Shown here one piece after another: positions 1 through 64,000 of a DNA stretch of 64,000 nt. The stretch covers positions 32,001-96,000 of IMG/VR virus record IMGVR_UViG_3300038524_000024; one strand, 5' to 3'. The notes below the pieces were generated by a model. It did not search any database, was not told where the DNA came from, and was given only the letters and a program-made list of their open reading frames with translations. The position numbers and the translations under genes are program-made. This stretch comes from a virus. Its lineage: Duplodnaviria; Caudoviricetes. Numbering within the stretch: the stretch's first letter is position 1; the number at the start of each line of letters is the position of its first letter.

Positions 1-2
1 GA

Positions 3-227
3 TACAAAAAAGGGGGCGAGCCCGTAGAACATGATGTGGCTATTGAAGTACTAAAGAATCGCTATACTGGAAAAAATGGTATAGCCCTACTTAATTTCAA
101 CTATACGGATTATCGGTTTTACTCTAACGAAAACGAGCTATATAAAAGGTACAAATGGAACAAGGATACTATGCCATATAGGAAAAAGAAGAAAGAACAA
201 CTTGCTAATGATTTCTTTATGGATTGA
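3..227 (+). CDS. DnaB/T7 gp4-like replicative helicase, C-terminal end (5' truncated by window)
   Basis: Frame is open from the window start (YKKGGEPVEHDVAIEVLKNRYTG); KNRxxG is the SF4 helicase arginine-finger region; it heads a replication module. Confidence 0.6.
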   Translation, partial: YKKGGEPVEHDVAIEVLKNRYTGKNGIALLNFNYTDYRFYSNENELYKRYKWNKDTMPYRKKKKEQLANDFFMD

Positions 228-1027
228 GGATAAAAGTGAGTGAATATGATTTTTTATTAAAAAACATGGTTTATAGTTATAGTAGTATAAGTTCATTTGA
301 ACAATGTCCATATGCATTTAAACTATCATATATCAAAAATGTTCCAAGAAGAAATAATGCTTTTGCACAATTTGGCAACTTAATGCATGACATATTAGAA
401 AAATATTTTTCTGAAGAACTTATGATATGGGACTTAGTTGACTATTACAAGGACAACTATAGCAAGAAAGTAAAAATAGTATATCCACCCAATCAGTATG
501 TTGATTTATCTCAATCATATTATGAATTTGGCGTGAATTTTTTTGATAATTTTGATTTTCCACTCGAAGATTACGATGTATTCTCAATAGAAAAAACAAT
601 AAAGTTTTCTCTTGGAGAATATAAACTAAGCGCCAGACCGGACTTGATATTGACAAATAAAACAGATGGTGGTAAAATACTATTTGATTACAAAACGGAA
701 AAGTTGAAGACAACAAAGCCACAAAAGGCAAAACAATTAGAAAAAATTATGCGCCAGATGGAACTTTATTCTTATGCAATCTGGGCACAGGATAATATCG
801 AAGTAGATGAAATGAAAGTTTGGTTTGTAAGAGATAATGTTTTTCAAAGCAAAAAGGTTGACCCATCAGAGGTTGCTCTTACCACTGCGTGGGCTTCAGA
901 AACAATTGAAAAAATACAAGATGAAACAATTTGGCAACCAACTAACACTAAAGAAAACGAATTTTTTTGTAGATATCTATGTGGTGTAAGAGGTTCTTGC
1001 AAATACATTGATAATCCATCACCATAA
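224..1027 (+). CDS. Cas4/AddB-like PD-(D/E)XK exonuclease with putative Fe-S cluster
   Basis: SYSSISSFEQCP, G(N)LMH, PD..DYKT, QMELY and C-terminal CxxLCxxRxxC; likely start is GTG 236 after GAGGA. Confidence 0.8.
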   Translation: MRIKVSEYDFLLKNMVYSYSSISSFEQCPYAFKLSYIKNVPRRNNAFAQFGNLMHDILEKYFSEELMIWDLVDYYKDNYSKKVKIVYPPNQYVDLSQSYYEFGVNFFDNFDFPLEDYDVFSIEKTIKFSLGEYKLSARPDLILTNKTDGGKILFDYKTEKLKTTKPQKAKQLEKIMRQMELYSYAIWAQDNIEVDEMKVWFVRDNVFQSKKVDPSEVALTTAWASETIEKIQDETIWQPTNTKENEFFCRYLCGVRGSCKYIDNPSP

Positions 1028-1044
1028 CATTAGAAGGGAGTGAT

Positions 1045-1722
1045 GTGGGCAGAAAAACTATAAACATTCCAATGGGAACTAGGTTTGGTAAATTGGTCGC
1101 AATAGAAGAAATTGGAACAATCAAAACACATAGTTATATAAAATGTAAATGTGATTGCGGTAATACATATGATGTTATCAAGTCGCATCTTATAAGTGGA
1201 CACACCACCTCTTGTGGACATCCACAAGACGGGGCACAGCAATGGAAAATGGTTGACGCTATAGGAACGGTTTCATTTAGTATTTCTGGTGAAATATTTT
1301 TGCTTGATGGCGATGATTTTTATAAATATAAAAATTGCCCAGCACACATAAAAAAATATAATAACGGTGACAAATATTTGAGAATAAAATATAATGGAAA
1401 GTGGGATGTTTTTCATAGGTTGATTATGAATGCAAAAGCTAGTCAACTCGTAGACCATATAAACAATGACACTATGGATAATAGAAAATCAAACCTAAGA
1501 TTTGTCACTAGGCAACAAAATGCCTTTAACCATAAGGTATTTATAAATAATACGTCGGGCGTCTCTGGTATTTGTTTCGATAAAAAAAATAACAGATGGT
1601 ACGCGCAAATTATGCACTCGTATCATAATAATTTTCTTGGTTACTTTGATACGAAAGACCAAGCGATAATAGCAAGAAAACAAGCAGAAGAACAATACTT
1701 TGGTGAGTATAGATATGAATAA
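1045..1722 (+). CDS. HNH homing endonuclease with AP2 DNA-binding domain
   Basis: CKCDCG..TTSCG, HR..VDHINNDTMDNRKSNLR, NNTSGVSG..WYAQI..LGYF..A..AR..AE (AP2). Confidence 0.9.
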   Translation: MGRKTINIPMGTRFGKLVAIEEIGTIKTHSYIKCKCDCGNTYDVIKSHLISGHTTSCGHPQDGAQQWKMVDAIGTVSFSISGEIFLLDGDDFYKYKNCPAHIKKYNNGDKYLRIKYNGKWDVFHRLIMNAKASQLVDHINNDTMDNRKSNLRFVTRQQNAFNHKVFINNTSGVSGICFDKKNNRWYAQIMHSYHNNFLGYFDTKDQAIIARKQAEEQYFGEYRYE

Positions 1723-4700
1723 ATATGTAAACTACCATAAACATGACCACTATTCTAATATCATTACACCCGATAGTGCGGTAACACCACTAGACTACCT
1801 AAACAGAAGCCTAGAGTTGAGTCATACAGTATTGTCATCGGTGAATCATGGTACTGTTGGAAGATATATAGAATATTATGATTTAGCCAAAAAGAACGGA
1901 ATGAAATTCTTATTTGGAGTAGAAGCATATATTGTTAATGACCGCATTGCCGAGATTGACGGTAAGAGGGACGCTACTAATGCTCACATTGTTCTCTTAG
2001 CTAAAAATGAAAATGGTCGGAAAAACATAAATCGTATCATTTCGCAAGCAAATATAGATGGCTTCTATTATCGTCCACGTATTGATATGGGATTGTTATT
2101 GTCGTTACCAAAAGACGATGTGTGGGTAACAACCGCATGTCTTGCTGGCATCTGGAGATTAGACAGTACTAACGAAACTATATTAAAAATATTTGAGCAT
2201 TTTGGTATGAATTTTTTCTTAGAAGTGCAATCGCACCATGTTAAAGAACAAGCTATTATTAACAAAAGAATCATTAATCTTAGCAACCAGTATGGCATTC
2301 CTATTATTGCAGGTATAGACAGTCACTACATATATTCTAATCAAGCAAAAGACAGAGATGACTTCTTACTTTCACGTGGTGTTAAATATGAAGACGAAGA
2401 TAACTGGTTTATGGATTTTCCAAGCTACGATGAGGTATATGAAAGATTTATAAAACAAGGTGTATTAAGCACCCCGCAAATAAAAGAGGCACTTAACAAT
2501 ACGCTTATCTTTGAAATGGTCGAAGAATATGATAGTCCAATTTTTAATATGGACGTAAAGTTGCCGACGCTATATCCTACCAAAACACAACAAGAAAAAA
2601 ATGTTATTTTTGAAAATTTAGTAAATGATAGATGGCAAGAAGAAAAGAAGAATATTCCTGTCGATAAAATTAGTCTATACGAACAAGAAATTGCCAAAGA
2701 AGTTGAGACGATTATTGATACCAATATGGCTGATTACTTTTTGCTAGATTATGAAATAGTAAAGCGCGGTGTTGAGATGGGTGGGCATATAACACTTACA
2801 GGTCGTGGTTCTGCGCCTAGTTATTATTTATCTAAACTACTTGGGATTACAACCATTGACCGTATTTCTGCTGAAGTAAAGTTATTTCCTGAAAGATTTA
2901 TTACAAAAGAACGTATTTTAGAAGCAGGAACCTTACCCGATATTGACTTAAATCTTGGTAACCCTGATATTTTTTATCAGGCACAAAAAAAGATATTGGG
3001 TGAGAATAATTCTTTTCCAATGTTGGCATATGGTACGGCTAAACCAAAAGCAGCGTGGAAGATATATGCGAGAGCACAAGGGTTGGATTTTCCAACCGCA
3101 AACGCTGTTTCTGACGACATAGATAGGTATGAAATGTCATTGAAACACGCAGAAACGGAAGAAGATAGGCAAGACGTAGACATATTAGAATATATCAGTC
3201 CAAAATATATTGATATGTATCAAAATAGTGTTAAGTATCAAGGCACTGTTAGTGATGCGAAAGTCGCCCCATGCGGATTTCTTATTTATAATGGCAACAT
3301 TCCAGAGGAAATAGGGGTTATAAAATTAAAGGATAATTTATGTACTGTGATGGATGGCGCATGGGCAGAACATTATAATTTCCTTAAGAATGACCTATTG
3401 AAAGTTTCAGTTGTTGAGTTGATTTATCGTATTTATAATAAATTGAACATCAAACCACACACTCTACAAGAAATTATTACTCTTAGTGAGGGTAATAATA
3501 AAGTTTGGGATGTTTATAAAAACGCATGGACTGCTGGTATCAATCAATTGGAGCAAGGCTCTACAAGAGGGCGCGTTGCTAGATATGCGCCCACTAATAT
3601 TTCTGAATTATCTGCTTTTGTTGCAGCGATACGTCCGGGATTTAAATCATATTATAAAAGATTTGAATCAAGAGAGCCTTTCTCGTTTGGAGTTTCATCA
3701 TTAGATAAGCTAATTCAAACCGAACGTTTTCCATTCTCATATATGCTTTATCAGGAAAACGCTATGAATGTATTGCAATATGCTGGAATTCCCACATCTC
3801 AAACATATGAAGTTGTGAAGAACATAGCTAAAAAAAGGGCAGAAAAAGTATATAAATATAAAGAATCCTTCACTGAAGGAATGACGAAAAGGCTGGTTGA
3901 AGACGAAAACATTACAACCAAAAGAGCAAAAGAAATTGCCCATGATACTTGGCAAGTAATTGAAGATAGCTCGAATTATAGTTTTAATGCCTGCTTGTCT
4001 AGAAAAACAAAAATACAAAAAGCGGGAACTAAAATTAATAGTTTTAATCCAACTATTGAAGAAATGTTTCTGATTAAAAATAATAGGCAGTATGCAGTCG
4101 AAACTAAGCATTTAGCCCTACATTCAAAATACAAAACATATGGTTATGGCAATGCTTTGTCAATGGATGACGATGGCAGAATACGAAAAAATAAAATAAT
4201 AGATATTAGATATGCTGGTTATAAACAAACGTATAAGGTTATAACAAATAGCGGTGCGCATGTAATATGTACCGACAATCATAAATTTCCAACAAACAAT
4301 GGTATAAAACAATTGAAACAATTGAGTGTAGGAGATAGTCTTTATGTTGCTGGTCAATATGAAAAATATAATAATAATGAAGCTCGACGTTTAACTAATG
4401 GAAATTTTGAAAGTAATTTACCTAAAAACGGTGAAAAAGGATTTCAAGAGCGCCCAGATGGTGCGTCAAGAAAATTTAATGATTTTCGCAACAGTAGGAA
4501 ACATTCCTGCATATCTTGTGAAAGTTGCGGCGCGGCATATTCAAATGATAATAGATTTGAAGTGCATCATAAAGACTTTGACCATAAGAATAACAGCGCA
4601 GAGAATCTAATGTGGCTATGTACATCTTGTCATAAAACAAAACACTACGAAAATGGAAGAAAAAAAGCATATGAAAAAGGCATACCAACTCATTTAGAGA

Positions 4701-5743
4701 AAATAATTGCTATTAACCTTGACGAAGAACTTGATGTGTATGATGTTGAAATGGGTGCGCCCTCGCATACTATTATTGCCGAATCCGGTTTGGTTGTCTC
4801 TAATTCGCATTCATATTCTGTTGCTGGGGATAGTATGTATGGCGCCTACTTAAAATCTCATTATCCGCTTGAATTTTATGAGGTTTTATTAAATCTTTGT
4901 GAAGAAGATGGCGATAAAGAAAGACTAGCCATGACAAAAGATGAAGCAAAAAAAGCGTATAAAATAAAGTTTCCACCATTCAGGTTCGGACAGGACAATA
5001 GAGCAATTGTATCAAATAAAGAAAAATGGGAAATCACATCTAGTTTACAAAGCATAAAGGGTTTTGGTAAGAAAGTTGGAGAAGATATGTTTGCTCTTGC
5101 AAATAATAAGTTTAATAATTTTCTCGATTTACTTATTTTTGCAGAAGACAAAGGTATGTTGTATTCGTATTTTGAGAAGTTGATACAAATTCAATATTTT
5201 GATGAATTTGGTGGTAATCTCAAATTACATAAACTTTATAAAGAATTCATAGAAGGGAAGAACAGATATGTAAAAACCCATACGGAAAAAACTAAAGCTA
5301 AGAGAATACAAGAACTGAGAACATATTGGAAAACATTGCCAGATGAAAGTTACAATCTTGTTAGTCAGATAGAAATGGAATTGTCAATTCTTGGTTCGAT
5401 TCACGCACAATATAATATACCAAGAGAATACTTATATGTTATGTCTGTTGATACACAATATGCCCCTAGAATTGAAACATATTGCCTAGCAACTGGCACT
5501 GTAAATTCATTAAAAATAAGAAAAAAAATATATGAAAATAATATATTTTATGGTGGCGATATTATCAAATTAGATATGGCATCGCGTAGTGATGGCTCGC
5601 TTATGTTTTTTACTAAGGAGCCACGTAGAAAGTTTGAAAATGGAATATTTGTAGATTCTGATGATGAATTTGATTGGTGGTCTGCAAGATATGAGGTTGT
5701 CCAAGTGGATAGCTTTACAAAAATTGTTGAAAATTCATATTGA
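1715..5743 (+). CDS. dnaE: DNA polymerase III alpha subunit (phage DnaE/YorL type), intein-containing
   Basis: PHP domain YHKHDHYS, GRGSA, PDIDL, KNDLL, YQE, YSFNA|SHS. Confidence 0.95.
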   Translation: MNKYVNYHKHDHYSNIITPDSAVTPLDYLNRSLELSHTVLSSVNHGTVGRYIEYYDLAKKNGMKFLFGVEAYIVNDRIAEIDGKRDATNAHIVLLAKNENGRKNINRIISQANIDGFYYRPRIDMGLLLSLPKDDVWVTTACLAGIWRLDSTNETILKIFEHFGMNFFLEVQSHHVKEQAIINKRIINLSNQYGIPIIAGIDSHYIYSNQAKDRDDFLLSRGVKYEDEDNWFMDFPSYDEVYERFIKQGVLSTPQIKEALNNTLIFEMVEEYDSPIFNMDVKLPTLYPTKTQQEKNVIFENLVNDRWQEEKKNIPVDKISLYEQEIAKEVETIIDTNMADYFLLDYEIVKRGVEMGGHITLTGRGSAPSYYLSKLLGITTIDRISAEVKLFPERFITKERILEAGTLPDIDLNLGNPDIFYQAQKKILGENNSFPMLAYGTAKPKAAWKIYARAQGLDFPTANAVSDDIDRYEMSLKHAETEEDRQDVDILEYISPKYIDMYQNSVKYQGTVSDAKVAPCGFLIYNGNIPEEIGVIKLKDNLCTVMDGAWAEHYNFLKNDLLKVSVVELIYRIYNKLNIKPHTLQEIITLSEGNNKVWDVYKNAWTAGINQLEQGSTRGRVARYAPTNISELSAFVAAIRPGFKSYYKRFESREPFSFGVSSLDKLIQTERFPFSYMLYQENAMNVLQYAGIPTSQTYEVVKNIAKKRAEKVYKYKESFTEGMTKRLVEDENITTKRAKEIAHDTWQVIEDSSNYSFNACLSRKTKIQKAGTKINSFNPTIEEMFLIKNNRQYAVETKHLALHSKYKTYGYGNALSMDDDGRIRKNKIIDIRYAGYKQTYKVITNSGAHVICTDNHKFPTNNGIKQLKQLSVGDSLYVAGQYEKYNNNEARRLTNGNFESNLPKNGEKGFQERPDGASRKFNDFRNSRKHSCISCESCGAAYSNDNRFEVHHKDFDHKNNSAENLMWLCTSCHKTKHYENGRKKAYEKGIPTHLEKIIAINLDEELDVYDVEMGAPSHTIIAESGLVVSNSHSYSVAGDSMYGAYLKSHYPLEFYEVLLNLCEEDGDKERLAMTKDEAKKAYKIKFPPFRFGQDNRAIVSNKEKWEITSSLQSIKGFGKKVGEDMFALANNKFNNFLDLLIFAEDKGMLYSYFEKLIQIQYFDEFGGNLKLHKLYKEFIEGKNRYVKTHTEKTKAKRIQELRTYWKTLPDESYNLVSQIEMELSILGSIHAQYNIPREYLYVMSVDTQYAPRIETYCLATGTVNSLKIRKKIYENNIFYGGDIIKLDMASRSDGSLMFFTKEPRRKFENGIFVDSDDEFDWWSARYEVVQVDSFTKIVENSY
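3992..4804 (+). mobile_element. Intein in DnaE with HNH endonuclease (271 aa)
   Basis: Starts CLSRKTKI after YSFNA, block B TDNHKF, HNH (CESC..EVHHKD..NN..NL..LC..CH), ends VYDVEM..VVSN followed by +1 Ser. Confidence 0.9.
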
Positions 5744-5768
5744 CAAATTCAATAGTTTGATGTATAAT
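5740..5768 (+). promoter_or_regulatory. Consensus sigma70/sigmaA promoter
   Basis: TTGACA (5740-45), 17 bp spacer, TATAAT (5763-68), then AAAGGAG RBS before ATG 5795. Confidence 0.85.
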
Positions 5769-5794
5769 TATATAAACATAACAAAGGAGTTATA

Positions 5795-6217
5795 ATGGCT
5801 AGGAAATCAACGAAAAAGGTAAATAAGGATATCAGTATAGAGGAATTAGAGACAGCAAATGCTTTGACTTCGTTTACTGATGAGCAAGTCAAAACAATCG
5901 CAGAAGTCAATACTGAAATAAATGACAGCATGGATATCGTTTCTCCAGAAAACGAGGAAATGATTTTAGTTCAAAAACCATTCGAACTCAATCTAACACA
6001 AACTGTTGGTGTGTCTGGTACGGTAGCCCATATAGATACAAAAGATTTTAGTCAGATTATATTGCTCAGAAAAGTTGCCGGTCTAAAAAGTGGAACAATT
6101 ATAGATATTATTGACACCGATAGACATGGTGGTGTTCATTTTAAAATTGGTGAAACAGAAGCATATTTAAGTACTTATGAAAAAGATAAGTTATGGAAGT
6201 TTTACGGTGAGAAATAA
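5795..6217 (+). CDS. Hypothetical protein
   Basis: 140 aa ORF with strong RBS, directly after the promoter. Confidence 0.7.
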   Translation: MARKSTKKVNKDISIEELETANALTSFTDEQVKTIAEVNTEINDSMDIVSPENEEMILVQKPFELNLTQTVGVSGTVAHIDTKDFSQIILLRKVAGLKSGTIIDIIDTDRHGGVHFKIGETEAYLSTYEKDKLWKFYGEK

Positions 6218-6740
6218 TATAATACTTGTTGATGTCGATGATGTGATAGCCAACCTTGTTGATGGTTGGCTATCAAAATATAATTATTTATCTGGTGACA
6301 ACTTGAAGTCCACAGATATAACCGAATGGGATATATCAAAATTTGTGAAACCAGATTGGAAAGTTTGGATATATGAACTATTAGAAAACCCAAAGTTATA
6401 TGATAGTATAAAGCCGATTGATGGAGCTCTAGATGGAATCAACAGGCTCGTAGCAAAAGGCTATCGTATCGTATATGTAACTTCTCCAGTTATAGAAACC
6501 GCAGGGACAAAATTTCGTTGGCTAACAGAACATAGGTTTCCGATACGGCTAGAAAATTATGTTGAAGCAAGAGACAAGTCATTAATTTTTGGGCATTTTA
6601 TGATAGACGACGGAATACATAATATTCAAACAACACTTGCAGGAGATGCACTGTTGTTTTCTAAACCTTGGAATGAAGGTTATGATAATTATACAAGAGT
6701 CAACAACTGGCAAGATATTACAGAGTGGTTTGGAGTATAA
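6177..6740 (+). CDS. 5'(3')-deoxyribonucleotidase (HAD, NT5C family)
   Basis: DVDDVIA motif I, YVTS, K..WL..H, DKSL..MIDD, PWN..RVNNW; start may be GTG 6207. Confidence 0.9.
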   Translation: MKKISYGSFTVRNNIILVDVDDVIANLVDGWLSKYNYLSGDNLKSTDITEWDISKFVKPDWKVWIYELLENPKLYDSIKPIDGALDGINRLVAKGYRIVYVTSPVIETAGTKFRWLTEHRFPIRLENYVEARDKSLIFGHFMIDDGIHNIQTTLAGDALLFSKPWNEGYDNYTRVNNWQDITEWFGV

Positions 6741-7267
6741 TGAAAGTAATCACAATAAGCGGATATGCAAAAGCAGGTAAGGACTTATCAGCGACTATAT
6801 TGAAAGAAAAGTTAGAATTTGCTGGAAAAAAAGTATTGATTGTTCATTATGCAGATTATTTAAAATTCATTGCTCAACAATATTTTGGTTGGGATGGAAA
6901 AAAAGATGAGAAAGGTCGCTCATTATTACAATGGCTTGGAACAGATAAGGTTAGAAAAACTATGCCAGATTTTTGGGTGGACATCGTAGTGCAACTTATT
7001 CGTGTGTTTAGTAATGATTTTGATTATTTTATTGTCCCAGATACCCGTTTTGACAACGAGGTTACATCTATGAAAGAAAATTTTGATACATTGTCAGTCC
7101 ATGTTACTAGATTGAATTTTGATAACGGGCTTACACAAGTACAAAAAAATCACCCATCAGAAATTGCTCTCGACGGGTGGAAATTTGATTGGTATATTAC
7201 TTCTGAAACAGGTAAGGATAACCTATCATATGAAATAAAGAAATTAATTGAATGGTATGAACTATAA
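6740..7267 (+). CDS. Deoxynucleoside monophosphate kinase
   Basis: P-loop GYAKAGKD, ADYLK, R.LLQWLGTD, DTRFDNE, HPSE. Confidence 0.8.
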   Translation: MKVITISGYAKAGKDLSATILKEKLEFAGKKVLIVHYADYLKFIAQQYFGWDGKKDEKGRSLLQWLGTDKVRKTMPDFWVDIVVQLIRVFSNDFDYFIVPDTRFDNEVTSMKENFDTLSVHVTRLNFDNGLTQVQKNHPSEIALDGWKFDWYITSETGKDNLSYEIKKLIEWYEL

Positions 7268-7290
7268 ATCAACAACGAATTGAGGTAAAA

Positions 7291-10200
7291 TTGGCACTAT
7301 ACGAGCTACAACAGCAAGACATTAGACCATTTAGGTTATCGGAAGAATTTTTAGACCCATATAAAACACGTAAACCAGATTTTGGTTTCAATGGTTTGGG
7401 CGAACTTACCTATAGACGAACTTATTCTCGCATCATGCCAGATGGCAAAAAAGAAGAATGGTGGCAAACCATTAGGCGTGTAATTGAGGGTGTTTATACC
7501 ATGCAAAAGAAATGGATTGTTACTAATAATCTTGGTTGGGATAATATCAAAGCTCAAAAATCAGCAAAAGAAATGTATGAGCGAATGTTCGTAATGAAAT
7601 TTCTTCCTGCGGGTAGAGGTTTATGGGCGTGGGGAAGCCCTATTACAGAAGAAAAAGGTCTATATTTAGCACTAAATTCATGTGCTATGGTAACAACAGA
7701 AACAATAAAAGAAAAATTAGCGGAACCATTCTGTTTTCTTATGGACGCTTCAATGCTAGGGGTTGGCGTTGGCTTCGACACTAAAGGGGCTGACAAGATT
7801 ATTATCAACGAACCATCTATTGAGACTGACACTTACCAAATCTCTGATGACCGTGAAGGATGGGTTATTAGTGTTGAAAAGCTTATCAATTCTTATTTTT
7901 TGCCTAATCAAAAAACAATTCAATTTGACTACTCTCTTATTAGACCAGCAGGTGAGTTGATAAAAGGTTTTGGTGGAGTTGCCAGTGGTTCTGAAGCTTT
8001 GGCTCGTTTACATAACGATATGCGTATGCTATTGAATAAAAGAATTGGTCAAAGAATTACGTCGCGCGATATAGTTGATATTATGAACATGATTGGTAAA
8101 TGTGTTATTGCCGGAAATGTTCGACGTACAGCTGAGATAGCATTTGGTGAAGTAGATGACGACGAATTTTTAAATCTAAAAAATTATGAATTGAATCCTG
8201 AACGTATGGATTATGGTTGGACTTCTAATAATTCTATTTTTGCTCAAGTTGGTATGGATTATAATAATATTGCCGATAGAATTAAAGACAATGGTGAACC
8301 AGGATTAGAATGGTTAGAAAATGCTAGAGCATATTCAAGAATGGGAGATGCGCCGGACTATAAAGATAGGAAGGTTGTTGGTGCAAACCCATCATTGAGA
8401 ATTGGTACAAAAATCATTACTGACAATGGAATTTTCCCTATCGAAAAACTCGAAGGGCAAAAGTTTAAAGTAATTAATCTCGATGGGCAATGGTCTAACG
8501 CAGAATGCTTTTTATCTGGGGAAAACAAACCTTTATATAGGGTTATACTATCCGGCAATGTAGAATATTTTGCAACAGATGAACATAAGTGGGCTATAAC
8601 CACTGGTAAACATAATGAACCTTTTAGTAAAAAGAAAACGTCTGAACTAGTAAAGGGTGATAAACTACCAATCAATACTGTTTCTAAAGAGCATTTTGGC
8701 AATTTAGGAACTTATTCAGATGGGTTTTTATGTGGATGGATTTATGGTGACGGATGGATTACAAAGCGTGGAGACAGTGGACAAACACAAATTGGCATGG
8801 TTATTTCTAAAAAAGACGGAATATACGGCGGTATAAAACCCATTATCGAAGAGAAATTAAAAGAAATTGGCATACATACATCATTGCCGTTCAGAGAAAG
8901 AAAAGGAATTCAAGGATGGTATGAATTTAGCACTCAAAATAAAACATTAGAGGGCTTTTTATCTAACTTTGGATGCAGTAATAAAAGAAACGGTCTGCCA
9001 AGTGAAATATGGAATGGTGTTACCAAAGAATTTACATATGGATTTCTAGATGGGCTATTATCGTCAGATGGAAATGTCGAAAAGGGTAAAAGAGTCTCGC
9101 TTAGCAGTGCGCACGAAAATTTAGCAAAAGATGTTCTTGATTTACTTGGTTGCTTGGGCATACCTGCAAATATGCATAAAAGAACGACTAGGTTAAAAGG
9201 TTATGATAAAAGTTATATAAGTTATGTTATTCGTTTTCAAGGTCATTATCTTGATAATAAGTTTAGTTTAAGTAATAAATTTAAACAAGACAGGTTGAAC
9301 GAAATGTCGGAAGGGATAATTCATAAAAGTCCTTTGAGACATGTCGTATCTGTTACTAAAACACACCTTAGTGAAAACGTTTGGGATATTACAGTATATG
9401 ACGATACACATTGCTTCTCTCTACCAAATGTCATTACTGGAAATTGTAATGAGCAAAGTTTGGAATCAATGGAGACGTGTTTACTTGTAGAATCGTTCCC
9501 AAATAGAAATGAAAACCTAGAAGATTATAAACGAACATTAAAATTCGCATATCTATACGCAAAAACAGTTACTCTTGCCAAAACTCATTGGGCAGAAACT
9601 AATCGTGTCATGCTGCGTAATCGCAGAATAGGTTTGTCTATGTCTGGAATCGCACAATTTATTACGGACAGAGGACTCAATGAATTAAAACAGTGGTGCG
9701 AAGAGGGATATAAGACGATTAGATATTATGACAATGTATATTCCGATTGGCTTGCTATTCCCAAAAGCATAAAAGTAACTTCTGTAAAACCATCTGGAAG
9801 TGTTAGTCTACTTGCCGGTGCAACTGCTGGTATACACTATCCAGAAAGTAATTTTTATATTCGTAGAATTAGATTGTCCAAATTCTCAGACCTTATTGAG
9901 CCTTTACAAAACGCAGGATATAAGGTTGAGTTGGCTGTTGGGCAAGAGGATAGTACGGTGGTAGTTGAATTTCCAGTATCGCTAGGCAAGAAGATGAGAA
10001 CCATCAAAGATTTGTCCATGTGGGAACAATTATCTCTCGGTGCTTTTATGCAAAGATATTGGTCTGATAATCAAGTATCACAGACCGTTACATTCAATCC
10101 AGAACTAGAAGGCAAAGATATTGCACATGCCTTAGAATACTTCCAATATCAATTAAAGGGGGTTAGCTTTCTTCCAACTTTGGAATATGGTGCTTATCCA

Positions 10201-10335
10201 CAAATGCCATATGAAGCTATTACCGAAGACGAATATAATGATATGATGAGTAAAATCACTGTAGCCGATTTTTCAAGTAATGTAGAAGATGCTATTGATG
10301 AAAAGTTTTGTAATAATGATGTTTGTACTATATAA
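7291..10335 (+). CDS. nrdJ: Class II (adenosylcobalamin) ribonucleoside-triphosphate reductase, intein-containing
   Basis: YRRTYSR, PAGRGLW, GNVRRTAEI, SNNS, NP|CNEQ, VKPSGSVS, C-terminal CxxxxC. Confidence 0.95.
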   Translation: MALYELQQQDIRPFRLSEEFLDPYKTRKPDFGFNGLGELTYRRTYSRIMPDGKKEEWWQTIRRVIEGVYTMQKKWIVTNNLGWDNIKAQKSAKEMYERMFVMKFLPAGRGLWAWGSPITEEKGLYLALNSCAMVTTETIKEKLAEPFCFLMDASMLGVGVGFDTKGADKIIINEPSIETDTYQISDDREGWVISVEKLINSYFLPNQKTIQFDYSLIRPAGELIKGFGGVASGSEALARLHNDMRMLLNKRIGQRITSRDIVDIMNMIGKCVIAGNVRRTAEIAFGEVDDDEFLNLKNYELNPERMDYGWTSNNSIFAQVGMDYNNIADRIKDNGEPGLEWLENARAYSRMGDAPDYKDRKVVGANPSLRIGTKIITDNGIFPIEKLEGQKFKVINLDGQWSNAECFLSGENKPLYRVILSGNVEYFATDEHKWAITTGKHNEPFSKKKTSELVKGDKLPINTVSKEHFGNLGTYSDGFLCGWIYGDGWITKRGDSGQTQIGMVISKKDGIYGGIKPIIEEKLKEIGIHTSLPFRERKGIQGWYEFSTQNKTLEGFLSNFGCSNKRNGLPSEIWNGVTKEFTYGFLDGLLSSDGNVEKGKRVSLSSAHENLAKDVLDLLGCLGIPANMHKRTTRLKGYDKSYISYVIRFQGHYLDNKFSLSNKFKQDRLNEMSEGIIHKSPLRHVVSVTKTHLSENVWDITVYDDTHCFSLPNVITGNCNEQSLESMETCLLVESFPNRNENLEDYKRTLKFAYLYAKTVTLAKTHWAETNRVMLRNRRIGLSMSGIAQFITDRGLNELKQWCEEGYKTIRYYDNVYSDWLAIPKSIKVTSVKPSGSVSLLAGATAGIHYPESNFYIRRIRLSKFSDLIEPLQNAGYKVELAVGQEDSTVVVEFPVSLGKKMRTIKDLSMWEQLSLGAFMQRYWSDNQVSQTVTFNPELEGKDIAHALEYFQYQLKGVSFLPTLEYGAYPQMPYEAITEDEYNDMMSKITVADFSSNVEDAIDEKFCNNDVCTI
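8392..9444 (+). mobile_element. Intein in NrdJ with LAGLIDADG endonuclease (351 aa)
   Basis: Starts SLRIGTKI after GANP, TDEHKW, LCGWIYGDG and FLDGLLSSDG, ends VWDITV..ITGN followed by +1 Cys. Confidence 0.9.
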
Positions 10336-10353
10336 ACCGTTGTGGATAATGTT

Positions 10354-11391
10354 ATGAAATTTGGAAGTTTATTTACTGGAATTGGCGGTTTTGATTTAGG
10401 GCTTTCAAATTCTGGAATGGAATGTGTTTGGCAGGTTGAGAACGATATAACCTGCCAGCACATACTAAGAAAACATTTTAATGGCGTTAAATTATATGAT
10501 AGTGTAAAAAAAGTAGGCAAAGACAACTTGGAAAAAATTGACCTTATCTGCGGTGGGTTTCCTTGCCAAGAGATATCTAAAGCCGGAAATCGTAAAGGAT
10601 TAAATGGAAGACGTAGTGGTTTGTGGTTTGAATATAAAAGAATTATTAGCGAATTACTTCCCAGATGGGTTATTATCGAAAACGTTCCGGGTTTGCTCAC
10701 ATCTGGAAATGGAGAAGACTTCAAAGAAGTTATCGGGTCGATTGATGAATTCGGGTATGGTGTTTCGTGGAGAATCTTGGATAGCAAATATTTCGGAGTC
10801 CCACAACGGCGCCGTAGACTCTTTATTGTCGGAAGTCTTGGAAACAACAGTTCATCCAAAGTACTTTTTGAGCGAAAGAGCCTGTCGGGGGATATTGAGG
10901 AGACTAATAACAAAAAAATCAAAAATCAAGAACCAAGAAGCAATTCTAATGGCTCTAAATCTTCGTATAACCCCACCATCTGGTGGAATGGAAGTCAAAT
11001 AAGCCAGACATTAGATAGGACACTATATAAAAGACAGGCAATGCCAGAAAAAGGAAGATTTCCTGCTGTTTTAACACCCATTTGGAGCAAATGCGAACTA
11101 TGTGAGAACTATTGGTGTAATATTCATGGAATGCATGTTGCTGATTGTGATTGCCCACCGGTAGAAGATTTTACAGAATGCTCTACGTATCCATACGATG
11201 CTTCATTATTACGCTATCTAACCCCATTAGAATGTGAAAGGCTACAAGGATTTCCAGACAATTGGACTGTTTGTAATATAGATGATATAGAAATATCTGA
11301 TATGCAAAGATATAAAAAAATTGGCAATGCGGTTACTGTGAATGTAGCAGAATGGATTGGAAAGCGAATTATGGAAGTAGATAAACTTTAG
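10354..11391 (+). CDS. dcm: DNA (cytosine-5)-methyltransferase
   Basis: FTGIGG (I), GGFPCQ (IV), ENVPG (VI), PQRRRR (VIII), RYLTPLECERLQGFP (IX), GNAV (X). Confidence 0.95.
   Translation: MKFGSLFTGIGGFDLGLSNSGMECVWQVENDITCQHILRKHFNGVKLYDSVKKVGKDNLEKIDLICGGFPCQEISKAGNRKGLNGRRSGLWFEYKRIISELLPRWVIIENVPGLLTSGNGEDFKEVIGSIDEFGYGVSWRILDSKYFGVPQRRRRLFIVGSLGNNSSSKVLFERKSLSGDIEETNNKKIKNQEPRSNSNGSKSSYNPTIWWNGSQISQTLDRTLYKRQAMPEKGRFPAVLTPIWSKCELCENYWCNIHGMHVADCDCPPVEDFTECSTYPYDASLLRYLTPLECERLQGFPDNWTVCNIDDIEISDMQRYKKIGNAVTVNVAEWIGKRIMEVDKL
10604..11002 (+). CDS. Putative nested out-of-frame methyltransferase beta polypeptide (M.EcoHK31I-type arrangement)
   Basis: 132 aa ORF entirely inside dcm in another frame; AAAGGA upstream of ATG; SG..NSGM..SE....SLLSEVLE..PKYFLS..ACRGILRR signature. 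Confidence 0.6.
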   Translation: MEDVVVCGLNIKELLANYFPDGLLSKTFRVCSHLEMEKTSKKLSGRLMNSGMVFRGESWIANISESHNGAVDSLLSEVLETTVHPKYFLSERACRGILRRLITKKSKIKNQEAILMALNLRITPPSGGMEVK

Positions 11392-11401
11392 GAGATTCAA
11401 T

Positions 11402-13081
11402 ATGAAAATAGATGTTCTTGATAAAGGATTTGTTGAATTACTTGAAAGTATGGGAAATGATAGTACCATTGCGGAATCTGCTAGAATTTCTCATTTAGGT
11501 AAATATAAATCTGATGAAGCAGATGCAAAACTTATTCGTAATCTAATTACTAGTGGACACACTTCACCACTAGAACAGGTTGAATTTCGATTTCTTGTAA
11601 AAGCACCCATATATGTCGCAAGACAATGGATGAGACATCGTACATGGTGTTTAAGCGGGGATACAGAAATAACATTCAACAGACCAGATAGGTGGAATCG
11701 AGGAATGCATACAAAGCAATCTCCATTTTTTGAAGACGGATTTACAATAAAAGAATTGTATAGGAAATGGAAGAAGTCTGAGCATTCAAAAAATATTATT
11801 TCATCTATGCTGCTACGTGTTTATGATGAAAAAGAAAAAAAATTCACTATTTCTAATATAAAAAATATTCTATATAGTGGTAAAAAAGAAGTATATAAAG
11901 TATCAACCCAATCTGGAAAAAATATTAAATGTTCAAAAGACCATCTGTTTTTAACTGGGGAAGGGTGGATGACACTAGAAAAAGCTCTCGGATTAGGGTT
12001 GACTAATAGCAATTTAGCGTATATGACTGATAATAGCGCTTTTTTTCTAACTAATGGAGAGCAATTATATCAAAACAAAGAGTGGCTATCAAACCAAAAA
12101 ACTTTAGGAAAATCTGTACAGGATATGGCAGATGAAGCTGGATGTGGATATTATACAATAAGAAAATATTTAAAGCGATATAACTTACAGTTTGACCCTC
12201 TCCAAAATTTAGCAGGGGTCAACGGGAAACCAGTTTGGAACAAGGGTGTTTATGGATATAAATTAAATACTATTTTTTCAGAAGAAGCTAAAGAGAATAT
12301 AAGAAAAGCTAGGGCGGGAGAAAAATCTAACTTTTGGAAAGGAGGAGTTACCTCTGATAGAGCACGCATAGCAGGGTGGGCCAACAGTGTTGCAAAAAGT
12401 GTGCATGCCAAGAATAATTATACATGCCAGCGTTGTAATAAGGTTGGAGGAAAGTTGCATGCCCATCATATTATGCCAGTAGTGGATTATCCAGAAAAAG
12501 CATATGATATAAAAAATTTAACAACGCTATGTGAAAATTGCCACAAAGAGATTCATAATAATAAAGAAAACAATAGAAGCAAAAACGGAACTCCTTTACT
12601 GGCTAAATTAGAACAGATAGTTTCTATTGAGTATATTGGTATTGAAGATACATATGATATAGAAGTCGAAGGAGAACATCACAACTTTGTAGCAAACGGG
12701 TTTGTTGTTCATAACTCATACTCCGAGGTTTCCCGTAGATACACATCAAAAGATATGGATTTTTATGTACCACAATTTGACAGTGAGGATGCAAAACACG
12801 CCTATGAACAATCTGTTTTCATATCGCTCAACGCATACAATAAGCTTATAGAAGAGTCGGTCAGAAAAGAACAGGCAAGAGGTGTTCTACCAACTTGTTT
12901 GTACACAACATTCTATGCTAAAACGGACTTGCACAATCTCTTTCATTTTCTAGAGTTAAGACTAGGCAAAGGTGCTCAATATGAAATAGTAGAATATGCT
13001 AATGCAATTTGTAAATTGATTGAGCCAATAGCACCAATAACAATGCAGATTTGGCTAGAAAAATATAATGTGGTAAAATAA
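11402..13081 (+). CDS. thyX: FAD-dependent thymidylate synthase, intein-containing
   Basis: GHTSPLEQ, RQWMRHRTW|SYSEVSRRY, EQARGVLP, FLELR..AQYEI. Confidence 0.95.
   Translation: MKIDVLDKGFVELLESMGNDSTIAESARISHLGKYKSDEADAKLIRNLITSGHTSPLEQVEFRFLVKAPIYVARQWMRHRTWCLSGDTEITFNRPDRWNRGMHTKQSPFFEDGFTIKELYRKWKKSEHSKNIISSMLLRVYDEKEKKFTISNIKNILYSGKKEVYKVSTQSGKNIKCSKDHLFLTGEGWMTLEKALGLGLTNSNLAYMTDNSAFFLTNGEQLYQNKEWLSNQKTLGKSVQDMADEAGCGYYTIRKYLKRYNLQFDPLQNLAGVNGKPVWNKGVYGYKLNTIFSEEAKENIRKARAGEKSNFWKGGVTSDRARIAGWANSVAKSVHAKNNYTCQRCNKVGGKLHAHHIMPVVDYPEKAYDIKNLTTLCENCHKEIHNNKENNRSKNGTPLLAKLEQIVSIEYIGIEDTYDIEVEGEHHNFVANGFVVHNSYSEVSRRYTSKDMDFYVPQFDSEDAKHAYEQSVFISLNAYNKLIEESVRKEQARGVLPTCLYTTFYAKTDLHNLFHFLELRLGKGAQYEIVEYANAICKLIEPIAPITMQIWLEKYNVVK
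11648..12715 (+). mobile_element. Intein in ThyX with HNH endonuclease (356 aa)
   Basis: Starts CLSGDTEI, SKDHLF block B, HNH (CQRC..HAHHI..NL..LCENCH..IH), ends TYDIEV..VVHN followed by +1 Ser. Confidence 0.92.
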
Positions 13082-13082
13082 A

Positions 13083-13952
13083 ATGTCTATCTTAATCTCT
13101 AATGAAAACGAATTGACTCCAGTAGATAAAATAGATGATTTTTTATTTGTTAAAAGAGATGATTTATTTTCTCCTTCTGATGCATCCGGTATCAATGGAG
13201 GAAAATTGAGACAATGTATTTTTTTATTCAAGTCAATTGAGCATAAATACAATGGAGTTATAACAGGTTGTGGAATATATTCACCCCAATCGTCTATTGT
13301 ATCTTATGTTGCAAATAAGCAAGAAATTCCTTCTTATGTTTGTGTGGGTGGAACTACGGAAAATAATATAAACCAAAACAAATATTTATCTTTATCTAAA
13401 AAATATGGTGGTCAAATAATTAATTTAAAAAGTGGAAGACACACCGTGCTATATAAATACGCAAGAGAAAGAGCATTAAAAGATAATTTGTTTTTAGTAA
13501 ATTATGGTATCAACCTAGACGATAACATGCAATCCCTTATTTTTTCTACTGCTAATCAAGTAGAAAATATACCGGACTATTTAGACAATTTATTTATTAC
13601 TTGTGGTAGCGGAATCACGTCCATTGGAATATTAGTTGGAATAAAAAAGTTTGGCAAAAAGATAAGAAATATTACATTGATAGGAAACGCACCAAATAGA
13701 ACTTTAAAAATAAAAAAAACATTAGCACTAATAGAAAATTATGATAATCAATACAAAGGTGTTTTAGACATTGATTTTAATTTTATAGACAGATATTCAG
13801 ATATAAATTTCAAATATGAAAGAAAAGAAACTGGATTTCTAAATGATATATTGCTGCACCCAAACTATGAAGCAAAAGCTTGGAATTATATAGTTCAAGA
13901 AAAACTACTATCTGGAAAAAATTTATTTTGGATAGTGGGTGCTTCTTTATAA
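13083..13952 (+). CDS. Fold-type II PLP-dependent enzyme (ACC deaminase/D-cysteine desulfhydrase-like)
   Basis: VKRDDLF..NGGKLRQ (PLP lysine), SPQ, TCGSGIT phosphate loop, PNYEAKAW. Confidence 0.85.
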   Translation: MSILISNENELTPVDKIDDFLFVKRDDLFSPSDASGINGGKLRQCIFLFKSIEHKYNGVITGCGIYSPQSSIVSYVANKQEIPSYVCVGGTTENNINQNKYLSLSKKYGGQIINLKSGRHTVLYKYARERALKDNLFLVNYGINLDDNMQSLIFSTANQVENIPDYLDNLFITCGSGITSIGILVGIKKFGKKIRNITLIGNAPNRTLKIKKTLALIENYDNQYKGVLDIDFNFIDRYSDINFKYERKETGFLNDILLHPNYEAKAWNYIVQEKLLSGKNLFWIVGASL

Positions 13953-13963
13953 GAAAGGAAATT

Positions 13964-15043
13964 ATGACATACAAATATCCAATTCAACTAACTCAACAGT
14001 TTCGTTTTTGTGGAAATGCTTTTAGAATAGACCTATATCGGGGCTGTGATTTTGGTTGTAATTATTGTTTTGCTAACAATCGTGGGGGAGGCATTAAAAG
14101 AGGTTACGATAGCGCAGAGTTTGAACAAATTGAAAATTTATTTACAAAAGCTTTTGAATCTGATAAGGAATATAAAGATGTAACAGTTGAACTTATAAAG
14201 AGAAAAGTTCCCTTGCATTTGGGTGGCATGTCAGACCCTTTTCAAGAAAGAGAATTTGAACAAGAGTTGTCTTATAAATTGTTGGAATTGACTAAAAAAT
14301 ATAATTATCCAATGATTATATCTACAAAGCAAGCTTTTTTACCTGAAAAATATTGGCAAGTTATGGATAATAAAATTCATGCTTTTCAAATTAGTTTAAT
14401 GGGATATGATGATAGTTTCCTTACTCAATACGAGGGAAATACCCCAAGCGTAACAGAAAGAATTGCATTTATGCAAAAATTACATGACAATGGTTTTTGG
14501 GTATCTCTACGTTTGCAACCACTAATTGATTTAGAACAAGCAAAGAAAGTTATTGTGGCTGTTGAAGATATTGTCAACTATATTACTATAGAACATTTGA
14601 AAATTCCTAATGATAATGTGGAAATTAAAAATTTATTTGCGCCACTCATAAAAAAGGAGGATTATTATTATCCTAGTTCTATGCGTAACATGGAACTTAA
14701 AAAAGAAATAAAAGAATATAATTTTAATGAAATTAAAAAAATTACTAAAATTAAATTAGGTGCTGGTGATAATGATTTACATTATTTGTCAGATAGCCGA
14801 AATTGCTGTGGTATTGATACGATTGGAAAAGAATTTGATAACTGGTTAAAATATAATTATACATATTTTGTGACAGGTGATAAAAGTGAAAATTTTGACG
14901 AGCTATGGTGTCCTGTCGGAAATGTAAATAGTTTTTTAAATCCTGATACTCGCATAAAGGGATTTAATAGTTACAAACAATATACAGATGCATATACAGA
15001 AAAATTTGGTAAGAAAATGAAAAGGTTAGAAAAAAATGAATAA
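13964..15043 (+). CDS. Radical SAM enzyme (SPL/Rv2578c-like)
   Basis: DLYRGCDFGCNYCFA (CxxxCxxC), GGMSDPFQ..E, ISTK, PS..ER, RLQP; ATG 13964 after AAAGGAA. Confidence 0.9.
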   Translation: MTYKYPIQLTQQFRFCGNAFRIDLYRGCDFGCNYCFANNRGGGIKRGYDSAEFEQIENLFTKAFESDKEYKDVTVELIKRKVPLHLGGMSDPFQEREFEQELSYKLLELTKKYNYPMIISTKQAFLPEKYWQVMDNKIHAFQISLMGYDDSFLTQYEGNTPSVTERIAFMQKLHDNGFWVSLRLQPLIDLEQAKKVIVAVEDIVNYITIEHLKIPNDNVEIKNLFAPLIKKEDYYYPSSMRNMELKKEIKEYNFNEIKKITKIKLGAGDNDLHYLSDSRNCCGIDTIGKEFDNWLKYNYTYFVTGDKSENFDELWCPVGNVNSFLNPDTRIKGFNSYKQYTDAYTEKFGKKMKRLEKNE

Positions 15044-15094
15044 ACTAGATTAAAATAAAATATAACTTTCATTTGAAACAATAAGGAGATTCTT

Positions 15095-15283
15095 GTGCGT
15101 GAAATAGACCGTATAGACCGTATCTTAAATATCATTTCAAAACTCTGGCATTTAATGCCAGATTTGAGATTGGGGCAACTTCTATATAATTTCGCTGGCT
15201 TTGGAGATAAAGAGTATTATATAGAGGACGATATCACTGAAGAGAAATTGTTAGCATCACTGCGTAAGTGGAATATTGAATGA
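15095..15283 (+). CDS. Small conserved-type phage protein
   Basis: MRE.DRI..IL..W...PDLRLGQLL pattern; AAGGAG RBS. Confidence 0.7.
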   Translation: MREIDRIDRILNIISKLWHLMPDLRLGQLLYNFAGFGDKEYYIEDDITEEKLLASLRKWNIE

Positions 15284-15501
15284 TAATCGTAACTCATATA
15301 TATTTATGTGAAGTTTGTGGTAAAATTGTATCAGAAACGGAAGAGGGTGACCGCTATGGTGATGACCTTATAGATTATCCTAAAGGTTGGATAGATGTTT
15401 GGAAAGATGATAACCACAATGTTGGATATTGCCCAGAATGTGCAGAGAAGCATAAGGATGAATATTATTTAGATAAAAATAGTTTTTATTGGTACAAATA
15501 A
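15280..15501 (+). CDS. Small zinc-finger protein
   Basis: CEVC ... CPEC; ATGA overlap with upstream gene. Confidence 0.65.
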   Translation: MIIVTHIYLCEVCGKIVSETEEGDRYGDDLIDYPKGWIDVWKDDNHNVGYCPECAEKHKDEYYLDKNSFYWYK

Positions 15502-15516
15502 AAGGAATCTATACAT

Positions 15517-15816
15517 ATGAGAAACGAACGTCAAGAAATATACTGTCACGAGTGTAATAATTATGTCCAATTTGTCATTGACCTTGAACTGAACGGAAAT
15601 CATGTTCTCAAATGTCCAAAATGTGGACACGAACATTGTCGAGTTGTTAGGAACGGAATTATCACCGATGACAGATGGGATAGTAGAAATGGAGCAGCGA
15701 TATATGTATCAAGATATACAATCACTTATAGCACAAATTCATATGCTACAACTTCAAGTTTTGGTACAGCCACAAACGCTTTCATCTTTGCCTCTGCCGG
15801 CACCTCGGTAGCATAA
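15517..15816 (+). CDS. Zinc-ribbon protein
   Basis: CHEC ... CPKCGHEHC. Confidence 0.65.
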   Translation: MRNERQEIYCHECNNYVQFVIDLELNGNHVLKCPKCGHEHCRVVRNGIITDDRWDSRNGAAIYVSRYTITYSTNSYATTSSFGTATNAFIFASAGTSVA

Positions 15817-15827
15817 AGGGAGATTCT

Positions 15828-16039
15828 ATGGGATGCGTAGAAAATGTAGATTACAATAAGTTTCCAAAACAAAGTAACTGGCTTAATAAAAGAACAAGGG
15901 TTTGTTTTTTTATGGAGAAAAGACTCTTAAGGGTACAATCGTTAGAGAAGATATGGAAGACCCTTTTAGAACAATAATTCGCCTTGATGATGGTAGATAT
16001 ATATTGTCTGGTGAATGTCAATATGCACCAGAAAATTAA
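15828..16039 (+). pseudogene. Small phage gene split by a frameshift in a T7 run
   Basis: MGCVENVDYNKFPKQSNWLNKRTRVCFF continues in the -1 frame as YGEKTLKGTIVREDMEDPFRTIIRLDDGRYILSGECQYAPEN; RBS GGGAG. Confidence 0.55.
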
Positions 16040-16047
16040 TAAAATAA

Positions 16048-16275
16048 ATGTTTATGACAACACTAAAGAAAGGTTTTATGAAAATTAATATAGAAGATAT
16101 TCAAAAGAATCTCGACCAAAGAAAAGAGTGGAACCTTTTTCCACTTGATAAAATTGAATTCTATGAAAATGGTATAAAATTAGAGATACCCAAAGATGTG
16201 ATTATTCAATTTGAAAAAATTGGATTGAATAATGTTGATTTCATTACTAGTGGATATTATAAAAGGAAATTTTAA
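16048..16275 (+). CDS. Hypothetical protein
   Basis: 75 aa ORF; start may be ATG 16078 after GAAAGG. Confidence 0.55.
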   Translation: MFMTTLKKGFMKINIEDIQKNLDQRKEWNLFPLDKIEFYENGIKLEIPKDVIIQFEKIGLNNVDFITSGYYKRKF

Positions 16276-16276
16276 A

Positions 16277-16726
16277 ATGAATTCTGAATATGGAGATTTC
16301 AAACTGAATTCTGAACTTGGTACTTATACGACAGAAAACTTTGAATTAACAAAGAAGCATGAATTTGATGCAGGACTTGATATTTGCTCAAATGAAAATA
16401 TCGAAGTACCAGCAAGAGGAAGACAACTTGTGATGACCGGAATACGGTTGAAAATTCCAGATGGCATGGCAGGACTAGTCTGGTCTAGAAGCGGACTTTC
16501 TGTGGCACATGGTATAGAGGTGGGGGCAGGACTCATTGATTCCACATACAGAGGCGAGTTGGGTGTTTTACTATATAACCACTCTGACGAACCATTTGAG
16601 ATAAAGAAAGGCAATAGAATTGCCCAATTAGTTACTGTTCCAATTATGCTTGATACATATCTAAAAGTTGAAACATTAGATGAAACGCCTCGTGGTGAAG
16701 GTGGATTTGGTAGTACAGGAATATAA
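16277..16726 (+). CDS. dut: Trimeric dUTPase
   Basis: AGLDI, SRSG, GLIDSTYRGE, RIAQL, RGEGGFGSTG (motifs 1-5). Confidence 0.95.
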   Translation: MNSEYGDFKLNSELGTYTTENFELTKKHEFDAGLDICSNENIEVPARGRQLVMTGIRLKIPDGMAGLVWSRSGLSVAHGIEVGAGLIDSTYRGELGVLLYNHSDEPFEIKKGNRIAQLVTVPIMLDTYLKVETLDETPRGEGGFGSTGI

Positions 16727-16735
16727 TAAAAAGGT

Positions 16736-16770
16736 AAAAAATACCCCCTCGAATGAGGGGGTATTTTTTT
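16736..16770. terminator. Bidirectional intrinsic terminator between the convergent arms
   Basis: AAAAAATACCCCCTC-GAAT-GAGGGGGTATTTTTT. Confidence 0.9.
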
Positions 16771-17293
16771 ATTTCGTAGTTCTACGTGCATATTTGCGTT
16801 TTGGTGCTTCTAATGGTATCAAGTTAGCATTCTTCATTTGAACAATAAGTTCAGAATTATATTGCTGTGCTACCCCTAAATCAAATTTTAACTCGTTGAT
16901 AACTTCATCTTGTTCACACATTTTTATTTCTTGTTCGTTGAGTCGAATATTATTGTTATCGATTACTATAGCCTGTTCTTTAATAGTTAGGTCTTGAGCC
17001 ACTACTTTACTATTAAGCTCATCATGTGCGAACTTAAGCATATTATAATCATTTTCAAGTCGTAAAAGCTTAGTCTGCAAATTAACCGCTTGTTCTGCAG
17101 CTTTGTTGGCAATATCATTAAACTGGTCAGCTACAGACGCTTCTTTTCCCAGGTTGTCTAAATCCATACCCTTTGCTTCTTTAGGCATCATTTTTGCGGC
17201 TCTTATCCATGTAAATACAGCACCTATTATAGCTATAATACTCGATATTAAAACGCCTGTTACTAAATTAATTAGTTCTTGAGTAAGTTCCAT
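16769..17293 (-). CDS. Membrane-anchored coiled-coil protein
   Basis: N-terminal TM helix (LVTGVLISSIIAIIGAVFTW) followed by a long heptad-like region. Confidence 0.7.
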   Translation of the reverse strand: MELTQELINLVTGVLISSIIAIIGAVFTWIRAAKMMPKEAKGMDLDNLGKEASVADQFNDIANKAAEQAVNLQTKLLRLENDYNMLKFAHDELNSKVVAQDLTIKEQAIVIDNNNIRLNEQEIKMCEQDEVINELKFDLGVAQQYNSELIVQMKNANLIPLEAPKRKYARRTTK

Positions 17294-17625
17294 TGGTCGC
17301 TCCTTCCGCTTTTTTCAAACTTATATCTTATGCGCGTCCATACGGAAATAACAGATGAAGATAATAAGATAACAGGTCTGATAAATAAACTTCCAAATGA
17401 ATACGGCACTATTGGGGCAACTTCAATAAAAGACTCTTCTAATATATAACCAAATATTATTGACCACACAAAGCAAATTAAAGTTTGGACTAATACAATC
17501 CAATCAAACTGCCTTTTAAGTTTTGTCAGTAATAGATATCCTACTCCGAACCGTACTCCTATAACTGAGAATACAACAATAAGTACTGCTAAAAAGTTGA
17601 CAACTATATCATATATAGTTTTCAT
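17272..17625 (-). CDS. Three-TM membrane protein
   Basis: Three hydrophobic segments; SFGSLFIRPVILL. Confidence 0.65.
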   Translation of the reverse strand: MKTIYDIVVNFLAVLIVVFSVIGVRFGVGYLLLTKLKRQFDWIVLVQTLICFVWSIIFGYILEESFIEVAPIVPYSFGSLFIRPVILLSSSVISVWTRIRYKFEKSGRSDQWNLLKN

Positions 17626-17975
17626 AGGTATTTACTTCCCTTCCTTCGATATTTTTCTTTTTCACTTATTGCTGTACCAACAGCTTCCAGTACAATTAGC
17701 GGGCGTATAACTACCGCTCCGAAAGAACTATTATCTATTATGTGTCCTTTTATAGCTGTTGCAACAATGATATAGCTAAATGCAACTACAAATAGAAAAC
17801 TAACAATTAAATTAAAATATGTGGTAAAAAATACTTTACCTGTAGTTTGTTTATAAAGTAAAATCCTTTTTATGTTATAGTATATTGCCCATGAAAACCA
17901 AAAGATGATATTTGCGGATAAAACTATTGCTATAACATCTAGCGCCGAATTTACTGTTTGTGCTCCTTCTATCAT
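17622..17975 (-). CDS. Three-TM membrane protein, paralogue of the adjacent gene
   Basis: Same length (117 aa); SFGAVVIRPLIVL. Confidence 0.65.
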   Translation of the reverse strand: MIEGAQTVNSALDVIAIVLSANIIFWFSWAIYYNIKRILLYKQTTGKVFFTTYFNLIVSFLFVVAFSYIIVATAIKGHIIDNSSFGAVVIRPLIVLEAVGTAISEKEKYRRKGSKYL

Positions 17976-18061
17976 TTCAAATCCTTTCTTTTTTGTCTAT
18001 ATCACTCTTTTTCATAAGCAAAATGAAAAGCCCTACTCAAATATATCTTTCGGGCTTATAT

Positions 18062-18397
18062 CTATTCAACAATTGGTGTTGCTACATATAATGTATCACA
18101 AACTGTAAACCTAACTTTTTCAGTAAAAAACTTTCCTAAACTGGTTTCCACATAGCCTTGAACAGACCATACACCCGGTTTATCTATATCCCCGGCAATA
18201 GTTATGTATTGTAATATTCCATCAGCTCCATTCGTTAAGAATGAAGCTGATTTTTGCACCTTTGTTCCAGATGGATTCTGGAAATAAATATATTTTACAT
18301 CAGCGGTATCAAGGTCAATTGGTACGCCGTTTTCATCGGTGACAATTAGCCTAAATATAGTACCAACGTCCCCTTTATGAATAAATGTTGACTTCAT
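18062..18397 (-). CDS. BppU N-terminal-like structural protein
   Basis: GDVGT.F...VTDENGVPIDL..A...PSG...DG.LQY....GDID.PG.W..Q pattern. Confidence 0.6.
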   Translation of the reverse strand: MKSTFIHKGDVGTIFRLIVTDENGVPIDLDTADVKYIYFQNPSGTKVQKSASFLTNGADGILQYITIAGDIDKPGVWSVQGYVETSLGKFFTEKVRFTVCDTLYVATPIVE

Positions 18398-19641
18398 GTA
18401 ACCTCCGATAATTCTTTATATGCTGGCATCTCTATTCTTGTTATTATTTTTACGGTTTCAATAACTTGCATATTCATAATAACAAAGAATTCAGCAATTT
18501 CAGCGTATTGGATATCTACCAGAATGTGTCCATCTAATTGTATAGCGGACGTATTTATAATAACAACTTCTCCTTCGTGTGTTACATGAGTAACATCTCC
18601 AGATACTTCAAAACTAGATGCACAAGCAATATCGGACAATCCATTATGGATAGCATGTAATATACTTCCAATCACATTTAGTTCTGAAATTATAATAGTA
18701 TTTGATTCGCCTTCTAGTTCGCTAGCACTTAATCCACTGACACCTAGTAATGATGTTATTGTAATATTGGTTGAACCATCAATAACCATATGGTCAACAC
18801 TACCAATAACCTCTAATGTGGAGTTAGATATAATACTAGAAATTCCTTCTCGTATGCTAAAAATGCTAGCTTCAATCAGCATTGTAGAATCATTAACAAT
18901 AGTTACTGAACCCTCATGTACAGGGTGGACAATCGTAGCAGATATTACTAGCGTAGAATTTTGCTCAACACCAGCAACGCCTTCAAGTAAACTACCTACT
19001 TCGGGGAAAGCCAACAGATTAGATGTAACATCAATAGTAGTAGCGCCCTCGTGAATGGGATGTAAGACAGTCGCAGATACTTCTAATGTAGAAGTTCCTG
19101 AAACAATCGAAGCGCCCTCCTGCGTTCCCGCTTTCCAAGACGATGCTAAAAGTTCTGATGTGACATTAATTGTAGCTAAACCTTCATGAGTAGCATGTGT
19201 GACACTTCCCACCAAATCCATAGTGGATTGAGTGGTAATATCATTTGAGCCTTCCAAAATTGCATGTGTGATTGTATCTTCTGTCAATAACTGAGAAGTT
19301 ACAACAATTGCGGTTGCTCCTTCCAAAGTTTGATGTAATACTGTATCAACAGCGACTAAACTAGAAGTCGTATCAATCGCAGCACTAGCCTCAATGGTTT
19401 CGGCGCTTACTCCAACAGCTAATAATTCACTTGTGATGACAATAGCTGTTTCCCCTTCGAATACCGCATGAGTAACCGTTCCAACTAAGTCAGTATAGAG
19501 TTCACCAGATGTATTTAATGAGGAAGTGCCGCTAATTGAGGCACTTCCTTCATGGTAAACTCCAGTAACAGGGAAATAGTTGAGTGCCCAATAGTATTGT
19601 CCAAAATAACTATCTGATAAAATATAGGTTTCTTTCGCCAT
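18394..19641 (-). CDS. Repeat-rich putative virion structural protein
   Basis: Many (H)EGxxxIxxxSxL repeats; located in the tail module. Confidence 0.6.
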   Translation of the reverse strand: MAKETYILSDSYFGQYYWALNYFPVTGVYHEGSASISGTSSLNTSGELYTDLVGTVTHAVFEGETAIVITSELLAVGVSAETIEASAAIDTTSSLVAVDTVLHQTLEGATAIVVTSQLLTEDTITHAILEGSNDITTQSTMDLVGSVTHATHEGLATINVTSELLASSWKAGTQEGASIVSGTSTLEVSATVLHPIHEGATTIDVTSNLLAFPEVGSLLEGVAGVEQNSTLVISATIVHPVHEGSVTIVNDSTMLIEASIFSIREGISSIISNSTLEVIGSVDHMVIDGSTNITITSLLGVSGLSASELEGESNTIIISELNVIGSILHAIHNGLSDIACASSFEVSGDVTHVTHEGEVVIINTSAIQLDGHILVDIQYAEIAEFFVIMNMQVIETVKIITRIEMPAYKELSEVT

Positions 19642-19662
19642 AGACACTCCTTTCTAACAGGT

Positions 19663-20367
19663 TTATACTGTTAAGGTTATTTTTGACCTGTTTCCATTTG
19701 TATCTACTGCTGCCACAATTACATTTGATGTATCGTCAACACCACGGAAAGTTATAGTTGAAGTTTCTGCTCCGGACACTTTTCCAGCTAATGCTGATGC
19801 GAGTATTTTAAGAATTTGGCGCATGGTGTAAGTACCAACAACAAGTTCATCTAAAATAGAATCTACTGCTTCGGATGTTAATTTTACCCCGTCCGTGCCA
19901 GTGTCGGCGAGGATGTCCGTGACCGCCTTGCTGAATGAGCCAGCGGAAGTGTGTCCGCTTGTGGCTTCATCCAGAACAGCATCAGCAATGCCAGCCGCAG
20001 TAACGCCAGCCAACTCGTACCAGCGCGTAGTCCAGTCAGGCGTTGAAGTGTCGCCAGCCAAGCCGTCAACGTAAACCGTCAGCACGTCCCCATTCCTGAC
20101 CGTAATCCAGCCGGATTGCCCTGAGATTGCGGTCAAGCCCGAAGCCGCCGCCATCGTGGTTTGTGGCAGGATGCGGTAAGCCGAGCCAGAGCCGCCGATT
20201 TGCCGAGTAACGTACATAACGTAATCGCCGTTGCCAGCCACCGCGTCTATTGATACATCGCACATGACGAGCTTATCGCCTGTTGACGTGTAAGCCCCGA
20301 CTGCGGTTGCCGCGCTGATGTCTACATTCGTTCCTGTATCCGTTTCTAAGTGCGTAAATACTGCCAT
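19663..20367 (-). CDS. Putative tail-associated protein, compositionally chimeric
   Basis: ADAVLDE..GH...GSF repeat; C-terminal T.RQ.L...ASALAGKVSG..D.NGNR; 5' part GC-rich, 3' part AT-rich. Confidence 0.65.
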   Translation of the reverse strand: MAVFTHLETDTGTNVDISAATAVGAYTSTGDKLVMCDVSIDAVAGNGDYVMYVTRQIGGSGSAYRILPQTTMAAASGLTAISGQSGWITVRNGDVLTVYVDGLAGDTSTPDWTTRWYELAGVTAAGIADAVLDEATSGHTSAGSFSKAVTDILADTGTDGVKLTSEAVDSILDELVVGTYTMRQILKILASALAGKVSGAETSTITFRGVDDTSNVIVAAVDTNGNRSKITLTV

Positions 20368-20379
20368 ATAAGCCTCCGA

Positions 20380-20655
20380 TTAGCCGCAACGTGATAAGAG
20401 TTGCGCGATGAATGCCGCCGATTGAAGTTCCGCGTTTGCCGAGCCCCACAGGTTGTAGATTGCCTCCGCCTGTTCCGCGTTCACGCCCAAATAACCTGAT
20501 AACGCGGTGAAGTCCGAGCCGAGTGCCACTTGGTCAAGCACGAGCTTGAGATTGTTCCAGTCATCCTTGACCCGTCGAAGCGAGTCAATCGCCGAGCGTG
20601 CCTGTGACGAAATGCGGCTTGCTGATGTTGAGATGTCGATGTATGCTGATGCCAT
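20380..20655 (-). CDS. Hypothetical protein
   Basis: 91 aa ORF with GGAGG RBS in the GC-rich segment. Confidence 0.7.
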   Translation of the reverse strand: MASAYIDISTSASRISSQARSAIDSLRRVKDDWNNLKLVLDQVALGSDFTALSGYLGVNAEQAEAIYNLWGSANAELQSAAFIAQLLSRCG

Positions 20656-20678
20656 AATAGTTCCTCCGATTAGATTGA

Positions 20679-21383
20679 TTAAAGTGCCGCTATTGCGGTG
20701 TGTAAGTTCCCCATTTGTGTATCAGTCAAGCCTGTGCTATAAAAGGCAATGGCGTAGATGTAGCCGCCAAAATATCTGCTTGGTGCGGCATAACGATTGC
20801 CAATAACAAGCCCATCTGAGTTTATTGCGGCAGTCTTAGCTATGTTTCCGACATCCGTGCCGTTAAAATAGGTATCAACTCGTGTCCCTGCGACCAAATT
20901 CATACCTACGGTGTGGTCTACTTTTATGTTGCCGCCAAAGTAGTTAGATAATAGCGTTCCGTCCCAGTCATAGTTTATGCTATTGCCTACATAGTTGGAG
21001 TTGATTTGGATTAGTGCAGTATAGGCATGGTTAAGGTTAAAGTAGTTTCCATAATCCCCTCCGCCCGCACCAGCCGCTTTTGCAAATACAATTACAGCAC
21101 CGATATTGCCAGTGTACGGCACAAGCAGTTGCGCGTCACCCGAAAAGTCCCATCCAGTTTCGCTTGCCCAACTTGGCGATGTGCCTTCTGCTGCGTTGTT
21201 GCCATTTCCCGACAAATCCACCAGCGAAGCCGCATAACTCGCCGCCCCCTTCGGTTGGTACGCTGCCACGCAACTGGTTATCGTGCCGCTCAAATCCCAC
21301 CAGCCGCCGCCAGCAACCGCCGCCTGACTTGACGGTTGGAATGTAGGCGAGAACGTGCGCCCGAATACTGAACCGAATGTCAT
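20679..21383 (-). CDS. Putative LamG/concanavalin-like virion receptor-binding protein
   Basis: MTFGSVFGRTF..AAYQPKGAASYAASL.DL.GNGN, C-terminal L.IG.R....FGG.I.A.AFYS..L; AGGAGG RBS and ATG 21383. Confidence 0.6.
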   Translation of the reverse strand: MTFGSVFGRTFSPTFQPSSQAAVAGGGWWDLSGTITSCVAAYQPKGAASYAASLVDLSGNGNNAAEGTSPSWASETGWDFSGDAQLLVPYTGNIGAVIVFAKAAGAGGGDYGNYFNLNHAYTALIQINSNYVGNSINYDWDGTLLSNYFGGNIKVDHTVGMNLVAGTRVDTYFNGTDVGNIAKTAAINSDGLVIGNRYAAPSRYFGGYIYAIAFYSTGLTDTQMGNLHTAIAAL

Positions 21384-21526
21384 GCTTGCCTCCTGTACGA
21401 AACGATGCGATACACGAACCTCTTCGCGTCCTTGTACCTGCTCTTGAAACTGCCAACGTGCCCATCCCACGGGTCAATCATCACGTAATCCTCATCCGCC
21501 AGCTTGCCGATAGAATAATTACTCAT
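21380..21526 (-). pseudogene. 48 aa chimeric ORF: native start fused to a C39-peptidase-like C-terminal remnant
   Basis: GAGGTG RBS, then MSNYSIGKLADEDYVMIDPWDGHVGSFKSRYKDAKRFVYRIVSYRRQA; GC content shifts after the first few codons. Confidence 0.5.
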
Positions 21527-21596
21527 ATTTCACCTCTACTTTACCATATAAAAGTTTCATTTTAAGACTGAGCACAATCGCTTGCGCCCCACTCTT

Positions 21597-21622
21597 AAAA
21601 CGGGGTGGTTTTACCCACCCCA
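21597..21622 (-). terminator. Intrinsic terminator
   Basis: GGGGTGG/CCACCCC stem followed by GTTTT on the - strand. Confidence 0.65.
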
Positions 21623-21639
21623 TTTCTAGTTGTTTATTA

Positions 21640-22338
21640 CTAAGACTCTTTTTCTCTTAGACACCTGCGTTTTGCAGATTCTCTCATTTTAGCTTTTGTC
21701 TCATCTGAATGTTTACAGCCTAGGCTATTTGTATTTCCGATTCTAGATTTAGACATCTTCTCTTTTGATTCCTCTGAATGTTTGTATCCTAGTGTGCGAG
21801 TATTTCCAAGTAAAGCATTACTCATTTTGGTTCTTGCTTCATCAGATGGGGTATGTCCTAAAGCATATTTATTCCCAACTAGAGACTCGGATATTTTTGC
21901 TTTATGGTCATCAGAAAGTTTTCTTCCCAATGTATTTTTGTTTCCTATGCCGTTTTTGTTTCCTAATGCGGCTTTACTCATTTTTTCCTTTGTCTCATCG
22001 GAATGCTTTAAGCCTTTCCTTGATATAAAAGCGTCTGTCGCTATATTATATTCGGGTTTAAGCCCATCTAGGCACGATTGCTCATATATGAACGTATTGT
22101 CAGCATCACAAAATAATAGTACGCCAAATTCAAAATTGTCTTCGCCATATTTATTCCATGCGTTTTGCAAGTGTGCGTTATCATGTTTGTTTTTTCGTAA
22201 ATCAATTAAGTGACGACCCCATCTTGTCCAAATATTAATAGAGCTTCCAATATATTTATGCCCGTTTAAATTGTTTACAATTTGGTAAACTCCCGGAATA
22301 GTGAGGGACTCTTTTCCAAAGTTTTTTGCAATGTTCAC
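21640..22338 (-). CDS. GIY-YIG homing endonuclease with NUMOD3 repeats
   Basis: GVYQI..YIGSS..R..H..L...H.N..LQNAW.KYG..E..PEYN; HS.ETK.KMS repeats. Confidence 0.92.
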   Translation of the reverse strand: MNIAKNFGKESLTIPGVYQIVNNLNGHKYIGSSINIWTRWGRHLIDLRKNKHDNAHLQNAWNKYGEDNFEFGVLLFCDADNTFIYEQSCLDGLKPEYNIATDAFISRKGLKHSDETKEKMSKAALGNKNGIGNKNTLGRKLSDDHKAKISESLVGNKYALGHTPSDEARTKMSNALLGNTRTLGYKHSEESKEKMSKSRIGNTNSLGCKHSDETKAKMRESAKRRCLREKES

Positions 22339-22414
22339 AGAACCTCACTTTCTTTTAGGTAGAATAGAAATGCTTTTGACACTTCTATTCTACCAATAAA
22401 TTATGTTTAATATC

Positions 22415-23218
22415 CTAAGATAAGGTGATATCTATAGCCCCGCTGGAAAACCTGAAGGTATCTCCGGAGTACACTGTTTTACTGGCAGTTAGCGTCTTAA
22501 AAAAGTACATATCTCCGGCGGCGTTGGCTGACCTTATCGACATGCCTACCACTGTTCCCCAATTTGCGCTAGCAACAGGGAATGTTTCAGTTGCGGTATT
22601 AGCAGTAAAACCGCCAGTCGCATTAGGGGCATCCCATTTTGCAGCGCCATGGCAAGTCACACGTGCGTATGAACCACCTGACACTTCAACACCACCAACA
22701 TCGGCAGCGTTTGGCATTGTAGTATACAATGTTAGCCATGCAGCAGTCGGTTGGGTGAAAGTAGCTCCATCGAGAATATGGTCAAGCATTTCATTGGCAA
22801 GGAATGTAGAAATATCCCCACCTAACGAAATATCCAGTGCTCCCGCGGCAATTGACAGAGTATCCCCTGTATCAACCTGCAAAGATGAACTGAATGAACC
22901 ATAGAACAAGAGGTTGCCACCTGTTGGGGCATCAAAAATACCAACACTAGTAATCAATCCCCAAACGCCAGTAGCTGTCGGAAATGTGATAGTAGCAGTA
23001 TTAGAGGTTGCGCCAGCAGAAGCTGCGTCAAAAGCACCCGTTAGTTGTTTACGTGCATAGGCGTTGGCTGAAGCTACTTCTGTGCCACCGCCCGCATCAG
23101 AGGGGGTAGCAGTAAATAAAGCAAGATAAACACTTGCTGGTGAAGCAAACGTTCCACTTCGTAGAACGTAGTCAATAAATTTTCCTTCAAGATAGTCGGA
23201 CATAATATTAACACTCAT
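22415..23218 (-). CDS. Phage tail protein with two tandem copies of one domain
   Basis: Two repeats of L.L.T..P....G.EV....YAR....N.....FP.A...WG.....I..A...G. Confidence 0.75.
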   Translation of the reverse strand: MSVNIMSDYLEGKFIDYVLRSGTFASPASVYLALFTATPSDAGGGTEVASANAYARKQLTGAFDAASAGATSNTATITFPTATGVWGLITSVGIFDAPTGGNLLFYGSFSSSLQVDTGDTLSIAAGALDISLGGDISTFLANEMLDHILDGATFTQPTAAWLTLYTTMPNAADVGGVEVSGGSYARVTCHGAAKWDAPNATGGFTANTATETFPVASANWGTVVGMSIRSANAAGDMYFFKTLTASKTVYSGDTFRFSSGAIDITLS

Positions 23219-23898
23219 TATAACTCCATTTCTTTTTGACTTTCATCAAAAATTTGTAATTTTTTTAATTTGTTTTTTCTTCCTCGTTCAACAGAAGCCA
23301 AACCTATTTTTGTTTTTGCTTCTTCCGTATGCTTTCTTCCAGTTGCAGCTTTACGAAATTTTTCTGTTGTTTCTTCAGAAAAAGGATTTTTAATCCCTTT
23401 GTTCCAAGGAACATTGCCTTTTTTAAAAGTGCCAACCGGATGTTTCCCTTTATTGCCCTCTGATATTTTTCGCTTATGCTCTTCAGACAAAGCTATACCA
23501 ACATGGAATTGTCTCAAAAACTCTTTTTGCTCATCAGACATTTTGTGTTTACTATTGGTTTCACCAATTTTCCTTTTGTGCTCGTCTGATAATTTCATTC
23601 CTTTATTTGGGCATAGAGCATCTATGGCAATATTATACTCTGGTTTATAATAATCTAAATAAATCTGTTCATAAAGTGTTGTATTTTCTCTATCACATAT
23701 TAAAAGTATTGAGAAGCTAAACGATTCTTCTCCATACTTTTCCCATGCTCTTTGAAACGCAACATTATGACTTTTATGTAAATTTAGATACCACCTATGT
23801 GTAATCCATCTTTCGTGTATATCAACAGAGCTACCAATATAAGAATGCCCGTTTACTTTATTTGTAATTTTATAAACGCCAGATATAATGTCTCTCAT
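23218..23898 (-). CDS. GIY-YIG homing endonuclease with NUMOD3 repeats
   Basis: GVYKI..YIGSS, PEYNI, SDEHKRKI repeats, PWNKG. Confidence 0.92.
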   Translation of the reverse strand: MRDIISGVYKITNKVNGHSYIGSSVDIHERWITHRWYLNLHKSHNVAFQRAWEKYGEESFSFSILLICDRENTTLYEQIYLDYYKPEYNIAIDALCPNKGMKLSDEHKRKIGETNSKHKMSDEQKEFLRQFHVGIALSEEHKRKISEGNKGKHPVGTFKKGNVPWNKGIKNPFSEETTEKFRKAATGRKHTEEAKTKIGLASVERGRKNKLKKLQIFDESQKEMEL

Positions 23899-23990
23899 AT
23901 TACCTCCTACAGTAACATCCTAATTTAAGTAGTGAGCGAAAGGCGTTTAGGATTACGCTCTTCGGGCTCGAGACCCTATTCGCTCACTTA
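23899..23990 (-). ncRNA. Putative structured 5' leader (three-way junction plus pseudoknot), copy 1
   Basis: AGUGAGCGAA-UA-GGG..CCC-GAAGA-GCGU(AAUCCUAA)ACGC-CU-UUCGCUCACU; loop complementary to downstream UUAGGAU and to the SD. Confidence 0.65.
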
Positions 23991-23992
23991 TC

Positions 23993-24151
23993 TTATTTTT
24001 TATTTTGTGTTTTTATTTTGTTTAGCATTCGACGGTCAACCGGAATGCCCAGAGCAGTGAGCCGCGCGAACGTAGCTCCGGTAGAGATTGCGCGTTGCCA
24101 GTCCATGCGCTTCTGGTATGAGCTTACGTCAATGCCAAAGGGGTAGGTCAT
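23993..24151 (-). pseudogene. Truncated GH25 lysin N-terminus
   Basis: MTYPFGIDVSSYQKRMDWQRAISTGATFA, then similarity is lost and the frame stops. Confidence 0.7.
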
Positions 24152-24192
24152 GCTTGCTCCTGCCATTGGCTTAGGTCGAGGATAGTGGTCAT
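24148..24192 (-). pseudogene. 14 aa remnant of a second GH25-like start
   Basis: MTTILDLSQWQEQA, ATGA-coupled at both ends; resembles the GH25 xDxSxWQ motif. Confidence 0.4.
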
Positions 24193-24530
24193 GCTTCGTC
24201 CGGCATGTCTGACCAGATTTCGTCACGCATCGCAATCAGCATCCGCGCCATTAACTTGAGCACGGTTTTCGCGCTGGCGATGTTGGTGACGTTGGCTTCG
24301 ATGTAATTCACCGCCTCTGCTGGCGTGATTGTTTTGAGCGCGGTTGCCTTCGCCGCTTCGTCTTTCGCCAGCCTGCGCCTTAGTCGTGCAGGATAGACAA
24401 TCTGCTCGTAAATCTCCCATTCTTCAGGTGTGAGCGTGCGGCTAAACTCGGCGTGATAGTTGCCAAGTCTTGTTTCAACAAGTGATGTTATCGGTATTCC
24501 TGCGTTTTGAAGTAGTGTTAGTTTATCCAT
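24189..24530 (-). CDS. Hypothetical protein, possible tail fibre assembly chaperone
   Basis: 113 aa, immediately downstream of the tail fibre gene. Confidence 0.6.
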   Translation of the reverse strand: MDKLTLLQNAGIPITSLVETRLGNYHAEFSRTLTPEEWEIYEQIVYPARLRRRLAKDEAAKATALKTITPAEAVNYIEANVTNIASAKTVLKLMARMLIAMRDEIWSDMPDEA

Positions 24531-24531
24531 G

Positions 24532-26328
24532 TTATGCCGCCTCGTATGTGAATGTGAAAGAGACAGATCTGTCTACGTTGTTCTGCTCTGCGCCAGTCAG
24601 GAAGTCCCAATCAAGTTCTGTAATTACGAATTTAGACGCACTGGCAACTAAATATATTCCGCCCATTGACCAAGTGGAACCGTTATTATAGCCAGCCGAG
24701 CCGGCATGCACATCATCATTATTCTTGGGCGGAACTGGTAAGGTTATTAATATCGGCTCCGCTCCTGCCCCAGCAGTTCCACCTTCGACGTTCCCCCACT
24801 GCCCTGTGACAGTGACAAGTTTACCAACTTGACAATAGCGGTTGATAAAGCAGCGGGTGTACGTTGGCGCCGTGCCGCCTGATACTGATAGCGTTGGCGT
24901 GTAGTTGAACCACTGGGGAAAGCCAACGGGCGATGTCTGATGACTGTAGAATGGCTGCGTCCACGTCTCATTAGCAAGCACGTGGTCGGTGTTCACGGCA
25001 ACAGTCAGCACGGTGTCGGCGATGCTGACAACCGTGCCGTATCGCTGCGTTGAGCCGGTATTGGTTATCCATTTTAGCCGGTCACCTACCGAGTAGACCG
25101 CTGCCGCGCCGCTCGAAACGTTGATGGTAGAGGCTGTTTTCCAAGAGAACGTGCCGGTAACAGGTATCCATCCGTTCTGATAAGAAACGGGCATGAAATA
25201 GGTGGAGTCTAAGTTGTCAAGTTTGTCAGAATCAGCCGCTTTTCCGGTTGCTGCCAAATAATAGCTTGCTGATTGACCGTTCAGTTTATCACTATCCACT
25301 GCTTGTGCGGCAACACCAAGATAGGTTGAGTCATGATTATGCGTAGACGTTGCAAAATAGTCGGTATTAAACCCATCAAATAAAATGCTATCCACTGCTT
25401 TTGCGGCAACACCAAGATAGGTTGAGTCATGATTATGCGTAGACGTTGCAAATGCTAAACTATCGAGTCCATCCAACAAATCGCTATCAACAGCCTTACT
25501 TGTCGCAGGTAAATAATAAGATGGTAAATTGCCACCTAATTTTTCAGAATCGGGTGCGTAACTTGCCCATGACAATATTCCATCGCTAGCCCTAAAAACA
25601 AAATTTCCGGTAGCTAAAGGATTTGGAGTCGTTATACCAGAAACTCTACCATATGCGTCGATTGTTACACCGATATATGTGCCGGGCGTCAAACTCATTG
25701 TTGGCAGTATAAGATTATGACTACCATCAACGCCTAACATAGAACCTATATTAATGCCCTCACTAGCAATTTTACCATTATATAATGAAACTCCAGACTC
25801 ATCAATAGTTTTATCATTGCTTACCATCAATAAATTACCGGCAGTGCTGTCACTAACAACGACCTGATTTGAAGTAACACCGCCCATCATAATCCATACT
25901 CCATTTTGATATTCAAAAGTATAAATTTTATTTGCGATTAAATCACCAACAGTTAAATTAGTTGCCACGCCAAGAGGAGATAACTTTTGCAATGTTTTAT
26001 TTCCACCAGAGTTTATATTCAATACGGCAGAATTTGTGTTAGATATATCCACGGAAAGTTGAATCTGTATTCCATTTGCCAACGTGCCTATATCGGAGCT
26101 TGTAGCTACATAGTTATTTTCCGTTGAGAAAGAACCATATATTCTAAAAAGCGTTCTAGCTAACTCCAAATCATCAATGCGAGAATCTGTTGATATGGCA
26201 TATGCATCAATTTTGCTAAAAGCAGAAGAAACCGCATTTTTATTTATTGTATCTCTCCAAGTTTTTACGGTAGGGTCATCAAAGTCATCATATACGTCTA
26301 GTTCCAACCTTGTTGTAATTGCACTCAT
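24532..26328 (-). CDS. Tail fibre / receptor-binding protein
   Basis: A.DSD.LDG..S repeats, H.HD..Y motifs, VTIDAYGRV, C-terminal gp37-like RY..VGKLV.V...ITLP domain. Confidence 0.85.
   Translation of the reverse strand: MSAITTRLELDVYDDFDDPTVKTWRDTINKNAVSSAFSKIDAYAISTDSRIDDLELARTLFRIYGSFSTENNYVATSSDIGTLANGIQIQLSVDISNTNSAVLNINSGGNKTLQKLSPLGVATNLTVGDLIANKIYTFEYQNGVWIMMGGVTSNQVVVSDSTAGNLLMVSNDKTIDESGVSLYNGKIASEGINIGSMLGVDGSHNLILPTMSLTPGTYIGVTIDAYGRVSGITTPNPLATGNFVFRASDGILSWASYAPDSEKLGGNLPSYYLPATSKAVDSDLLDGLDSLAFATSTHNHDSTYLGVAAKAVDSILFDGFNTDYFATSTHNHDSTYLGVAAQAVDSDKLNGQSASYYLAATGKAADSDKLDNLDSTYFMPVSYQNGWIPVTGTFSWKTASTINVSSGAAAVYSVGDRLKWITNTGSTQRYGTVVSIADTVLTVAVNTDHVLANETWTQPFYSHQTSPVGFPQWFNYTPTLSVSGGTAPTYTRCFINRYCQVGKLVTVTGQWGNVEGGTAGAGAEPILITLPVPPKNNDDVHAGSAGYNNGSTWSMGGIYLVASASKFVITELDWDFLTGAEQNNVDRSVSFTFTYEAA
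25292..25452. repeat. 65 bp direct repeat (96 bp period) in the tail fibre
   Basis: 25292-25356 and 25388-25452 differ at one base; encodes FATSTHNHDSTYLGVAA(K/Q)AVDS. Confidence 0.9.
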
Positions 26329-26870
26329 AAGTATTCCTCACTTTCTTTAAAGTCCAAATCGCTTAATAATTTTGTATTCCAATAAGAGATTGGAAATGGT
26401 ATTGGAACGGTACTATCATCATAATCCCAAGTTGATAAAACCCTCCAAAATCCAGCAGTAGCTTCCGCCCAAATACTAATAGTTCCGATTTTGCTAATAA
26501 AATTCGCCAATAGTTGTTCATAAAATTGAGCAAAGATACTTGGTGGTAATACTCCCATTGATAAGGACAATGCTTCTTGAGAGGTCAAAGTTGCTATTAT
26601 CTGAAAATTTTCCGCTAAAGGAAAAGGTAAATCAGAAAATTGCTCTAAAATGCCAGACATGGTTTCATCTATATAAAAAGCAAATCCCAATGGCACTGTA
26701 CTTCTAAGCATCTCGTCTATTGTACGAACTAAAGTGTCGTCTACATCATATGTAAAGGGTATAGATATTCTAGCAAAAGCGCTGTCAACCTTTGGAAATC
26801 CATCAATCAAAACATCAAAATTTTTTATAAGCGAAAGGATAACATCAAAATTTTTTTTAGATGTATCCAT
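26325..26870 (-). CDS. Hypothetical tail-region protein
   Basis: 181 aa ORF coupled to its neighbours. Confidence 0.6.
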   Translation of the reverse strand: MDTSKKNFDVILSLIKNFDVLIDGFPKVDSAFARISIPFTYDVDDTLVRTIDEMLRSTVPLGFAFYIDETMSGILEQFSDLPFPLAENFQIIATLTSQEALSLSMGVLPPSIFAQFYEQLLANFISKIGTISIWAEATAGFWRVLSTWDYDDSTVPIPFPISYWNTKLLSDLDFKESEEYL

Positions 26871-26882
26871 ATTATAACTCCA

Positions 26883-27287
26883 TTAAACATTTGTCATTTT
26901 GAACTTTAAAGCACTTGCAAGAAATACAAGAGTTGCACCAGATTGAACAATTCTTGTTGTTTGAAGCGCATCAAAATACCAAATATTTCCTCCGGTTGCT
27001 AAGTCTGATAGGAAAACATGGCTTATTGTACCCCAACTTCCAGTTGCTACCGGAAATGTTATAGAAGATAAATTTGATAATTCCCCGTTGGCAGCACTTG
27101 AAAAATATGCCTTTGTATTTAGAACTGCCACCCTCGCATAACTATTACCAACTGGTTCCGTTGCGCCAGTTCCAGTTGATGAAATGGTAGTGGTTGATAA
27201 ACCAACATAATAATTTGATGGTAGCGTAATACCAGTTGCTCCAAATAAATTATCCAAAATCTTGTTAGAAGCATATACAGTAATCAT
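26883..27287 (-). CDS. Phage tail protein (single copy of the domain duplicated in 22415-23218)
   Basis: YVGLST....TEP.G.SYARV...ITFPVATGSWGTI.H....D..TGGN. Confidence 0.75.
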   Translation of the reverse strand: MITVYASNKILDNLFGATGITLPSNYYVGLSTTTISSTGTGATEPVGNSYARVAVLNTKAYFSSAANGELSNLSSITFPVATGSWGTISHVFLSDLATGGNIWYFDALQTTRIVQSGATLVFLASALKFKMTNV

Positions 27288-27305
27288 ATAAAATCAATCC
27301 TTTCT

Positions 27306-27710
27306 TTATTCTGGCAAATATAAGTCATAAGACTCTGAAGTGCCATAAAACATTTGAAAAATGGTCATTGTTCCCTGAAAAGGAATGAAATATCCACTTT
27401 GATAACCCTCTAGGACAAGTTGATATATAAATTTGCCATATAAACTTTGTGTGTCTTCCGCATTCATAGTTACGGCGATAACATTATAAGGCTCTTCAGC
27501 AATTAATTGTCCTTCGATGTTTAATACTAATTTATCTAAATGCCCATAATGAGAGAGCTTAAAATTTGTAGACGTAGCACCAATCATTGATACTGGTGTA
27601 ATCATATCTAATTCATAAAAATGAAAATGATATTCTTGTTTTGACCCTCCCACAATCGCTAACGATGGTGCAGAACGCATTCCAACACTAACAAAATCGC
27701 AATTATCCAT
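27306..27710 (-). CDS. BppU-like tail tip protein, paralogue A
   Basis: VGGSKQEY.FHFYE.D.ITPVS ... EDT..LYGKF.YQ. Confidence 0.65.
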   Translation of the reverse strand: MDNCDFVSVGMRSAPSLAIVGGSKQEYHFHFYELDMITPVSMIGATSTNFKLSHYGHLDKLVLNIEGQLIAEEPYNVIAVTMNAEDTQSLYGKFIYQLVLEGYQSGYFIPFQGTMTIFQMFYGTSESYDLYLPE

Positions 27711-27721
27711 GGGTTACCTCA

Positions 27722-28093
27722 TTATGTTGAAGAGATTTGCTTATGAATATTAAGCAAACCCTGTATTGGTATAATAGTACCATAACTACCAAAGAGAGAT
27801 ATTTGGTAAACAAACTTACCATAGAGTCCTAAAGTATCTTCGTCTAATAGCAATATTCGAATAGAATTGTATGGTGATTCATTTACTTTTTGCCCATTGA
27901 CACTGAGTAAAACATTGTTTGGCTCTCCAAATTTTGTTATACTAAATATTATCGAAGTTGCCCAATCAATAGAAACCGGAGTAATCAAATCAGATTCATA
28001 GAAATGAAAAATGTATTCTTGTTGTGACCCACCTACAAAAGATATTTCTGGAATGTTATAAATATTATATTCACTAAATTCACAATCATCCAT
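27722..28093 (-). CDS. BppU-like tail tip protein, paralogue B
   Basis: Same motifs as 27306-27710. Confidence 0.65.
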   Translation of the reverse strand: MDDCEFSEYNIYNIPEISFVGGSQQEYIFHFYESDLITPVSIDWATSIIFSITKFGEPNNVLLSVNGQKVNESPYNSIRILLLDEDTLGLYGKFVYQISLFGSYGTIIPIQGLLNIHKQISST

Positions 28094-28292
28094 CGGCTAC
28101 CTCATTCAAGTTTTTTTGCTCGTCATCCTGTTCTTTGTTGTCTTCGGCAATTTGTTTCATAACGGAATCAAGTGTTAGTCCAGCATGGTATAAATAAGAT
28201 ACACTCTTACCTTTTACTTCTAATTCGGAAATATAATTACCAATGTTACTCAATTGTTGCAAACATGTTTCATTGATTTTATAAAATTTCAT
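28086..28292 (-). CDS. Small hypothetical protein
   Basis: 68 aa ORF with RBS after the Tal-like gene. Confidence 0.55.
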   Translation of the reverse strand: MKFYKINETCLQQLSNIGNYISELEVKGKSVSYLYHAGLTLDSVMKQIAEDNKEQDDEQKNLNEVADG

Positions 28293-28312
28293 TTTAATTC
28301 AATCCTTTTAAA

Positions 28313-31300
28313 TTAACTAAGCGCGGTAATAATACCATCTACAACCGACATATTTATTTGACCACCAGCATAACTTCTAAAACTTCTATTCGCAGTTACA
28401 CTACTATGATAATGATAATAACTAGCATATGTGCTTCCGTGACTATGACTGGTAGGGGCATATCTTGTATCGTTTTGTGCTATGCTCCATATTTGATTTG
28501 AGGCGTCAGTACCATCTTTCCAAAGACCTCCTGTTATCAGTGTTCCGGTTCCTGTATTTATTCTAAGATAGTTTGCAGTCAAGAATGTTGTTCCGACAGA
28601 GCCTAATGATAAAGTGGTAGCAGATGTAACATTTCCTTCTCCTGAAAACCACAATCCGATACCAAGTCCGCTACCTGCCTCCCCAATACTCCCCCCGGGG
28701 AATACAAATCTTCCACCGGAAACACGATACCCACTTAAACTTCCTGCGGTAAATCCACCTAAACTATACCCAGTACCAGTATTGATTCTATCAACGGGAA
28801 CAGGCGCATTAGTAATTTGGCTCCAATCAACCGCACCCAAAAGTCTTGTAGCACTTATTGTTCCGGTTGTACTAGTAATATCCCCGGTAAATGTTCCAGT
28901 CGCAGCAGATAATGACCCGCTGAATACACCACTTCCTTTAATGGTCAAAACACCATTCTCCCATTTTAGATAACTTGTATCGGTGGCACTACCAAGATAA
29001 AAATTGCCAGCATTGTCCATATATGTTTTCCACGATGCTATGCCAGTCGTTGGATTTTTATATACATATCCTAACTTTTCATAATCAATATGCAAACCTG
29101 TTTCGGTATTTCCAGCTTGAACATATCTTGGTTTGCTAGCAACACTGTCCCAAGCATATCCTGTAGACTGAGAAATATCGCCCGTGAATATTCCACTACC
29201 TTTAATTTTTAAAGTGCTAGTCGCAGAAGTCCACGATAAATAGTTAGCATTGTTTTCAGCACCAAGATAAAAGTTACCAGCATTATCCATATATGTTTTC
29301 CAACCAACTGGAGCTTCATAATATCCTAAGCGGTCAGACGATATGTGTAATCCTTTCGTTGGAGCATCTTCATCTATAACATACAATGGCTTTCCTGCTA
29401 AGGTATCCCAAGTTTCTGGCGGTGGTATTACGGGATATGGTGGCAAATCATAAATAGATGTGTGAGATATTCTTATGTTTCCATCCGAACCTATACTAAG
29501 TACTTCCGCCCCACCAGTCTTTTTGATTACAATACCAACTTCTGGATTTATATCAATTACATTTTTAGCATTAGATAATTCTAGGTTCATATTTTTTGCT
29601 TTTAAACCAGAGGCATCTACTAAAAATGTTGCCAATTCAGAATTAACATTGTTTTGAATTACTAGGCTATTACCAGCAATCATTCTTCCAACCAGCGCTT
29701 CGGCAACTACCCCATATAGATTTTGACCACCAAAATTTATTTCTCCCAGAGCCATTTTCACACTCTGCCAATTATTATTGGTAAAAGCTATTTGGTTGCT
29801 AGTGAGCCAAATTTGATTTGGTTCATATCCAGTTACTGTCTTTTGCCTTCCAATAAGCCCATTTGGTGTCAACGAAATTTCCTGGTCTTTGGTCGCCATT
29901 AGCGTTGTCAACGAAGCGTTTAACGCTTCGTCTATATACTGATTTACTGCTTGTTGACCACTTTCTACCCAATCGCTCCAGTCCCCAGCGCTATATTTTA
30001 CCTGCGAAATTGTTCTATCGGCATCTGAATTGATATCTCCTAATTCAATTTCCGAATTAGCTAATCTCAGCCTATTACTCAATAAGAATTTGAAGTCAGT
30101 TGGTACATCATAATTATAGTCAAATCCCAAAATTATGGGAACAAACAACGTATCGTTATTTCCATCTTCAAGTTGCACATATAAAGAGCTTCCAAGTGCT
30201 AACTGGTCAATAAAAGGTTGGAAATATTTTATAAATATAAAATTATGCAAATCAAGAGAAAATTCATATGATGGTTGTGATACCTTATTAGAAATAATCA
30301 CCCCTTGTGCATATAAATCTAAGGCCATTTGTTGTACTTGCTGTAACGTCATCATGTCTGTTTGCAAGAAGTTGCGATTATCATACGCACCAGCAAAAAT
30401 AAAATTATTTAATTGAGCCAATTGCGCTATTGTAAAATTCGCCTCTATTTTGCAAGTGTTATTGATTACAACAAGTTCATTTTGCTTAGTGCCTATTTGC
30501 AGTTGTTTAGCCTCTATCTCGGCTTGTTTATTGTCTACGGCAAGTTGCGCAGCAATAACCGCATTTTGTTCAACCGACGTGTTAGTTTTACCAGAATCTA
30601 TAGCTAACTTCAAAGTATTTTGTTTTATAAGCAACTGCGTTTGTAGATATTCAAGCCCTGTCGTTGTATTGGTACGCAAATCATATATTTCTCGCTGATA
30701 TGTCATTAGTTGTGTTAATTTAGTGGCATATGATGATTGATAACCTGCTATTTTTGTTTTCCAAGCATCAATAGCCGTAATTAGGTCGCTAGACATCCAC
30801 TCAAGATTTTTATAGTAATCAAAATTATAAATAATGTCATCCCCGGTTGGATTTACCTGATTGATGGTTAAATCATCTTTACCATATACACTTAATGCAG
30901 TTATAATATTATCGGAATTTTCATCAATACTAACATTTTCTAGCAAATTTTCATAAGATAAATAAATATCAGTTTTTGTTATGGCATTTGTCAATGCTTG
31001 TGCGTTGATTTTTTTGTTGAATGTATCAAATGTAAAAACACATTGATATGCTTGTTCCATTTCTTTCATTAAGAAAGTATAGACAGTCGTATCTTTTTCG
31101 TCAAAAGTTCTATATAGGTTATATAATGATGAATCAAGTGTTCCAAGAGACCATCCCGGCATATAAATAAGCAACTTATGCATCAAACTGTTTGCTTGAT
31201 TGGACGCATCATAAAATTTCCAAGTGCCTTTTATGTTTAATATTTTACGAAATGATAGTTCAAATTCTAATGATTTAGCTTCAACGTCTTTGTAAATCTT

Positions 31301-31576
31301 TGCTCCATCAGATTTTTCTATTACCTTAGTAATAATAAACATGCCAATATCTGGAATCTGTATTCTGCGCTTGCCAACAAGATATGAATAATATGGCATA
31401 GCAGTACCATTAATAGTTTTTGGAGCAGAAAATTTAATAGTAGAAACCGCATTATATCTTAAACTTACTTGTCTATCGTAAATGCCACCTATATTGAAAA
31501 GTTTAGTCCCGTCTGGATTGCATAATATATAATCTGGCACCTCATATTGTGAAAAAGAATCGAATTTTTGTATCAT
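28313..31576 (-). CDS. Tail tip / Tal-like protein (YomG-like)
   Basis: Follows Dit; prophage-tail-like N-terminus, coiled coil, FT..NW.S.K.ALG, duplicated WKTYMDNAGNFYLG. Confidence 0.75.
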   Translation of the reverse strand: MIQKFDSFSQYEVPDYILCNPDGTKLFNIGGIYDRQVSLRYNAVSTIKFSAPKTINGTAMPYYSYLVGKRRIQIPDIGMFIITKVIEKSDGAKIYKDVEAKSLEFELSFRKILNIKGTWKFYDASNQANSLMHKLLIYMPGWSLGTLDSSLYNLYRTFDEKDTTVYTFLMKEMEQAYQCVFTFDTFNKKINAQALTNAITKTDIYLSYENLLENVSIDENSDNIITALSVYGKDDLTINQVNPTGDDIIYNFDYYKNLEWMSSDLITAIDAWKTKIAGYQSSYATKLTQLMTYQREIYDLRTNTTTGLEYLQTQLLIKQNTLKLAIDSGKTNTSVEQNAVIAAQLAVDNKQAEIEAKQLQIGTKQNELVVINNTCKIEANFTIAQLAQLNNFIFAGAYDNRNFLQTDMMTLQQVQQMALDLYAQGVIISNKVSQPSYEFSLDLHNFIFIKYFQPFIDQLALGSSLYVQLEDGNNDTLFVPIILGFDYNYDVPTDFKFLLSNRLRLANSEIELGDINSDADRTISQVKYSAGDWSDWVESGQQAVNQYIDEALNASLTTLMATKDQEISLTPNGLIGRQKTVTGYEPNQIWLTSNQIAFTNNNWQSVKMALGEINFGGQNLYGVVAEALVGRMIAGNSLVIQNNVNSELATFLVDASGLKAKNMNLELSNAKNVIDINPEVGIVIKKTGGAEVLSIGSDGNIRISHTSIYDLPPYPVIPPPETWDTLAGKPLYVIDEDAPTKGLHISSDRLGYYEAPVGWKTYMDNAGNFYLGAENNANYLSWTSATSTLKIKGSGIFTGDISQSTGYAWDSVASKPRYVQAGNTETGLHIDYEKLGYVYKNPTTGIASWKTYMDNAGNFYLGSATDTSYLKWENGVLTIKGSGVFSGSLSAATGTFTGDITSTTGTISATRLLGAVDWSQITNAPVPVDRINTGTGYSLGGFTAGSLSGYRVSGGRFVFPGGSIGEAGSGLGIGLWFSGEGNVTSATTLSLGSVGTTFLTANYLRINTGTGTLITGGLWKDGTDASNQIWSIAQNDTRYAPTSHSHGSTYASYYHYHSSVTANRSFRSYAGGQINMSVVDGIITALS

Positions 31577-31583
31577 CTTATTA

Positions 31584-32381
31584 CTATGCTCCTATTTTTC
31601 GTGAGAACTGATATACCATTATAAAGTCTTGAAATCTACCATAAAGATTTATGATGTTCTCACCCGGCAATAGTCTTAACCAATTGCTACTAAAATATTG
31701 CATTAACTTTCGGTTTTGGTTTGACGTAATTATTTTGTTAATATTGTCTATTGTAACAACCTCATCAACCAATAGTCCTCCAGTAAAGGAAAGCAAACGA
31801 CTTGGCTCTGCTAAATTTTTTATCACTAAGCCCGTTGAACTTTTTGATTTAAATCGTACTACCGGGTATACATACCCGTCTTCAGCACTATCATTATAAA
31901 TTGCCGGTAGGTTTACATTAACAGTGTTGGACAAATGACCAACATGCGTAGCATATTTTGGCAAGCTCCATCCAAATCCAGAATCACAATGAGCAGTGTA
32001 TCTTATGGCATACAAGAAATTCCCAACATATATAGGAGTAGCATTTATAAAAATTACGTTGAAATAAGTGTCAACCATATCTCCTTGAACAATTTGTAAT
32101 TTTTTATATGAGCTTCTACCCAACATCCACCTATTGATAGAATCAAAGTCAATAGCGGTTCGTTTGTTGCAATCTCCAACTGTAAATTCAAATTCTAGCG
32201 AGGTATGATGAACTCTTTTATAAAAGTATGGTTTAGTTCTATGGATTTGATACTCCTCTATAATTGTTGATGCACCAGCAGACATACCTTCTTGTAAGCC
32301 TGTTTCAAAATTAATAATTTGCAAACCATATTCCTCTGATGGGACACCATCATAAATAAAAGTAGAACCGTAGAAAGCCAT
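31584..32381 (-). CDS. Distal tail protein (Dit, YomH-like)
   Basis: F.YDG.PSEEYGL.I, CDS.FGWS, IYNDS...VYP, WLRLLPGEN; ATG 32381 after AGGAGG. Confidence 0.8.
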   Translation of the reverse strand: MAFYGSTFIYDGVPSEEYGLQIINFETGLQEGMSAGASTIIEEYQIHRTKPYFYKRVHHTSLEFEFTVGDCNKRTAIDFDSINRWMLGRSSYKKLQIVQGDMVDTYFNVIFINATPIYVGNFLYAIRYTAHCDSGFGWSLPKYATHVGHLSNTVNVNLPAIYNDSAEDGYVYPVVRFKSKSSTGLVIKNLAEPSRLLSFTGGLLVDEVVTIDNINKIITSNQNRKLMQYFSSNWLRLLPGENIINLYGRFQDFIMVYQFSRKIGA

Positions 32382-32400
32382 AGCCCTCCTTTCAATTGTT

Positions 32401-32430
32401 GGGTGAGCCATTATATTAACTGGCTCACCC
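32401..32430 (-). terminator. Hairpin after the tape measure gene
   Basis: GGGTGAGCCA/TGGCTCACCC 10 bp stem; weak U tract. Confidence 0.5.
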
Positions 32431-32439
32431 TTAATTAGA

Positions 32440-35400
32440 TTAAATTGTATTAAAGTTACTAGAAGACCGCAATCCAGCGTTGTCCCTAATAGACATAATA
32501 GCCTTAGAGACAGCTCTCTCTAAGTCCGGCAAAACTGAGTGGTCTAAATTTCCAGAAACAGGTATGGTTATATCAACTTTAATATCTCCGGTTTGTTTTC
32601 TACCATTGTCGACTAGACTTGGTAAGGTGTTCTTTATGAAGTTATGTGCTTGCTCTTTTGTTGTAACAACTTCACCTTTTAGTAATTTTGCAAATACCTC
32701 TTGCTCAGGTATCTGCGGCAGTTCACCAACAATACCACCAGAGTGATACATTAGTGCTGGAATATTACGTCCACCGCCACCCATAGTTAGAACAATATCT
32801 GCCCCAAGAGCATTTAAGTCTGCAACATGAGCTAAGGCTTGTGCAAGTGTCATGGCTTGTGATATAGCATGGGCAGTCTTTGTTGTAAGACTATCTATAG
32901 CATTTCCAGCATTACTAGCCATCCCGGAAATAGCACTTCCAGCCGAACTAGCAAAATTTTGAACAGCAGTAGCGCCTTGCATTCCAAAAGTTTCAATCCA
33001 AGCAATTGCGCCCTTCCAAGCGTCAACTACGTCTGTAGAAATTCCACTTCCATAAGTCATATTCCATTCCATCAATTCGTCGTAAAATTCTTTTGTTCTA
33101 TCGTGAATTAATGCTTGGGCTTCTTGAACAATTAGCCCTTCTTCTTCCAAGTACTTATCTAATGCATCTAACTTTGAATTAATATTTTCAGTAAATAGTT
33201 CTAATTCTATGTCTAATGCATCTTCTTGTGCTTGAATTCGTTGGTCAAATTGTTCGTCTTCCAATTCAGTTTTAGCATCGGCAAGTTGTTCCTCTAACGC
33301 TAACCTTCTTGCAATGCCTTCTTGCGAAGTGTCAAATTGTATTTGAGCAAGTTCTGCTTCGAGGTTTACAATTGTATTTGTTCGCTTGCTAATTTCCTTC
33401 GTGTCAGAACGCTGTTTCTTTTGTATGTCTAGTTCTTCTTTTTTTGCTTTGATAAGCTTCTTATACGCGTCTAATTCCTCTTTGAGTGCATCTTTAGCAC
33501 GTTTAGCTCTATCTTTCAACATAGCAACGGTCATTTTTAATAAATCTTGATATGATTTTTCTGCTTCTGACCTTGCTTTAGCTTCCGCTTCTGCAGCTTC
33601 CTGTTCTGGTGTTTTTCCACCGCCTCCACCGCCACCCCCATCAGGTTGCGTAGGTGGTTTATATCCACCCCCACCAGACCATATATCGTTACCAAAATTA
33701 GGTGGTGTCATTGATTGTGGATTGAATATTGTTGAAAGATTATTTCCCAAATTAGACAGTTCCTCTGTGCCAATGGTTGCCCCACCAGACATTGAAATAT
33801 TTGGTACTTGTATTGGGAAACTATCTACCTTAAATATTTGTCCAAAAAATTTTGGTAGCGGCCAGTTTATAGTTGAGAAACCATCTACTTTTGCAGTAAA
33901 TGACATTTTGAATGACGATATGACACTAGCTAAACTTGTCATAGCAGATTGAATTGCTTTGTTTTGGTTAGCCACGCTTTCATTAACTCTAGCGGTCATT
34001 TGTGTGGCGAAGTTACTAAAATTGCCAACCCCGCCAGTTAAATAACCATATATGGCTTCCGCACTAGTCAATGCTTTTCCTGCACTATCTGTAAATGCTA
34101 AACCACTTTGTTGAGAATAGTTCCATGCGGCTTCAGAAAGAGATTTATAATATGCAAGAGCACTTTCAGCACCGGTTTGGAACTGACTAAACATATCGCC
34201 GGACATGACTGAATCATATCCCTGTCGCAGTAAGTCTGCTGTATCAGACATGTTTACAAGGTCTTGAGTTGATTGTTGAAGAGCTACGCTATAACTAGCG
34301 TGAGATTCCGTCAAAGCTCGAACTTGTTCATCACTCAATCCAAGAGCGTCTTTATTTTCGATTATGGCGTTATACTGATTTTCAATCATCTCAGTAGCAC
34401 CAACGAGACCATCTATATAGTCGGTGATGGCTATGTCACCACTTTCGAACTCAGAATTAAGACTGTCTAATGCAACTAATCCGTTTGTGAATAATGTGGT
34501 AAAAAACCTTTGGGCGGAATCGGTGCTATCATCAAACATATTGATAATATCACGGTTTGCCGTAATTTCTGACAATGTATCAAAATACGCTCCAACAGAT
34601 ATTTTTCCATCTTCAAAGTTTTTGTTTAAATCAACGATACGCTGACCAAACGACTCAAATGCTTCTTTTGCTTCGCCCTGCAATGAGCTAGCTAAACTCG
34701 CTACCAAAGATTCAAAACTCTTAAATTGGTCTGCTAGTGCATTTGCTTTTGGAGCGTTTGTTTCTCCCTCTAACATGGCGTTTAAAGCCTTGATAAGAGG
34801 ATTATCTTTTCCAAATTCATTGATTAATTCTTGGCGAAATTCAGCACCAGCACTAACCCATGTTGAAAATAACTCTGAAGCAAATTCCTTAGCGACCTTT
34901 TCACTATCTTCGATAGCCTTTTCAGCATCACCTTCGCTTATTGCAAAATCTTGGAGCAATATGCTAAGAACATCTTCACCATCAGTAAGCCAGTCTTCGT
35001 AATTGAAAAGAGCATCTCTTAATGTTTTTTGTGTTTCAGTTAAGACTTCATCAGCCGTACCAGAAATATTGTACAACCATCCAAGCAAAGCCTGATTAGC
35101 TGTTTGCCCTTGTTTAGCACCACTCTCAACAATACCTTTGATTAATGAGGGAAGTTGCTCTGCGGCTTGCGCTACTTTGATTGCTTGTGTAAGTTTCTCA
35201 TATTCTTTTATTTTTTCGGATATGGTTATCTTGAAACTTGCTTCTTCTTCGCCTGTAAGTTTGCCCTGTTCTCTGAGTAAGTCATTTACCGTCTCTATGG
35301 CAATAGCTTCTTCTAAATACCAACCCATTTTCCCATAATGCCAGCCCTCATACTCTGGTATGAGTTGGTGCAAAATAGCGTATTGGTCATATAAAGCGCC

Positions 35401-37938
35401 CTCATCATCGGTAGTTAAAGAACCCTCTTTAAACTTAGCAAAAAGCTTAGTAATTTCATCAACTGCATTACCGGCATCGGCTAATTTAGAAGGAATATTT
35501 TCAACGCGAGTTATATATGCGTCTACAGCGGTTGTTGCTTCCTCAACCTTTTTTCTATGGGCTTCAGTTACTGCATTATATATTCCATATGCGGTTCCAG
35601 CTACGGCAAGTATGATACCAATAGGTGCAAGCGCGCCCGCCAATCCCCCAGCCGCTGTTCCTGCCAATGTTAATTTAGCAGCTAATTCGGCAATTCTTGT
35701 TCCAAGCGCAGTAATTCCACTTGCAATACTAGTCGCATTTAAAGCTATAACCAAACCAATAATAGTAGTTAAAACAGGAATAAGTCCACCTAAATTTGCA
35801 CCTAGTTGTAATAATCCGGTTCCAATATCTAAAATAGTTTTTGTAACACCACTATTTAAAGTATTTAACCAAAGTTCTTCCCAAGTAGCCTTAAATTTTT
35901 GTTGCTTGGCTTCGACAGATTCAAGATAAATTCCATACCTGTCCTGCGCCAATCCAGCCGCATTGGTGGTCATAATTTCTGCTTGTTTTACTTTATCATA
36001 ATTTTCTAATAAAATAAGCAAACGTTCACGTTGTCTTACACCAGCAATTGTTGATGCAATTTCAGATTTAGCAACACTGCCAAATTCTTTCCATCGACCA
36101 GCAACATCATCTAATACATCACTTAAATCTTTAAATTCACCAACAGAGTCTCTAAGTGTAATATTATATTTAGTAAGAACCTGTTCAACATTAGAAATAT
36201 TCTCGCCTTCTTCATCAGTATCAGCACCAATTTTTACTGCTTGCATACGTGCAAAAATAGTTTTAAAAGATTCACCGATTGATTCGGCACTTTGACGAGA
36301 GACAGAACTAACAACTGTAACCATACTGGCTAATTCTTCTAGGCTAATTCCAGCAAGCCGAGCGGAAACCGATGAGCGCTGAAGCGCTTTTGCAATTTCG
36401 GCAACGCTAGTAGCATAATTATTATCAAGTTGAACTAACTTATCAAGAACGCCTATCATATCGCCAGACTCTAAATTAAAGCCATTCATAATAGATGTTA
36501 AGTATTCAGTTGATTGTGCGGCATCCATGTTAGCAAGCTTTGCTTGCATAGTAGATACTCGAATTAGTTCTGCTGTTTCTGCTTGTGATTTACCTTGTCT
36601 GATAAACTCAAGACTTCCACGAGCAACTTCCTGCGTTGTTGTTCCAAGTTCTTTTGCTAATGAGTTATATTCATGAGCCAAATTTGCGGTTTCTTCTGCG
36701 GTAGCACCACTAACAATTCTTACGTTGGTAAGATGTTCATCTAATTCATTGATAAATGATATACCTTGTTTAAGTTGATTTAATGAACCATAAACAAGAC
36801 CCATGGCAAGAGACCATGAAATGGTTCTACTGATAGCTACACCAATTTGGGATACAAAAGTTTGGGTGTCTTTGCCCAATCCCTTGAATTCTGTTCCTGC
36901 TAATTGAGTAGATTCAGAAAGCTTATTGAGCGAAGCTTCCTGTTCTTTGGTCATGGGTATACCCTGACCCTTTACTTGATTTGAAAGTGCTTCCTCGGCT
37001 TGCAAAAGAGCCTTACTTTGTATTACTGCCTCTCGTACTGCTGGAACTGATTGAGAACGTGTTTCAGCAAGTTTCTCAAGATTTGATGCTTGACTCTTAG
37101 TAGAATCAAGTAGTTTTTTTTGTCGCTCTAATTCGGTATTAAGCTCTTTTTGTGTCTTAGTTGTAGACTTAGCCCTTGTCGTCATTATTTCTAAGTATGC
37201 GCTACTTTCTTTAGTAAGTAACTGGGAATCCGGAGTAGAAAGAGACGACTTTGCCGAATCTATAGACCTTTGTAAATCATCTGCAATTTTTTGAGCACGT
37301 TGAGTTGCTTCAGATGCCGGATTAGAAACTTTTAATACAGCATTCATTTCGGCAACAACTTTTTGTGATTTCTCTAAGATAGCAAGTTGTTCTTTTTGCT
37401 TCTTTATATTATCTTCAGTGTATCTAGCTTTTTGTTGTACTAATTCTCCCTCGCTATTAACTAAATAGTTTATGGAACGAGCTTTATTCTCTAAGTCTGT
37501 ATATTGAGCAACCACTCTTGTAATTATGTTTTCACCATTGGCTTCAACAGTAATTCTAGCTTGTGCCCCTCTTGTTGCTTCGTTTACTCTTTGAACAATT
37601 TTTTCATATTGTGCTAATAACACAGAATTACTACGAATTTGTTCTTCGGTAACAGGGGCACTATTACTACCAGACGGTGTTATACTAGGAGCGGTTCTTG
37701 TGGTGCTTCCACCGCCAGTTCCCACTAAATTTACATTAATAGCACCTAATTTATTTTCAACATACGACTTAAGTGAATTAATAGATTGTTCGCTAACTGT
37801 GAATTGAGTAATGTTTGCAGTAATTTTTACTGAAACATCTTTCATCTTATCAAGTTCTTTTTGTATATTTACAAGTGATGTAGTATCAAGTTTTCCACTA
37901 ATTAAAATGGTATATTTATTATTATTATTATCAGCCAT
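32440..37938 (-). CDS. Tail tape measure protein
   Basis: About 1830 aa, helical; TP901-type core (A.ELGTTT..VA, DNNYATSV.EIA.AL.RS, IG.S.KTIFAR); YHSGG..GE.V C-terminus. Confidence 0.92.
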   Translation of the reverse strand: MADNNNNKYTILISGKLDTTSLVNIQKELDKMKDVSVKITANITQFTVSEQSINSLKSYVENKLGAINVNLVGTGGGSTTRTAPSITPSGSNSAPVTEEQIRSNSVLLAQYEKIVQRVNEATRGAQARITVEANGENIITRVVAQYTDLENKARSINYLVNSEGELVQQKARYTEDNIKKQKEQLAILEKSQKVVAEMNAVLKVSNPASEATQRAQKIADDLQRSIDSAKSSLSTPDSQLLTKESSAYLEIMTTRAKSTTKTQKELNTELERQKKLLDSTKSQASNLEKLAETRSQSVPAVREAVIQSKALLQAEEALSNQVKGQGIPMTKEQEASLNKLSESTQLAGTEFKGLGKDTQTFVSQIGVAISRTISWSLAMGLVYGSLNQLKQGISFINELDEHLTNVRIVSGATAEETANLAHEYNSLAKELGTTTQEVARGSLEFIRQGKSQAETAELIRVSTMQAKLANMDAAQSTEYLTSIMNGFNLESGDMIGVLDKLVQLDNNYATSVAEIAKALQRSSVSARLAGISLEELASMVTVVSSVSRQSAESIGESFKTIFARMQAVKIGADTDEEGENISNVEQVLTKYNITLRDSVGEFKDLSDVLDDVAGRWKEFGSVAKSEIASTIAGVRQRERLLILLENYDKVKQAEIMTTNAAGLAQDRYGIYLESVEAKQQKFKATWEELWLNTLNSGVTKTILDIGTGLLQLGANLGGLIPVLTTIIGLVIALNATSIASGITALGTRIAELAAKLTLAGTAAGGLAGALAPIGIILAVAGTAYGIYNAVTEAHRKKVEEATTAVDAYITRVENIPSKLADAGNAVDEITKLFAKFKEGSLTTDDEGALYDQYAILHQLIPEYEGWHYGKMGWYLEEAIAIETVNDLLREQGKLTGEEEASFKITISEKIKEYEKLTQAIKVAQAAEQLPSLIKGIVESGAKQGQTANQALLGWLYNISGTADEVLTETQKTLRDALFNYEDWLTDGEDVLSILLQDFAISEGDAEKAIEDSEKVAKEFASELFSTWVSAGAEFRQELINEFGKDNPLIKALNAMLEGETNAPKANALADQFKSFESLVASLASSLQGEAKEAFESFGQRIVDLNKNFEDGKISVGAYFDTLSEITANRDIINMFDDSTDSAQRFFTTLFTNGLVALDSLNSEFESGDIAITDYIDGLVGATEMIENQYNAIIENKDALGLSDEQVRALTESHASYSVALQQSTQDLVNMSDTADLLRQGYDSVMSGDMFSQFQTGAESALAYYKSLSEAAWNYSQQSGLAFTDSAGKALTSAEAIYGYLTGGVGNFSNFATQMTARVNESVANQNKAIQSAMTSLASVISSFKMSFTAKVDGFSTINWPLPKFFGQIFKVDSFPIQVPNISMSGGATIGTEELSNLGNNLSTIFNPQSMTPPNFGNDIWSGGGGYKPPTQPDGGGGGGGGKTPEQEAAEAEAKARSEAEKSYQDLLKMTVAMLKDRAKRAKDALKEELDAYKKLIKAKKEELDIQKKQRSDTKEISKRTNTIVNLEAELAQIQFDTSQEGIARRLALEEQLADAKTELEDEQFDQRIQAQEDALDIELELFTENINSKLDALDKYLEEEGLIVQEAQALIHDRTKEFYDELMEWNMTYGSGISTDVVDAWKGAIAWIETFGMQGATAVQNFASSAGSAISGMASNAGNAIDSLTTKTAHAISQAMTLAQALAHVADLNALGADIVLTMGGGGRNIPALMYHSGGIVGELPQIPEQEVFAKLLKGEVVTTKEQAHNFIKNTLPSLVDNGRKQTGDIKVDITIPVSGNLDHSVLPDLERAVSKAIMSIRDNAGLRSSSNFNTI

Positions 37939-37975
37939 CCACAAATCCTCCTTTCAGTTACACTACCCGTATAAA

Positions 37976-38980
37976 TTAGTTATTTTCAATGTTGACGCCA
38001 AAAACCTCATTCATAACTGAAAGTTTATCGTCTTTTAAATATCCTTCTGTAGTATCAACCTTTTCGTGGTTAGCTATACTTTTCAAAATCGTCAAATCTA
38101 ATTTACCAAGATTTTTTCTAACACAAATGTAATGCGTACCGTCAGCCATATTCTGCAATGCAGAATGACGCATAGAGTGAACATTAAATTTTGTTTCTTT
38201 TCCCTCTACTTCAGTAAAAACATTCCTGATTTCCATAAACATTCTATATATCTTATTGGCATTGGCTTGTTGTTTCTTTCCATAAGCATGATAAACCCAT
38301 AAGCTATCAAACTCATCGTGTCCTCTTTGTTCAAGCCAAAGCCTAGCACATTTCTTTGTTTCTTCAAAATAAATCAAATTGAAAACTTTTCTTCGTTTTC
38401 CAATGACCTTATTGGTATAACTTATAGCATCATCATAAAAACCATGTTTTAACACCTGTGCAATTTCATTTTTACGAGCGGCAGAATCATATGCAAGCAT
38501 AAGCAATGTTGCTAATTGATATTCTTCACGTCTGATAAGTTCTTCTTCAAGCCGCAATACTTGCACATCAGACAAGAAAAATATTTCTCTTACTGGCTCT
38601 CTTTGTAGCCCTTTTATTTTTCTAGCTATATCGTTGGAATAATGCAATTCTTCGTCTTCTTCACAATAATTATATAATGATTGCATAGAAGACCATAACC
38701 TATTATGCCTAGCTACAGAAACCCCACATTCTTCGGTTAGCCAAATAGAGTAAGTTTTTAATTCTCTTCTAGATAATTGCAATATGCTCTTATTATTACA
38801 ATTTCTATATACATATATAAGAAATATGCGCATATCGTTATAATATTGTTTTATAGTTCCAACAGCACGTCTTCGCTGTCTAAGTTCAAGTATAAAATCA
38901 TCTAATACAATTTTATTCTCTAGTAAGACAGCATCCCAATCTTCTTGGTTGTAAACACTGTTATAAACTCCCTTAGTCAT
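37976..38980 (-). CDS. Tyrosine recombinase (YomM-like position)
   Basis: Catalytic R (SAARKNE), HSMRH, ANHE, TTEGY. Confidence 0.88.
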   Translation of the reverse strand: MTKGVYNSVYNQEDWDAVLLENKIVLDDFILELRQRRRAVGTIKQYYNDMRIFLIYVYRNCNNKSILQLSRRELKTYSIWLTEECGVSVARHNRLWSSMQSLYNYCEEDEELHYSNDIARKIKGLQREPVREIFFLSDVQVLRLEEELIRREEYQLATLLMLAYDSAARKNEIAQVLKHGFYDDAISYTNKVIGKRRKVFNLIYFEETKKCARLWLEQRGHDEFDSLWVYHAYGKKQQANANKIYRMFMEIRNVFTEVEGKETKFNVHSMRHSALQNMADGTHYICVRKNLGKLDLTILKSIANHEKVDTTEGYLKDDKLSVMNEVFGVNIENN

Positions 38981-38991
38981 ACTTCCTCCGT

Positions 38992-39450
38992 TCAATCAAT
39001 ACGTACAAGTATTTCAGTTCTTGGACGGTCTTTGTCGTAATCTATTTTTAATGTTAAGCTATGTATGTGCTTATAATCATCGTCTACAATGAATCCTGCT
39101 TCTACCAAACCATCAATTAAAAACTTTGGTGACATATTATCAACGTCTGCACGGATTTTGGTTTTGAGATATGAAGTACATTCCATTTTACAACCCTGAA
39201 TTTTTAATCCAGATAATCCTTCGTTCTCTACAAACCATACGATAAATTCTTTCCACTTACCTTTTAGCGCATTCATTTCTGGTCTGCGCATCACAAACCA
39301 AGCATTTATAGAAGGATGTGTTGGTCTATCAATAGGTGGTACCTTTCTTTTTGGATACCTAGAAAAGTAAAAATTATTATAATCATTTAATGTGTTTTCA
39401 TCTATTACTAGCTTAATGGTATCCCCCGACTTATATTGTTGATTAGTCAT
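38992..39450 (-). CDS. RusA-like Holliday junction resolvase
   Basis: PSIN..., RADVDNMSPKFLIDGL...IVDDD, PRTEI. Confidence 0.8.
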   Translation of the reverse strand: MTNQQYKSGDTIKLVIDENTLNDYNNFYFSRYPKRKVPPIDRPTHPSINAWFVMRRPEMNALKGKWKEFIVWFVENEGLSGLKIQGCKMECTSYLKTKIRADVDNMSPKFLIDGLVEAGFIVDDDYKHIHSLTLKIDYDKDRPRTEILVRID

Positions 39451-40168
39451 TTTGAGCCTCTCGTTTGAGCGCCCAACGCTTTTTAGCCGCTATACTCATT
39501 TTTTCGCGTGTTTTATCAGACGCAATACGCCCACGCATTTTTGCGAGGACTTCTTCTGTATACTTATGTCCAAGAGCGTTAGTATTGCCTTTGCTTGCCT
39601 CAGACAGTCTTGCACGAACTTTTTCTGATACAATGTGCCCAAGAGCATTTGTATTACCTTTACCAGATTCACTAATTTTTTGTTTGGATTCTTCGGTGTG
39701 ATATTTCCCTATATTTACTTCTCTGATTTTTTGTTTGGATTCTTCGGTGTGATGCTTCCCCATATTGGCTTTTCCGATTTTTTGTTTTGATTCTTCGGTA
39801 TGGTGCTTACCAAAATTGTGATGGTTCTTACCAGACATCTTTGCAAGAGATTCGGCGGTATGATGTCTTCCCTGCATTGGAGCGAGTGCGTCTTCTGAAC
39901 TGTTATATGCGGGACGTAACAACTTTATAAGCCCATCTTCAAGGTACAATTTGTGAGCAACATCACATAACAGTAATATGCTAAACTCAAATGCTTGTTC
40001 ACCGTACTTATTCCAAGCATTTTGAAAATGTGTGTTTCCACGTAGGTTTTTACGTAATTCATAGCGATGACTATTCCATCGCCCACGTATATCACATGAG
40101 CTTCCAAGATAATAATCTCCAGTTATAGTATTCAAAATCTTATAAACTCCACAAATTTTTGCAATCAT
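39443..40168 (-). CDS. GIY-YIG homing endonuclease with NUMOD3 repeats
   Basis: GVYKI..YLGSS; three 51 bp repeats encoding (H/Y)HTEESKQKI; ATG 40168 after AGGAGG. Confidence 0.92.
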   Translation of the reverse strand: MIAKICGVYKILNTITGDYYLGSSCDIRGRWNSHRYELRKNLRGNTHFQNAWNKYGEQAFEFSILLLCDVAHKLYLEDGLIKLLRPAYNSSEDALAPMQGRHHTAESLAKMSGKNHHNFGKHHTEESKQKIGKANMGKHHTEESKQKIREVNIGKYHTEESKQKISESGKGNTNALGHIVSEKVRARLSEASKGNTNALGHKYTEEVLAKMRGRIASDKTREKMSIAAKKRWALKREAQND

Positions 40169-40260
40169 TTTTGCCTCCTGTGGCAACTCCCGAATTAATG
40201 AAGAACGGAAAGGACATTTCAGGAAGTATGTCTTTTCGGGAGCTACCCTATTCCGTTCTT
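40169..40260 (-). ncRNA. Putative structured 5' leader (three-way junction plus pseudoknot), copy 2
   Basis: AAGAACGGAA-UA-GGG..CCC-GAAAA-GACAU(ACUUCCUGAA)AUGUC-CU-UUCCGUUCUU; loop complementary to UUCGGGAG and to the SD CAGGAGG. Confidence 0.65.
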
Positions 40261-40287
40261 TCAATACAATTTAAAACAGTTCAATAT

Positions 40288-42120
40288 TTATATTTTAGTG
40301 ACGAAGTTTTTATTAATCCATCTATTCGTGACGGGACTAACTCTAAGCCAATCACCGCGCTCTTGATAAACAGTTATGTCTGCACCATAATAATAGTAAT
40401 CAATTTCTCTAAAGTTAATTCCAGCACCAACACGAACTCTCAATCCATGCGCACTGACTTTTCCATCCCATAATTTAATTAATGGCTTATCTTTTTCCCA
40501 ATCCCAACTTCTAAACAATGGAAGAGGGTCTATAGCATTATATTTTTTACTACCGGCAATTGGGGGCTGTGGAGAATCCGCTCTTAGTTCTATGTGCAAA
40601 TGTGCCCCTGTCGAAAAACCGCGATATGGGTCGCTCAATTCTCCGTTGCTAAGCCCCACAATTTGTCGGGACTTCACCACGTCACCTACTTTTACTCTAA
40701 ATTCTTTGAGATGTCCATAAATACTCACCCCCGCCTTATGTTGATTGTCATCAAAGTGTTGGAGAAATACGCTTCTTCCATACCCGTCGGAATTGTAGTC
40801 AGCCCTAATAACTGTTCCGCTTCTAACTGCGAAAATTTCATTATAGGGTGCTATTCCATAATCAATACCATTATGCCCACCACTTGATGGATACCACGAT
40901 GGATTTTTACCAAAAAGTTGAGTAATAGGAAATCCTAACTGTTCATTAAAAGGAAAATATAAGTAATCTAGTTCGCCTATTTCTTCTGGTACGCCATCGG
41001 AATAAGGAACAGTTAGTTGTTTATAAATCCACTTGTTCTCACTAGCAGAAATTTTTAACCATTTTGATGTAATTACATAAGCATCAACTATACTGCCCTC
41101 TGGAAGAGTACCAACAATAGAATATTCTGTACCGGCACCTCCTCGAATATTGATATATTCATTAGAAGTAACTTTAAATTTACCAAGCGAATTTGGTTCT
41201 GGTACTATAATGTCAGGTATTTTACTGAGCCAAGTACCATTGCACCACTCACTGCTTATAGGGGAAATTTTTCTCCAAACATCATTTTCTTCGTATATAT
41301 CAACAACTCTTTTATAAGGAAGTGCTGTTATTTTTGTAGCTATTGGATTAGGGGCGTTGCGAACAAATAGCCCATCAGTTGCGGTAACTTCAGCTTTATA
41401 CAAAGCTTCTATTGGTTCTGGCTCTGGTTCTGGAGATGAAACCTTATTGCAAAACACAAGCAAATCATCGTAACTACCATTGAACCAATTCATATCTAAC
41501 CCACTATACTGACTTCCCCAACTTATACTATTGTCCCCAGAATCACTGTAACTTGGATAAGATGCATTTGAAGCATATTGCCAAATTTTATAATTAGACC
41601 AAGGATTTGGTAATAGTGGCTCGGATACATGAGAATACATAGCGACCCAAAGTGGATATCTACTCATCCAAGCTAATAATCTTTGGTCATATCTATCGGT
41701 ATACCACTTTGCAGTATAAATCATTGGAATTCTGCCGGTTGCTTTTTCTACAACATCTAACCATTGTCTCGTATCGTCAACATGCTTTTGTGGATTTTTT
41801 AATCCCTCTAGCTCTTCAAAGTCTAAAATTGGCGGAAAGTCAAGTAGATATCTATTATATATGTTATTTAAATAATAATCCGCTTGATATTTTCCATCTC
41901 TAGTTGCATCCATCCAGCAATAACTACCAGTTAATAGTCCTTGCATTTTTGCATTGTCATAATTATTTTTGGCTTGTGCATCTACAAAACCAACTCCCGT
42001 TACAGAACCAACATCGGTGCCTTTAAAAATAACCCATCGAACACCTTTTGACTTTGCTTTGGAGTAATCAAAAAATCCCTGATGTGATGAGACATCAATA
42101 CCAAGTACGCGCCCAGTCAT
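40288..42120 (-). CDS. Endolysin: GH25 muramidase, two SH3b, M23 peptidase, SH3b
   Basis: GIDVSSHQ, LDFE, PMIYT, IWQY, LDMNWF; L.VR..P and NIR.G.GT SH3b; HNGIDY, YGHL, STGAHLH. Confidence 0.9.
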   Translation of the reverse strand: MTGRVLGIDVSSHQGFFDYSKAKSKGVRWVIFKGTDVGSVTGVGFVDAQAKNNYDNAKMQGLLTGSYCWMDATRDGKYQADYYLNNIYNRYLLDFPPILDFEELEGLKNPQKHVDDTRQWLDVVEKATGRIPMIYTAKWYTDRYDQRLLAWMSRYPLWVAMYSHVSEPLLPNPWSNYKIWQYASNASYPSYSDSGDNSISWGSQYSGLDMNWFNGSYDDLLVFCNKVSSPEPEPEPIEALYKAEVTATDGLFVRNAPNPIATKITALPYKRVVDIYEENDVWRKISPISSEWCNGTWLSKIPDIIVPEPNSLGKFKVTSNEYINIRGGAGTEYSIVGTLPEGSIVDAYVITSKWLKISASENKWIYKQLTVPYSDGVPEEIGELDYLYFPFNEQLGFPITQLFGKNPSWYPSSGGHNGIDYGIAPYNEIFAVRSGTVIRADYNSDGYGRSVFLQHFDDNQHKAGVSIYGHLKEFRVKVGDVVKSRQIVGLSNGELSDPYRGFSTGAHLHIELRADSPQPPIAGSKKYNAIDPLPLFRSWDWEKDKPLIKLWDGKVSAHGLRVRVGAGINFREIDYYYYGADITVYQERGDWLRVSPVTNRWINKNFVTKI

Positions 42121-42149
42121 TTATTATTTCTCCTTATATGTTATTATAG

Positions 42150-42186
42150 AAAAAAGAAGGTATTGACTTATAATACCTTCTTTTTT
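42150..42186 (-). terminator. Intrinsic terminator
   Basis: AAAAAAGAAGGTATT/AATACCTTCTTTTTT inverted repeat. Confidence 0.75.
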
Positions 42187-42203
42187 GCTATTTTATATTA
42201 TTT

Positions 42204-43463
42204 CTAAACACTAACGAGAATATTTACCGTTGCAATTTCAGAATCTACAAATCCATCATTAACTTTAAAAGTAAACATATCATCACCGATGTACTCCGCT
42301 TCTGAAGTATAAATTACGTTTGGCGCAGTACCAGTAAGTTCACCGTGTGTCGGTTGAGTAACGATTATATATGTTAGTGGGTCATTTTCAGTGTCGAGTC
42401 CAACTAAAGTTATTTCTTCAGCTACACCCTGTGTTGCGTTAACACTGGGCTGACCGGTCGCTGTTGGTTGTGTATTAACATTAATGCTAACAATAGCACC
42501 GGCTACAGCATCTTCAGAATCTGTTACGGTATATTCGAAACTATCTGTTCCATGATAATCTACATCTGGAGTATATGTAAGATTTGGTTGGGTTCCAGTT
42601 AGTTCGCCATGCAGTGGGTCAACAGTCATGGCATATACTAAAACGCCCATATCTTCATCGCCGTAGTCAAGTATAAATTCCGCATAGCCATTGGGAACGA
42701 CATCAATAATTTGGTTATTCGCAAATGGCAAATCATTTATAGATTCTATTGTTATACCAACTGTTGAAACATTAGAATCTGCAATTCCATCATTTGCCTT
42801 GAACGTGAAGCTATCTATACCAAAATAATTAGCATCTGGTGTATATACTAGGTTAGGAATATCACCAGTCAAACCGCCATGCAAGGGGGCATCGACAATA
42901 GAATATGTAAGGTCATCATTATCGTTATCGGTTGCGACAAGGGTAATGTTGACCGGAGTATCTTCATCTGTAGTTATATCTTGGCTTTGTGCAACTGGTA
43001 TGTCATTAATAGGATTAATTGTAATACTAATAGTGGCGGGCACAGAGTTACTCATTCCATCGTTAACAATAAATGTGAACTCGTCCGTTCCATTAAAATT
43101 CTCGTCTGGTACATAGGTAACTGCTGGGAGTACTCCTGTCAAAGTACCATGCTCTGGTTGTTGTGTAATTATATATTCTAGTCCTATGGCATCCGCCTTA
43201 ATACCGCTAAGGGTAATTGCTTTTTGTACATCTTCATCTGTTGAAACTTCTTGACTGGCAGCCGAAGGCAGGGCGGTATAGTTTGCCGGAAGTTTGAAAT
43301 CAACAAGTTGTAAATTACCTGAAACTATTTTCCAAGTAAGTGTATCTGTTAAATAGACTGTGCCGCCTATAATTCCAGCACCTTTAATCTTCCCACCTAC
43401 TATATCAGTGCTTTCAGCAATATAGGTGGGAAATGCTGTGGGCGAAATCGAATAAATTCCCAT
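42204..43463 (-). CDS. Protein with four tandem cadherin-like/Big_9 Ig domains
   Basis: Four ~90 aa repeats P.A..Q..TDED..ITL...D...L.Y.I...P.HG.LTG..P...YTP......G.D.FTF..NDG. Confidence 0.85.
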   Translation of the reverse strand: MGIYSISPTAFPTYIAESTDIVGGKIKGAGIIGGTVYLTDTLTWKIVSGNLQLVDFKLPANYTALPSAASQEVSTDEDVQKAITLSGIKADAIGLEYIITQQPEHGTLTGVLPAVTYVPDENFNGTDEFTFIVNDGMSNSVPATISITINPINDIPVAQSQDITTDEDTPVNITLVATDNDNDDLTYSIVDAPLHGGLTGDIPNLVYTPDANYFGIDSFTFKANDGIADSNVSTVGITIESINDLPFANNQIIDVVPNGYAEFILDYGDEDMGVLVYAMTVDPLHGELTGTQPNLTYTPDVDYHGTDSFEYTVTDSEDAVAGAIVSINVNTQPTATGQPSVNATQGVAEEITLVGLDTENDPLTYIIVTQPTHGELTGTAPNVIYTSEAEYIGDDMFTFKVNDGFVDSEIATVNILVSV

Positions 43464-43518
43464 AAAACTCCTTTATTATATCTTTATAAGTCGCCCCAAA
43501 AGGAGCTTTTTGCTAATC

Positions 43519-43553
43519 TAAAAAAAAGAACACTAGCGCTTGCTAGTGTTCTT
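43519..43553 (-). terminator. Intrinsic terminator
   Basis: AAGAACACTAGC-loop-GCTAGTGTTCTT followed by a U tract on the - strand. Confidence 0.8.
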
Positions 43554-43565
43554 CAATACTATAAG

Positions 43566-43949
43566 TTATCCTTTTATTCCAGATGTATCTTCAGATACTT
43601 CGACGCTTAAACTCTTTTCGTCTGTCGACTTAGAATCAACAACGTCAGCAGTACCCTTGCCAGCACGATGGAAACCCGTACCAATATAAACATTAATAAA
43701 TGCAATTGCAATAATGCTAAAATATGGCGTAAGAAGTGCCAAAGTTGCTTCTGGGACGTAATTCATAATTACATACATAATGATAGTAAAAGCAGAAACA
43801 ATACCAAAATAAATATTTTTCTTAGCTTCACTATTTTGTCCGGTATACCATGCCATTTTTTCCAATATGAAAGAAACAGCGATGGCACCACCGCCACCGT
43901 ATACAATCCACGTTAAAAAGTCAACTAAATTTGTAGGTAAATCAATCAT
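43566..43949 (-). CDS. Putative holin
   Basis: Three TM segments, charged C-terminal tail, near the lysin; ATG 43949 after AGGAG. Confidence 0.65.
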   Translation of the reverse strand: MIDLPTNLVDFLTWIVYGGGGAIAVSFILEKMAWYTGQNSEAKKNIYFGIVSAFTIIMYVIMNYVPEATLALLTPYFSIIAIAFINVYIGTGFHRAGKGTADVVDSKSTDEKSLSVEVSEDTSGIKG

Positions 43950-43956
43950 TTTTCTC

Positions 43957-44529
43957 CTAATCAAACATTCCGAATGGAAATATCGGAACACCTATTTTGT
44001 TATATGCGTTATATGTCATATCATCAATTTGTTCTGACAAATCTTTTAAAGATGGTGTGAAATAATCTCTTGGATTTTTCCACCATTCTATATCTTCTCC
44101 AAAAGCATCAAACGCAGCCTGTGCGTTTTTTGAAGAATAATCCCAATATTTACCTTCAGCAATTGCAACATCCATGATGCTACGTCTATCCTGCTCACCG
44201 TCTGGGCTACCATGCATAGCAAAAGTATATTCTCCACTGGAGCTTTCTTGGTTTGGATTATATTCCATAAGTTCTGGATTGCTAAAAATCCTATAGGCGA
44301 CAGCATTTTTATTCCCTCTGGGAATTTCAAACACAATGTCCCAACTAGCAACAAACCCGCCGTTTTCCCCTTGTCGTTCATACATTTCAGGCTTGAACGG
44401 ATTATAAACCTCAGCCCAAACATTTTCAACTACAATTTCTTTTGCTAGAATGGAAATATCAAGAATTACACCATCTAAATCTTTAAGCATGTCCTTTTGT
44501 AAAGCAAGCGGAGTATAATAAAATGCCAT
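43957..44529 (-). CDS. Putative neck/tail completion protein
   Basis: VY..F.P..YER and PRDYF motifs; located in the morphogenesis operon. Confidence 0.5.
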   Translation of the reverse strand: MAFYYTPLALQKDMLKDLDGVILDISILAKEIVVENVWAEVYNPFKPEMYERQGENGGFVASWDIVFEIPRGNKNAVAYRIFSNPELMEYNPNQESSSGEYTFAMHGSPDGEQDRRSIMDVAIAEGKYWDYSSKNAQAAFDAFGEDIEWWKNPRDYFTPSLKDLSEQIDDMTYNAYNKIGVPIFPFGMFD

Positions 44530-44530
44530 A

Positions 44531-44725
44531 TTACTCCATTTCTTTTAGTTTCACCAACTTCTTATGCTTTTTGAGTTTATGTGGTTCTATATATCCACAT
44601 GCTGGACATAGTAAAACTTTATGTTCGAAAACAACATCTTCAATGTAATCCTGCTCAATGCTCCAATATAAGTATTTGTTGCATTCTGGGCAAGGTTTTC
44701 CACTGCGCTGTAATTTGTTCGACAT
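44531..44725 (-). CDS. Zinc-ribbon protein
   Basis: CPEC ... CPACGY. Confidence 0.65.
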   Translation of the reverse strand: MSNKLQRSGKPCPECNKYLYWSIEQDYIEDVVFEHKVLLCPACGYIEPHKLKKHKKLVKLKEME

Positions 44726-44726
44726 T

Positions 44727-45368
44727 TTACTCAGACTTCTTTCTGCGAACAGATACCTTTTTTGTAATATTTTCCGTACTGCCTATCAAATTTTCAACCA
44801 CGGGTATCATATCATTAGATGGCTCTATAATTTGATATTTATCATTAAATTCTTTTTGCGTACTTAAGACTGTTTGCATCAATTTAGCTATAGAATCCTT
44901 ATCAAGGTCTATTCCAGAAATTTTGTTTAGCAGTTCTTCAACTTTGTCAATAATGCTTTCTAGTTTGAAACCAAGATTTGACTTACTATATAAGTCTTTA
45001 AAAACTAATTCAACTGAAGAGTTCAATATCTTTTCAAAGCTTCTATAGTTGGTAATCTTTTCTAATATCTTGTCATAAGTGCCATTAGCAACAATGTCGT
45101 CTAATGGGAAACTATAATCATCAATATCTTCTATTTCCAAGTTGGTCATAAAATTTATAATAGATAAATATAATTTTATGTTTGCTCTAAGAACCCTCAT
45201 TTCAATTGGGTTAGTAATGTCGGTTAATTCTTCACAATATTGTTGAATCAAAATACCTTGAATTGGCAAAGATATGTGTGTCAATACTTCAACAGACTTA
45301 TTGCCAATTTTAATTGTATCTGTTATCTCAGATTCTTTATCACTGAAAGAAATTCTAATTTTTTCCAT
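44727..45368 (-). CDS. Hypothetical protein, possible tail assembly chaperone
   Basis: 213 aa, downstream of the major tail gene. Confidence 0.55.
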   Translation of the reverse strand: MEKIRISFSDKESEITDTIKIGNKSVEVLTHISLPIQGILIQQYCEELTDITNPIEMRVLRANIKLYLSIINFMTNLEIEDIDDYSFPLDDIVANGTYDKILEKITNYRSFEKILNSSVELVFKDLYSKSNLGFKLESIIDKVEELLNKISGIDLDKDSIAKLMQTVLSTQKEFNDKYQIIEPSNDMIPVVENLIGSTENITKKVSVRRKKSE

Positions 45369-45386
45369 CTTTTCCTTTAATATTTA

Positions 45387-45414
45387 AGAGGGGTGGCTTC
45401 ACAGCCACCCCTCT
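45387..45414 (-). terminator. GC-rich hairpin downstream of the major tail gene
   Basis: AGAGGGGTGGCT-TCAC-AGCCACCCCTCT 12 bp perfect stem; weak U tract. Confidence 0.6.
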
Positions 45415-45418
45415 AAGT

Positions 45419-45592
45419 TTATTGTGGAATAAAATCATGACAATCAATTTTGTCAATCATTTTATAGTCCATTATTTTTGCGCATATCTTTACAAAAGGA
45501 CATTGTTTGCCCTTATAAATGTTATTATACTGGCAAACAAATAATACATTACCATTTGTGGTTTTTATCTGTTTACCATTTGCACAAATCAT
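45419..45592 (-). CDS. Small Cys-rich protein (not in the ORF track)
   Basis: TAATG-coupled to the tail gene; MICANGKQIKTTNGNVLFVCQYNNIYKGKQCPFVKICAKIMDYKMIDKIDCHDFIPQ. Confidence 0.55.
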   Translation of the reverse strand: MICANGKQIKTTNGNVLFVCQYNNIYKGKQCPFVKICAKIMDYKMIDKIDCHDFIPQ

Positions 45593-46623
45593 TAGGCAAC
45601 AACATTAAAAATACAACGGTCTGTTGTACCACTGTCAGTATGTGTAACAACAATAATTGCACTATCGCCTGCCGTAGCAGTATTAGCACATGTTACTAAT
45701 CCGCCAGCACTAATAGTAATATCGGCATCGCCACCGGCTTCCTTAGCAAAGGTACACCCACTGGTGATGTTAATATTGGCGCGAATACCATCTCCTGGAA
45801 TACCAAGAACTTCGATTTGCTTAGATTGTGGCAGACCTTGTGCAACTGAGAAATCCCAATCTGATGGAGTCGCAGCAATTAAACTAAATGAACTTGATGC
45901 AACACCACTAACTGGTAGCCAAGCAATACGAGCATATACCCCACTCATACCGCAACCACCTTCACTAGATAGCATGGCACTACCTTCAATCGCTTCATTT
46001 GCAACACCATTGGCGTTGAAAGTCATAGTGTAATTACCAGATAACTGGAACTTAGGAACATAAATCTGCATAAGCTCAACTACGACATTTGTATCATCTC
46101 GAACCTCGGTTGTATAAAACAACTCAACCATTGAAGGCGGAGTGTTGGAACCAATAAGAACAGACTCAGCAGTACCTGATGTCATATAAGTTGCATGAAC
46201 AGTAAGGTTTTCACCGTCAGGAACTAGAATATCACTTCCACTAGGAATAACAGATGTTTTGATATCTGTTGGCAATATTATGGTAACATTACCCGTAGGA
46301 ACTTTAGACAACGTAGCCCCACCTAAAGCACTAAGCTCCAAACATTCAGTATATAGATACTCAATACTACCAGTCTGAATCAAAGAACCGGCATTCAAAG
46401 CCAGAACTTCCTTATTAAATGATGCCTGTGTAATACTTACATCAAATGAGCGCTCTGAAACATACGAGAACAGAATGCTATTACCTACACCACCGCGAAC
46501 ATCGGTTTTGGTAGCAGTCAAAGTAAAAGACGTGTCAACTGCGGTTGTACCAATAGCGATAATTTCTTTGGTAGCAATGTTTCGGAGAATAACTTCTCCT
46601 ACGCTAACAATAAATTTTTTCAT
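45592..46623 (-). CDS. Major tail (tube) protein with C-terminal Ig-like domain
   Basis: DVRGG.GN, I.VPKFQLSG, position after neck genes, C-terminal TISAGGLVT Ig-like. Confidence 0.75.
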   Translation of the reverse strand: MKKFIVSVGEVILRNIATKEIIAIGTTAVDTSFTLTATKTDVRGGVGNSILFSYVSERSFDVSITQASFNKEVLALNAGSLIQTGSIEYLYTECLELSALGGATLSKVPTGNVTIILPTDIKTSVIPSGSDILVPDGENLTVHATYMTSGTAESVLIGSNTPPSMVELFYTTEVRDDTNVVVELMQIYVPKFQLSGNYTMTFNANGVANEAIEGSAMLSSEGGCGMSGVYARIAWLPVSGVASSSFSLIAATPSDWDFSVAQGLPQSKQIEVLGIPGDGIRANINITSGCTFAKEAGGDADITISAGGLVTCANTATAGDSAIIVVTHTDSGTTDRCIFNVVA

Positions 46624-46642
46624 ATAAACTCCTTATTGAATT

Positions 46643-47455
46643 TTATTTTGACTTACTTTGTTCGACCATTTGGTCATTCATCAATGCCGATTTTTTCATA
46701 AAAGTTTCCTTGTGGATAAGGATATCGTCATAGCGACCCACATTTTCGCTTACAGAAAAATAGCTTTTTATTTTTGAACCATCAGTAAATTTTATTTGAC
46801 CACTTGCTTCTAGGGGCTTGTATAAAATATATTCCTGAATTGCTGTCATTCTCATAAACTGATGTTTAAATTGAAACAAAGTATATTCTTCTATTTCTGA
46901 AAGCGTTTTATTCAACAAGGAACAAAACACAAACACTTGGTCTTTCAAAGTCATAGCACCGCTCGTTTTGTTTTTGAGCATTAATTTCTTTTCTAAATCT
47001 GGGTCATAATCTTCAACAAATCTCAGGGATAATCCATTTTGTACTAATACAATTTCTCTTATATTTTCAAAGTCGGTTTCTGTTATTTTTATTTCATCAA
47101 GCATAATATGCCATTTAACATTACGATAATCCACACCGCTATATCCAATGGTAATTTTCTCTTTATCAACTTTTGTAATATAAGAAAAGAACGCAATTAA
47201 TTTATCAAAAAATATTTCTGGTTTTTCTTTATTCGCAGTAATGCCCATATTGATGATAAACTTCAAATAACTCATGCGCAAAATTTCAACATCTTGAATG
47301 TATCTTTTTGGAACACAAAAAATTTCATAAAATAAATCTTTCATTTTTGTTTCTTGAATTTTAATTGGGTAAATGTTTATTCCTTTATATTGTTGGGGAT
47401 GCCCCCATATATCACTTTCTTCATTGTAAATAGACCTCAAATTTTCTGAAATCAA
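46643..47455 (-). CDS. Morphogenesis protein (tail assembly region)
   Basis: 270 aa; G.P..YKGI.IYP.K, MSYL.F, YTL.QF; position. Confidence 0.55.
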   Translation of the reverse strand: MISENLRSIYNEESDIWGHPQQYKGINIYPIKIQETKMKDLFYEIFCVPKRYIQDVEILRMSYLKFIINMGITANKEKPEIFFDKLIAFFSYITKVDKEKITIGYSGVDYRNVKWHIMLDEIKITETDFENIREIVLVQNGLSLRFVEDYDPDLEKKLMLKNKTSGAMTLKDQVFVFCSLLNKTLSEIEEYTLFQFKHQFMRMTAIQEYILYKPLEASGQIKFTDGSKIKSYFSVSENVGRYDDILIHKETFMKKSALMNDQMVEQSKSK

Positions 47456-47463
47456 GAATCCTC

Positions 47464-48024
47464 CTATCCAAGTAGGAAGTTACACATTACTAATCCCATC
47501 CCTTTATAAGGAATACGACCAATGGATGAAACTCTACATAACGCAGAAGACCTTTTATCAAAAAATAGCCTACCTAAGCCATCAATTTCAGCACCATTAA
47601 AAACCGAAATTAATCGTTGTATTATAGATACCGTTCTAGTTGTATGATTAGACAGATGATTTACTTTATAATGAGTATAAACCTCAAATGCCATAGCAAT
47701 TTTACCATATACGTGAGTATCTGGCGTTGCTATAATTGGGCTTACTCTCAATATAGATGTCTCTTGTGTCCATGCATCATCCATACCAACATCAAGAAAT
47801 ACACGACAATCAGTAATATTATCTCTGCCAGTATAAATTAAATCGGCTTTTTCTTGTAATGTTAAATTAGGGTGTTTATTAATATCTAAACTATCAGGGT
47901 CGGTATATTTCAATAGTCTCCACGATATGTCATCATGTTCTATTAAATAAGCCACTGTATTGTAAGATAATTCCGGCAATGCTGAAAATTCATTATAAGA
48001 TTCTTTTCTGTGGTCGGTAAACAT
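47464..48024 (-). CDS. Putative tail terminator
   Basis: LLKY..PD.L, FNG..I.G.G.L.F; position. Confidence 0.55.
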   Translation of the reverse strand: MFTDHRKESYNEFSALPELSYNTVAYLIEHDDISWRLLKYTDPDSLDINKHPNLTLQEKADLIYTGRDNITDCRVFLDVGMDDAWTQETSILRVSPIIATPDTHVYGKIAMAFEVYTHYKVNHLSNHTTRTVSIIQRLISVFNGAEIDGLGRLFFDKRSSALCRVSSIGRIPYKGMGLVMCNFLLG

Positions 48025-49304
48025 TAAAACACCCCTCTCAGAATAATTGTTATTTCGTAAGTATTAGCACCGGTTATACAATTGATTTTCAAATTGTTAT
48101 AAGGACTTCTCTTTACATTTTTTACACTAAAAGTATGTTCATCTATTTGTCTTAGAACAAAACTGCTTAATGGGGCGGTATTATTTTCAGACACTGCAAA
48201 AACAAAACTGGCTGGTGTCAAAACACCGCCAAGATATAATTGGCAATCAAATGTTTCTGTTCTTCCTTCAATTATATATGATGGTTCAGGCGTAACAACA
48301 ATTGCTGGCACATCAGATATACTGGACACTTCAACATTAACAATTGCTTCAACATCTGTGTTATCTGCAAACGCAACAGTAATTTCAGCCAAACCTTCAC
48401 CAACCATTGATACAAGTCCACTAGAATTCACTGTAGCTACATCAATATTAGATGAAGTATAATTAAATATTTTTCCTTCAATAGGTTCGTCTGCACGATA
48501 TAATTGTGGAAAGAGTTGATATGTACTAGTTGGTTTACCAGATATATATGTTGGAAGACTCTTAATTTCGTGAGTAAGTTTAAAAGCATTGGCATATCCG
48601 TTAATAATATCGTCAGTGCTATCGTTGACGTGGCTTCCACCCATAGTAAGCATTAGCATAGATGCAGAATAATCATCATAAGCAACACCATTAATAAAAT
48701 TACGTAAACCACCACCAAATACCTTGTATCCAACCCTGTTTTCTGGATTACCAATAAGAAATCTTTGATTTTCTCTAATTTTCTGTGTTTTTTGATTGAG
48801 TTGCGCATAAACATTAATATAGCCTTGAAGATTTACTAAATCATCAGAACTCATCTGGTCTCTTGCACGTGCAATCACTAAATCAAAAATGCATGGTTCA
48901 TTGTATCTTACACCATCCTCGTCAATCCATCGTAAAACATTATTACAACGTTTCACCATACATGAGACGGCAAAATTATTATACGTTTCAGTATTAAAAG
49001 TAAGCCAATAGTTATTATCAAAGAAATATTTTTTACCCATTATAATAGGATGGTCAACATTTTTAAAAATCAAAAGTCGCCAATCGTCACCAAGATTTCT
49101 TCCAGTGTAGACACCAATGCCACGATTAATCCTAACGTCTATGTCAGTATATTCATCGGAGCCAATTAAATTTTGTTCTTTTACTGTATAAATATCTGGC
49201 GCATTATAAAACCTTCGATGTACAACCTCTTGAAATACTTCTTTAATAAGGTCGCCATTTGTTTTCCCAAGTTCAATATCGTTAATGAAGTATTTATATG
49301 TCAT
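48024..49304 (-). CDS. Putative head-closure protein with Ig-like (Big_2) domain
   Basis: G.....DNNYWL, RCN..LRW.D..G; SSNIDVATVNSSGLV...G.G.A.IT. Confidence 0.6.
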   Translation of the reverse strand: MTYKYFINDIELGKTNGDLIKEVFQEVVHRRFYNAPDIYTVKEQNLIGSDEYTDIDVRINRGIGVYTGRNLGDDWRLLIFKNVDHPIIMGKKYFFDNNYWLTFNTETYNNFAVSCMVKRCNNVLRWIDEDGVRYNEPCIFDLVIARARDQMSSDDLVNLQGYINVYAQLNQKTQKIRENQRFLIGNPENRVGYKVFGGGLRNFINGVAYDDYSASMLMLTMGGSHVNDSTDDIINGYANAFKLTHEIKSLPTYISGKPTSTYQLFPQLYRADEPIEGKIFNYTSSNIDVATVNSSGLVSMVGEGLAEITVAFADNTDVEAIVNVEVSSISDVPAIVVTPEPSYIIEGRTETFDCQLYLGGVLTPASFVFAVSENNTAPLSSFVLRQIDEHTFSVKNVKRSPYNNLKINCITGANTYEITIILRGVF

Positions 49305-49306
49305 AT

Positions 49307-49759
49307 CTACCCCACAAACGACTGATTCAACCAAGAACTCCAATTATTGTTGCGGTATGTATATAAACTAAGAACTTTATCAGTTTCTTCTATTTGAAGA
49401 TTTAGTAAATTCCGCTTGGAATCTAAATTTTGGGCTTGGCTATATGTTTTAAAATCATGGTCTTGCAAAGTATTTTCAAAAGCTAAAACGTCATTGACTT
49501 CTTTTTCTAACCAATATCTAACCATCAAACGAGCAAGAATTTTTATATCCTCGCTATTCAACGTAGTTGAAAATGTTTGTGTATCTTTATCATATATTAA
49601 GTTATCAGCCCTTACGGAATTAAAGTCAACAATCGCAAGAATTAGCCAAGCCTCTACATAATTATTCAAGACTTCTTCACTCATTGAAAAAAGTTTTCTC
49701 AACTTATAGTCAACCGTAAGCATCATGAATATATCCACTATTTCAGAAATGTGTGTCAA
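49307..49759 (-). CDS. Putative head-tail adaptor
   Basis: T..SEI.D.F...DY.L, ILA.LM...WL, DFK.YSQA.NL; position. Confidence 0.6.
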   Translation of the reverse strand: MTHISEIVDIFMMLTVDYKLRKLFSMSEEVLNNYVEAWLILAIVDFNSVRADNLIYDKDTQTFSTTLNSEDIKILARLMVRYWLEKEVNDVLAFENTLQDHDFKTYSQAQNLDSKRNLLNLQIEETDKVLSLYTYRNNNWSSWLNQSFVG

Positions 49760-49792
49760 ATGCTACCTCCTTGCGATAAGTTTATAAGCAAA

Positions 49793-50458
49793 CTATTCTG
49801 GCTTCTCAAATATCTGTTTGAATTGTTTAGCTCTTTCACTAACATCATACCCGACAAACTTTGAAATGCCATAAATTCGATTCATGTCAACTTCTTTACC
49901 TTCGTTGATGTTATCAATAAGCATACCAACTATGTGCTCTTTTTGAGCCGTAGTAGCATTCTCAAATAAATGCAAGTCCTCTGGAGCGTTTCCATGAACA
50001 ATGCGCTCGATTTGTTCTTTGTTAAGAACATTTTTTGTAATCTGTTCAAGACCGTTTATTTTTGTAAATCTCGCATCGTTAACATACAAGTATCCACGTT
50101 CAAAAAATTTGAACTGTTTTTGCACGATGCTTACGAGGTCACCATAAGGAATCTCCATTGATACACCAAAGCCACGAAAAGTATAAACTCTCCCATTATT
50201 TTCTCCACCTGATGTAGTAACATTTACTATTCCGGGGGATAATGAAATCACTTCAATAGATTCGCCTAATTGAATTTTTTTATCTTCATTTTTGCTTCCG
50301 CTAGTAATTTCTTTTTGAATAAATTGTTCTAGTGAATTCAATAGCTTTTGATAATCAGATGCAGGAATAACTACAACTTCATCTTTCTGTTCGATTTGTT
50401 CAGCATTGATTTGTTGTGCTTTATTCGCAGGAACCTTCCTTCGAGTTTGTGTAGCCAT
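49793..50458 (-). CDS. Hypothetical morphogenesis protein (YonA-like position)
   Basis: 221 aa directly after the capsid gene. Confidence 0.6.
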   Translation of the reverse strand: MATQTRRKVPANKAQQINAEQIEQKDEVVVIPASDYQKLLNSLEQFIQKEITSGSKNEDKKIQLGESIEVISLSPGIVNVTTSGGENNGRVYTFRGFGVSMEIPYGDLVSIVQKQFKFFERGYLYVNDARFTKINGLEQITKNVLNKEQIERIVHGNAPEDLHLFENATTAQKEHIVGMLIDNINEGKEVDMNRIYGISKFVGYDVSERAKQFKQIFEKPE

Positions 50459-50482
50459 TTTATTATATTTCCTCTTTTATTC

Positions 50483-50511
50483 TTTGGGGGCTGGTATTAC
50501 CAGCCCCCAAA
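50483..50511 (-). terminator. Hairpin after the major capsid gene
   Basis: TTTGGGGGCTGGT-ATT-ACCAGCCCCCAAA. Confidence 0.65.
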
Positions 50512-50525
50512 TACTTAAAATTTAG

Positions 50526-51605
50526 CTAAAGTTCTACAGCACCAAATACCATACCAGTAGCTGCGACAACGCCAAATTCCTTCCACATGGTAACGGTTTG
50601 GGACAAATCTGCATAGTCGAAAGTACCGCTTGAATGGCGCATTTCTCCACCAACGCCAACCTTAATAGGTTTGCCAGATGACGGAAGAATGTAAATAACA
50701 TCATCAGCCAGAGCAGTGTCATAAGCAGAGGCGCCAACAAGTTGGGGCAACGCAAACACTGGCGAACCCATAGCTTGAGTTACGTGCCCAAGGGCAAAGT
50801 AACGAGAATCTACTGGCAACGAAGCATATGCAGCCGTCGGAATTATATCTGACAATGCGGCTGGAGTACCAACAATCCAAGGAACACCACCACCAGACCA
50901 AGCACGAACCTTACTAATAAGTTCCATCATAGTCTTTTGAGTATAGCCACTTACAACTAAACCGCTAGTGCCAGTCGGCAATGCAGAAACAGCAACCGAC
51001 AAAGCAGAAAGAGCTTCGTTCGCAATTGCTTGTGCCATAGAACGCACTACCAACGCAGCCATTTCGGCTAACGAATCTAGACCAAGTAACAAACGATAGA
51101 GGTCGGTTTCCATAGTAAGCATATGATTTTCTGTTTCAACGCGATATGCTCCCTTAACTACGCGCTGGCGCTCAGCAAGACGCTGTGCACGACCAGCTTT
51201 GGTAACCTTTAGGAAGCCAACGAGGTCTTTACGGAATTCAAACACATCACCATATCCACCAAACTGAATGTCAGCCCAAAGACCAATATAACGTTCGAGG
51301 GATTCTGGCATAATCGAATCTACCAAATTAGTAATAACCGCATATGTAGCCCAACCAGTCATGGGTGAGCTCAAATTTTCTTTTAGGTCTTCAACTGCAA
51401 ATCCAGCGCGTTTAGCAACTTCCTTAACAATAGCCTCGTTGACTTTTTCCTCTTTTTCAGAGAAAGTAATATCGGAGCTAAAGCGAAGGTCGCTTACACC
51501 ACGTTTTGAAAGATACTCGTTGTAATAATCACCAAAAGAGGCGAATAAACTAAGGGTATCTGCATCATTTTTTGCAAAAGTAACAATGTGATTCTGAAGT
51601 TTCAT
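50526..51605 (-). CDS. Major capsid protein
   Basis: 359 aa after protease/scaffold and decoration genes; GT..ALS and DD.IYI motifs; strong RBS and downstream hairpin. Confidence 0.75.
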   Translation of the reverse strand: MKLQNHIVTFAKNDADTLSLFASFGDYYNEYLSKRGVSDLRFSSDITFSEKEEKVNEAIVKEVAKRAGFAVEDLKENLSSPMTGWATYAVITNLVDSIMPESLERYIGLWADIQFGGYGDVFEFRKDLVGFLKVTKAGRAQRLAERQRVVKGAYRVETENHMLTMETDLYRLLLGLDSLAEMAALVVRSMAQAIANEALSALSVAVSALPTGTSGLVVSGYTQKTMMELISKVRAWSGGGVPWIVGTPAALSDIIPTAAYASLPVDSRYFALGHVTQAMGSPVFALPQLVGASAYDTALADDVIYILPSSGKPIKVGVGGEMRHSSGTFDYADLSQTVTMWKEFGVVAATGMVFGAVEL

Positions 51606-51631
51606 ATTTTTATCTCCTTATCCTTTATGAA

Positions 51632-52162
51632 TTAGTCAACCGCTGGAACGATAGCAGGGTTGTGAACTACTTCAAACTTGAACGCAGGAAGATTAAACAT
51701 ACTGTCGCCAATAGTAGTAGCTTTTACCAATTTAGCAGCAAAAGTACCAGCAACAGGGGCAGCAGCCCAATTCAGTTCCCAACTCTCGTTTACAGCGATA
51801 ACATATGTGTTAGTGCCTTGTGTACCAGCCAACGCATCGGCGGTAACAACAAACAAATCACCTTCATGTGGGAGAAACGCATCAAAAACTTTTCCAGCCA
51901 CATTATATAGTTCACGAGGGTCGCCTTCGATAGACTCGCCTTTAGCTTTTGCCCAAGGGGAACAAGCCATCCAAAGATAGCCAAGTTCGCCAGTTACGGG
52001 AACAGTAGCTTCCCAAACTTCATTACTAGACCCTTCGGCCTTTTGAGAATTCAATCTCATGAGATTACCATTATCCAAATCGACTCTCGCAACAGCGTTA
52101 CGCATGTGGGAATCCGCATTTGAAGAAAGGGTTTGAGACTTTACAATAACTGCATGTGCCAT
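51632..52162 (-). CDS. Putative capsid decoration protein
   Basis: DLDNG..., YN.AG....A....GD.F..T pattern; between scaffold and capsid. Confidence 0.6.
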   Translation of the reverse strand: MAHAVIVKSQTLSSNADSHMRNAVARVDLDNGNLMRLNSQKAEGSSNEVWEATVPVTGELGYLWMACSPWAKAKGESIEGDPRELYNVAGKVFDAFLPHEGDLFVVTADALAGTQGTNTYVIAVNESWELNWAAAPVAGTFAAKLVKATTIGDSMFNLPAFKFEVVHNPAIVPAVD

Positions 52163-52190
52163 ATTTTATTCCTCCAAAAATTTATTAAAA

Positions 52191-53495
52191 TTACCAAAGC
52201 AACTTAACGCCATTTTTCTTCTCTTTCTTTTCAGGAAGCGAAGCCGACATATCAGATTTTGCTTGAGGTTTATTATTCAATGATGCTTTATAGGCTGTTG
52301 CCATAGCTTCATTTTTCCAAATATCAATGTTCTCAAGAGTATAATTTTGAGAAGCTTGAAGTAAAACAGTAGTTTCATTTTCAGATAACGAATGTTTTAC
52401 TGTTTCCATAGTTTCATTGATTTCTTTTTGTAGTTGATTTTTATCAACTTCGGATTTGAATTCCTTTAGAACAAGATTTTCACTTTTATAAGTTTCAAGC
52501 TCATTAGAAACGCTTATCAACTCATTATAAAGAAACTCAATAGCACCAATGTGGTTATCAGAACTAAATAATTCCGATACTTCAACCTTGCCAAAATATT
52601 CAATTATTTCAGCAAAGGGTAATTTTGGCTGCATAGTTTCTGTTTGTTCTATTTCTTCTAACTGCTCAGAAATTTCTTTGTCAAAAACTTTCTCAGATTC
52701 TGATTCTGGTTTAGATTCTTGAATTTCAAACTCTTCAACTGCATCGTCTTTTTCCAAAATATCGTCAATTGTAACGTCACTATCTTCAGGCAAGTCTTCA
52801 TTTAAGTCTTCTTGCTGTTGGATAATTTCTTCTAAGTCTTCATGTAATTCTTTATCTTCTATTTCCACAATACTATCACCTTCTTCCATTATTTCATTCA
52901 CCGTAGTAATTGGTTTTGAAAGTTCTTTTTCATATGCTTTATTATATTCCTTAGTGGCATCAGAAAAATTCATTACCAATGCTTTTGCCCCGGGAATTGC
53001 TGGCATAACTTTTGTACCTAAAATGGTAATTCCAGTATATGCATAATCAGATAATTCCCACGAACCATCTTCACGGTGTGTTGAATCAAGAACTTCTAAT
53101 TCGACAGAAACTGGTTTTTGGCTATCGTCACGCCTAAAGAAATCCATTAGGAAGCCAGAGTAGTATTTCCACACTTTAGCAACGACGCTCAACATCGTTC
53201 TGCCATCTTCTAGCCTAGTAAACGTCAAGTTGTTATTACTTGAAGGCACGAATCCACAAGGCACTTCGCTTCTTTCATGGCTACCAACATCATTGACTTT
53301 CTTATCATAAGCCCACAAAAGCGGTTTATCAAGAATAGTCCATGCTGTTTTTTGCAATGTTTCATCACTGATATAAGTTTTATTCAAATTATGTCCCGAT
53401 GCAAATGCGTTGACATGCAGTGTGGCAAATTGTTCGTCGTTGTGTTGTCTCTCGATTCTAACATCGGTTGCCACAAAACTCAATTTTTCACCCAT
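52191..53495 (-). CDS. Prohead protease / scaffold (YonD-like)
   Basis: G.NLN.T.I, HE..EVP.GF, VWK.Y, VSVE, GITILG..PA; acidic and coiled-coil C-terminus. Confidence 0.75.
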   Translation of the reverse strand: MGEKLSFVATDVRIERQHNDEQFATLHVNAFASGHNLNKTYISDETLQKTAWTILDKPLLWAYDKKVNDVGSHERSEVPCGFVPSSNNNLTFTRLEDGRTMLSVVAKVWKYYSGFLMDFFRRDDSQKPVSVELEVLDSTHREDGSWELSDYAYTGITILGTKVMPAIPGAKALVMNFSDATKEYNKAYEKELSKPITTVNEIMEEGDSIVEIEDKELHEDLEEIIQQQEDLNEDLPEDSDVTIDDILEKDDAVEEFEIQESKPESESEKVFDKEISEQLEEIEQTETMQPKLPFAEIIEYFGKVEVSELFSSDNHIGAIEFLYNELISVSNELETYKSENLVLKEFKSEVDKNQLQKEINETMETVKHSLSENETTVLLQASQNYTLENIDIWKNEAMATAYKASLNNKPQAKSDMSASLPEKKEKKNGVKLLW

Positions 53496-53534
53496 TCATA
53501 GTCCTCCTTTCTACCAAAATTGTAATGGTTTCCT

Positions 53535-54200
53535 TCATACATATCTCCAAATAAATCCACCTGAAGAATTTAGTTTACCGCTACAGCATGAACCAATCTT
53601 CTTAGCACCAGTAGCTTCACGTGCGACTGATATGCTATTGTATTCTTTTATAAGTTCTAGGTTCAACGTGTATTGTGACACCGGCTTGCAATGTGCAATT
53701 GACATATTAGCACGAGCCACTTGTGAAACAACAATATTACATCGTTTGGCACACGCCATAGGCGAAAGCTTGCACCCTCTTTTAGCCAACGACATTTTCT
53801 GACGAGTCTCGGATGAGTGTTTGTAACCAAGCGCATTCTTACGCCCCATTCCAGCGTCCGATATTTTAGCACGTGTTTCTGGCGAATGTTTCAGCCCAAA
53901 ACAACTTCCAGCGGTCTTTAAAATATTATATTCAGGTAGAAGACTGTCAATGTAATATTGCTCTCTTATGAGAAGCATGGATTTAAAACAAATTTCTAAC
54001 ACTGAAAACACAAAAGCATCTTCACCGTAAAAATTCCAAGCGTTCTGAAGATGCTTGTTCGGGTGTTTATTTTTCCGCAATGCACGGAGATGTTCCCCCC
54101 ATCTTTTGCTGATATTCATAGCACTGCCGATATAAAACTTTCTATTAATAGTATTAAAAATTTTGTATATTCCACTGGTTTTCTGCGATAAACTATTCAT
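53535..54200 (-). CDS. GIY-YIG homing endonuclease (NUMOD3 and NUMOD1)
   Basis: SGIYKI..FYIGSA, REQYYID..PEYN, KPV.QY..L..EY.SI..A..GGF.WRY. Confidence 0.92.
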   Translation of the reverse strand: MNSLSQKTSGIYKIFNTINRKFYIGSAMNISKRWGEHLRALRKNKHPNKHLQNAWNFYGEDAFVFSVLEICFKSMLLIREQYYIDSLLPEYNILKTAGSCFGLKHSPETRAKISDAGMGRKNALGYKHSSETRQKMSLAKRGCKLSPMACAKRCNIVVSQVARANMSIAHCKPVSQYTLNLELIKEYNSISVAREATGAKKIGSCCSGKLNSSGGFIWRYV

Positions 54201-54221
54201 ATCAAACCACCTTTAAGTATT

Positions 54222-54422
54222 TTAAACACGCACTCCATATTCATTCAAAGCCTCAAGTAATTCATCTGTGATTGCGAATATGTATGGCTTTTTAGAATCT
54301 TCGTCTTTGTCCAAAGAAAAGACGGGAATATGCTTATCATAAATAAGAAAATTTGCCATCTCTTTATTGCATTTATAACTTTTAAACCCAACCAAACTAT
54401 CAGGATTTATTACGAAACTCAT
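54222..54422 (-). CDS. Small hypothetical protein
   Basis: 66 aa directly after the portal gene. Confidence 0.6.
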   Translation of the reverse strand: MSFVINPDSLVGFKSYKCNKEMANFLIYDKHIPVFSLDKDEDSKKPYIFAITDELLEALNEYGVRV

Positions 54423-54423
54423 T

Positions 54424-55977
54424 TTATACTTCCCCACCACGGTCTATATTTCCACCACTATCCCGTGTAGAAACTCCAGAATCGCTTAACTCAGAATCTT
54501 CTTTTTCTGGTCGACCAGCATCGGCAGAGCCAACTTTGCTAACGTTTATCATTTGGGTGAATTTTTCGGCAATACCACTAGCATACCCTTCTTCAATCTG
54601 ATGATAAAAATCAAACGGACTCATACTCAACGCGCTGGCAATTTTTTGTGGTAACAATATGCCATAGTTCATTACTTTCGTAATGGCATCTAGTCTTTGA
54701 CTTCTATTGGTATAGAAATCACTTCCTTCAAATTTAAAAGTAAATAAATATTTCTTAGTAAATTGATTTACAAATAATTCTAGAAAAGATTCTGCCTGTG
54801 GGTATATTGATTTAGCCATCAATTGTTCATCAACATTTAAAGACAATTGTGTTTCAACACTATTTGAACGATTATCACTATCTGCAAATAATAAGTTTGA
54901 ATTAACGCCACTCGTAGATAAAGTTGTTTTTAAATAATCTTTATATAGGTCTTTTTCGGCAGGAAAACTTATGGCTTGAACTTCTTCAAGTGGCAATGCG
55001 GCTAATTTGATAGCATCCGAGAGAGCCGATTTCATAAATGCCATAAATTGACCAAGCAACTTAGCATCGGTATCAAAGTTATTACCTGTTTTTGCCTGTG
55101 TGTCTTTGTTTCTACCAAGTTGACCAATGACAAGTCTTTGTGCGGCAGCCATATCTGAATTCTTTTGTAAGTTGCGCATTAAATTTTGATTTATCAAGTC
55201 TTTAAACAATCCACTAAATACAGGAACACCACTCAAAGTTTCTAAGTTAAACTTAAATACAAAAGCAACCTCGGTTGGAAGTTCGATAAATCTTTCAATT
55301 TTTTTTCTAGATTTTGTTTTTAAATCCCTATCATTGATAATCTCGTTATATGTCTTAGTAAAATACTCTGGAAAACCAATGAGAGCATCTTGATTTGAAT
55401 CAAAATATGAAAAATCAAATGCAAACCTATAGCAATATTCGCCTTTGCCTGTAATGTGACAAAACTGTCTTGGAAGTTCTTGAAGAATAATTTTATTTCC
55501 CTCAAATCTAGGAACACAATAAAAAACTTCATTTCTTAATAAATGTCTTGTTACATTAATAAATTCTTTTTTGTAATCAAAGCGATTGAAAAAATTTTCT
55601 ACTATTTTCAAATCTTTCTTATATGCTAAACTATTATAATCATTCTTTCCATCATATGCGTTAGAGACATATGTAAAATCAAAAGACAACAAATTACCCA
55701 AATATGATATTAATTTCCTATATATTTGAGATTCAAGTTCTAGTTTTTGACTATATTCAATTAGCTTTTCCGATTCGGAATCGCTACCCTGAATCATGGC
55801 ATCTATACTATTGATGCCATTACTAAGCAAATCAGTTCTATTCGCTCCAATATTTATAAAGGAGCCAACATTGAAGTAGTTCTGGGCGAAGGATAATACG
55901 TCCCATACTTGTTCTTGGGTCAATTCGCTATTATCTGATTCATCAGGAATAGGGCTCATTAAATTTTCATTATCCAT
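54424..55977 (-). CDS. Portal protein (YonE-like)
   Basis: 517 aa after terminase; LQELP..C.I.G, FDFSYF, C-terminal AGRP.K...L.DSG..TRD. Confidence 0.8.
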   Translation of the reverse strand: MDNENLMSPIPDESDNSELTQEQVWDVLSFAQNYFNVGSFINIGANRTDLLSNGINSIDAMIQGSDSESEKLIEYSQKLELESQIYRKLISYLGNLLSFDFTYVSNAYDGKNDYNSLAYKKDLKIVENFFNRFDYKKEFINVTRHLLRNEVFYCVPRFEGNKIILQELPRQFCHITGKGEYCYRFAFDFSYFDSNQDALIGFPEYFTKTYNEIINDRDLKTKSRKKIERFIELPTEVAFVFKFNLETLSGVPVFSGLFKDLINQNLMRNLQKNSDMAAAQRLVIGQLGRNKDTQAKTGNNFDTDAKLLGQFMAFMKSALSDAIKLAALPLEEVQAISFPAEKDLYKDYLKTTLSTSGVNSNLLFADSDNRSNSVETQLSLNVDEQLMAKSIYPQAESFLELFVNQFTKKYLFTFKFEGSDFYTNRSQRLDAITKVMNYGILLPQKIASALSMSPFDFYHQIEEGYASGIAEKFTQMINVSKVGSADAGRPEKEDSELSDSGVSTRDSGGNIDRGGEV

Positions 55978-55995
55978 AGTAAAGCCCTCCTTTCA

Positions 55996-57753
55996 TTAAA
56001 CAACTATTAACAAATTGCGCATTTCTTCAAATTCACTATCATAATTTGTTTCACGCATATATGCTCTATCTAAAATCTCAGCAAAGAAATTTGCATAAGA
56101 AACTGAAGTATATCTGTCTTTTCTTCCATTTGGTCTACTCAACTTAATGTTGTTATTTACAAATGAGGTTTCAAGATTCATACACTCATCAATCAACAAT
56201 GTTGTTTGAACATATGGATTTAGAAAAAACGCACCAATATTGTTATCGGTTGCATTAGACATATATTCTGGTTGAGAATCTAATAAATAGTTTTCAGCAT
56301 CAATCTGATGTATCAAAAATTCCCACATTTTATTTTGCAATGATGATTTGAATTCACTTGCAATTCTTGAGTTCAAAGATGCACTTGCCATAATTGGAAA
56401 TACAACTGGCATTGCATTAATAGATGTAACCCTAGAAAGATAATCTTCTCTCTGCTGGTTGTCAAGAATGCTTAAACTACATAATGTAAACGCTGGATAT
56501 GCCACATTTCTTTCATCGTCTGTACTCGCCTTGCCAAGTTGCTCAAATATGCTTAATCCAACATTTTGTGTATCAAGCACTAGATAATCAGCTTCAAAAT
56601 CAAAAAATACTTGTTTGATTCTCGCCGCTTGATTAGCAGTACTAACACCACCATGAGATTCCATATATACTAATTTGCGCGCAAATCCCTTTGTACTAGG
56701 TATAAGTCTTACACAAGATAATATGGTAAGGTCATTTTGTTTACCACTTCTAGTGGCAACATCAACTGATAGTATGCGTACCTCATCTGCAACTTTAGTA
56801 ATTCCATAAGGATTCTTTTTAGCATTATAAGTGGCTAAACGTTGAGGATAAAAGGCACGATTTCCAGTTCTTTTGAAAAATGATAGGTCAAAAAATGCTT
56901 TTGCGGATATGGTTGATGGTAGGTTATAATACTCATGTCTAACAGTTGTCCTATCATTATTCATCATTTCGCCCATTAAACTACTACGCCCTTTAATACC
57001 ATGTCTAATAGAAATAAGATAATCTAAAGCAATAAAATGAACAAGCTTATCGCCTTTAAGAACTCTAGATATTACCGACTTTACATCTTGATACCAATCA
57101 GCGTCTGCATAATGTGCGGAGGTGATATATGAAATTGTATTGTCTTCACGAAAATCTAAATCGTCTTTATATGGTTCTTTAGCCCTATATGGTGGGTGCC
57201 TAAAAAACAAAAATGGCTTAATAATAGATTCAAGAGATGCTTTGTCAACAAGTCTTGATTCTTCAATGATGATATCATTGGCACGGTTTCCACGAGCAGA
57301 TTCCCCGAGTGGAACAACTTTTATAGTTGACCCGTTGCGAAAAAGTGCTTCATAGCCACCTTTGTTAAAATGAAGCTTAGTGATTTCTCTAGCTACATTT
57401 GGATGTAATTCCATAATAGACTTAGTTTTATCCGATATGATAATACCAGCCTGTGCCATAGTTTTCGCCACAACGACAATCTGAATACCCGGATATAAAA
57501 TAGCTTTTGCAATAGAAAATGCAGCAATCAACCATGATTTTGCACTTGCTCTTGCGGCGACAGCATAAAACGTTTGGCTATGTTGTAACATCCAAACCAT
57601 CAATATCTGATACGGATAAAGTTCAAGCCCCATGTAGTCAACCATAAAACGATGTATGTTCCTACGATAAAAAGTAATCCAGCGTTTCAATCTATCTTTT
57701 TTTACGGTAGAAAAATCAGCATGTAGGTTAAACTTTCCTTTTTGGCTTGCCAT
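55996..57753 (-). CDS. terL: Terminase large subunit (YonF-like)
   Basis: LYPYQ, Walker A ARASAKSW, RGNRA, Walker B IIIEE, nuclease SVDVA ... KDRYTS. Confidence 0.9.
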   Translation of the reverse strand: MASQKGKFNLHADFSTVKKDRLKRWITFYRRNIHRFMVDYMGLELYPYQILMVWMLQHSQTFYAVAARASAKSWLIAAFSIAKAILYPGIQIVVVAKTMAQAGIIISDKTKSIMELHPNVAREITKLHFNKGGYEALFRNGSTIKVVPLGESARGNRANDIIIEESRLVDKASLESIIKPFLFFRHPPYRAKEPYKDDLDFREDNTISYITSAHYADADWYQDVKSVISRVLKGDKLVHFIALDYLISIRHGIKGRSSLMGEMMNNDRTTVRHEYYNLPSTISAKAFFDLSFFKRTGNRAFYPQRLATYNAKKNPYGITKVADEVRILSVDVATRSGKQNDLTILSCVRLIPSTKGFARKLVYMESHGGVSTANQAARIKQVFFDFEADYLVLDTQNVGLSIFEQLGKASTDDERNVAYPAFTLCSLSILDNQQREDYLSRVTSINAMPVVFPIMASASLNSRIASEFKSSLQNKMWEFLIHQIDAENYLLDSQPEYMSNATDNNIGAFFLNPYVQTTLLIDECMNLETSFVNNNIKLSRPNGRKDRYTSVSYANFFAEILDRAYMRETNYDSEFEEMRNLLIVV

Positions 57754-58760
57754 TATTCACCATCATCTTCATATGACTCTGGTTCATTTTCTTGCATTTC
57801 CCTAAGCAAGTCCCCACCGTGACCGCCTTCACCATCATTTTCAACGTAAAAATCTGGAGGAGTTTGTCCAAAGAAATTAAGTATTGGACGAGTAACAAAG
57901 TCAGTAATATATTGTTCTATATTATCATTATCACTAAACAATTTCTTATCTTTATAATATTCAGCAGGCTCAGTATCTTCTATCATACGAATGAAATCAG
58001 AAAACGCAGTCATTGATTTCCCAGAAATATTATCTTTGGTTTTGCTTGGTGTAATATCTAGCATGTCCATAATTTTCTGTTGTTCTTTTAAAAGAGCAGC
58101 GCCAGTATTGCCTTTAGCCCGCTCTTTTTCATAGTCAAGTTGATATTGCGTCAAATATTTATAAAGCAATTCTTGTTCTTTGGTTTGAACTTCATGATTT
58201 TCAACCCATTCTCTAAAATGTCTTTCAAGAAACTCATATTCTGGTTCAGAATATCTTTCTCCCCAAAACTCTTTTACATCATGGTGAGTTTCAAAATTTT
58301 TATAAACATCTGCAATAACCGCATTATTTGGTTCAATAAAACTTGTATCTACTGGTGGTCTATCGCCACCACCATAAAATGTTTTTGCAACCCAAGCCTT
58401 ATACAATCCAAAGAAAGATAGTGGGTCAAAATTTGACATATCTATACCCTTTATTGCACCATTTAATGCATCCCCGCTAAATTTTACATCTAATATGCGA
58501 CACGTATTAAGGGTTGCAACTTCTATGTTGGCACCACTCATAACATATTGGTTTTTAAATATTTCGTAGCAGCATGTTCTGCAAATACTCATTCTACCAT
58601 TTTTATCTAAAAAATGATTTGACGCAACAAAAAAATCGTCAACTCTTTTGGTTTTTTGACAATGGCGACAATAATATATTTTGCCATCACGTGCGACTTT
58701 TACTGGTGCAATCGTGGCTGGCGTTTTTATTTTCGCACTTCTTTGTCTTGATACAGCCAT
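57753..58760 (-). CDS. Zn-finger protein, putative terminase small subunit
   Basis: CRHC..CRTC N-terminus, FWG..Y...EY.FL; directly upstream of terL. Confidence 0.55.
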   Translation of the reverse strand: MAVSRQRSAKIKTPATIAPVKVARDGKIYYCRHCQKTKRVDDFFVASNHFLDKNGRMSICRTCCYEIFKNQYVMSGANIEVATLNTCRILDVKFSGDALNGAIKGIDMSNFDPLSFFGLYKAWVAKTFYGGGDRPPVDTSFIEPNNAVIADVYKNFETHHDVKEFWGERYSEPEYEFLERHFREWVENHEVQTKEQELLYKYLTQYQLDYEKERAKGNTGAALLKEQQKIMDMLDITPSKTKDNISGKSMTAFSDFIRMIEDTEPAEYYKDKKLFSDNDNIEQYITDFVTRPILNFFGQTPPDFYVENDGEGGHGGDLLREMQENEPESYEDDGE

Positions 58761-58817
58761 AAGACACCTCCAAGAAACAAAAGGGGGTCGACGCCCTTTT
58801 TATAATATTATTATTTA

Positions 58818-60092
58818 TTAATCGACAGAGGAATATATAATTGTTTCTAGCCCACAGTCTTTATCCCATATAAAAGCAAAAGCTTTTCTTTGAGTACCAA
58901 CATAGCCTTTTTTGCCATGCCACGCGTCCGGAGCAGATACACTACTAATGCGTCTTATAATCAAACCTGAATCTTCTCTGACGCTTTCGTGATGTAAATC
59001 TCCCAGATGCCACTCTCGATGCCTTGTATTCGCCCATAACTCAGGAACTTCGATTTGCATAAGCCCAACAATTCGTTTTCCTTCATCTCGTCCATGTGAA
59101 TAACCAATAAGATTTGTTCCATATGATACATACTTTCTAGGCGATGGGCTCGTATCTACACTAACATCTAATGTATTCTTATAAACATGGGCTATCCCAA
59201 CTAACGCACAATAAGATAGCATTTCATCATGATTCCCAGCAACATACATTATTCTTACCGGGGCAATAGCCCTAAGTTGTTCTATGCCCCACACAAGCAT
59301 ATCAACACCCGTAGCAAATATTTCTTGCCACGAAGAATTAGTATCAACTAATGTGCCGCTAGTGGTCGTACCACTTGGAGTATCTATATGAAAAAAATCC
59401 TGCCCTATAGGAAATACAATTTCCTCTATGTCGAAACCATAGTCATTAATTTTTTTCAAAATATCTACGATGATTTTTTTGTAAAGTTCTTGTGCTACTT
59501 GCAAATTGTAGTCATCGTCACCTGTAACAATACTGTCGGCAAATTTGCCGACATGAAAATCCAACAGCGGCAACTCAAGCATTTTATTACCAGTATCATA
59601 GTTATATGATTCTAATTTTGGAACGTTGATATTAGAAAATACACTTGTGATAACATCCCCTGTTATTTTGTCAGTTAATGGTTTCACTGTAAGTGTAACT
59701 GAATACTTATGATTGGTTATTGTTTCAGGTGTGTCGTTTAGTTTTAGAGTAACGTCCCAATTACCACGAATAACACGACATGTTATAACTTCCCACAACA
59801 TAGGATTGAATCCCATTTTTTTCATAATTGAAATTGGACTACTTGCTTCGTCCTCAGACATTTCAATGTCGCGTTTTATTGTACGTGAGTTATCCTTGTT
59901 GTAACTTATTTCTTCCTGTGTTGCTGGTTGCTGAATAACCGGTTGAAATTCTTCTAGTTTCTTTGCTAATAATGAAATTCCATACCAATATTTTTTTGCA
60001 TTATTAGCACCAACGCGTTTACCAAAAAATCTTGTAATCTTATCCTCTGGAGTTCCAGTCGCTTCAAGAATAGCCCTAGTAAAATCACTCAT
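58818..60092 (-). CDS. Calcineurin-like metallophosphoesterase
   Basis: DFH, GQDFFH, GNHD, SHG, GDLHH. Confidence 0.85.
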   Translation of the reverse strand: MSDFTRAILEATGTPEDKITRFFGKRVGANNAKKYWYGISLLAKKLEEFQPVIQQPATQEEISYNKDNSRTIKRDIEMSEDEASSPISIMKKMGFNPMLWEVITCRVIRGNWDVTLKLNDTPETITNHKYSVTLTVKPLTDKITGDVITSVFSNINVPKLESYNYDTGNKMLELPLLDFHVGKFADSIVTGDDDYNLQVAQELYKKIIVDILKKINDYGFDIEEIVFPIGQDFFHIDTPSGTTTSGTLVDTNSSWQEIFATGVDMLVWGIEQLRAIAPVRIMYVAGNHDEMLSYCALVGIAHVYKNTLDVSVDTSPSPRKYVSYGTNLIGYSHGRDEGKRIVGLMQIEVPELWANTRHREWHLGDLHHESVREDSGLIIRRISSVSAPDAWHGKKGYVGTQRKAFAFIWDKDCGLETIIYSSVD

Positions 60093-60405
60093 CTATTTCA
60101 TCCTCTGCTATAGAATTATCTAATTCATTAATAAAATTATGCATAACCTTTGATGGAGACATATATACTCTTTTATGAGCGGGAACAACCACGTGTTTTT
60201 TATTAAAAGCATCCCAGCCATTATATGAATCAACATCTTTAACATATAGCTTCATAATTCTATGCCATCTAAGCCTATCACCATTTTTGACTATTTTATA
60301 AATACAGTCTTCTAAAGTTTCAAATATAATACGGGTATCACCAATTGTAAAATCAGCCTGTTTTGCCACCAATCGTATTAAAGATTCTTTATCATATTCT
60401 AACAT
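60085..60405 (-). CDS. HU/IHF-like DNA-binding protein
   Basis: K..LI..VA......D......L...I...V..GD, arm region, VPA.KRV...PSK. Confidence 0.75.
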   Translation of the reverse strand: MLEYDKESLIRLVAKQADFTIGDTRIIFETLEDCIYKIVKNGDRLRWHRIMKLYVKDVDSYNGWDAFNKKHVVVPAHKRVYMSPSKVMHNFINELDNSIAEDEIDE

Positions 60406-60478
60406 TTTTCTTTCCTTTTCGCATATATTACTGTGTGCCAGACTCTATCTTCATATATAGAATATGTAATTTATCTGA

Positions 60479-61222
60479 TTACATATCACTTTTTGGTTTA
60501 TTTCTAAAATTAGAAACGTTTTTTCTAATATCTTTCTTTCTTTTTTCGTCATAACATTTGTCACAATATGTTCTTCGTTTAGGTTTTCCGAGCATTTGCT
60601 CACCGCAAATTGAACATACTGCTGGAAATTTATCAGACATATTATCAAAGTCAACAATCGTTATATCGTTTTCATTGTCTAATGTTTCTTGGTCTATAAT
60701 GCTTATTTTATATCCTCCTCTTAAATTGGGTTCTATATATTTATTTTTACTTAAACTATGGATAATATCAATTCTTTCTGACTTTGATAATCCGGTCATT
60801 CTAGATAGTCTAAACACGTCAGATAAAGAACCATTGTAGTAATAGTCTTTATCTTTTGACTTATTAAAAATCTTTGAAATAACAAGCATGGTAAACAAAA
60901 CTTTTTGCTCTTTTATATTTGTTATTGTATGAATTTTTTCTATCTCTCTTGCACTAACTATTACTGGCTCTCCAGTGCGCAATTCATTTCGTCCAAAATG
61001 TTTTAATGCGTAATCGAGATGATTATCGCCAATAATTTCATTGAAACTATCATCTACTTCTGTGGCATACTCTATAATCTTTTCACGTACTTCCGGCTTT
61101 TTCAATCCCAGATAGTAGTAGTATTTTGTCAATATATTTAAATCTCTTTGTTTTATTACAAAGTTACTTTTGACATTCTTTAATATTTTCTCGGCATATT
61201 TTTTTTCGTCAAAAATAATCAT
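60479..61222 (-). CDS. Hypothetical protein with C-terminal zinc finger, adjacent to the RNA polymerase
   Basis: CSICG ... YCDKC; stop-start adjacent to the RNAP gene. Confidence 0.65.
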   Translation of the reverse strand: MIIFDEKKYAEKILKNVKSNFVIKQRDLNILTKYYYYLGLKKPEVREKIIEYATEVDDSFNEIIGDNHLDYALKHFGRNELRTGEPVIVSAREIEKIHTITNIKEQKVLFTMLVISKIFNKSKDKDYYYNGSLSDVFRLSRMTGLSKSERIDIIHSLSKNKYIEPNLRGGYKISIIDQETLDNENDITIVDFDNMSDKFPAVCSICGEQMLGKPKRRTYCDKCYDEKRKKDIRKNVSNFRNKPKSDM

Positions 61223-61225
61223 ATA

Positions 61226-64000
61226 TTATTCCCATTCATCCAACATCTCATAACCATCGTATATAGTTGGATTGATTGGCATTTTATATGTCTTATATGA
61301 TTTACCAAGATAATAGGTTGTGTCTGCTCCACCGTCCTCGTCAAAAAATAACATGTCAAGAGTAGTCTTACCGTTCATAATGCAATTGTTTTTTATATTT
61401 TCAACAATGCCATCCCCAAAAACAGACCAAACAAAAGATTTGCTATCAGATGGGTGTAATTCGTAGCAAATAGAGACCGCCAAATTAGTAAGCTCAGCAA
61501 AATTTTGACTTATTTTATAAGCTTCAAAACGAATAAACTTATTATACTGCTCAATAGTTCTAAAGCGACCCTCACCAGAGCTAGCTTGACCTTCTCTGGC
61601 AGCAATCTTATTAAACCGACTGCGTTCTGAACGATATCTTCTAAATAGGGCTTCCATTTGTTTGTATTTTGCACTATCAAAAGGTATGGTCTTATCTTTC
61701 ATAAATAACAATAAGTTTTCATGTATTTCTAGCGGAAAACTTAATTTAATTTCCTTTACTGTTTTCTCCATATGATGACAAATATCATTCATAGTACAGC
61801 GAGTATCTAAAAGAGGAGAGTATCTCTCATACTTTTCAATAATATCAGAATAACCTTCGTCGTGTTCATTGATATCTTTAAATTCTTTGCCAAACATTGC
61901 CAAACAATATTTATCAAAATTTGCTATATGCTGAGTATAATCCTTGTTGTAATTAGTATATAAATACCTCATAAAATATGGGCGCTTATCAATCAAAATT
62001 GAATTATTGAACTTTATTGCATCTGAAAAGGATTCATTGGCGCTAGTAACTTTAGTCCAATTAGTCCAGTGCTTTGGAAAAGATTTGACAATTAATCCTT
62101 TTGCCTTATCTATCTGATTTCCCTGTTCTTTTCGACATATTTTTAGTCGTTTTATAATTTCAGAATACTCTTTTGATGACTTATCGTATTGTGATAACAT
62201 GGCGTATAAGGTCGTACTGCAATTAGTGATAAACCCAATGCGTGTATCAAATGCTTTTATATCATATTCATATAATGTATTTTCATCTATAATTTCTTTT
62301 GGTGTTTTATTTTTCGTATATGTTACCGGCAAACCGCGATATGCATTATTAATTACCTGTTCGTTATTAGTCGTCATAATAATATCACCATCATAATCAC
62401 TATCAGCTTGAAGCATATTATCAAACCCATGAACATTATATATAATTCCAGTTTTAATGTATTTATACCACTTCTGCGTCTTCTCGTTGGCGATTAGATT
62501 TAATATATTTATTTCAGAACGCCATGTTAATGGTGCTCTCAGCGCTGCGACCTTAACAACATTCTTTTTCAACCAGTAATTAGCATAATGTTGATTTATT
62601 TGTAATAACCCATTGGCTGGCATATCAAATATATGTTCGCAAAACGCATAAGGGTCTGAAATAATTGTTTGATAATTACCATCCAATAATAAATTTCCAA
62701 TATATGAATCTCTAATTTTTTTATTTAATGAACTAATAATATGAGCCCTAATATATGGGTCATCAATGAAATCACTTCTCAATAATAAAGTTTTTGTAAT
62801 TGGGTCAGAAATTTTTTCTAATATATTGAGCGATTCATCAAATGGTTGATTAGCAACCTTTCCAAGTAGATATAGTTTAGTAATATCGGCATCATATCCA
62901 ATAGCCTGTCCAAAAAAATCAATTGTTGGTTGGCAAATCTTTTTCATATCGTCTTCAGAAAAGTCTTCTACTTGTAAAAACTGATAATTCGTATAGATAT
63001 AGTCTGAATCATACTTAGGCGCATATCTAGATACCCCCCAATGTAATCCATTTGTCCTAAGATTATCTACGTACTGTGCGTGATTTTCAAATGCATTCCA
63101 CATTTTCAATTGAGATTCGGTGAGAACCATATCTACATTGCGAATATCTGTTTTCTTTCCCCACACATCGTTAAAATATTTTTTTTCAAATTCTTCGGCA
63201 AATGCATGAAAATCAAATACGGCAACCATACCCTTCATAAAATTATTGCGTATAATGAACGTAGACGGAATATAATCCAGTCCCAACTCGTCAGCCCACT
63301 CAATTGCTTTGCTTGGTGATATGAGCCCCATTCCATCAAACAAGTTGAATGCAATATCCATTTGTCTTTCAACAACGTCATCGTCTAAATATGGATTGAT
63401 AGACGTGTCATTTTCCTCAACAACATTTACCAAACAATTTTGTTTTACTATTTCCAAATCTCTTATGACTGCAAATTCAGGAGATGAAACCTGATAAGTG
63501 GCAGACGAACAAAGAGCAAAATAAGCATTGAATTTAGAAGGCGCTATTGGTATGTTTTCATTTCTTCCATTGTTTAAAACTTTTTTTAATGGATTAGCAA
63601 ATTGTTCCTCTATGAAAATTGAATTATTGCGTCTAGAATGCCCCGCGCCACATAATAATCTAACATATTTCTTGCCGTTTACTATGAAACCATGCTGTGC
63701 AATATATTCATAGTCTTTTTTCTTATCGACAACCACTGATATAATTTCTGGAATAAAGAGAATAGAATCTAACTCACTAGCGTTATATGCTTTTTGTTTG
63801 CGATTTTTTGAAAGGGACAGCACTTTTTCCGTGATAGGCATAAGGTCTTCTTCTATCTTTCCCTGCAAACGAAACAAAGAGCGAATCAATTGACTCTCTC
63901 CAATAGAAACCACTTCACCATTTCTTCTTGCTTCGTTTATGTCATTAAAGTTTATTTCGTAATTTGATTTTTTTAATCTCTTGGTGTTTGTTTTTATAAT
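61226..64000 (-). CDS. YonO-like single-subunit two-barrel RNA polymerase (5' truncated by window)
   Basis: FDGMG, IRN.FMKG, RAP, catalytic DSDYDGD, IG.ITN, Q...IDKAKG, RPYFM; frame open to the window end. Confidence 0.88.
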   Translation of the reverse strand: MIKTNTKRLKKSNYEINFNDINEARRNGEVVSIGESQLIRSLFRLQGKIEEDLMPITEKVLSLSKNRKQKAYNASELDSILFIPEIISVVVDKKKDYEYIAQHGFIVNGKKYVRLLCGAGHSRRNNSIFIEEQFANPLKKVLNNGRNENIPIAPSKFNAYFALCSSATYQVSSPEFAVIRDLEIVKQNCLVNVVEENDTSINPYLDDDVVERQMDIAFNLFDGMGLISPSKAIEWADELGLDYIPSTFIIRNNFMKGMVAVFDFHAFAEEFEKKYFNDVWGKKTDIRNVDMVLTESQLKMWNAFENHAQYVDNLRTNGLHWGVSRYAPKYDSDYIYTNYQFLQVEDFSEDDMKKICQPTIDFFGQAIGYDADITKLYLLGKVANQPFDESLNILEKISDPITKTLLLRSDFIDDPYIRAHIISSLNKKIRDSYIGNLLLDGNYQTIISDPYAFCEHIFDMPANGLLQINQHYANYWLKKNVVKVAALRAPLTWRSEINILNLIANEKTQKWYKYIKTGIIYNVHGFDNMLQADSDYDGDIIMTTNNEQVINNAYRGLPVTYTKNKTPKEIIDENTLYEYDIKAFDTRIGFITNCSTTLYAMLSQYDKSSKEYSEIIKRLKICRKEQGNQIDKAKGLIVKSFPKHWTNWTKVTSANESFSDAIKFNNSILIDKRPYFMRYLYTNYNKDYTQHIANFDKYCLAMFGKEFKDINEHDEGYSDIIEKYERYSPLLDTRCTMNDICHHMEKTVKEIKLSFPLEIHENLLLFMKDKTIPFDSAKYKQMEALFRRYRSERSRFNKIAAREGQASSGEGRFRTIEQYNKFIRFEAYKISQNFAELTNLAVSICYELHPSDSKSFVWSVFGDGIVENIKNNCIMNGKTTLDMLFFDEDGGADTTYYLGKSYKTYKMPINPTIYDGYEMLDEWE

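What the first reader, a model, noticed from the sequence alone, without database searches (positions are those of the whole stretch)
13083..15043. PLP enzyme plus radical SAM pair: candidate new DNA hypermodification route
A fold-type II PLP enzyme and an SPL-like radical SAM enzyme (extra Cys in FCG and NCCG) directly follow dcm and thyX in the nucleotide operon. In Pseudomonas phage M6, a radical SAM isomerase and a PLP decarboxylase convert glycyl-thymine in DNA to 5-aminoethyl-uracil, and ViI also uses a PLP decarboxylase. Those routes start from 5-hydroxymethyl-dU and need a dUMP hydroxymethylase, a 5hmU DNA kinase and an amino acid:DNA transferase. None is visible here, and the phage has ThyX, which makes ordinary T. 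Either the missing genes lie outside the window, or this pair acts on a different substrate such as T or 5mC methyl groups in DNA. Orthology to the M6 enzymes is inferred from family and context only.
Basis: partly seen in the sequence, partly recalled or inferred. Interest (0 to 1): 0.72.

Follow-up and report, generated by a model that had tools for sequence, protein, structure and literature searches.

The report
Phage PLP plus radical-SAM DNA-modification pair
Two adjacent phage genes, a PLP enzyme related to known decarboxylases of amino acids attached to DNA and a spore-photoproduct-lyase-like radical SAM enzyme, form a gene pair kept together in many uncultured phages that lack every known enzyme for the first steps of thymine hypermodification, which suggests an undescribed route to modified DNA bases.

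Summary
Window 13083-13952 encodes a fold-type II PLP enzyme. Window 13964-15043 encodes a radical SAM enzyme with CxxxCxxC and three further invariant Cys. Both lie in one nucleotide-metabolism operon.

- **PLP enzyme:** it is a full-length homologue of ViI gp226 (hhalign 99.95%) and M6 gp52 (98.4%), the two proven decarboxylases of amino acids attached to DNA.
- **Radical SAM enzyme:** its closest solved fold is spore photoproduct lyase. It matches M6 gp53 only over the core, so it is not an orthologue.
- **Pairing:** 72 of 80 viral loci with the PLP gene carry this radical SAM family within 5 kb, 67 of them adjacent. Seven of the eight exceptions are contig edges. All 12 close matches in bacterial assemblies also have it.
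- **Reverse direction:** only 2 of 80 radical SAM loci carry the PLP gene, so the radical SAM gene mostly stands alone.
- **Missing entry enzymes:** amino acid:DNA transferase, 5-hmdU DNA kinases, ThyA-type hydroxymethylase and TET/JBP are absent from the 105-kb own record. They are also absent from 33 pair-carrying records, 18 of them at least 90% complete. M6 and ViI served as positive controls for all but TET/JBP.

Most likely this is a DNA hypermodification module with a non-canonical, radical entry step. The chemistry is inferred, not shown. The scan flagged this same stretch twice in overlapping windows, and a similar lone radical SAM gene on other DNA.

The parts
13083..13952 (+). Fold-type II PLP enzyme, 289 aa, of the ViI gp226 / M6 gp52 family of decarboxylases acting on amino acids attached to DNA. 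The Schiff-base lysine is K41, in NGGKLRQ.
   Evidence: PHROG 3650 at E 5.4e-42. BLASTP against gp226 gives 5e-25. hhalign gives 99.95% against gp226 and 98.4% against gp52. K41 aligns with gp226 K92 and gp52 K36 (PMC8989533). Model pLDDT is 92.9 and the fold hits are D-Cys desulfhydrase and ACC deaminase.
13953..13963 (+). An 11-base spacer with an AAAGGA ribosome-binding site between the PLP stop codon and the radical SAM ATG, consistent with co-transcription of the two genes.
   Evidence: Read directly from the sequence.
13964..15043 (+). Radical SAM enzyme with a spore-photoproduct-lyase-like fold, 359 aa. The cluster motif is C29-x3-C33-x2-C36. Invariant extra residues are C17 and C282-C283, with motifs GGMSDPFQ, HAFQxS, RxQP, EHLK and GDNDLH.
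   Evidence: PF04055 at 1.2e-09 and NCBIfam PA0069 family at 2.4e-15. PHROG 13321 at 2.5e-16, which M6 gp53 also hits. Invariant columns come from 32 homologues. Model pLDDT is 89.7 and the top six PDB hits are spore photoproduct lyase, TM about 0.53.
10342..13081 (+). Context: dcm (10342-11391) and intein-containing thyX (11402-13081). Together with the PLP gene they form a 3.6-kb block that is absent from the closest relative.
   Evidence: PF00145 at 8e-72. Translations are. tblastx synteny with L096 shows window 10345-13960 has no counterpart there, apart from the dUTPase, which is relocated.
5740..16769 (+). Context: the presumed operon frame. A perfect TTGACA-17-TATAAT promoter-like site lies at 5740-5768 and a two-way terminator-like hairpin at 16736-16769. 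Between them lie NT5C, a dNMP-kinase-like gene, RNR, dcm, thyX, PLP, radical SAM, small ORFs and dUTPase.
   Evidence: Consensus scans only.

Best explanation
The two genes form a DNA base hypermodification module that works without the known 5-hydroxymethyl-dU entry route.

- **Radical SAM enzyme:** it belongs to a large, mostly stand-alone phage family. The only characterised enzymes it resembles are spore photoproduct lyase (closest fold) and M6 gp53 (core similarity). Per the literature and background knowledge, both act on thymine in DNA through a thymine 5-methylene radical.
- **Proposed first step:** the enzyme acts on phage DNA after replication. It creates or rearranges a base-linked alpha-amino-acid side chain with a free primary amine.
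- **Proposed second step:** the PLP enzyme forms a Schiff base with that amine through K41 and removes the carboxylate. This leaves an aminoalkyl pyrimidine, for example a product like 5-aminoethyl-dU.
- **Likely role:** protection of phage DNA from host nucleases.

**Shown here:** family membership of the PLP enzyme, the fold of both proteins, conservation of catalytic residues, the tight pairing, and the absence of canonical partners.

**Inferred:** DNA as substrate, thymine as target, the order radical SAM then PLP, decarboxylation, and the source of the amino-acid moiety.
For: **PLP family membership**
- hhalign gives 99.95% (E 1.3e-38) against ViI gp226 and 98.4% against M6 gp52, both end to end.
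- There are 24 invariant columns, including the Schiff-base lysine and a C-terminal PxY[ED]xK...W..G motif.
- gp226 nests inside this family in a tree.
- gp226 and gp52 are proven decarboxylases of O-serinyl-T and C-alpha-glycinyl-T in DNA (PMC8989533).

**Pairing**
- Of 80 IMG/VR loci anchored on the PLP gene, 72 hold the radical SAM family within 5 kb and 67 are adjacent.
- Seven of the eight without it have the PLP gene at a contig edge.
- All 12 close PLP matches in bacterial assemblies have it nearby, 10 of them directly adjacent.
- The pairing occurs in three separate radical SAM clades and in both gene orders, and also in M6.
- The thyX-PLP and PLP-radical SAM junctions recur in wastewater metagenomes of other studies.

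**DNA as substrate**
- The PLP family includes fusions to an N6/N4 DNA methylase, to ADDT, and to HMUD2 plus ADDT.
- The radical SAM model's best six solved matches are all spore photoproduct lyase.

**Non-canonical entry**
- PF18724, PF18748, PF18747, PF18723, PF00303 and PF12851 are absent from the own record.
- PF18724, PF18748 and PF00303 are absent from 33 pair-carrying records, 18 of them at least 90% complete, while M6 and ViI score positive in the same searches.
- phmmer with the M6 and ViI proteins finds no transferase or kinase in any of the 160 loci.
- The phage has a canonical ThyX, with the RHR...S....S.RY motif restored across the intein.
Against: - No modified base has been observed, and no cultured phage carries the pair.
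- The radical SAM enzyme is not an orthologue of M6 gp53. Its activity therefore cannot be transferred from M6.
- Most members of the radical SAM family lack the PLP partner (78 of 80 loci). One complete genome with terminal repeats also lacks it. The radical SAM enzyme must therefore have a function of its own, which could be repair rather than modification.
- No classical radical SAM enzyme is known to attach an amino acid to an unmodified DNA base.
- The own record is estimated at 86% complete.
- Undetectably divergent or non-homologous transferases and kinases cannot be excluded. Several neighbouring ORFs have no family.
- In this window and in L013 and L014 the genes sit among nucleotide-pool enzymes. 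That would also fit action on free nucleotides.
Confidence: 0.5

Rival explanations
1. This is the ordinary M6-type pathway. The phage makes 5-hmdU, phosphorylates it, adds glycine with an amino acid:DNA transferase, isomerises it with the radical SAM enzyme and decarboxylates it with the PLP enzyme. The missing genes would lie in the unsequenced part of the genome or be too divergent to detect.
For: The gene order PLP then radical SAM is the same as M6 gp52-gp53. The record is only about 86% complete and linear. Several ORFs of 200-460 aa in the record have no family. Some members of the PLP family are fused to ADDT and HMUD2.
Against: Six family models and tblastn with the M6 and ViI proteins find nothing in 105 kb. 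Eighteen pair-carrying records at least 90% complete lack ADDT, HMUDK and ThyA, while the M6 and ViI controls are positive. The phage encodes a canonical ThyX and a dUTPase, which make T rather than 5-hmU. The radical SAM enzyme is not an orthologue of gp53.
Confidence: 0.1
2. The radical SAM enzyme is a DNA repair lyase of the SplB type that serves phages of anaerobic, often spore-forming Firmicutes. The PLP enzyme does something unrelated to DNA modification, such as an ACC-deaminase or D-cysteine-desulfhydrase type reaction on a small molecule.
For: Spore photoproduct lyase is the closest solved fold. The radical SAM family is mostly stand-alone with no constant partner. The bacterial assembly contigs that hold the pair are labelled mostly Clostridia, for example Clostridium, Oscillibacter, Lachnospiraceae, Ruminococcaceae and Christensenellales. 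SplB-like radical SAM genes are linked to SOS repair operons in bacteria (PMC3765255). By sequence profile and by fold the PLP enzyme is nearest to ACC deaminase and D-Cys desulfhydrase among solved structures.
Against: The PLP gene is almost never found without the radical SAM gene, across three radical SAM clades and two gene orders. It is far closer to gp226 (E 1.3e-38) than to any metabolic enzyme (best PDB profile hit 4.7e-09). Family fusions are to DNA-modification enzymes. The Pfam SPL model does not match the radical SAM enzyme.
Confidence: 0.17
3. The pair modifies 5-methylcytosine made by the adjacent dcm, or by the second C5-methyltransferase of this phage, rather than thymine.
For: dcm lies two genes upstream in the same operon and belongs to the same accessory block as the PLP gene. 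A second C5-methyltransferase lies at G000 25297-26199. The methyl group of 5mC is chemically similar to that of thymine.
Against: Only 8 of 33 pair-carrying records, and 6 of the 18 near-complete ones, encode any C5-methyltransferase. No dcm cluster appears among the conserved neighbours. The characterised relatives act on thymine derivatives.
Confidence: 0.1
4. The pair acts before replication on a free base or nucleotide, and the product is then built into DNA.
For: In the window the genes sit between thyX and dUTPase, in an operon with RNR, a dNMP-kinase-like gene and NT5C. In L013 the pair flanks thyX, a nucleoside deoxyribosyltransferase and dUTPase. In L014 it lies beside xanthine/uracil permeases, a deoxyribosyltransferase and an adenine deaminase.
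Against: In most loci the pair lies between ParB_N genes and the terminase genes, not among nucleotide enzymes. The characterised relatives gp52, gp53 and gp226, and spore photoproduct lyase, all act on DNA polymers. One family member is fused to a DNA methylase.
Confidence: 0.08

Closest known systems
Salmonella phage ViI gp226 (YP_004327553), a PLP-dependent decarboxylase of O-serinyl-thymidine in DNA
   Same: Same protein family: PHROG 3650, hhalign 99.95%, 27% identity end to end. Same Schiff-base lysine and C-terminal motifs, and the same fold type II.
   Different: gp226 is 424 aa with an N-terminal extension and a roughly 55-residue insert. ViI has no radical SAM partner and depends on ThyA-type hydroxymethylase, 5-HMUDK and ADDT (gp247), all absent here.
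Pseudomonas phage M6 gp52-gp53, a PLP decarboxylase plus a radical SAM N-alpha-GlyT isomerase that make 5-aminoethyl-dU
   Same: Adjacent PLP then radical SAM genes in the same order. The PLP enzymes are homologous end to end (hhalign 98.4%). Both radical SAM enzymes hit PHROG 13321 and share the CxxxCxxC core and the upstream Cys.
   Different: In M6 the pair is flanked by ADDT (gp51) and 5-HMUDK (gp54), with a ThyA-type gene nearby. None is present here. The radical SAM similarity is limited to 141 core columns (90%). gp53 is 480 aa, lacks the CCG motif and is a long-branch outgroup.
Spore photoproduct lyase (SplB; PDB 4FHC to 4FHG)
   Same: It is the closest solved structure (Foldseek E 1e-08, TM about 0.53). 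It is a radical SAM enzyme that acts on thymine in DNA.
   Different: Identity is only 13-14%. There is no sequence-level hit to PDB or to the Pfam SPL model. The conserved extra cysteines differ. The context is phage and it is paired with a PLP enzyme.
PA0069 / Rv2578c families of uncharacterised bacterial SplB-like radical SAM proteins (NCBIfam NF033668, NF038135)
   Same: These are the best NCBIfam matches over the radical SAM core (E 2.4e-15 and 2.8e-08).
   Different: Scores of 56 and 33 bits are far below the curated cut-offs of 360 and 430. Those families have no known function either.

Membership tests
ViI gp226 / M6 gp52 family of DNA-linked amino-acid decarboxylases (PHROG 3650 / 7093) | Full-length sequence similarity to the characterised members | tested here: met
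   PHROG 3650 at 5.4e-42 and PHROG 7093 at 8.6e-10. hhalign gives 99.95% and 98.4%, both end to end.
ViI gp226 / M6 gp52 family of DNA-linked amino-acid decarboxylases (PHROG 3650 / 7093) | Fold-type II PLP fold, with the Schiff-base lysine aligned to gp226 K92 and gp52 K36 | tested here: met
   K41 is invariant and aligned. The K92 and K36 assignments come from PMC8989533. Fold hits are D-Cys desulfhydrase and ACC deaminase.
ViI gp226 / M6 gp52 family of DNA-linked amino-acid decarboxylases (PHROG 3650 / 7093) | Decarboxylation of an amino acid attached to a DNA base | not testable with these tools
   This needs an enzyme assay on modified DNA.
Canonical thymidine hypermodification cluster (5-hmdU route) | A source of 5-hmdU: a ThyA-type dUMP hydroxymethylase or a TET/JBP dioxygenase | tested here: not met
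   PF00303 and PF12851 are absent from the own record. PF00303 is absent from 33 relatives while M6 and ViI are positive. The PF12851 search had no positive control.
Canonical thymidine hypermodification cluster (5-hmdU route) | A 5-hmdU DNA kinase | tested here: not met
   PF18748, PF18747 and PF18723 are absent from the own record. PF18748 is absent from 33 relatives with positive controls.
Canonical thymidine hypermodification cluster (5-hmdU route) | An amino acid:DNA transferase (aGPT-Pplase2 / ADDT) | tested here: not met
   PF18724 is absent from the own record at E up to 10 and from 33 relatives. The M6 and ViI controls are positive. tblastn and phmmer are negative.
M6 gp53 N-alpha-GlyT isomerase family (PHROG 9252) | Full-length similarity to gp53 | tested here: not met
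   BLASTP gives E 0.002 over the core only. hhalign gives 90% over 141 columns. PHROG 9252 is not hit. gp53 is a long-branch outgroup.
M6 gp53 N-alpha-GlyT isomerase family (PHROG 9252) | A radical SAM CxxxCxxC cluster plus a second Fe-S site | tested here: inconclusive
   CxxxCxxC is present. Three further invariant Cys (C17, C282, C283) could bind a second cluster, but the CCG motif does not align with gp53.
Spore photoproduct lyase (Pfam SPL, PF20903) | A match to the family model | tested here: not met
   Only PF04055 is reported at E up to 0.1. There is no sequence hit to SPL chains in the PDB.
Spore photoproduct lyase (Pfam SPL, PF20903) | An SPL-like three-dimensional fold | tested here: met
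   The top six Foldseek hits are SPL entries, E 1e-08 to 1e-07, TM 0.50-0.56.
Spore photoproduct lyase (Pfam SPL, PF20903) | The catalytic H-donor Cys and the Tyr relay of SPL | not tested

The most novel reading that the evidence does not exclude
The spore-photoproduct-lyase-like radical SAM enzyme may functionalise an unmodified pyrimidine in DNA directly, most plausibly at the thymine methyl C-H, through a 5-methylene radical. It would attach an amino-acid-type side chain in a single step. One enzyme would then replace the hydroxymethylase, kinase and transferase of all known thymine hypermodification routes. The PLP enzyme would be an optional tailoring step. The hundreds of phages that carry only the radical SAM gene would then contain a so far unseen DNA base.
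Probability: 0.28. Interest if true: 0.9.

Novelty: new variant of a known kind. Interest (0 to 1): 0.72.

Why it matters
All known thymine hypermodifications in phage DNA start from 5-hydroxymethyl-dU. Published surveys found their gene clusters by searching for the 5-hmdU kinase (PMC8989533), so a kinase-free module would have been missed.

This work shows such a module. It is a gp226-type PLP enzyme tied to a radical SAM enzyme whose closest fold is spore photoproduct lyase. It occurs in dozens of viral contigs and in bacterial assemblies labelled mostly Clostridia, some of them flagged as proviruses, and none has a known entry enzyme.

If it modifies DNA, it points to new radical chemistry on DNA. 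It would also point to new bases that could block restriction enzymes and CRISPR nucleases, and to new enzymes for site-directed DNA functionalisation.

The prediction is directly testable with two small genes and nucleoside mass spectrometry.

Tried and rejected
- **DNA similarity to cultured phages:** blastn of the pair found nothing. tblastn of the radical SAM enzyme found only three uncultured faecal phage contigs.
- **Sequence search of the radical SAM enzyme against the PDB:** only chance hits, both with the single sequence and with the profile.
- **Fused forms:** the word-index search for longer PLP proteins found none. The exhaustive profile search did find fusions, but none to a radical SAM domain.
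- **ParB_N as a third component:** ParB_N proteins precede the pair in 56 of the 84 loci clustered, and one weak PLP plus ParB_N fusion is on record. The own genome has no ParB_N, so it is not a required part.
- **A constant partner for stand-alone radical SAM genes:** no neighbour cluster occurs in more than 21 of 82 loci.
- **Exceptions with PLP but no nearby radical SAM gene:**
  - L091 and L015 lie beside lysis-type or unknown genes.
  - The held 58.7-kb part of the L091 record, estimated 28% complete, has no radical SAM gene.
  - The other records are not held.
- **Sequencing runs:** no RNA holder is listed, so nothing can be said about expression. The DNA holders are terrestrial and wastewater metagenomes.
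- **Complex prediction:** not run, because no physical binding is claimed.
- **Spatial check of the extra cysteines:** Whether C17 and C282/C283 sit together could therefore not be checked.
Full report
**What is there**

The window is bases 32001-96000 of a 104,987-bp linear IMG/VR virus record, estimated 86% complete. A plus-strand gene array runs from a perfect sigma-70-like promoter site (5740-5768) to a two-way terminator-like hairpin (16736-16769). It encodes:
- an NT5C nucleotidase and a dNMP-kinase-like protein;
- an intein-bearing ribonucleotide reductase;
- a C5 DNA methyltransferase (10342-11391);
- an intein-split ThyX (11402-13081);
- the two genes of the finding;
- four small ORFs and a dUTPase.

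The thyX stop lies one base before the ATG of the PLP gene (13083-13952). The radical SAM gene starts at the ATG at 13964, 11 bases after the PLP stop and behind an AAAGGA site. It does not start at the upstream TTG of the ORF list.

**The PLP enzyme**

Pfam PALP matches only weakly, but PHROG 3650 matches at 5.4e-42.

| Comparison | Method | Result |
|---|---|---|
| vs ViI gp226 | BLASTP | E 5e-25, 27% identity |
| vs M6 gp52 | BLASTP | E 4e-12, 22% identity |
| family profile vs gp226 | hhalign | 99.95% |
| family profile vs gp52 | hhalign | 98.4% |

Both BLASTP alignments cover nearly the whole protein. The family profile was built from 27 homologues.

K41, in NGGKLRQ, aligns with gp226 K92 and gp52 K36. 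The authors named those residues as the likely Schiff-base lysines (PMC8989533). A C-terminal PxY[ED]xK...W..G motif is shared by all three groups. In a tree gp226 falls inside this family, and gp52 groups with one member. gp226 is a long branch, so its exact position is uncertain.

The AlphaFold model (pLDDT 92.9) is fold-type II. It is nearest to D-cysteine desulfhydrase and ACC deaminase. gp226 and gp52 are experimentally proven decarboxylases of O-serinyl-thymidine and C-alpha-glycinyl-thymidine in DNA. An exhaustive profile search counts 285 clusters at E up to 1e-30. Among them are fusions to an N6/N4 DNA methylase, to ADDT, and to HMUD2 plus ADDT. The family as a whole therefore works on DNA.

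**The radical SAM enzyme**

- It has C29-x3-C33-x2-C36.
- In 32 homologues it also has invariant C17, C282-C283 and several family motifs.
- The model (pLDDT 89.7) has spore photoproduct lyase as its six best solved matches, with TM about 0.53 and 13-14% identity.
- The Pfam SPL model does not match it, and no PDB sequence matches it.
- Similarity to M6 gp53 is confined to the radical SAM core: BLASTP E 0.002, and hhalign 90% over 141 columns.
- Both proteins hit PHROG 13321. gp53 lacks the CCG motif and is a long-branch outgroup.

It is a relative of gp53, not an orthologue.

**The pairing**

I fetched 80 IMG/VR loci with a PLP homologue and 80 with a radical SAM homologue, and searched all six frames with family HMMs.

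| Loci anchored on | Result |
|---|---|
| PLP gene, IMG/VR (80) | 72 have the radical SAM gene within 5 kb |
| | 67 are adjacent |
| | 71 have it upstream on the same strand |
| PLP gene, no radical SAM gene found (8 of the 80) | in 7 the PLP gene sits at the contig edge, where the partner would be cut off |
| PLP gene, bacterial assemblies, close matches (12) | all 12 have the radical SAM gene nearby |
| | 10 are directly adjacent |
| Radical SAM gene, IMG/VR (80) | 2 have the PLP gene within 10 kb |

The bacterial contigs are labelled mostly Clostridia, and some are metagenome bins.

For stand-alone radical SAM genes, no other gene is a constant neighbour. One complete 145-kb genome with terminal repeats has the radical SAM gene and no PLP gene.

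The radical SAM tree has three clades:
- one is always PLP-linked;
- one is unlinked except for its basal member;
- one, the window's own, has 4 linked and 23 unlinked rows.

The pairing thus occurs in three clades, in both gene orders, and in M6. This argues for functional coupling rather than inherited synteny alone. The PLP enzyme looks like an add-on to a radical SAM enzyme that can work alone.

**This phage in particular**

Its closest relative, L096, has a radical SAM protein 91% identical and is collinear across DnaE, NT5C, kinase and RNR. It lacks the 3.6-kb dcm-thyX-PLP block and has the dUTPase in that place. Its 68-kb contig has no PLP gene. Contigs in wastewater metagenomes of other studies cover the thyX-PLP and PLP-radical SAM junctions, some with sequence differences.

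**The missing partners**

| Search | Own 105-kb record | 33 pair-carrying records (18 at least 90% complete) | M6 / ViI control |
|---|---|---|---|
| ADDT (PF18724) | absent (27) | absent (68) | positive (70) |
| 5-hmdU kinase (PF18748) | absent (28) | absent (71) | positive (71) |
| 5-hmdU kinase (PF18747) | absent (29) | not searched | none |
| 5-hmdU kinase (PF18723) | absent (85) | not searched | none |
| ThyA (PF00303) | absent (30) | absent (73) | positive (73) |
| TET/JBP (PF12851) | absent (115) | absent (74) | no match in either (74) |

Numbers in brackets are call numbers. tblastn with the M6 and ViI proteins finds only the PLP gene in the own record. phmmer finds no transferase or kinase in any of the 160 loci.

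Only 8 of the 33 records have a C5-methyltransferase, so 5mC made by a phage dcm is not a general prerequisite. ParB_N proteins precede the pair in many roughly 50-kb contigs, just before the terminase genes, but this genome has none.

The published survey of hypermodification clusters seeded its search with 5-hmdU kinases. It could not have found a kinase-free module. Full-text searches found no paper describing one.

**Interpretation**

*Shown:*
- a gp226/gp52-type PLP enzyme and a radical SAM enzyme with an SPL-like fold;
- both have intact catalytic motifs;
- they form a conserved pair in phages that lack the canonical entry enzymes.

*Inferred:* the radical SAM enzyme makes or unmasks a base-linked amino acid with a free amine on DNA, and the PLP enzyme decarboxylates it. 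This follows the order shown for M6 gp53 and gp52. Thymine is the most likely target for three reasons:
- spore photoproduct lyase works through a thymine 5-methylene radical, by established knowledge;
- the authors propose the same radical for gp53;
- the phage makes its own dTMP.

I put this reading at about 0.5. The rivals are:
- missing canonical genes (0.10);
- repair enzyme plus unrelated PLP enzyme (0.17);
- 5mC as the target (0.10);
- action on free nucleotides (0.08).

The boldest reading that the data allow is direct radical C-H functionalisation of thymine in DNA by one enzyme. That would also give the hundreds of radical-SAM-only phages a new base. I give it about 0.28.

**Verdict**

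This is a new variant of a known kind of system. It is well enough defined to be tested with two genes and nucleoside mass spectrometry.

Noticed in passing
window 3992-4804, 8560-9399, 11648-12728: Three essential genes carry intein-like inserts: DnaE, ribonucleotide reductase and ThyX. The DnaE insert is absent from the close relative L096. A wastewater contig shows a thyX allele that skips 1081 bases exactly at the insert. The ThyX insert splits the RHR...S....S.RY active-site motif.
   Followed up: partly
G000:C1:25297-26978 (upstream of the window; L190:7298-8976): A second C5 DNA methyltransferase and a Dam-like N6 methyltransferase lie side by side. With the dcm in the window, the phage therefore carries three DNA methyltransferases.
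   Followed up: no
loci L096-L175, for example L107 (145-kb complete genome with terminal repeats): A large family of stand-alone radical SAM genes of the same SPL-like kind occurs in phage contigs, with 297 matching stretches in IMG/VR. They have no constant neighbour and no known function. In some contigs they sit beside N6/N4 methylases or a Mom-like gene.
   Followed up: partly
proteins P0275, P0303, P0216, P0328, P0354: Fused forms exist in the PLP family: N6/N4 DNA methylase-PLP, a weak MprF/LPG_synthase_C-like domain-PLP (765 aa, with two unknown 430-450 aa neighbours), PLP with a faint ParB_N match, ADDT-PLP, and HMUD2-PLP-ADDT. The MprF-like fusion hints at an aminoacyl-tRNA-dependent route.
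   Followed up: partly
loci L016-L095, for example L018:7791-10843: In many 40-60 kb contigs, several flagged as proviruses, the order is one or two ParB_N proteins, the radical SAM gene, the PLP gene, small terminase, large terminase. This is the position where temperate phages often keep DNA methyltransferases.
   Followed up: partly
window 20000-26000 and 18394-19647 (-): GC content rises to 0.47-0.49 at two places within 20-26 kb, against about 0.33 elsewhere. A 417-aa ORF next to this stretch consists of many repeats of a roughly 23-residue unit with a recurring 'HEG' motif, probably a fibre-like structural protein.
   Followed up: no
window 10342-11391: The C5 methyltransferase carries a Cys- and His-rich stretch in its variable region, between the catalytic and C-terminal motifs. 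This may be a zinc-binding insert in the target-recognition domain.
   Followed up: no
G000:C1:13740-15236 and 18979-19815 (L189): The genome arm outside the window encodes a DUF2828/VWA protein and an IMPDH/GMP-reductase-like protein, next to a tyrosine integrase.
   Followed up: no

Follow-up and report, generated by a model that had tools for sequence, protein, structure and literature searches.

The two RNA leaders that directly precede GIY-YIG homing endonuclease genes in this phage are new members of a known RNA family without an assigned function, the int-alpA RNA (Rfam RF02996), in an unusual host range and genomic context. Across the family, the loop of the third helix (P3) appears, judged by complementarity and duplex energies, to have two possible partners in the RNA that follows: one just past the junction and one at the Shine-Dalgarno sequence (SD) of the next gene. 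We favor, at a probability of roughly 55%, a role in cis-acting translational control, in which pairing of the loop with the SD would hinder initiation, the proximal site would serve as a decoy, and the ratio between the two would set output.

When short regions of the window (the 64,000-nt stretch of viral DNA analyzed here) were scanned, leader copy 1 matched RF02996 with 43.0 bits (E = 4.6e-8; 23918-23986, minus strand) and copy 2 with 45.2 bits (E = 1.2e-8; 40189-40258, minus strand), both above the curated gathering score of 35.8 bits and both spanning positions 1-71 of the 71-position model. The initial annotation had recognized no named family and was wrong on this point; the Rfam scan that it had called for removes the novelty of the leaders and leaves their reality intact, as it had itself allowed. 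Aligned to the structure line of the model, both copies follow the layout P1-UA-P2-GAAAA-P3-CU-P1' with its conserved junction bases, and the 3' tail of each, aligned to model positions 58-71, is the proximal complement of the P3 loop, corresponding to the consensus pairing of loop CCuU against tail AgGG. The shared architecture that had been described for the two leaders, with compensatory changes and fixed junction bases, was confirmed base for base by reading of the sequence (Table 1).

Table 1. The two int-alpA leaders, their parts, and the GIY-YIG genes of the phage, in window coordinates
Feature	Position	Strand	Description
giy3	21640-22338		Third GIY-YIG gene; plain hairpin upstream instead of a leader
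giy1	23218-23898	minus	GIY-YIG + NUMOD3 endonuclease gene, 226 aa (Pfam PF01541, PF07460)
Leader copy 1, whole	23899-23990	minus	int-alpA-type three-way junction plus tail, abutting the AUG (23898) of giy1
Copy 1 junction core	23931-23988	minus	From sequence reading and a minimum-energy fold with all three helices
Copy 1 P1	23988-23979 / 23940-23931	minus	AGUGAGCGAA / UUCGCUCACU, 10 bp
Copy 1 junction UA	23978-23977	minus
Copy 1 P2	23976-23964	minus	GGG/CCC; loop UCUCGAG (23967-23973) contains the palindrome CUCGAG
Copy 1 junction GAAGA	23963-23959	minus
Copy 1 P3	23958-23943	minus	GCGU/ACGC; loop AAUCCUAA at 23947-23954
Copy 1 junction CU	23942-23941	minus
Copy 1 proximal complement of P3 loop	23923-23917	minus	UUAGGAU, 7 bp, 7 nt past P1'
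Copy 1 SD hairpin	23916-23899	minus	GUUAC/GUAAU; SD GGAGG (23907-23903) in the loop
A-rich spacer	23991-24030	minus	GC 0.18; 5' of copy 1, part of the low-GC block that also spans leader and giy1
giy2	39443-40168	minus	GIY-YIG + NUMOD3 endonuclease gene, 241 aa (Pfam)
Leader copy 2, whole	40169-40260	minus	int-alpA-type three-way junction plus tail, abutting the AUG (40168) of giy2
Copy 2 junction core	40201-40260	minus	From sequence reading and alignment to the Rfam model
Copy 2 P1	40260-40251 / 40210-40201	minus	AAGAACGGAA / UUCCGUUCUU, 10 bp, then UA
Copy 2 P2	40238-40248	minus	GGG-UAGCU-CCC; loop UAGCU (40241-40245) contains AGCU
Copy 2 junction GAAAA	40233-40237	minus
Copy 2 P3	40213-40232	minus	GACAU/AUGUC; loop ACUUCCUGAA at 40227-40218; CU next
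Copy 2 proximal complement of P3 loop	40194-40187	minus	UUCGGGAG, 6 nt past P1'
Copy 2 SD hairpin	40171-40186	minus	UUGCC/GGCAA; holds CAGGAGG (40180-40174)
giy4	53535-54200		Fourth GIY-YIG gene; directly after its neighbor

A scan of the whole window against Rfam at gathering thresholds gave 0 matches, and a whole-window E-value scan together with a search of the virus's own genome found copy 1 and missed copy 2; since short-region scans recover both, the speed filters of Rfam evidently hide the short int-alpA motif in long inputs. With filters off, our own covariance model (R2) found exactly two sites in the 64 kb window, copy 1 at 44.1 bits and copy 2 at 58.3 bits, followed by a next match at 13.7 bits, and a descriptor scan of the complete 104,987-bp virus record returned only the same two. 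Given the two Rfam E values, the two R2 sites in 64 kb and the two descriptor sites in the record, the leaders are not a product of chance. In Rfam scans, neither leader matched the preQ1-II or SAM-II riboswitches or the rpsO leader, no tRNA or tmRNA was found in the window, and megablast of 20 kb against cultured phages gave no match. A hammerhead ribozyme, considered for a junction containing GAAA, was rejected: such a ribozyme would need CUGAUGA between stems I and II and a cleavage triplet after stem III, the junction strand is just UA, and no Rfam hammerhead model matched at E ≤ 10.

The int-alpA motif was reportedly one of the candidates of Weinberg and colleagues from 2017. Its name presumably reflects a position between integrase and alpA genes in proteobacterial islands or prophages, a context that lies outside the Rfam model. 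Among the neighbors tested in the window, no AlpA domain was found; copy 1 is flanked by a remnant of a GH25-like open reading frame (ORF) and giy1, copy 2 by a lysin gene and giy2, with an integrase-like gene 1.2 kb farther along. The window copies differ from the family in further respects: they precede GIY-YIG genes in a phage contig of 35% GC with a lysin that looks Firmicutes-like, and their P1 closes with A-U pairs (GAA/UUC) instead of the usual GGC/GCC. The main text of Weinberg et al. (2017; NAR 45:10811, PMC5737381) does not mention int-alpA, and we found no functional study in the literature on int-alpA or RF02996.

Thermodynamic folding recovered the three-way junction in copy 1 (RNAfold; core z = -4.35), and the pseudoknot-free minimum-energy fold of copy 2 differs from the junction fold (z = -2.86). 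Downstream of the junction, each window copy also carries its SD in a small local hairpin, of -6.2 kcal/mol (z = -3.49) in copy 1 and -6.1 kcal/mol (a modest z = -1.17) in copy 2, the latter retained as UUGCU/GGCAA in the orthologous leader of a syntenic relative (L234). This hairpin, which the initial annotation had pointed out, is clear in the two window copies and weak across the family (mean z = -0.39). As with the ribosome-binding-site hairpins of T4 I-TevI, Aeh1 mobE and T4 segB, each window leader is upstream RNA able to occlude the SD of a nuclease gene in a phage operon; a small local SD hairpin is present in both copies as well. The T4-type elements are single hairpins, relieved by a late promoter that starts inside the 5' arm (PMC3014915), whereas the window leaders consist of a conserved three-way junction and a loop with two alternative partners, also serve many non-nuclease genes elsewhere in the family, and have no relationship to the T4-type hairpins by sequence or model. 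Control of the T4 type was therefore rejected for these leaders: the conserved unit is the junction with its two-site tail, and no promoter-like site was found inside either SD hairpin of the window copies.

Relatives were gathered by two pattern scans of viral contigs and two rounds of our own covariance model, which gave 100 matches, 95 of them unique. A strict hand-written descriptor proved too insensitive, and covariance models were used in its place; MAFFT alignments of the leaders were structurally wrong 3' of P3, and the model was bootstrapped from a gapless pair. The search patterns fixed P2 and the three inner pairs of P1, so those positions carry no covariation evidence. The remaining pairs of P1 and P3 covary strongly among 90 distinct relatives, as the initial annotation had proposed to check: each of the outer five pairs of P1 and the inner three pairs of P3 shows 29-56 double changes, and standard pairs fill 94.2% of cells, against 69% with shuffled partners and 27-52% with slid ones. 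The leader of L234 scores merely 18 bits and differs from the window copies in the sequences of P1, P2 and P3 alike, yet has the same minimum-energy junction fold.

The position of the element relative to the next gene is as regular as its fold. A start codon with an SD lies on the same strand 25-45 nt past P1' in 74 of 89 relatives (83%), compared with 3 of 90 (3%) on the opposite, control side; the median distance is 33 nt (interquartile range, 31-36), and in both window copies the start codon lies 34 nt past the 8-bp P1' core of the family alignment. Such spacing points to a leader that acts in cis and is hard to square with the trans-acting small RNA implied by the Rfam type (Gene; sRNA). 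Beyond that label, a small RNA would call for an end of its own, and no terminator-like site follows either copy; each P3 loop moreover fits the sites downstream of it better than the corresponding sites in other members. We regard a trans-acting RNA as highly improbable and take int-alpA to be, on its arrangement, a cis leader.

The same spacing bears on whether the element works as DNA, be it a cruciform, an operator, a recombination site or an endonuclease target, and not as RNA. Across the family the counts of G-U and A-C are symmetric (34 against 30) and do not distinguish which strand folds, P2 with a palindromic loop makes a near-continuous DNA palindrome, and the element lies at the margin of inserted cassettes, all of which would suit a DNA-level function. 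The fixed orientation and distance to the start codon would not, nor would the complements of the loop, which track the SD region of each gene; P1 and P3, in turn, vary freely yet stay paired, a pattern that no single DNA-binding protein would tolerate. A DNA-level element is very unlikely on this evidence.

Sequences upstream of P1 suggest that the leader is usually the very 5' end of a transcript, because -10-like hexamers cluster 3-7 nt ahead of P1 across the family, 15 of them ending at distance 3 and another 8 at distance 7, and because L234 has a perfect sigma-70 promoter, TTGACA-17-TATAAT (L234:5762-5791), ending 7 nt upstream of P1. Copy 1 is preceded by TAAGAT, a weak -10-like hexamer whose end is 3 nt from the 8-bp P1 core. 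The region upstream of copy 2 (40261-40290) holds TTGAAC and, after a 12-nt spacer, TATTGA; set against L234, this resembles a promoter that has decayed. As these promoter-like sequences are poor, and a sigma-70 promoter scan of the window gave no site that would start either leader, the two window copies may be read mainly from upstream.

A 5' end of this kind could also indicate a stabilizer or processing module, in which P1 buries the +1 end made by the promoter, the pseudoknot compacts the RNA, and complementarity to the SD has a secondary or merely tuning role; the module would shield the message of an autonomous gene cassette from RNases that depend on the 5' end, or mark a processing site. 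The upstream hexamers and the L234 promoter agree with this idea, as does the occurrence of the element before many unrelated genes. However, a simple 5' hairpin would be enough for protection, neither window copy has a convincing sigma-70-type promoter, and both the tight spacing between leader and start codon and the cognate complementarity of loop and SD are left unexplained. We therefore consider a stabilizer or processing module fairly unlikely.

Pairings between loop and sites were scored as duplex energies, without pseudoknot geometry. On that scale the best proximal duplex of copy 1 (AUCCUAA/UUAGGAU) comes to -7.4 kcal/mol, and the distal complement, (G)UAGG(AG) inside the loop of the SD hairpin, pairs weakly, with 4 Watson-Crick pairs and -5.6 kcal/mol. 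In copy 2, the proximal pairing CUUCC-GAA/UUCGGGAG comes to -9.1 kcal/mol and the distal one to -10.7 kcal/mol; its distal complement, CAGGAGG (40174-40180), is the SD itself. The dual complementarity that the initial annotation had read from these two leaders is confirmed in both and upheld across 95 relatives beyond controls with non-cognate loops. In 77% of 87 leaders, the segment from P1' to the start codon contains two non-overlapping complements of the loop at -4 kcal/mol or better; shuffling the loops lowers this share to 19%. The median start of the proximal site is 5 nt past P1' and that of the distal site 15 nt ahead of the start codon, on the SD, and their median duplex energies are nearly equal (-7.3 and -6.7 kcal/mol, respectively). 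At both sites a leader's own loop fits better than loops borrowed from other members (58 distinct loops, p ≤ 0.0002), and this advantage persists when the comparison is made with 16 types of loop that differ from one another by 4 or more edits (p = 5e-5 for either site). Nor is the match a generic one between pyrimidines and purines, since for some loops (UCUCAUCAC, AUUCGUUAC and CAUCGUCA) the matching sites merely abut the SD. The second complement, at the SD, lies outside the Rfam model.

We propose that the int-alpA element would work in cis, in the 5' leader of whichever gene comes next, with the three-way junction presenting the P3 loop for pairing with one of the two downstream sites at a time. 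Proximal pairing, 6-7 nt past P1, would form a compact pseudoknot and leave the ribosome-binding site accessible, and distal pairing on or abutting the SD would hinder binding of the 30S subunit. The partition between the two states may then set translation of the downstream accessory gene, which in this phage would be either of two free-standing GIY-YIG homing endonucleases. SD-occluding structures are known to limit translation of I-TevI, mobE and probably segB (PMC3014915), and cis control matches this hiding of the SD by phage homing endonuclease genes. We infer that the loop engages these sites in vivo, with translation repressed by the distal pairing and released by the proximal one; the switch and the restraint of a toxic nuclease that the initial annotation had suggested are likewise inferences.

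The preQ1-II and SAM-II riboswitches and the E. coli rpsO leader are SD-sequestering pseudoknots. With these the int-alpA leaders share a pseudoknot between a loop and the 3' tail that involves or lies near the SD, and a conserved core that may bind a factor, both putative in int-alpA; they differ in having two competing sites in the tail. A conserved core with two nearly isoenergetic partners is an anatomy of the riboswitch type, as judged from sequence and energies. It could be that the junction is a sensor, riboswitch-like or protein-binding, or that the P2 loop dimerizes, so that a widespread factor or a second copy of the RNA settles the choice of partner for the P3 loop. At the junction, UA, GAARA and CU hardly vary from host to host, the near-equal energies of the two sites recall bistable switches, and P2 loops are enriched for palindromes of 4-6 nt (20 of 31 distinct loops, against 8.6 ± 2.3 in shuffled ones). 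Self-complementary loops include AGCU (copy 2), CUCGAG (copy 1), UGCA (L234), GCGC, GGCC and CUGCAG, and would allow RNA kissing dimers. On the other hand, the commonest P2 loop of the family, UAGCU, may be kept for a tertiary contact, and the downstream genes have no common metabolic theme that would point to a ligand; we judge a sensor or dimer unlikely. Conservation of the P2 loop and of the junction bases is very strong and exceeds the needs of a plain two-state competition, so that part of the mechanism is missing from the translational control that we favor. A bolder version, which we hold tentatively and consider rather unlikely, is that int-alpA would be a portable bistable switch for accessory and selfish genes of phages and islands, the choice between decoy and ribosome-binding site being made by an invariant junction that senses a widespread cellular factor or by dimerization through the palindromic P2 loop.

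Both window leaders stand directly before the GIY-YIG genes to which they had been assigned, and giy1 and giy2, each with GIY-YIG and NUMOD3 domains, are 34% identical. Specificity of the leader for homing endonuclease genes was not borne out. It precedes two of the four GIY-YIG paralogues of the phage and is present at only 2 of 80 loci encoding their closest GIY-YIG relatives. Among 83 downstream proteins across the family, 15 are DUF1376 proteins and about 20, about a quarter, are nucleases (HNH_3, HNH, HNH_5, GIY-YIG/NUMOD3, endonuclease VII and LAGLIDADG); the others include methylases, antirepressors, primase-like genes, DUF927 proteins and an integrase. Cultured carriers include Geobacillus phage D6E, where the leader stands before an HNH gene (ORF15) surrounded by structural genes, and the P22-like Salmonella phage BIS08P22, where it stands before the CDS at 19392. 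Given this mixture of genes and the low counts at GIY-YIG loci and among the paralogues, the int-alpA leader is a module placed ahead of accessory genes, among which nucleases are over-represented. A 68 kb relative (G001) has a second leader (L240:1470-1555, minus strand; 30.5 bits; P2 loop with CUGCAG), which stands before a different, I-TevI-like GIY-YIG gene, itself downstream of a 473-aa ORF.

A degenerate third leader was considered before giy3 and rejected, as the region holds just a simple hairpin of 16 bp and yields no match to R2 even with filters off. The hairpin (22358-22394, minus strand), located between a Gp80-like fiber gene and giy3, is perfect, has the loop CAAAA and is not followed by a U-tract; it folds at -22.6 kcal/mol (z = -4.97) and is no relative of int-alpA by the covariance model.

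Base composition and synteny give circumstantial support to the idea of the initial annotation that the leader travels with its endonuclease gene. GC content falls from 0.58 (24031-24151) to 0.18 in the A-rich spacer, stays low through the tail of the leader and giy1 and rises again in the next gene; as the jump lies upstream of the leader, copy 1 is inside the same low-GC block as its nuclease gene. At the locus of copy 2, the unit of leader and gene is kept in L234, where a lysin 49% identical to that of the phage is followed by the leader, a GIY-YIG gene, a 152-aa ORF and an integrase-like gene. A search with the lysin for an endonuclease-free allele returned one syntenic relative, also with leader and endonuclease gene, and a search with the 152-aa ORF returned one unrelated context; no endonuclease-free allele of either site was found. 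DNA contigs of four wastewater runs matched 22300-42200 in short pieces, none of which bridged an insertion site, and no RNA run was found to contain this DNA. An apparent 16.3 kb joint (23671-40008) in wastewater contigs was discarded, being explained by the similarity of the two paralogues.

Several observations concern the surroundings of the two copies. A 52-aa ORF (23993-24151, minus strand) has a start that weakly resembles the N-terminus of GH25 lysozymes (FGIDVSSYQ; E = 0.028 for Pfam GH25 positions 1-25, short of the cut-off) and runs into the A-rich spacer; it may represent a lysin gene that the cassette has cut short, whose counterpart, the intact lysin gene (40288-42120), stands directly before copy 2. 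Contigs of three wastewater runs pile up on 23628-24291, with a summed depth of 25-55 against 3 or less beside it, and part of this segment (the 5' end of giy1, the leader and the GH25-like piece) is common to other, more abundant sequences. From about 19500 to 25300, GC content is about 45-58%, against 35% for the genome. This block comprises fiber-like genes, a 598-aa ORF and a 113-aa ORF, is broken up by two GIY-YIG cassettes of low GC, and has the look of a module, with endonuclease genes at its seams, that was acquired from a phage of higher GC. Between a 1,834-aa tape-measure-like ORF and the lysin region lies a tyrosine-recombinase-like gene (37976-38995, minus strand; a weak Phage_integrase match), which, like the 152-aa ORF, is conserved in L234; the phage itself is roughly 105 kb.

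For the window alone, the outcome is the annotation of two RNAs of a known family. Many RNA motifs catalogued from bacteria and phages, the int-alpA RNA among them, are without an assigned function, and for int-alpA the analysis provides a concrete, testable model: a promoter-proximal leader that would choose between a decoy and the ribosome-binding site, placed before swappable genes in phages of Proteobacteria and Firmicutes. If cis translational control holds, it would explain the low or timed expression of phage nuclease and accessory genes inside essential operons, and the leader would be a compact, host-independent part for translational control. Were the portable bistable switch to prove true, int-alpA would represent a new class of riboregulator.
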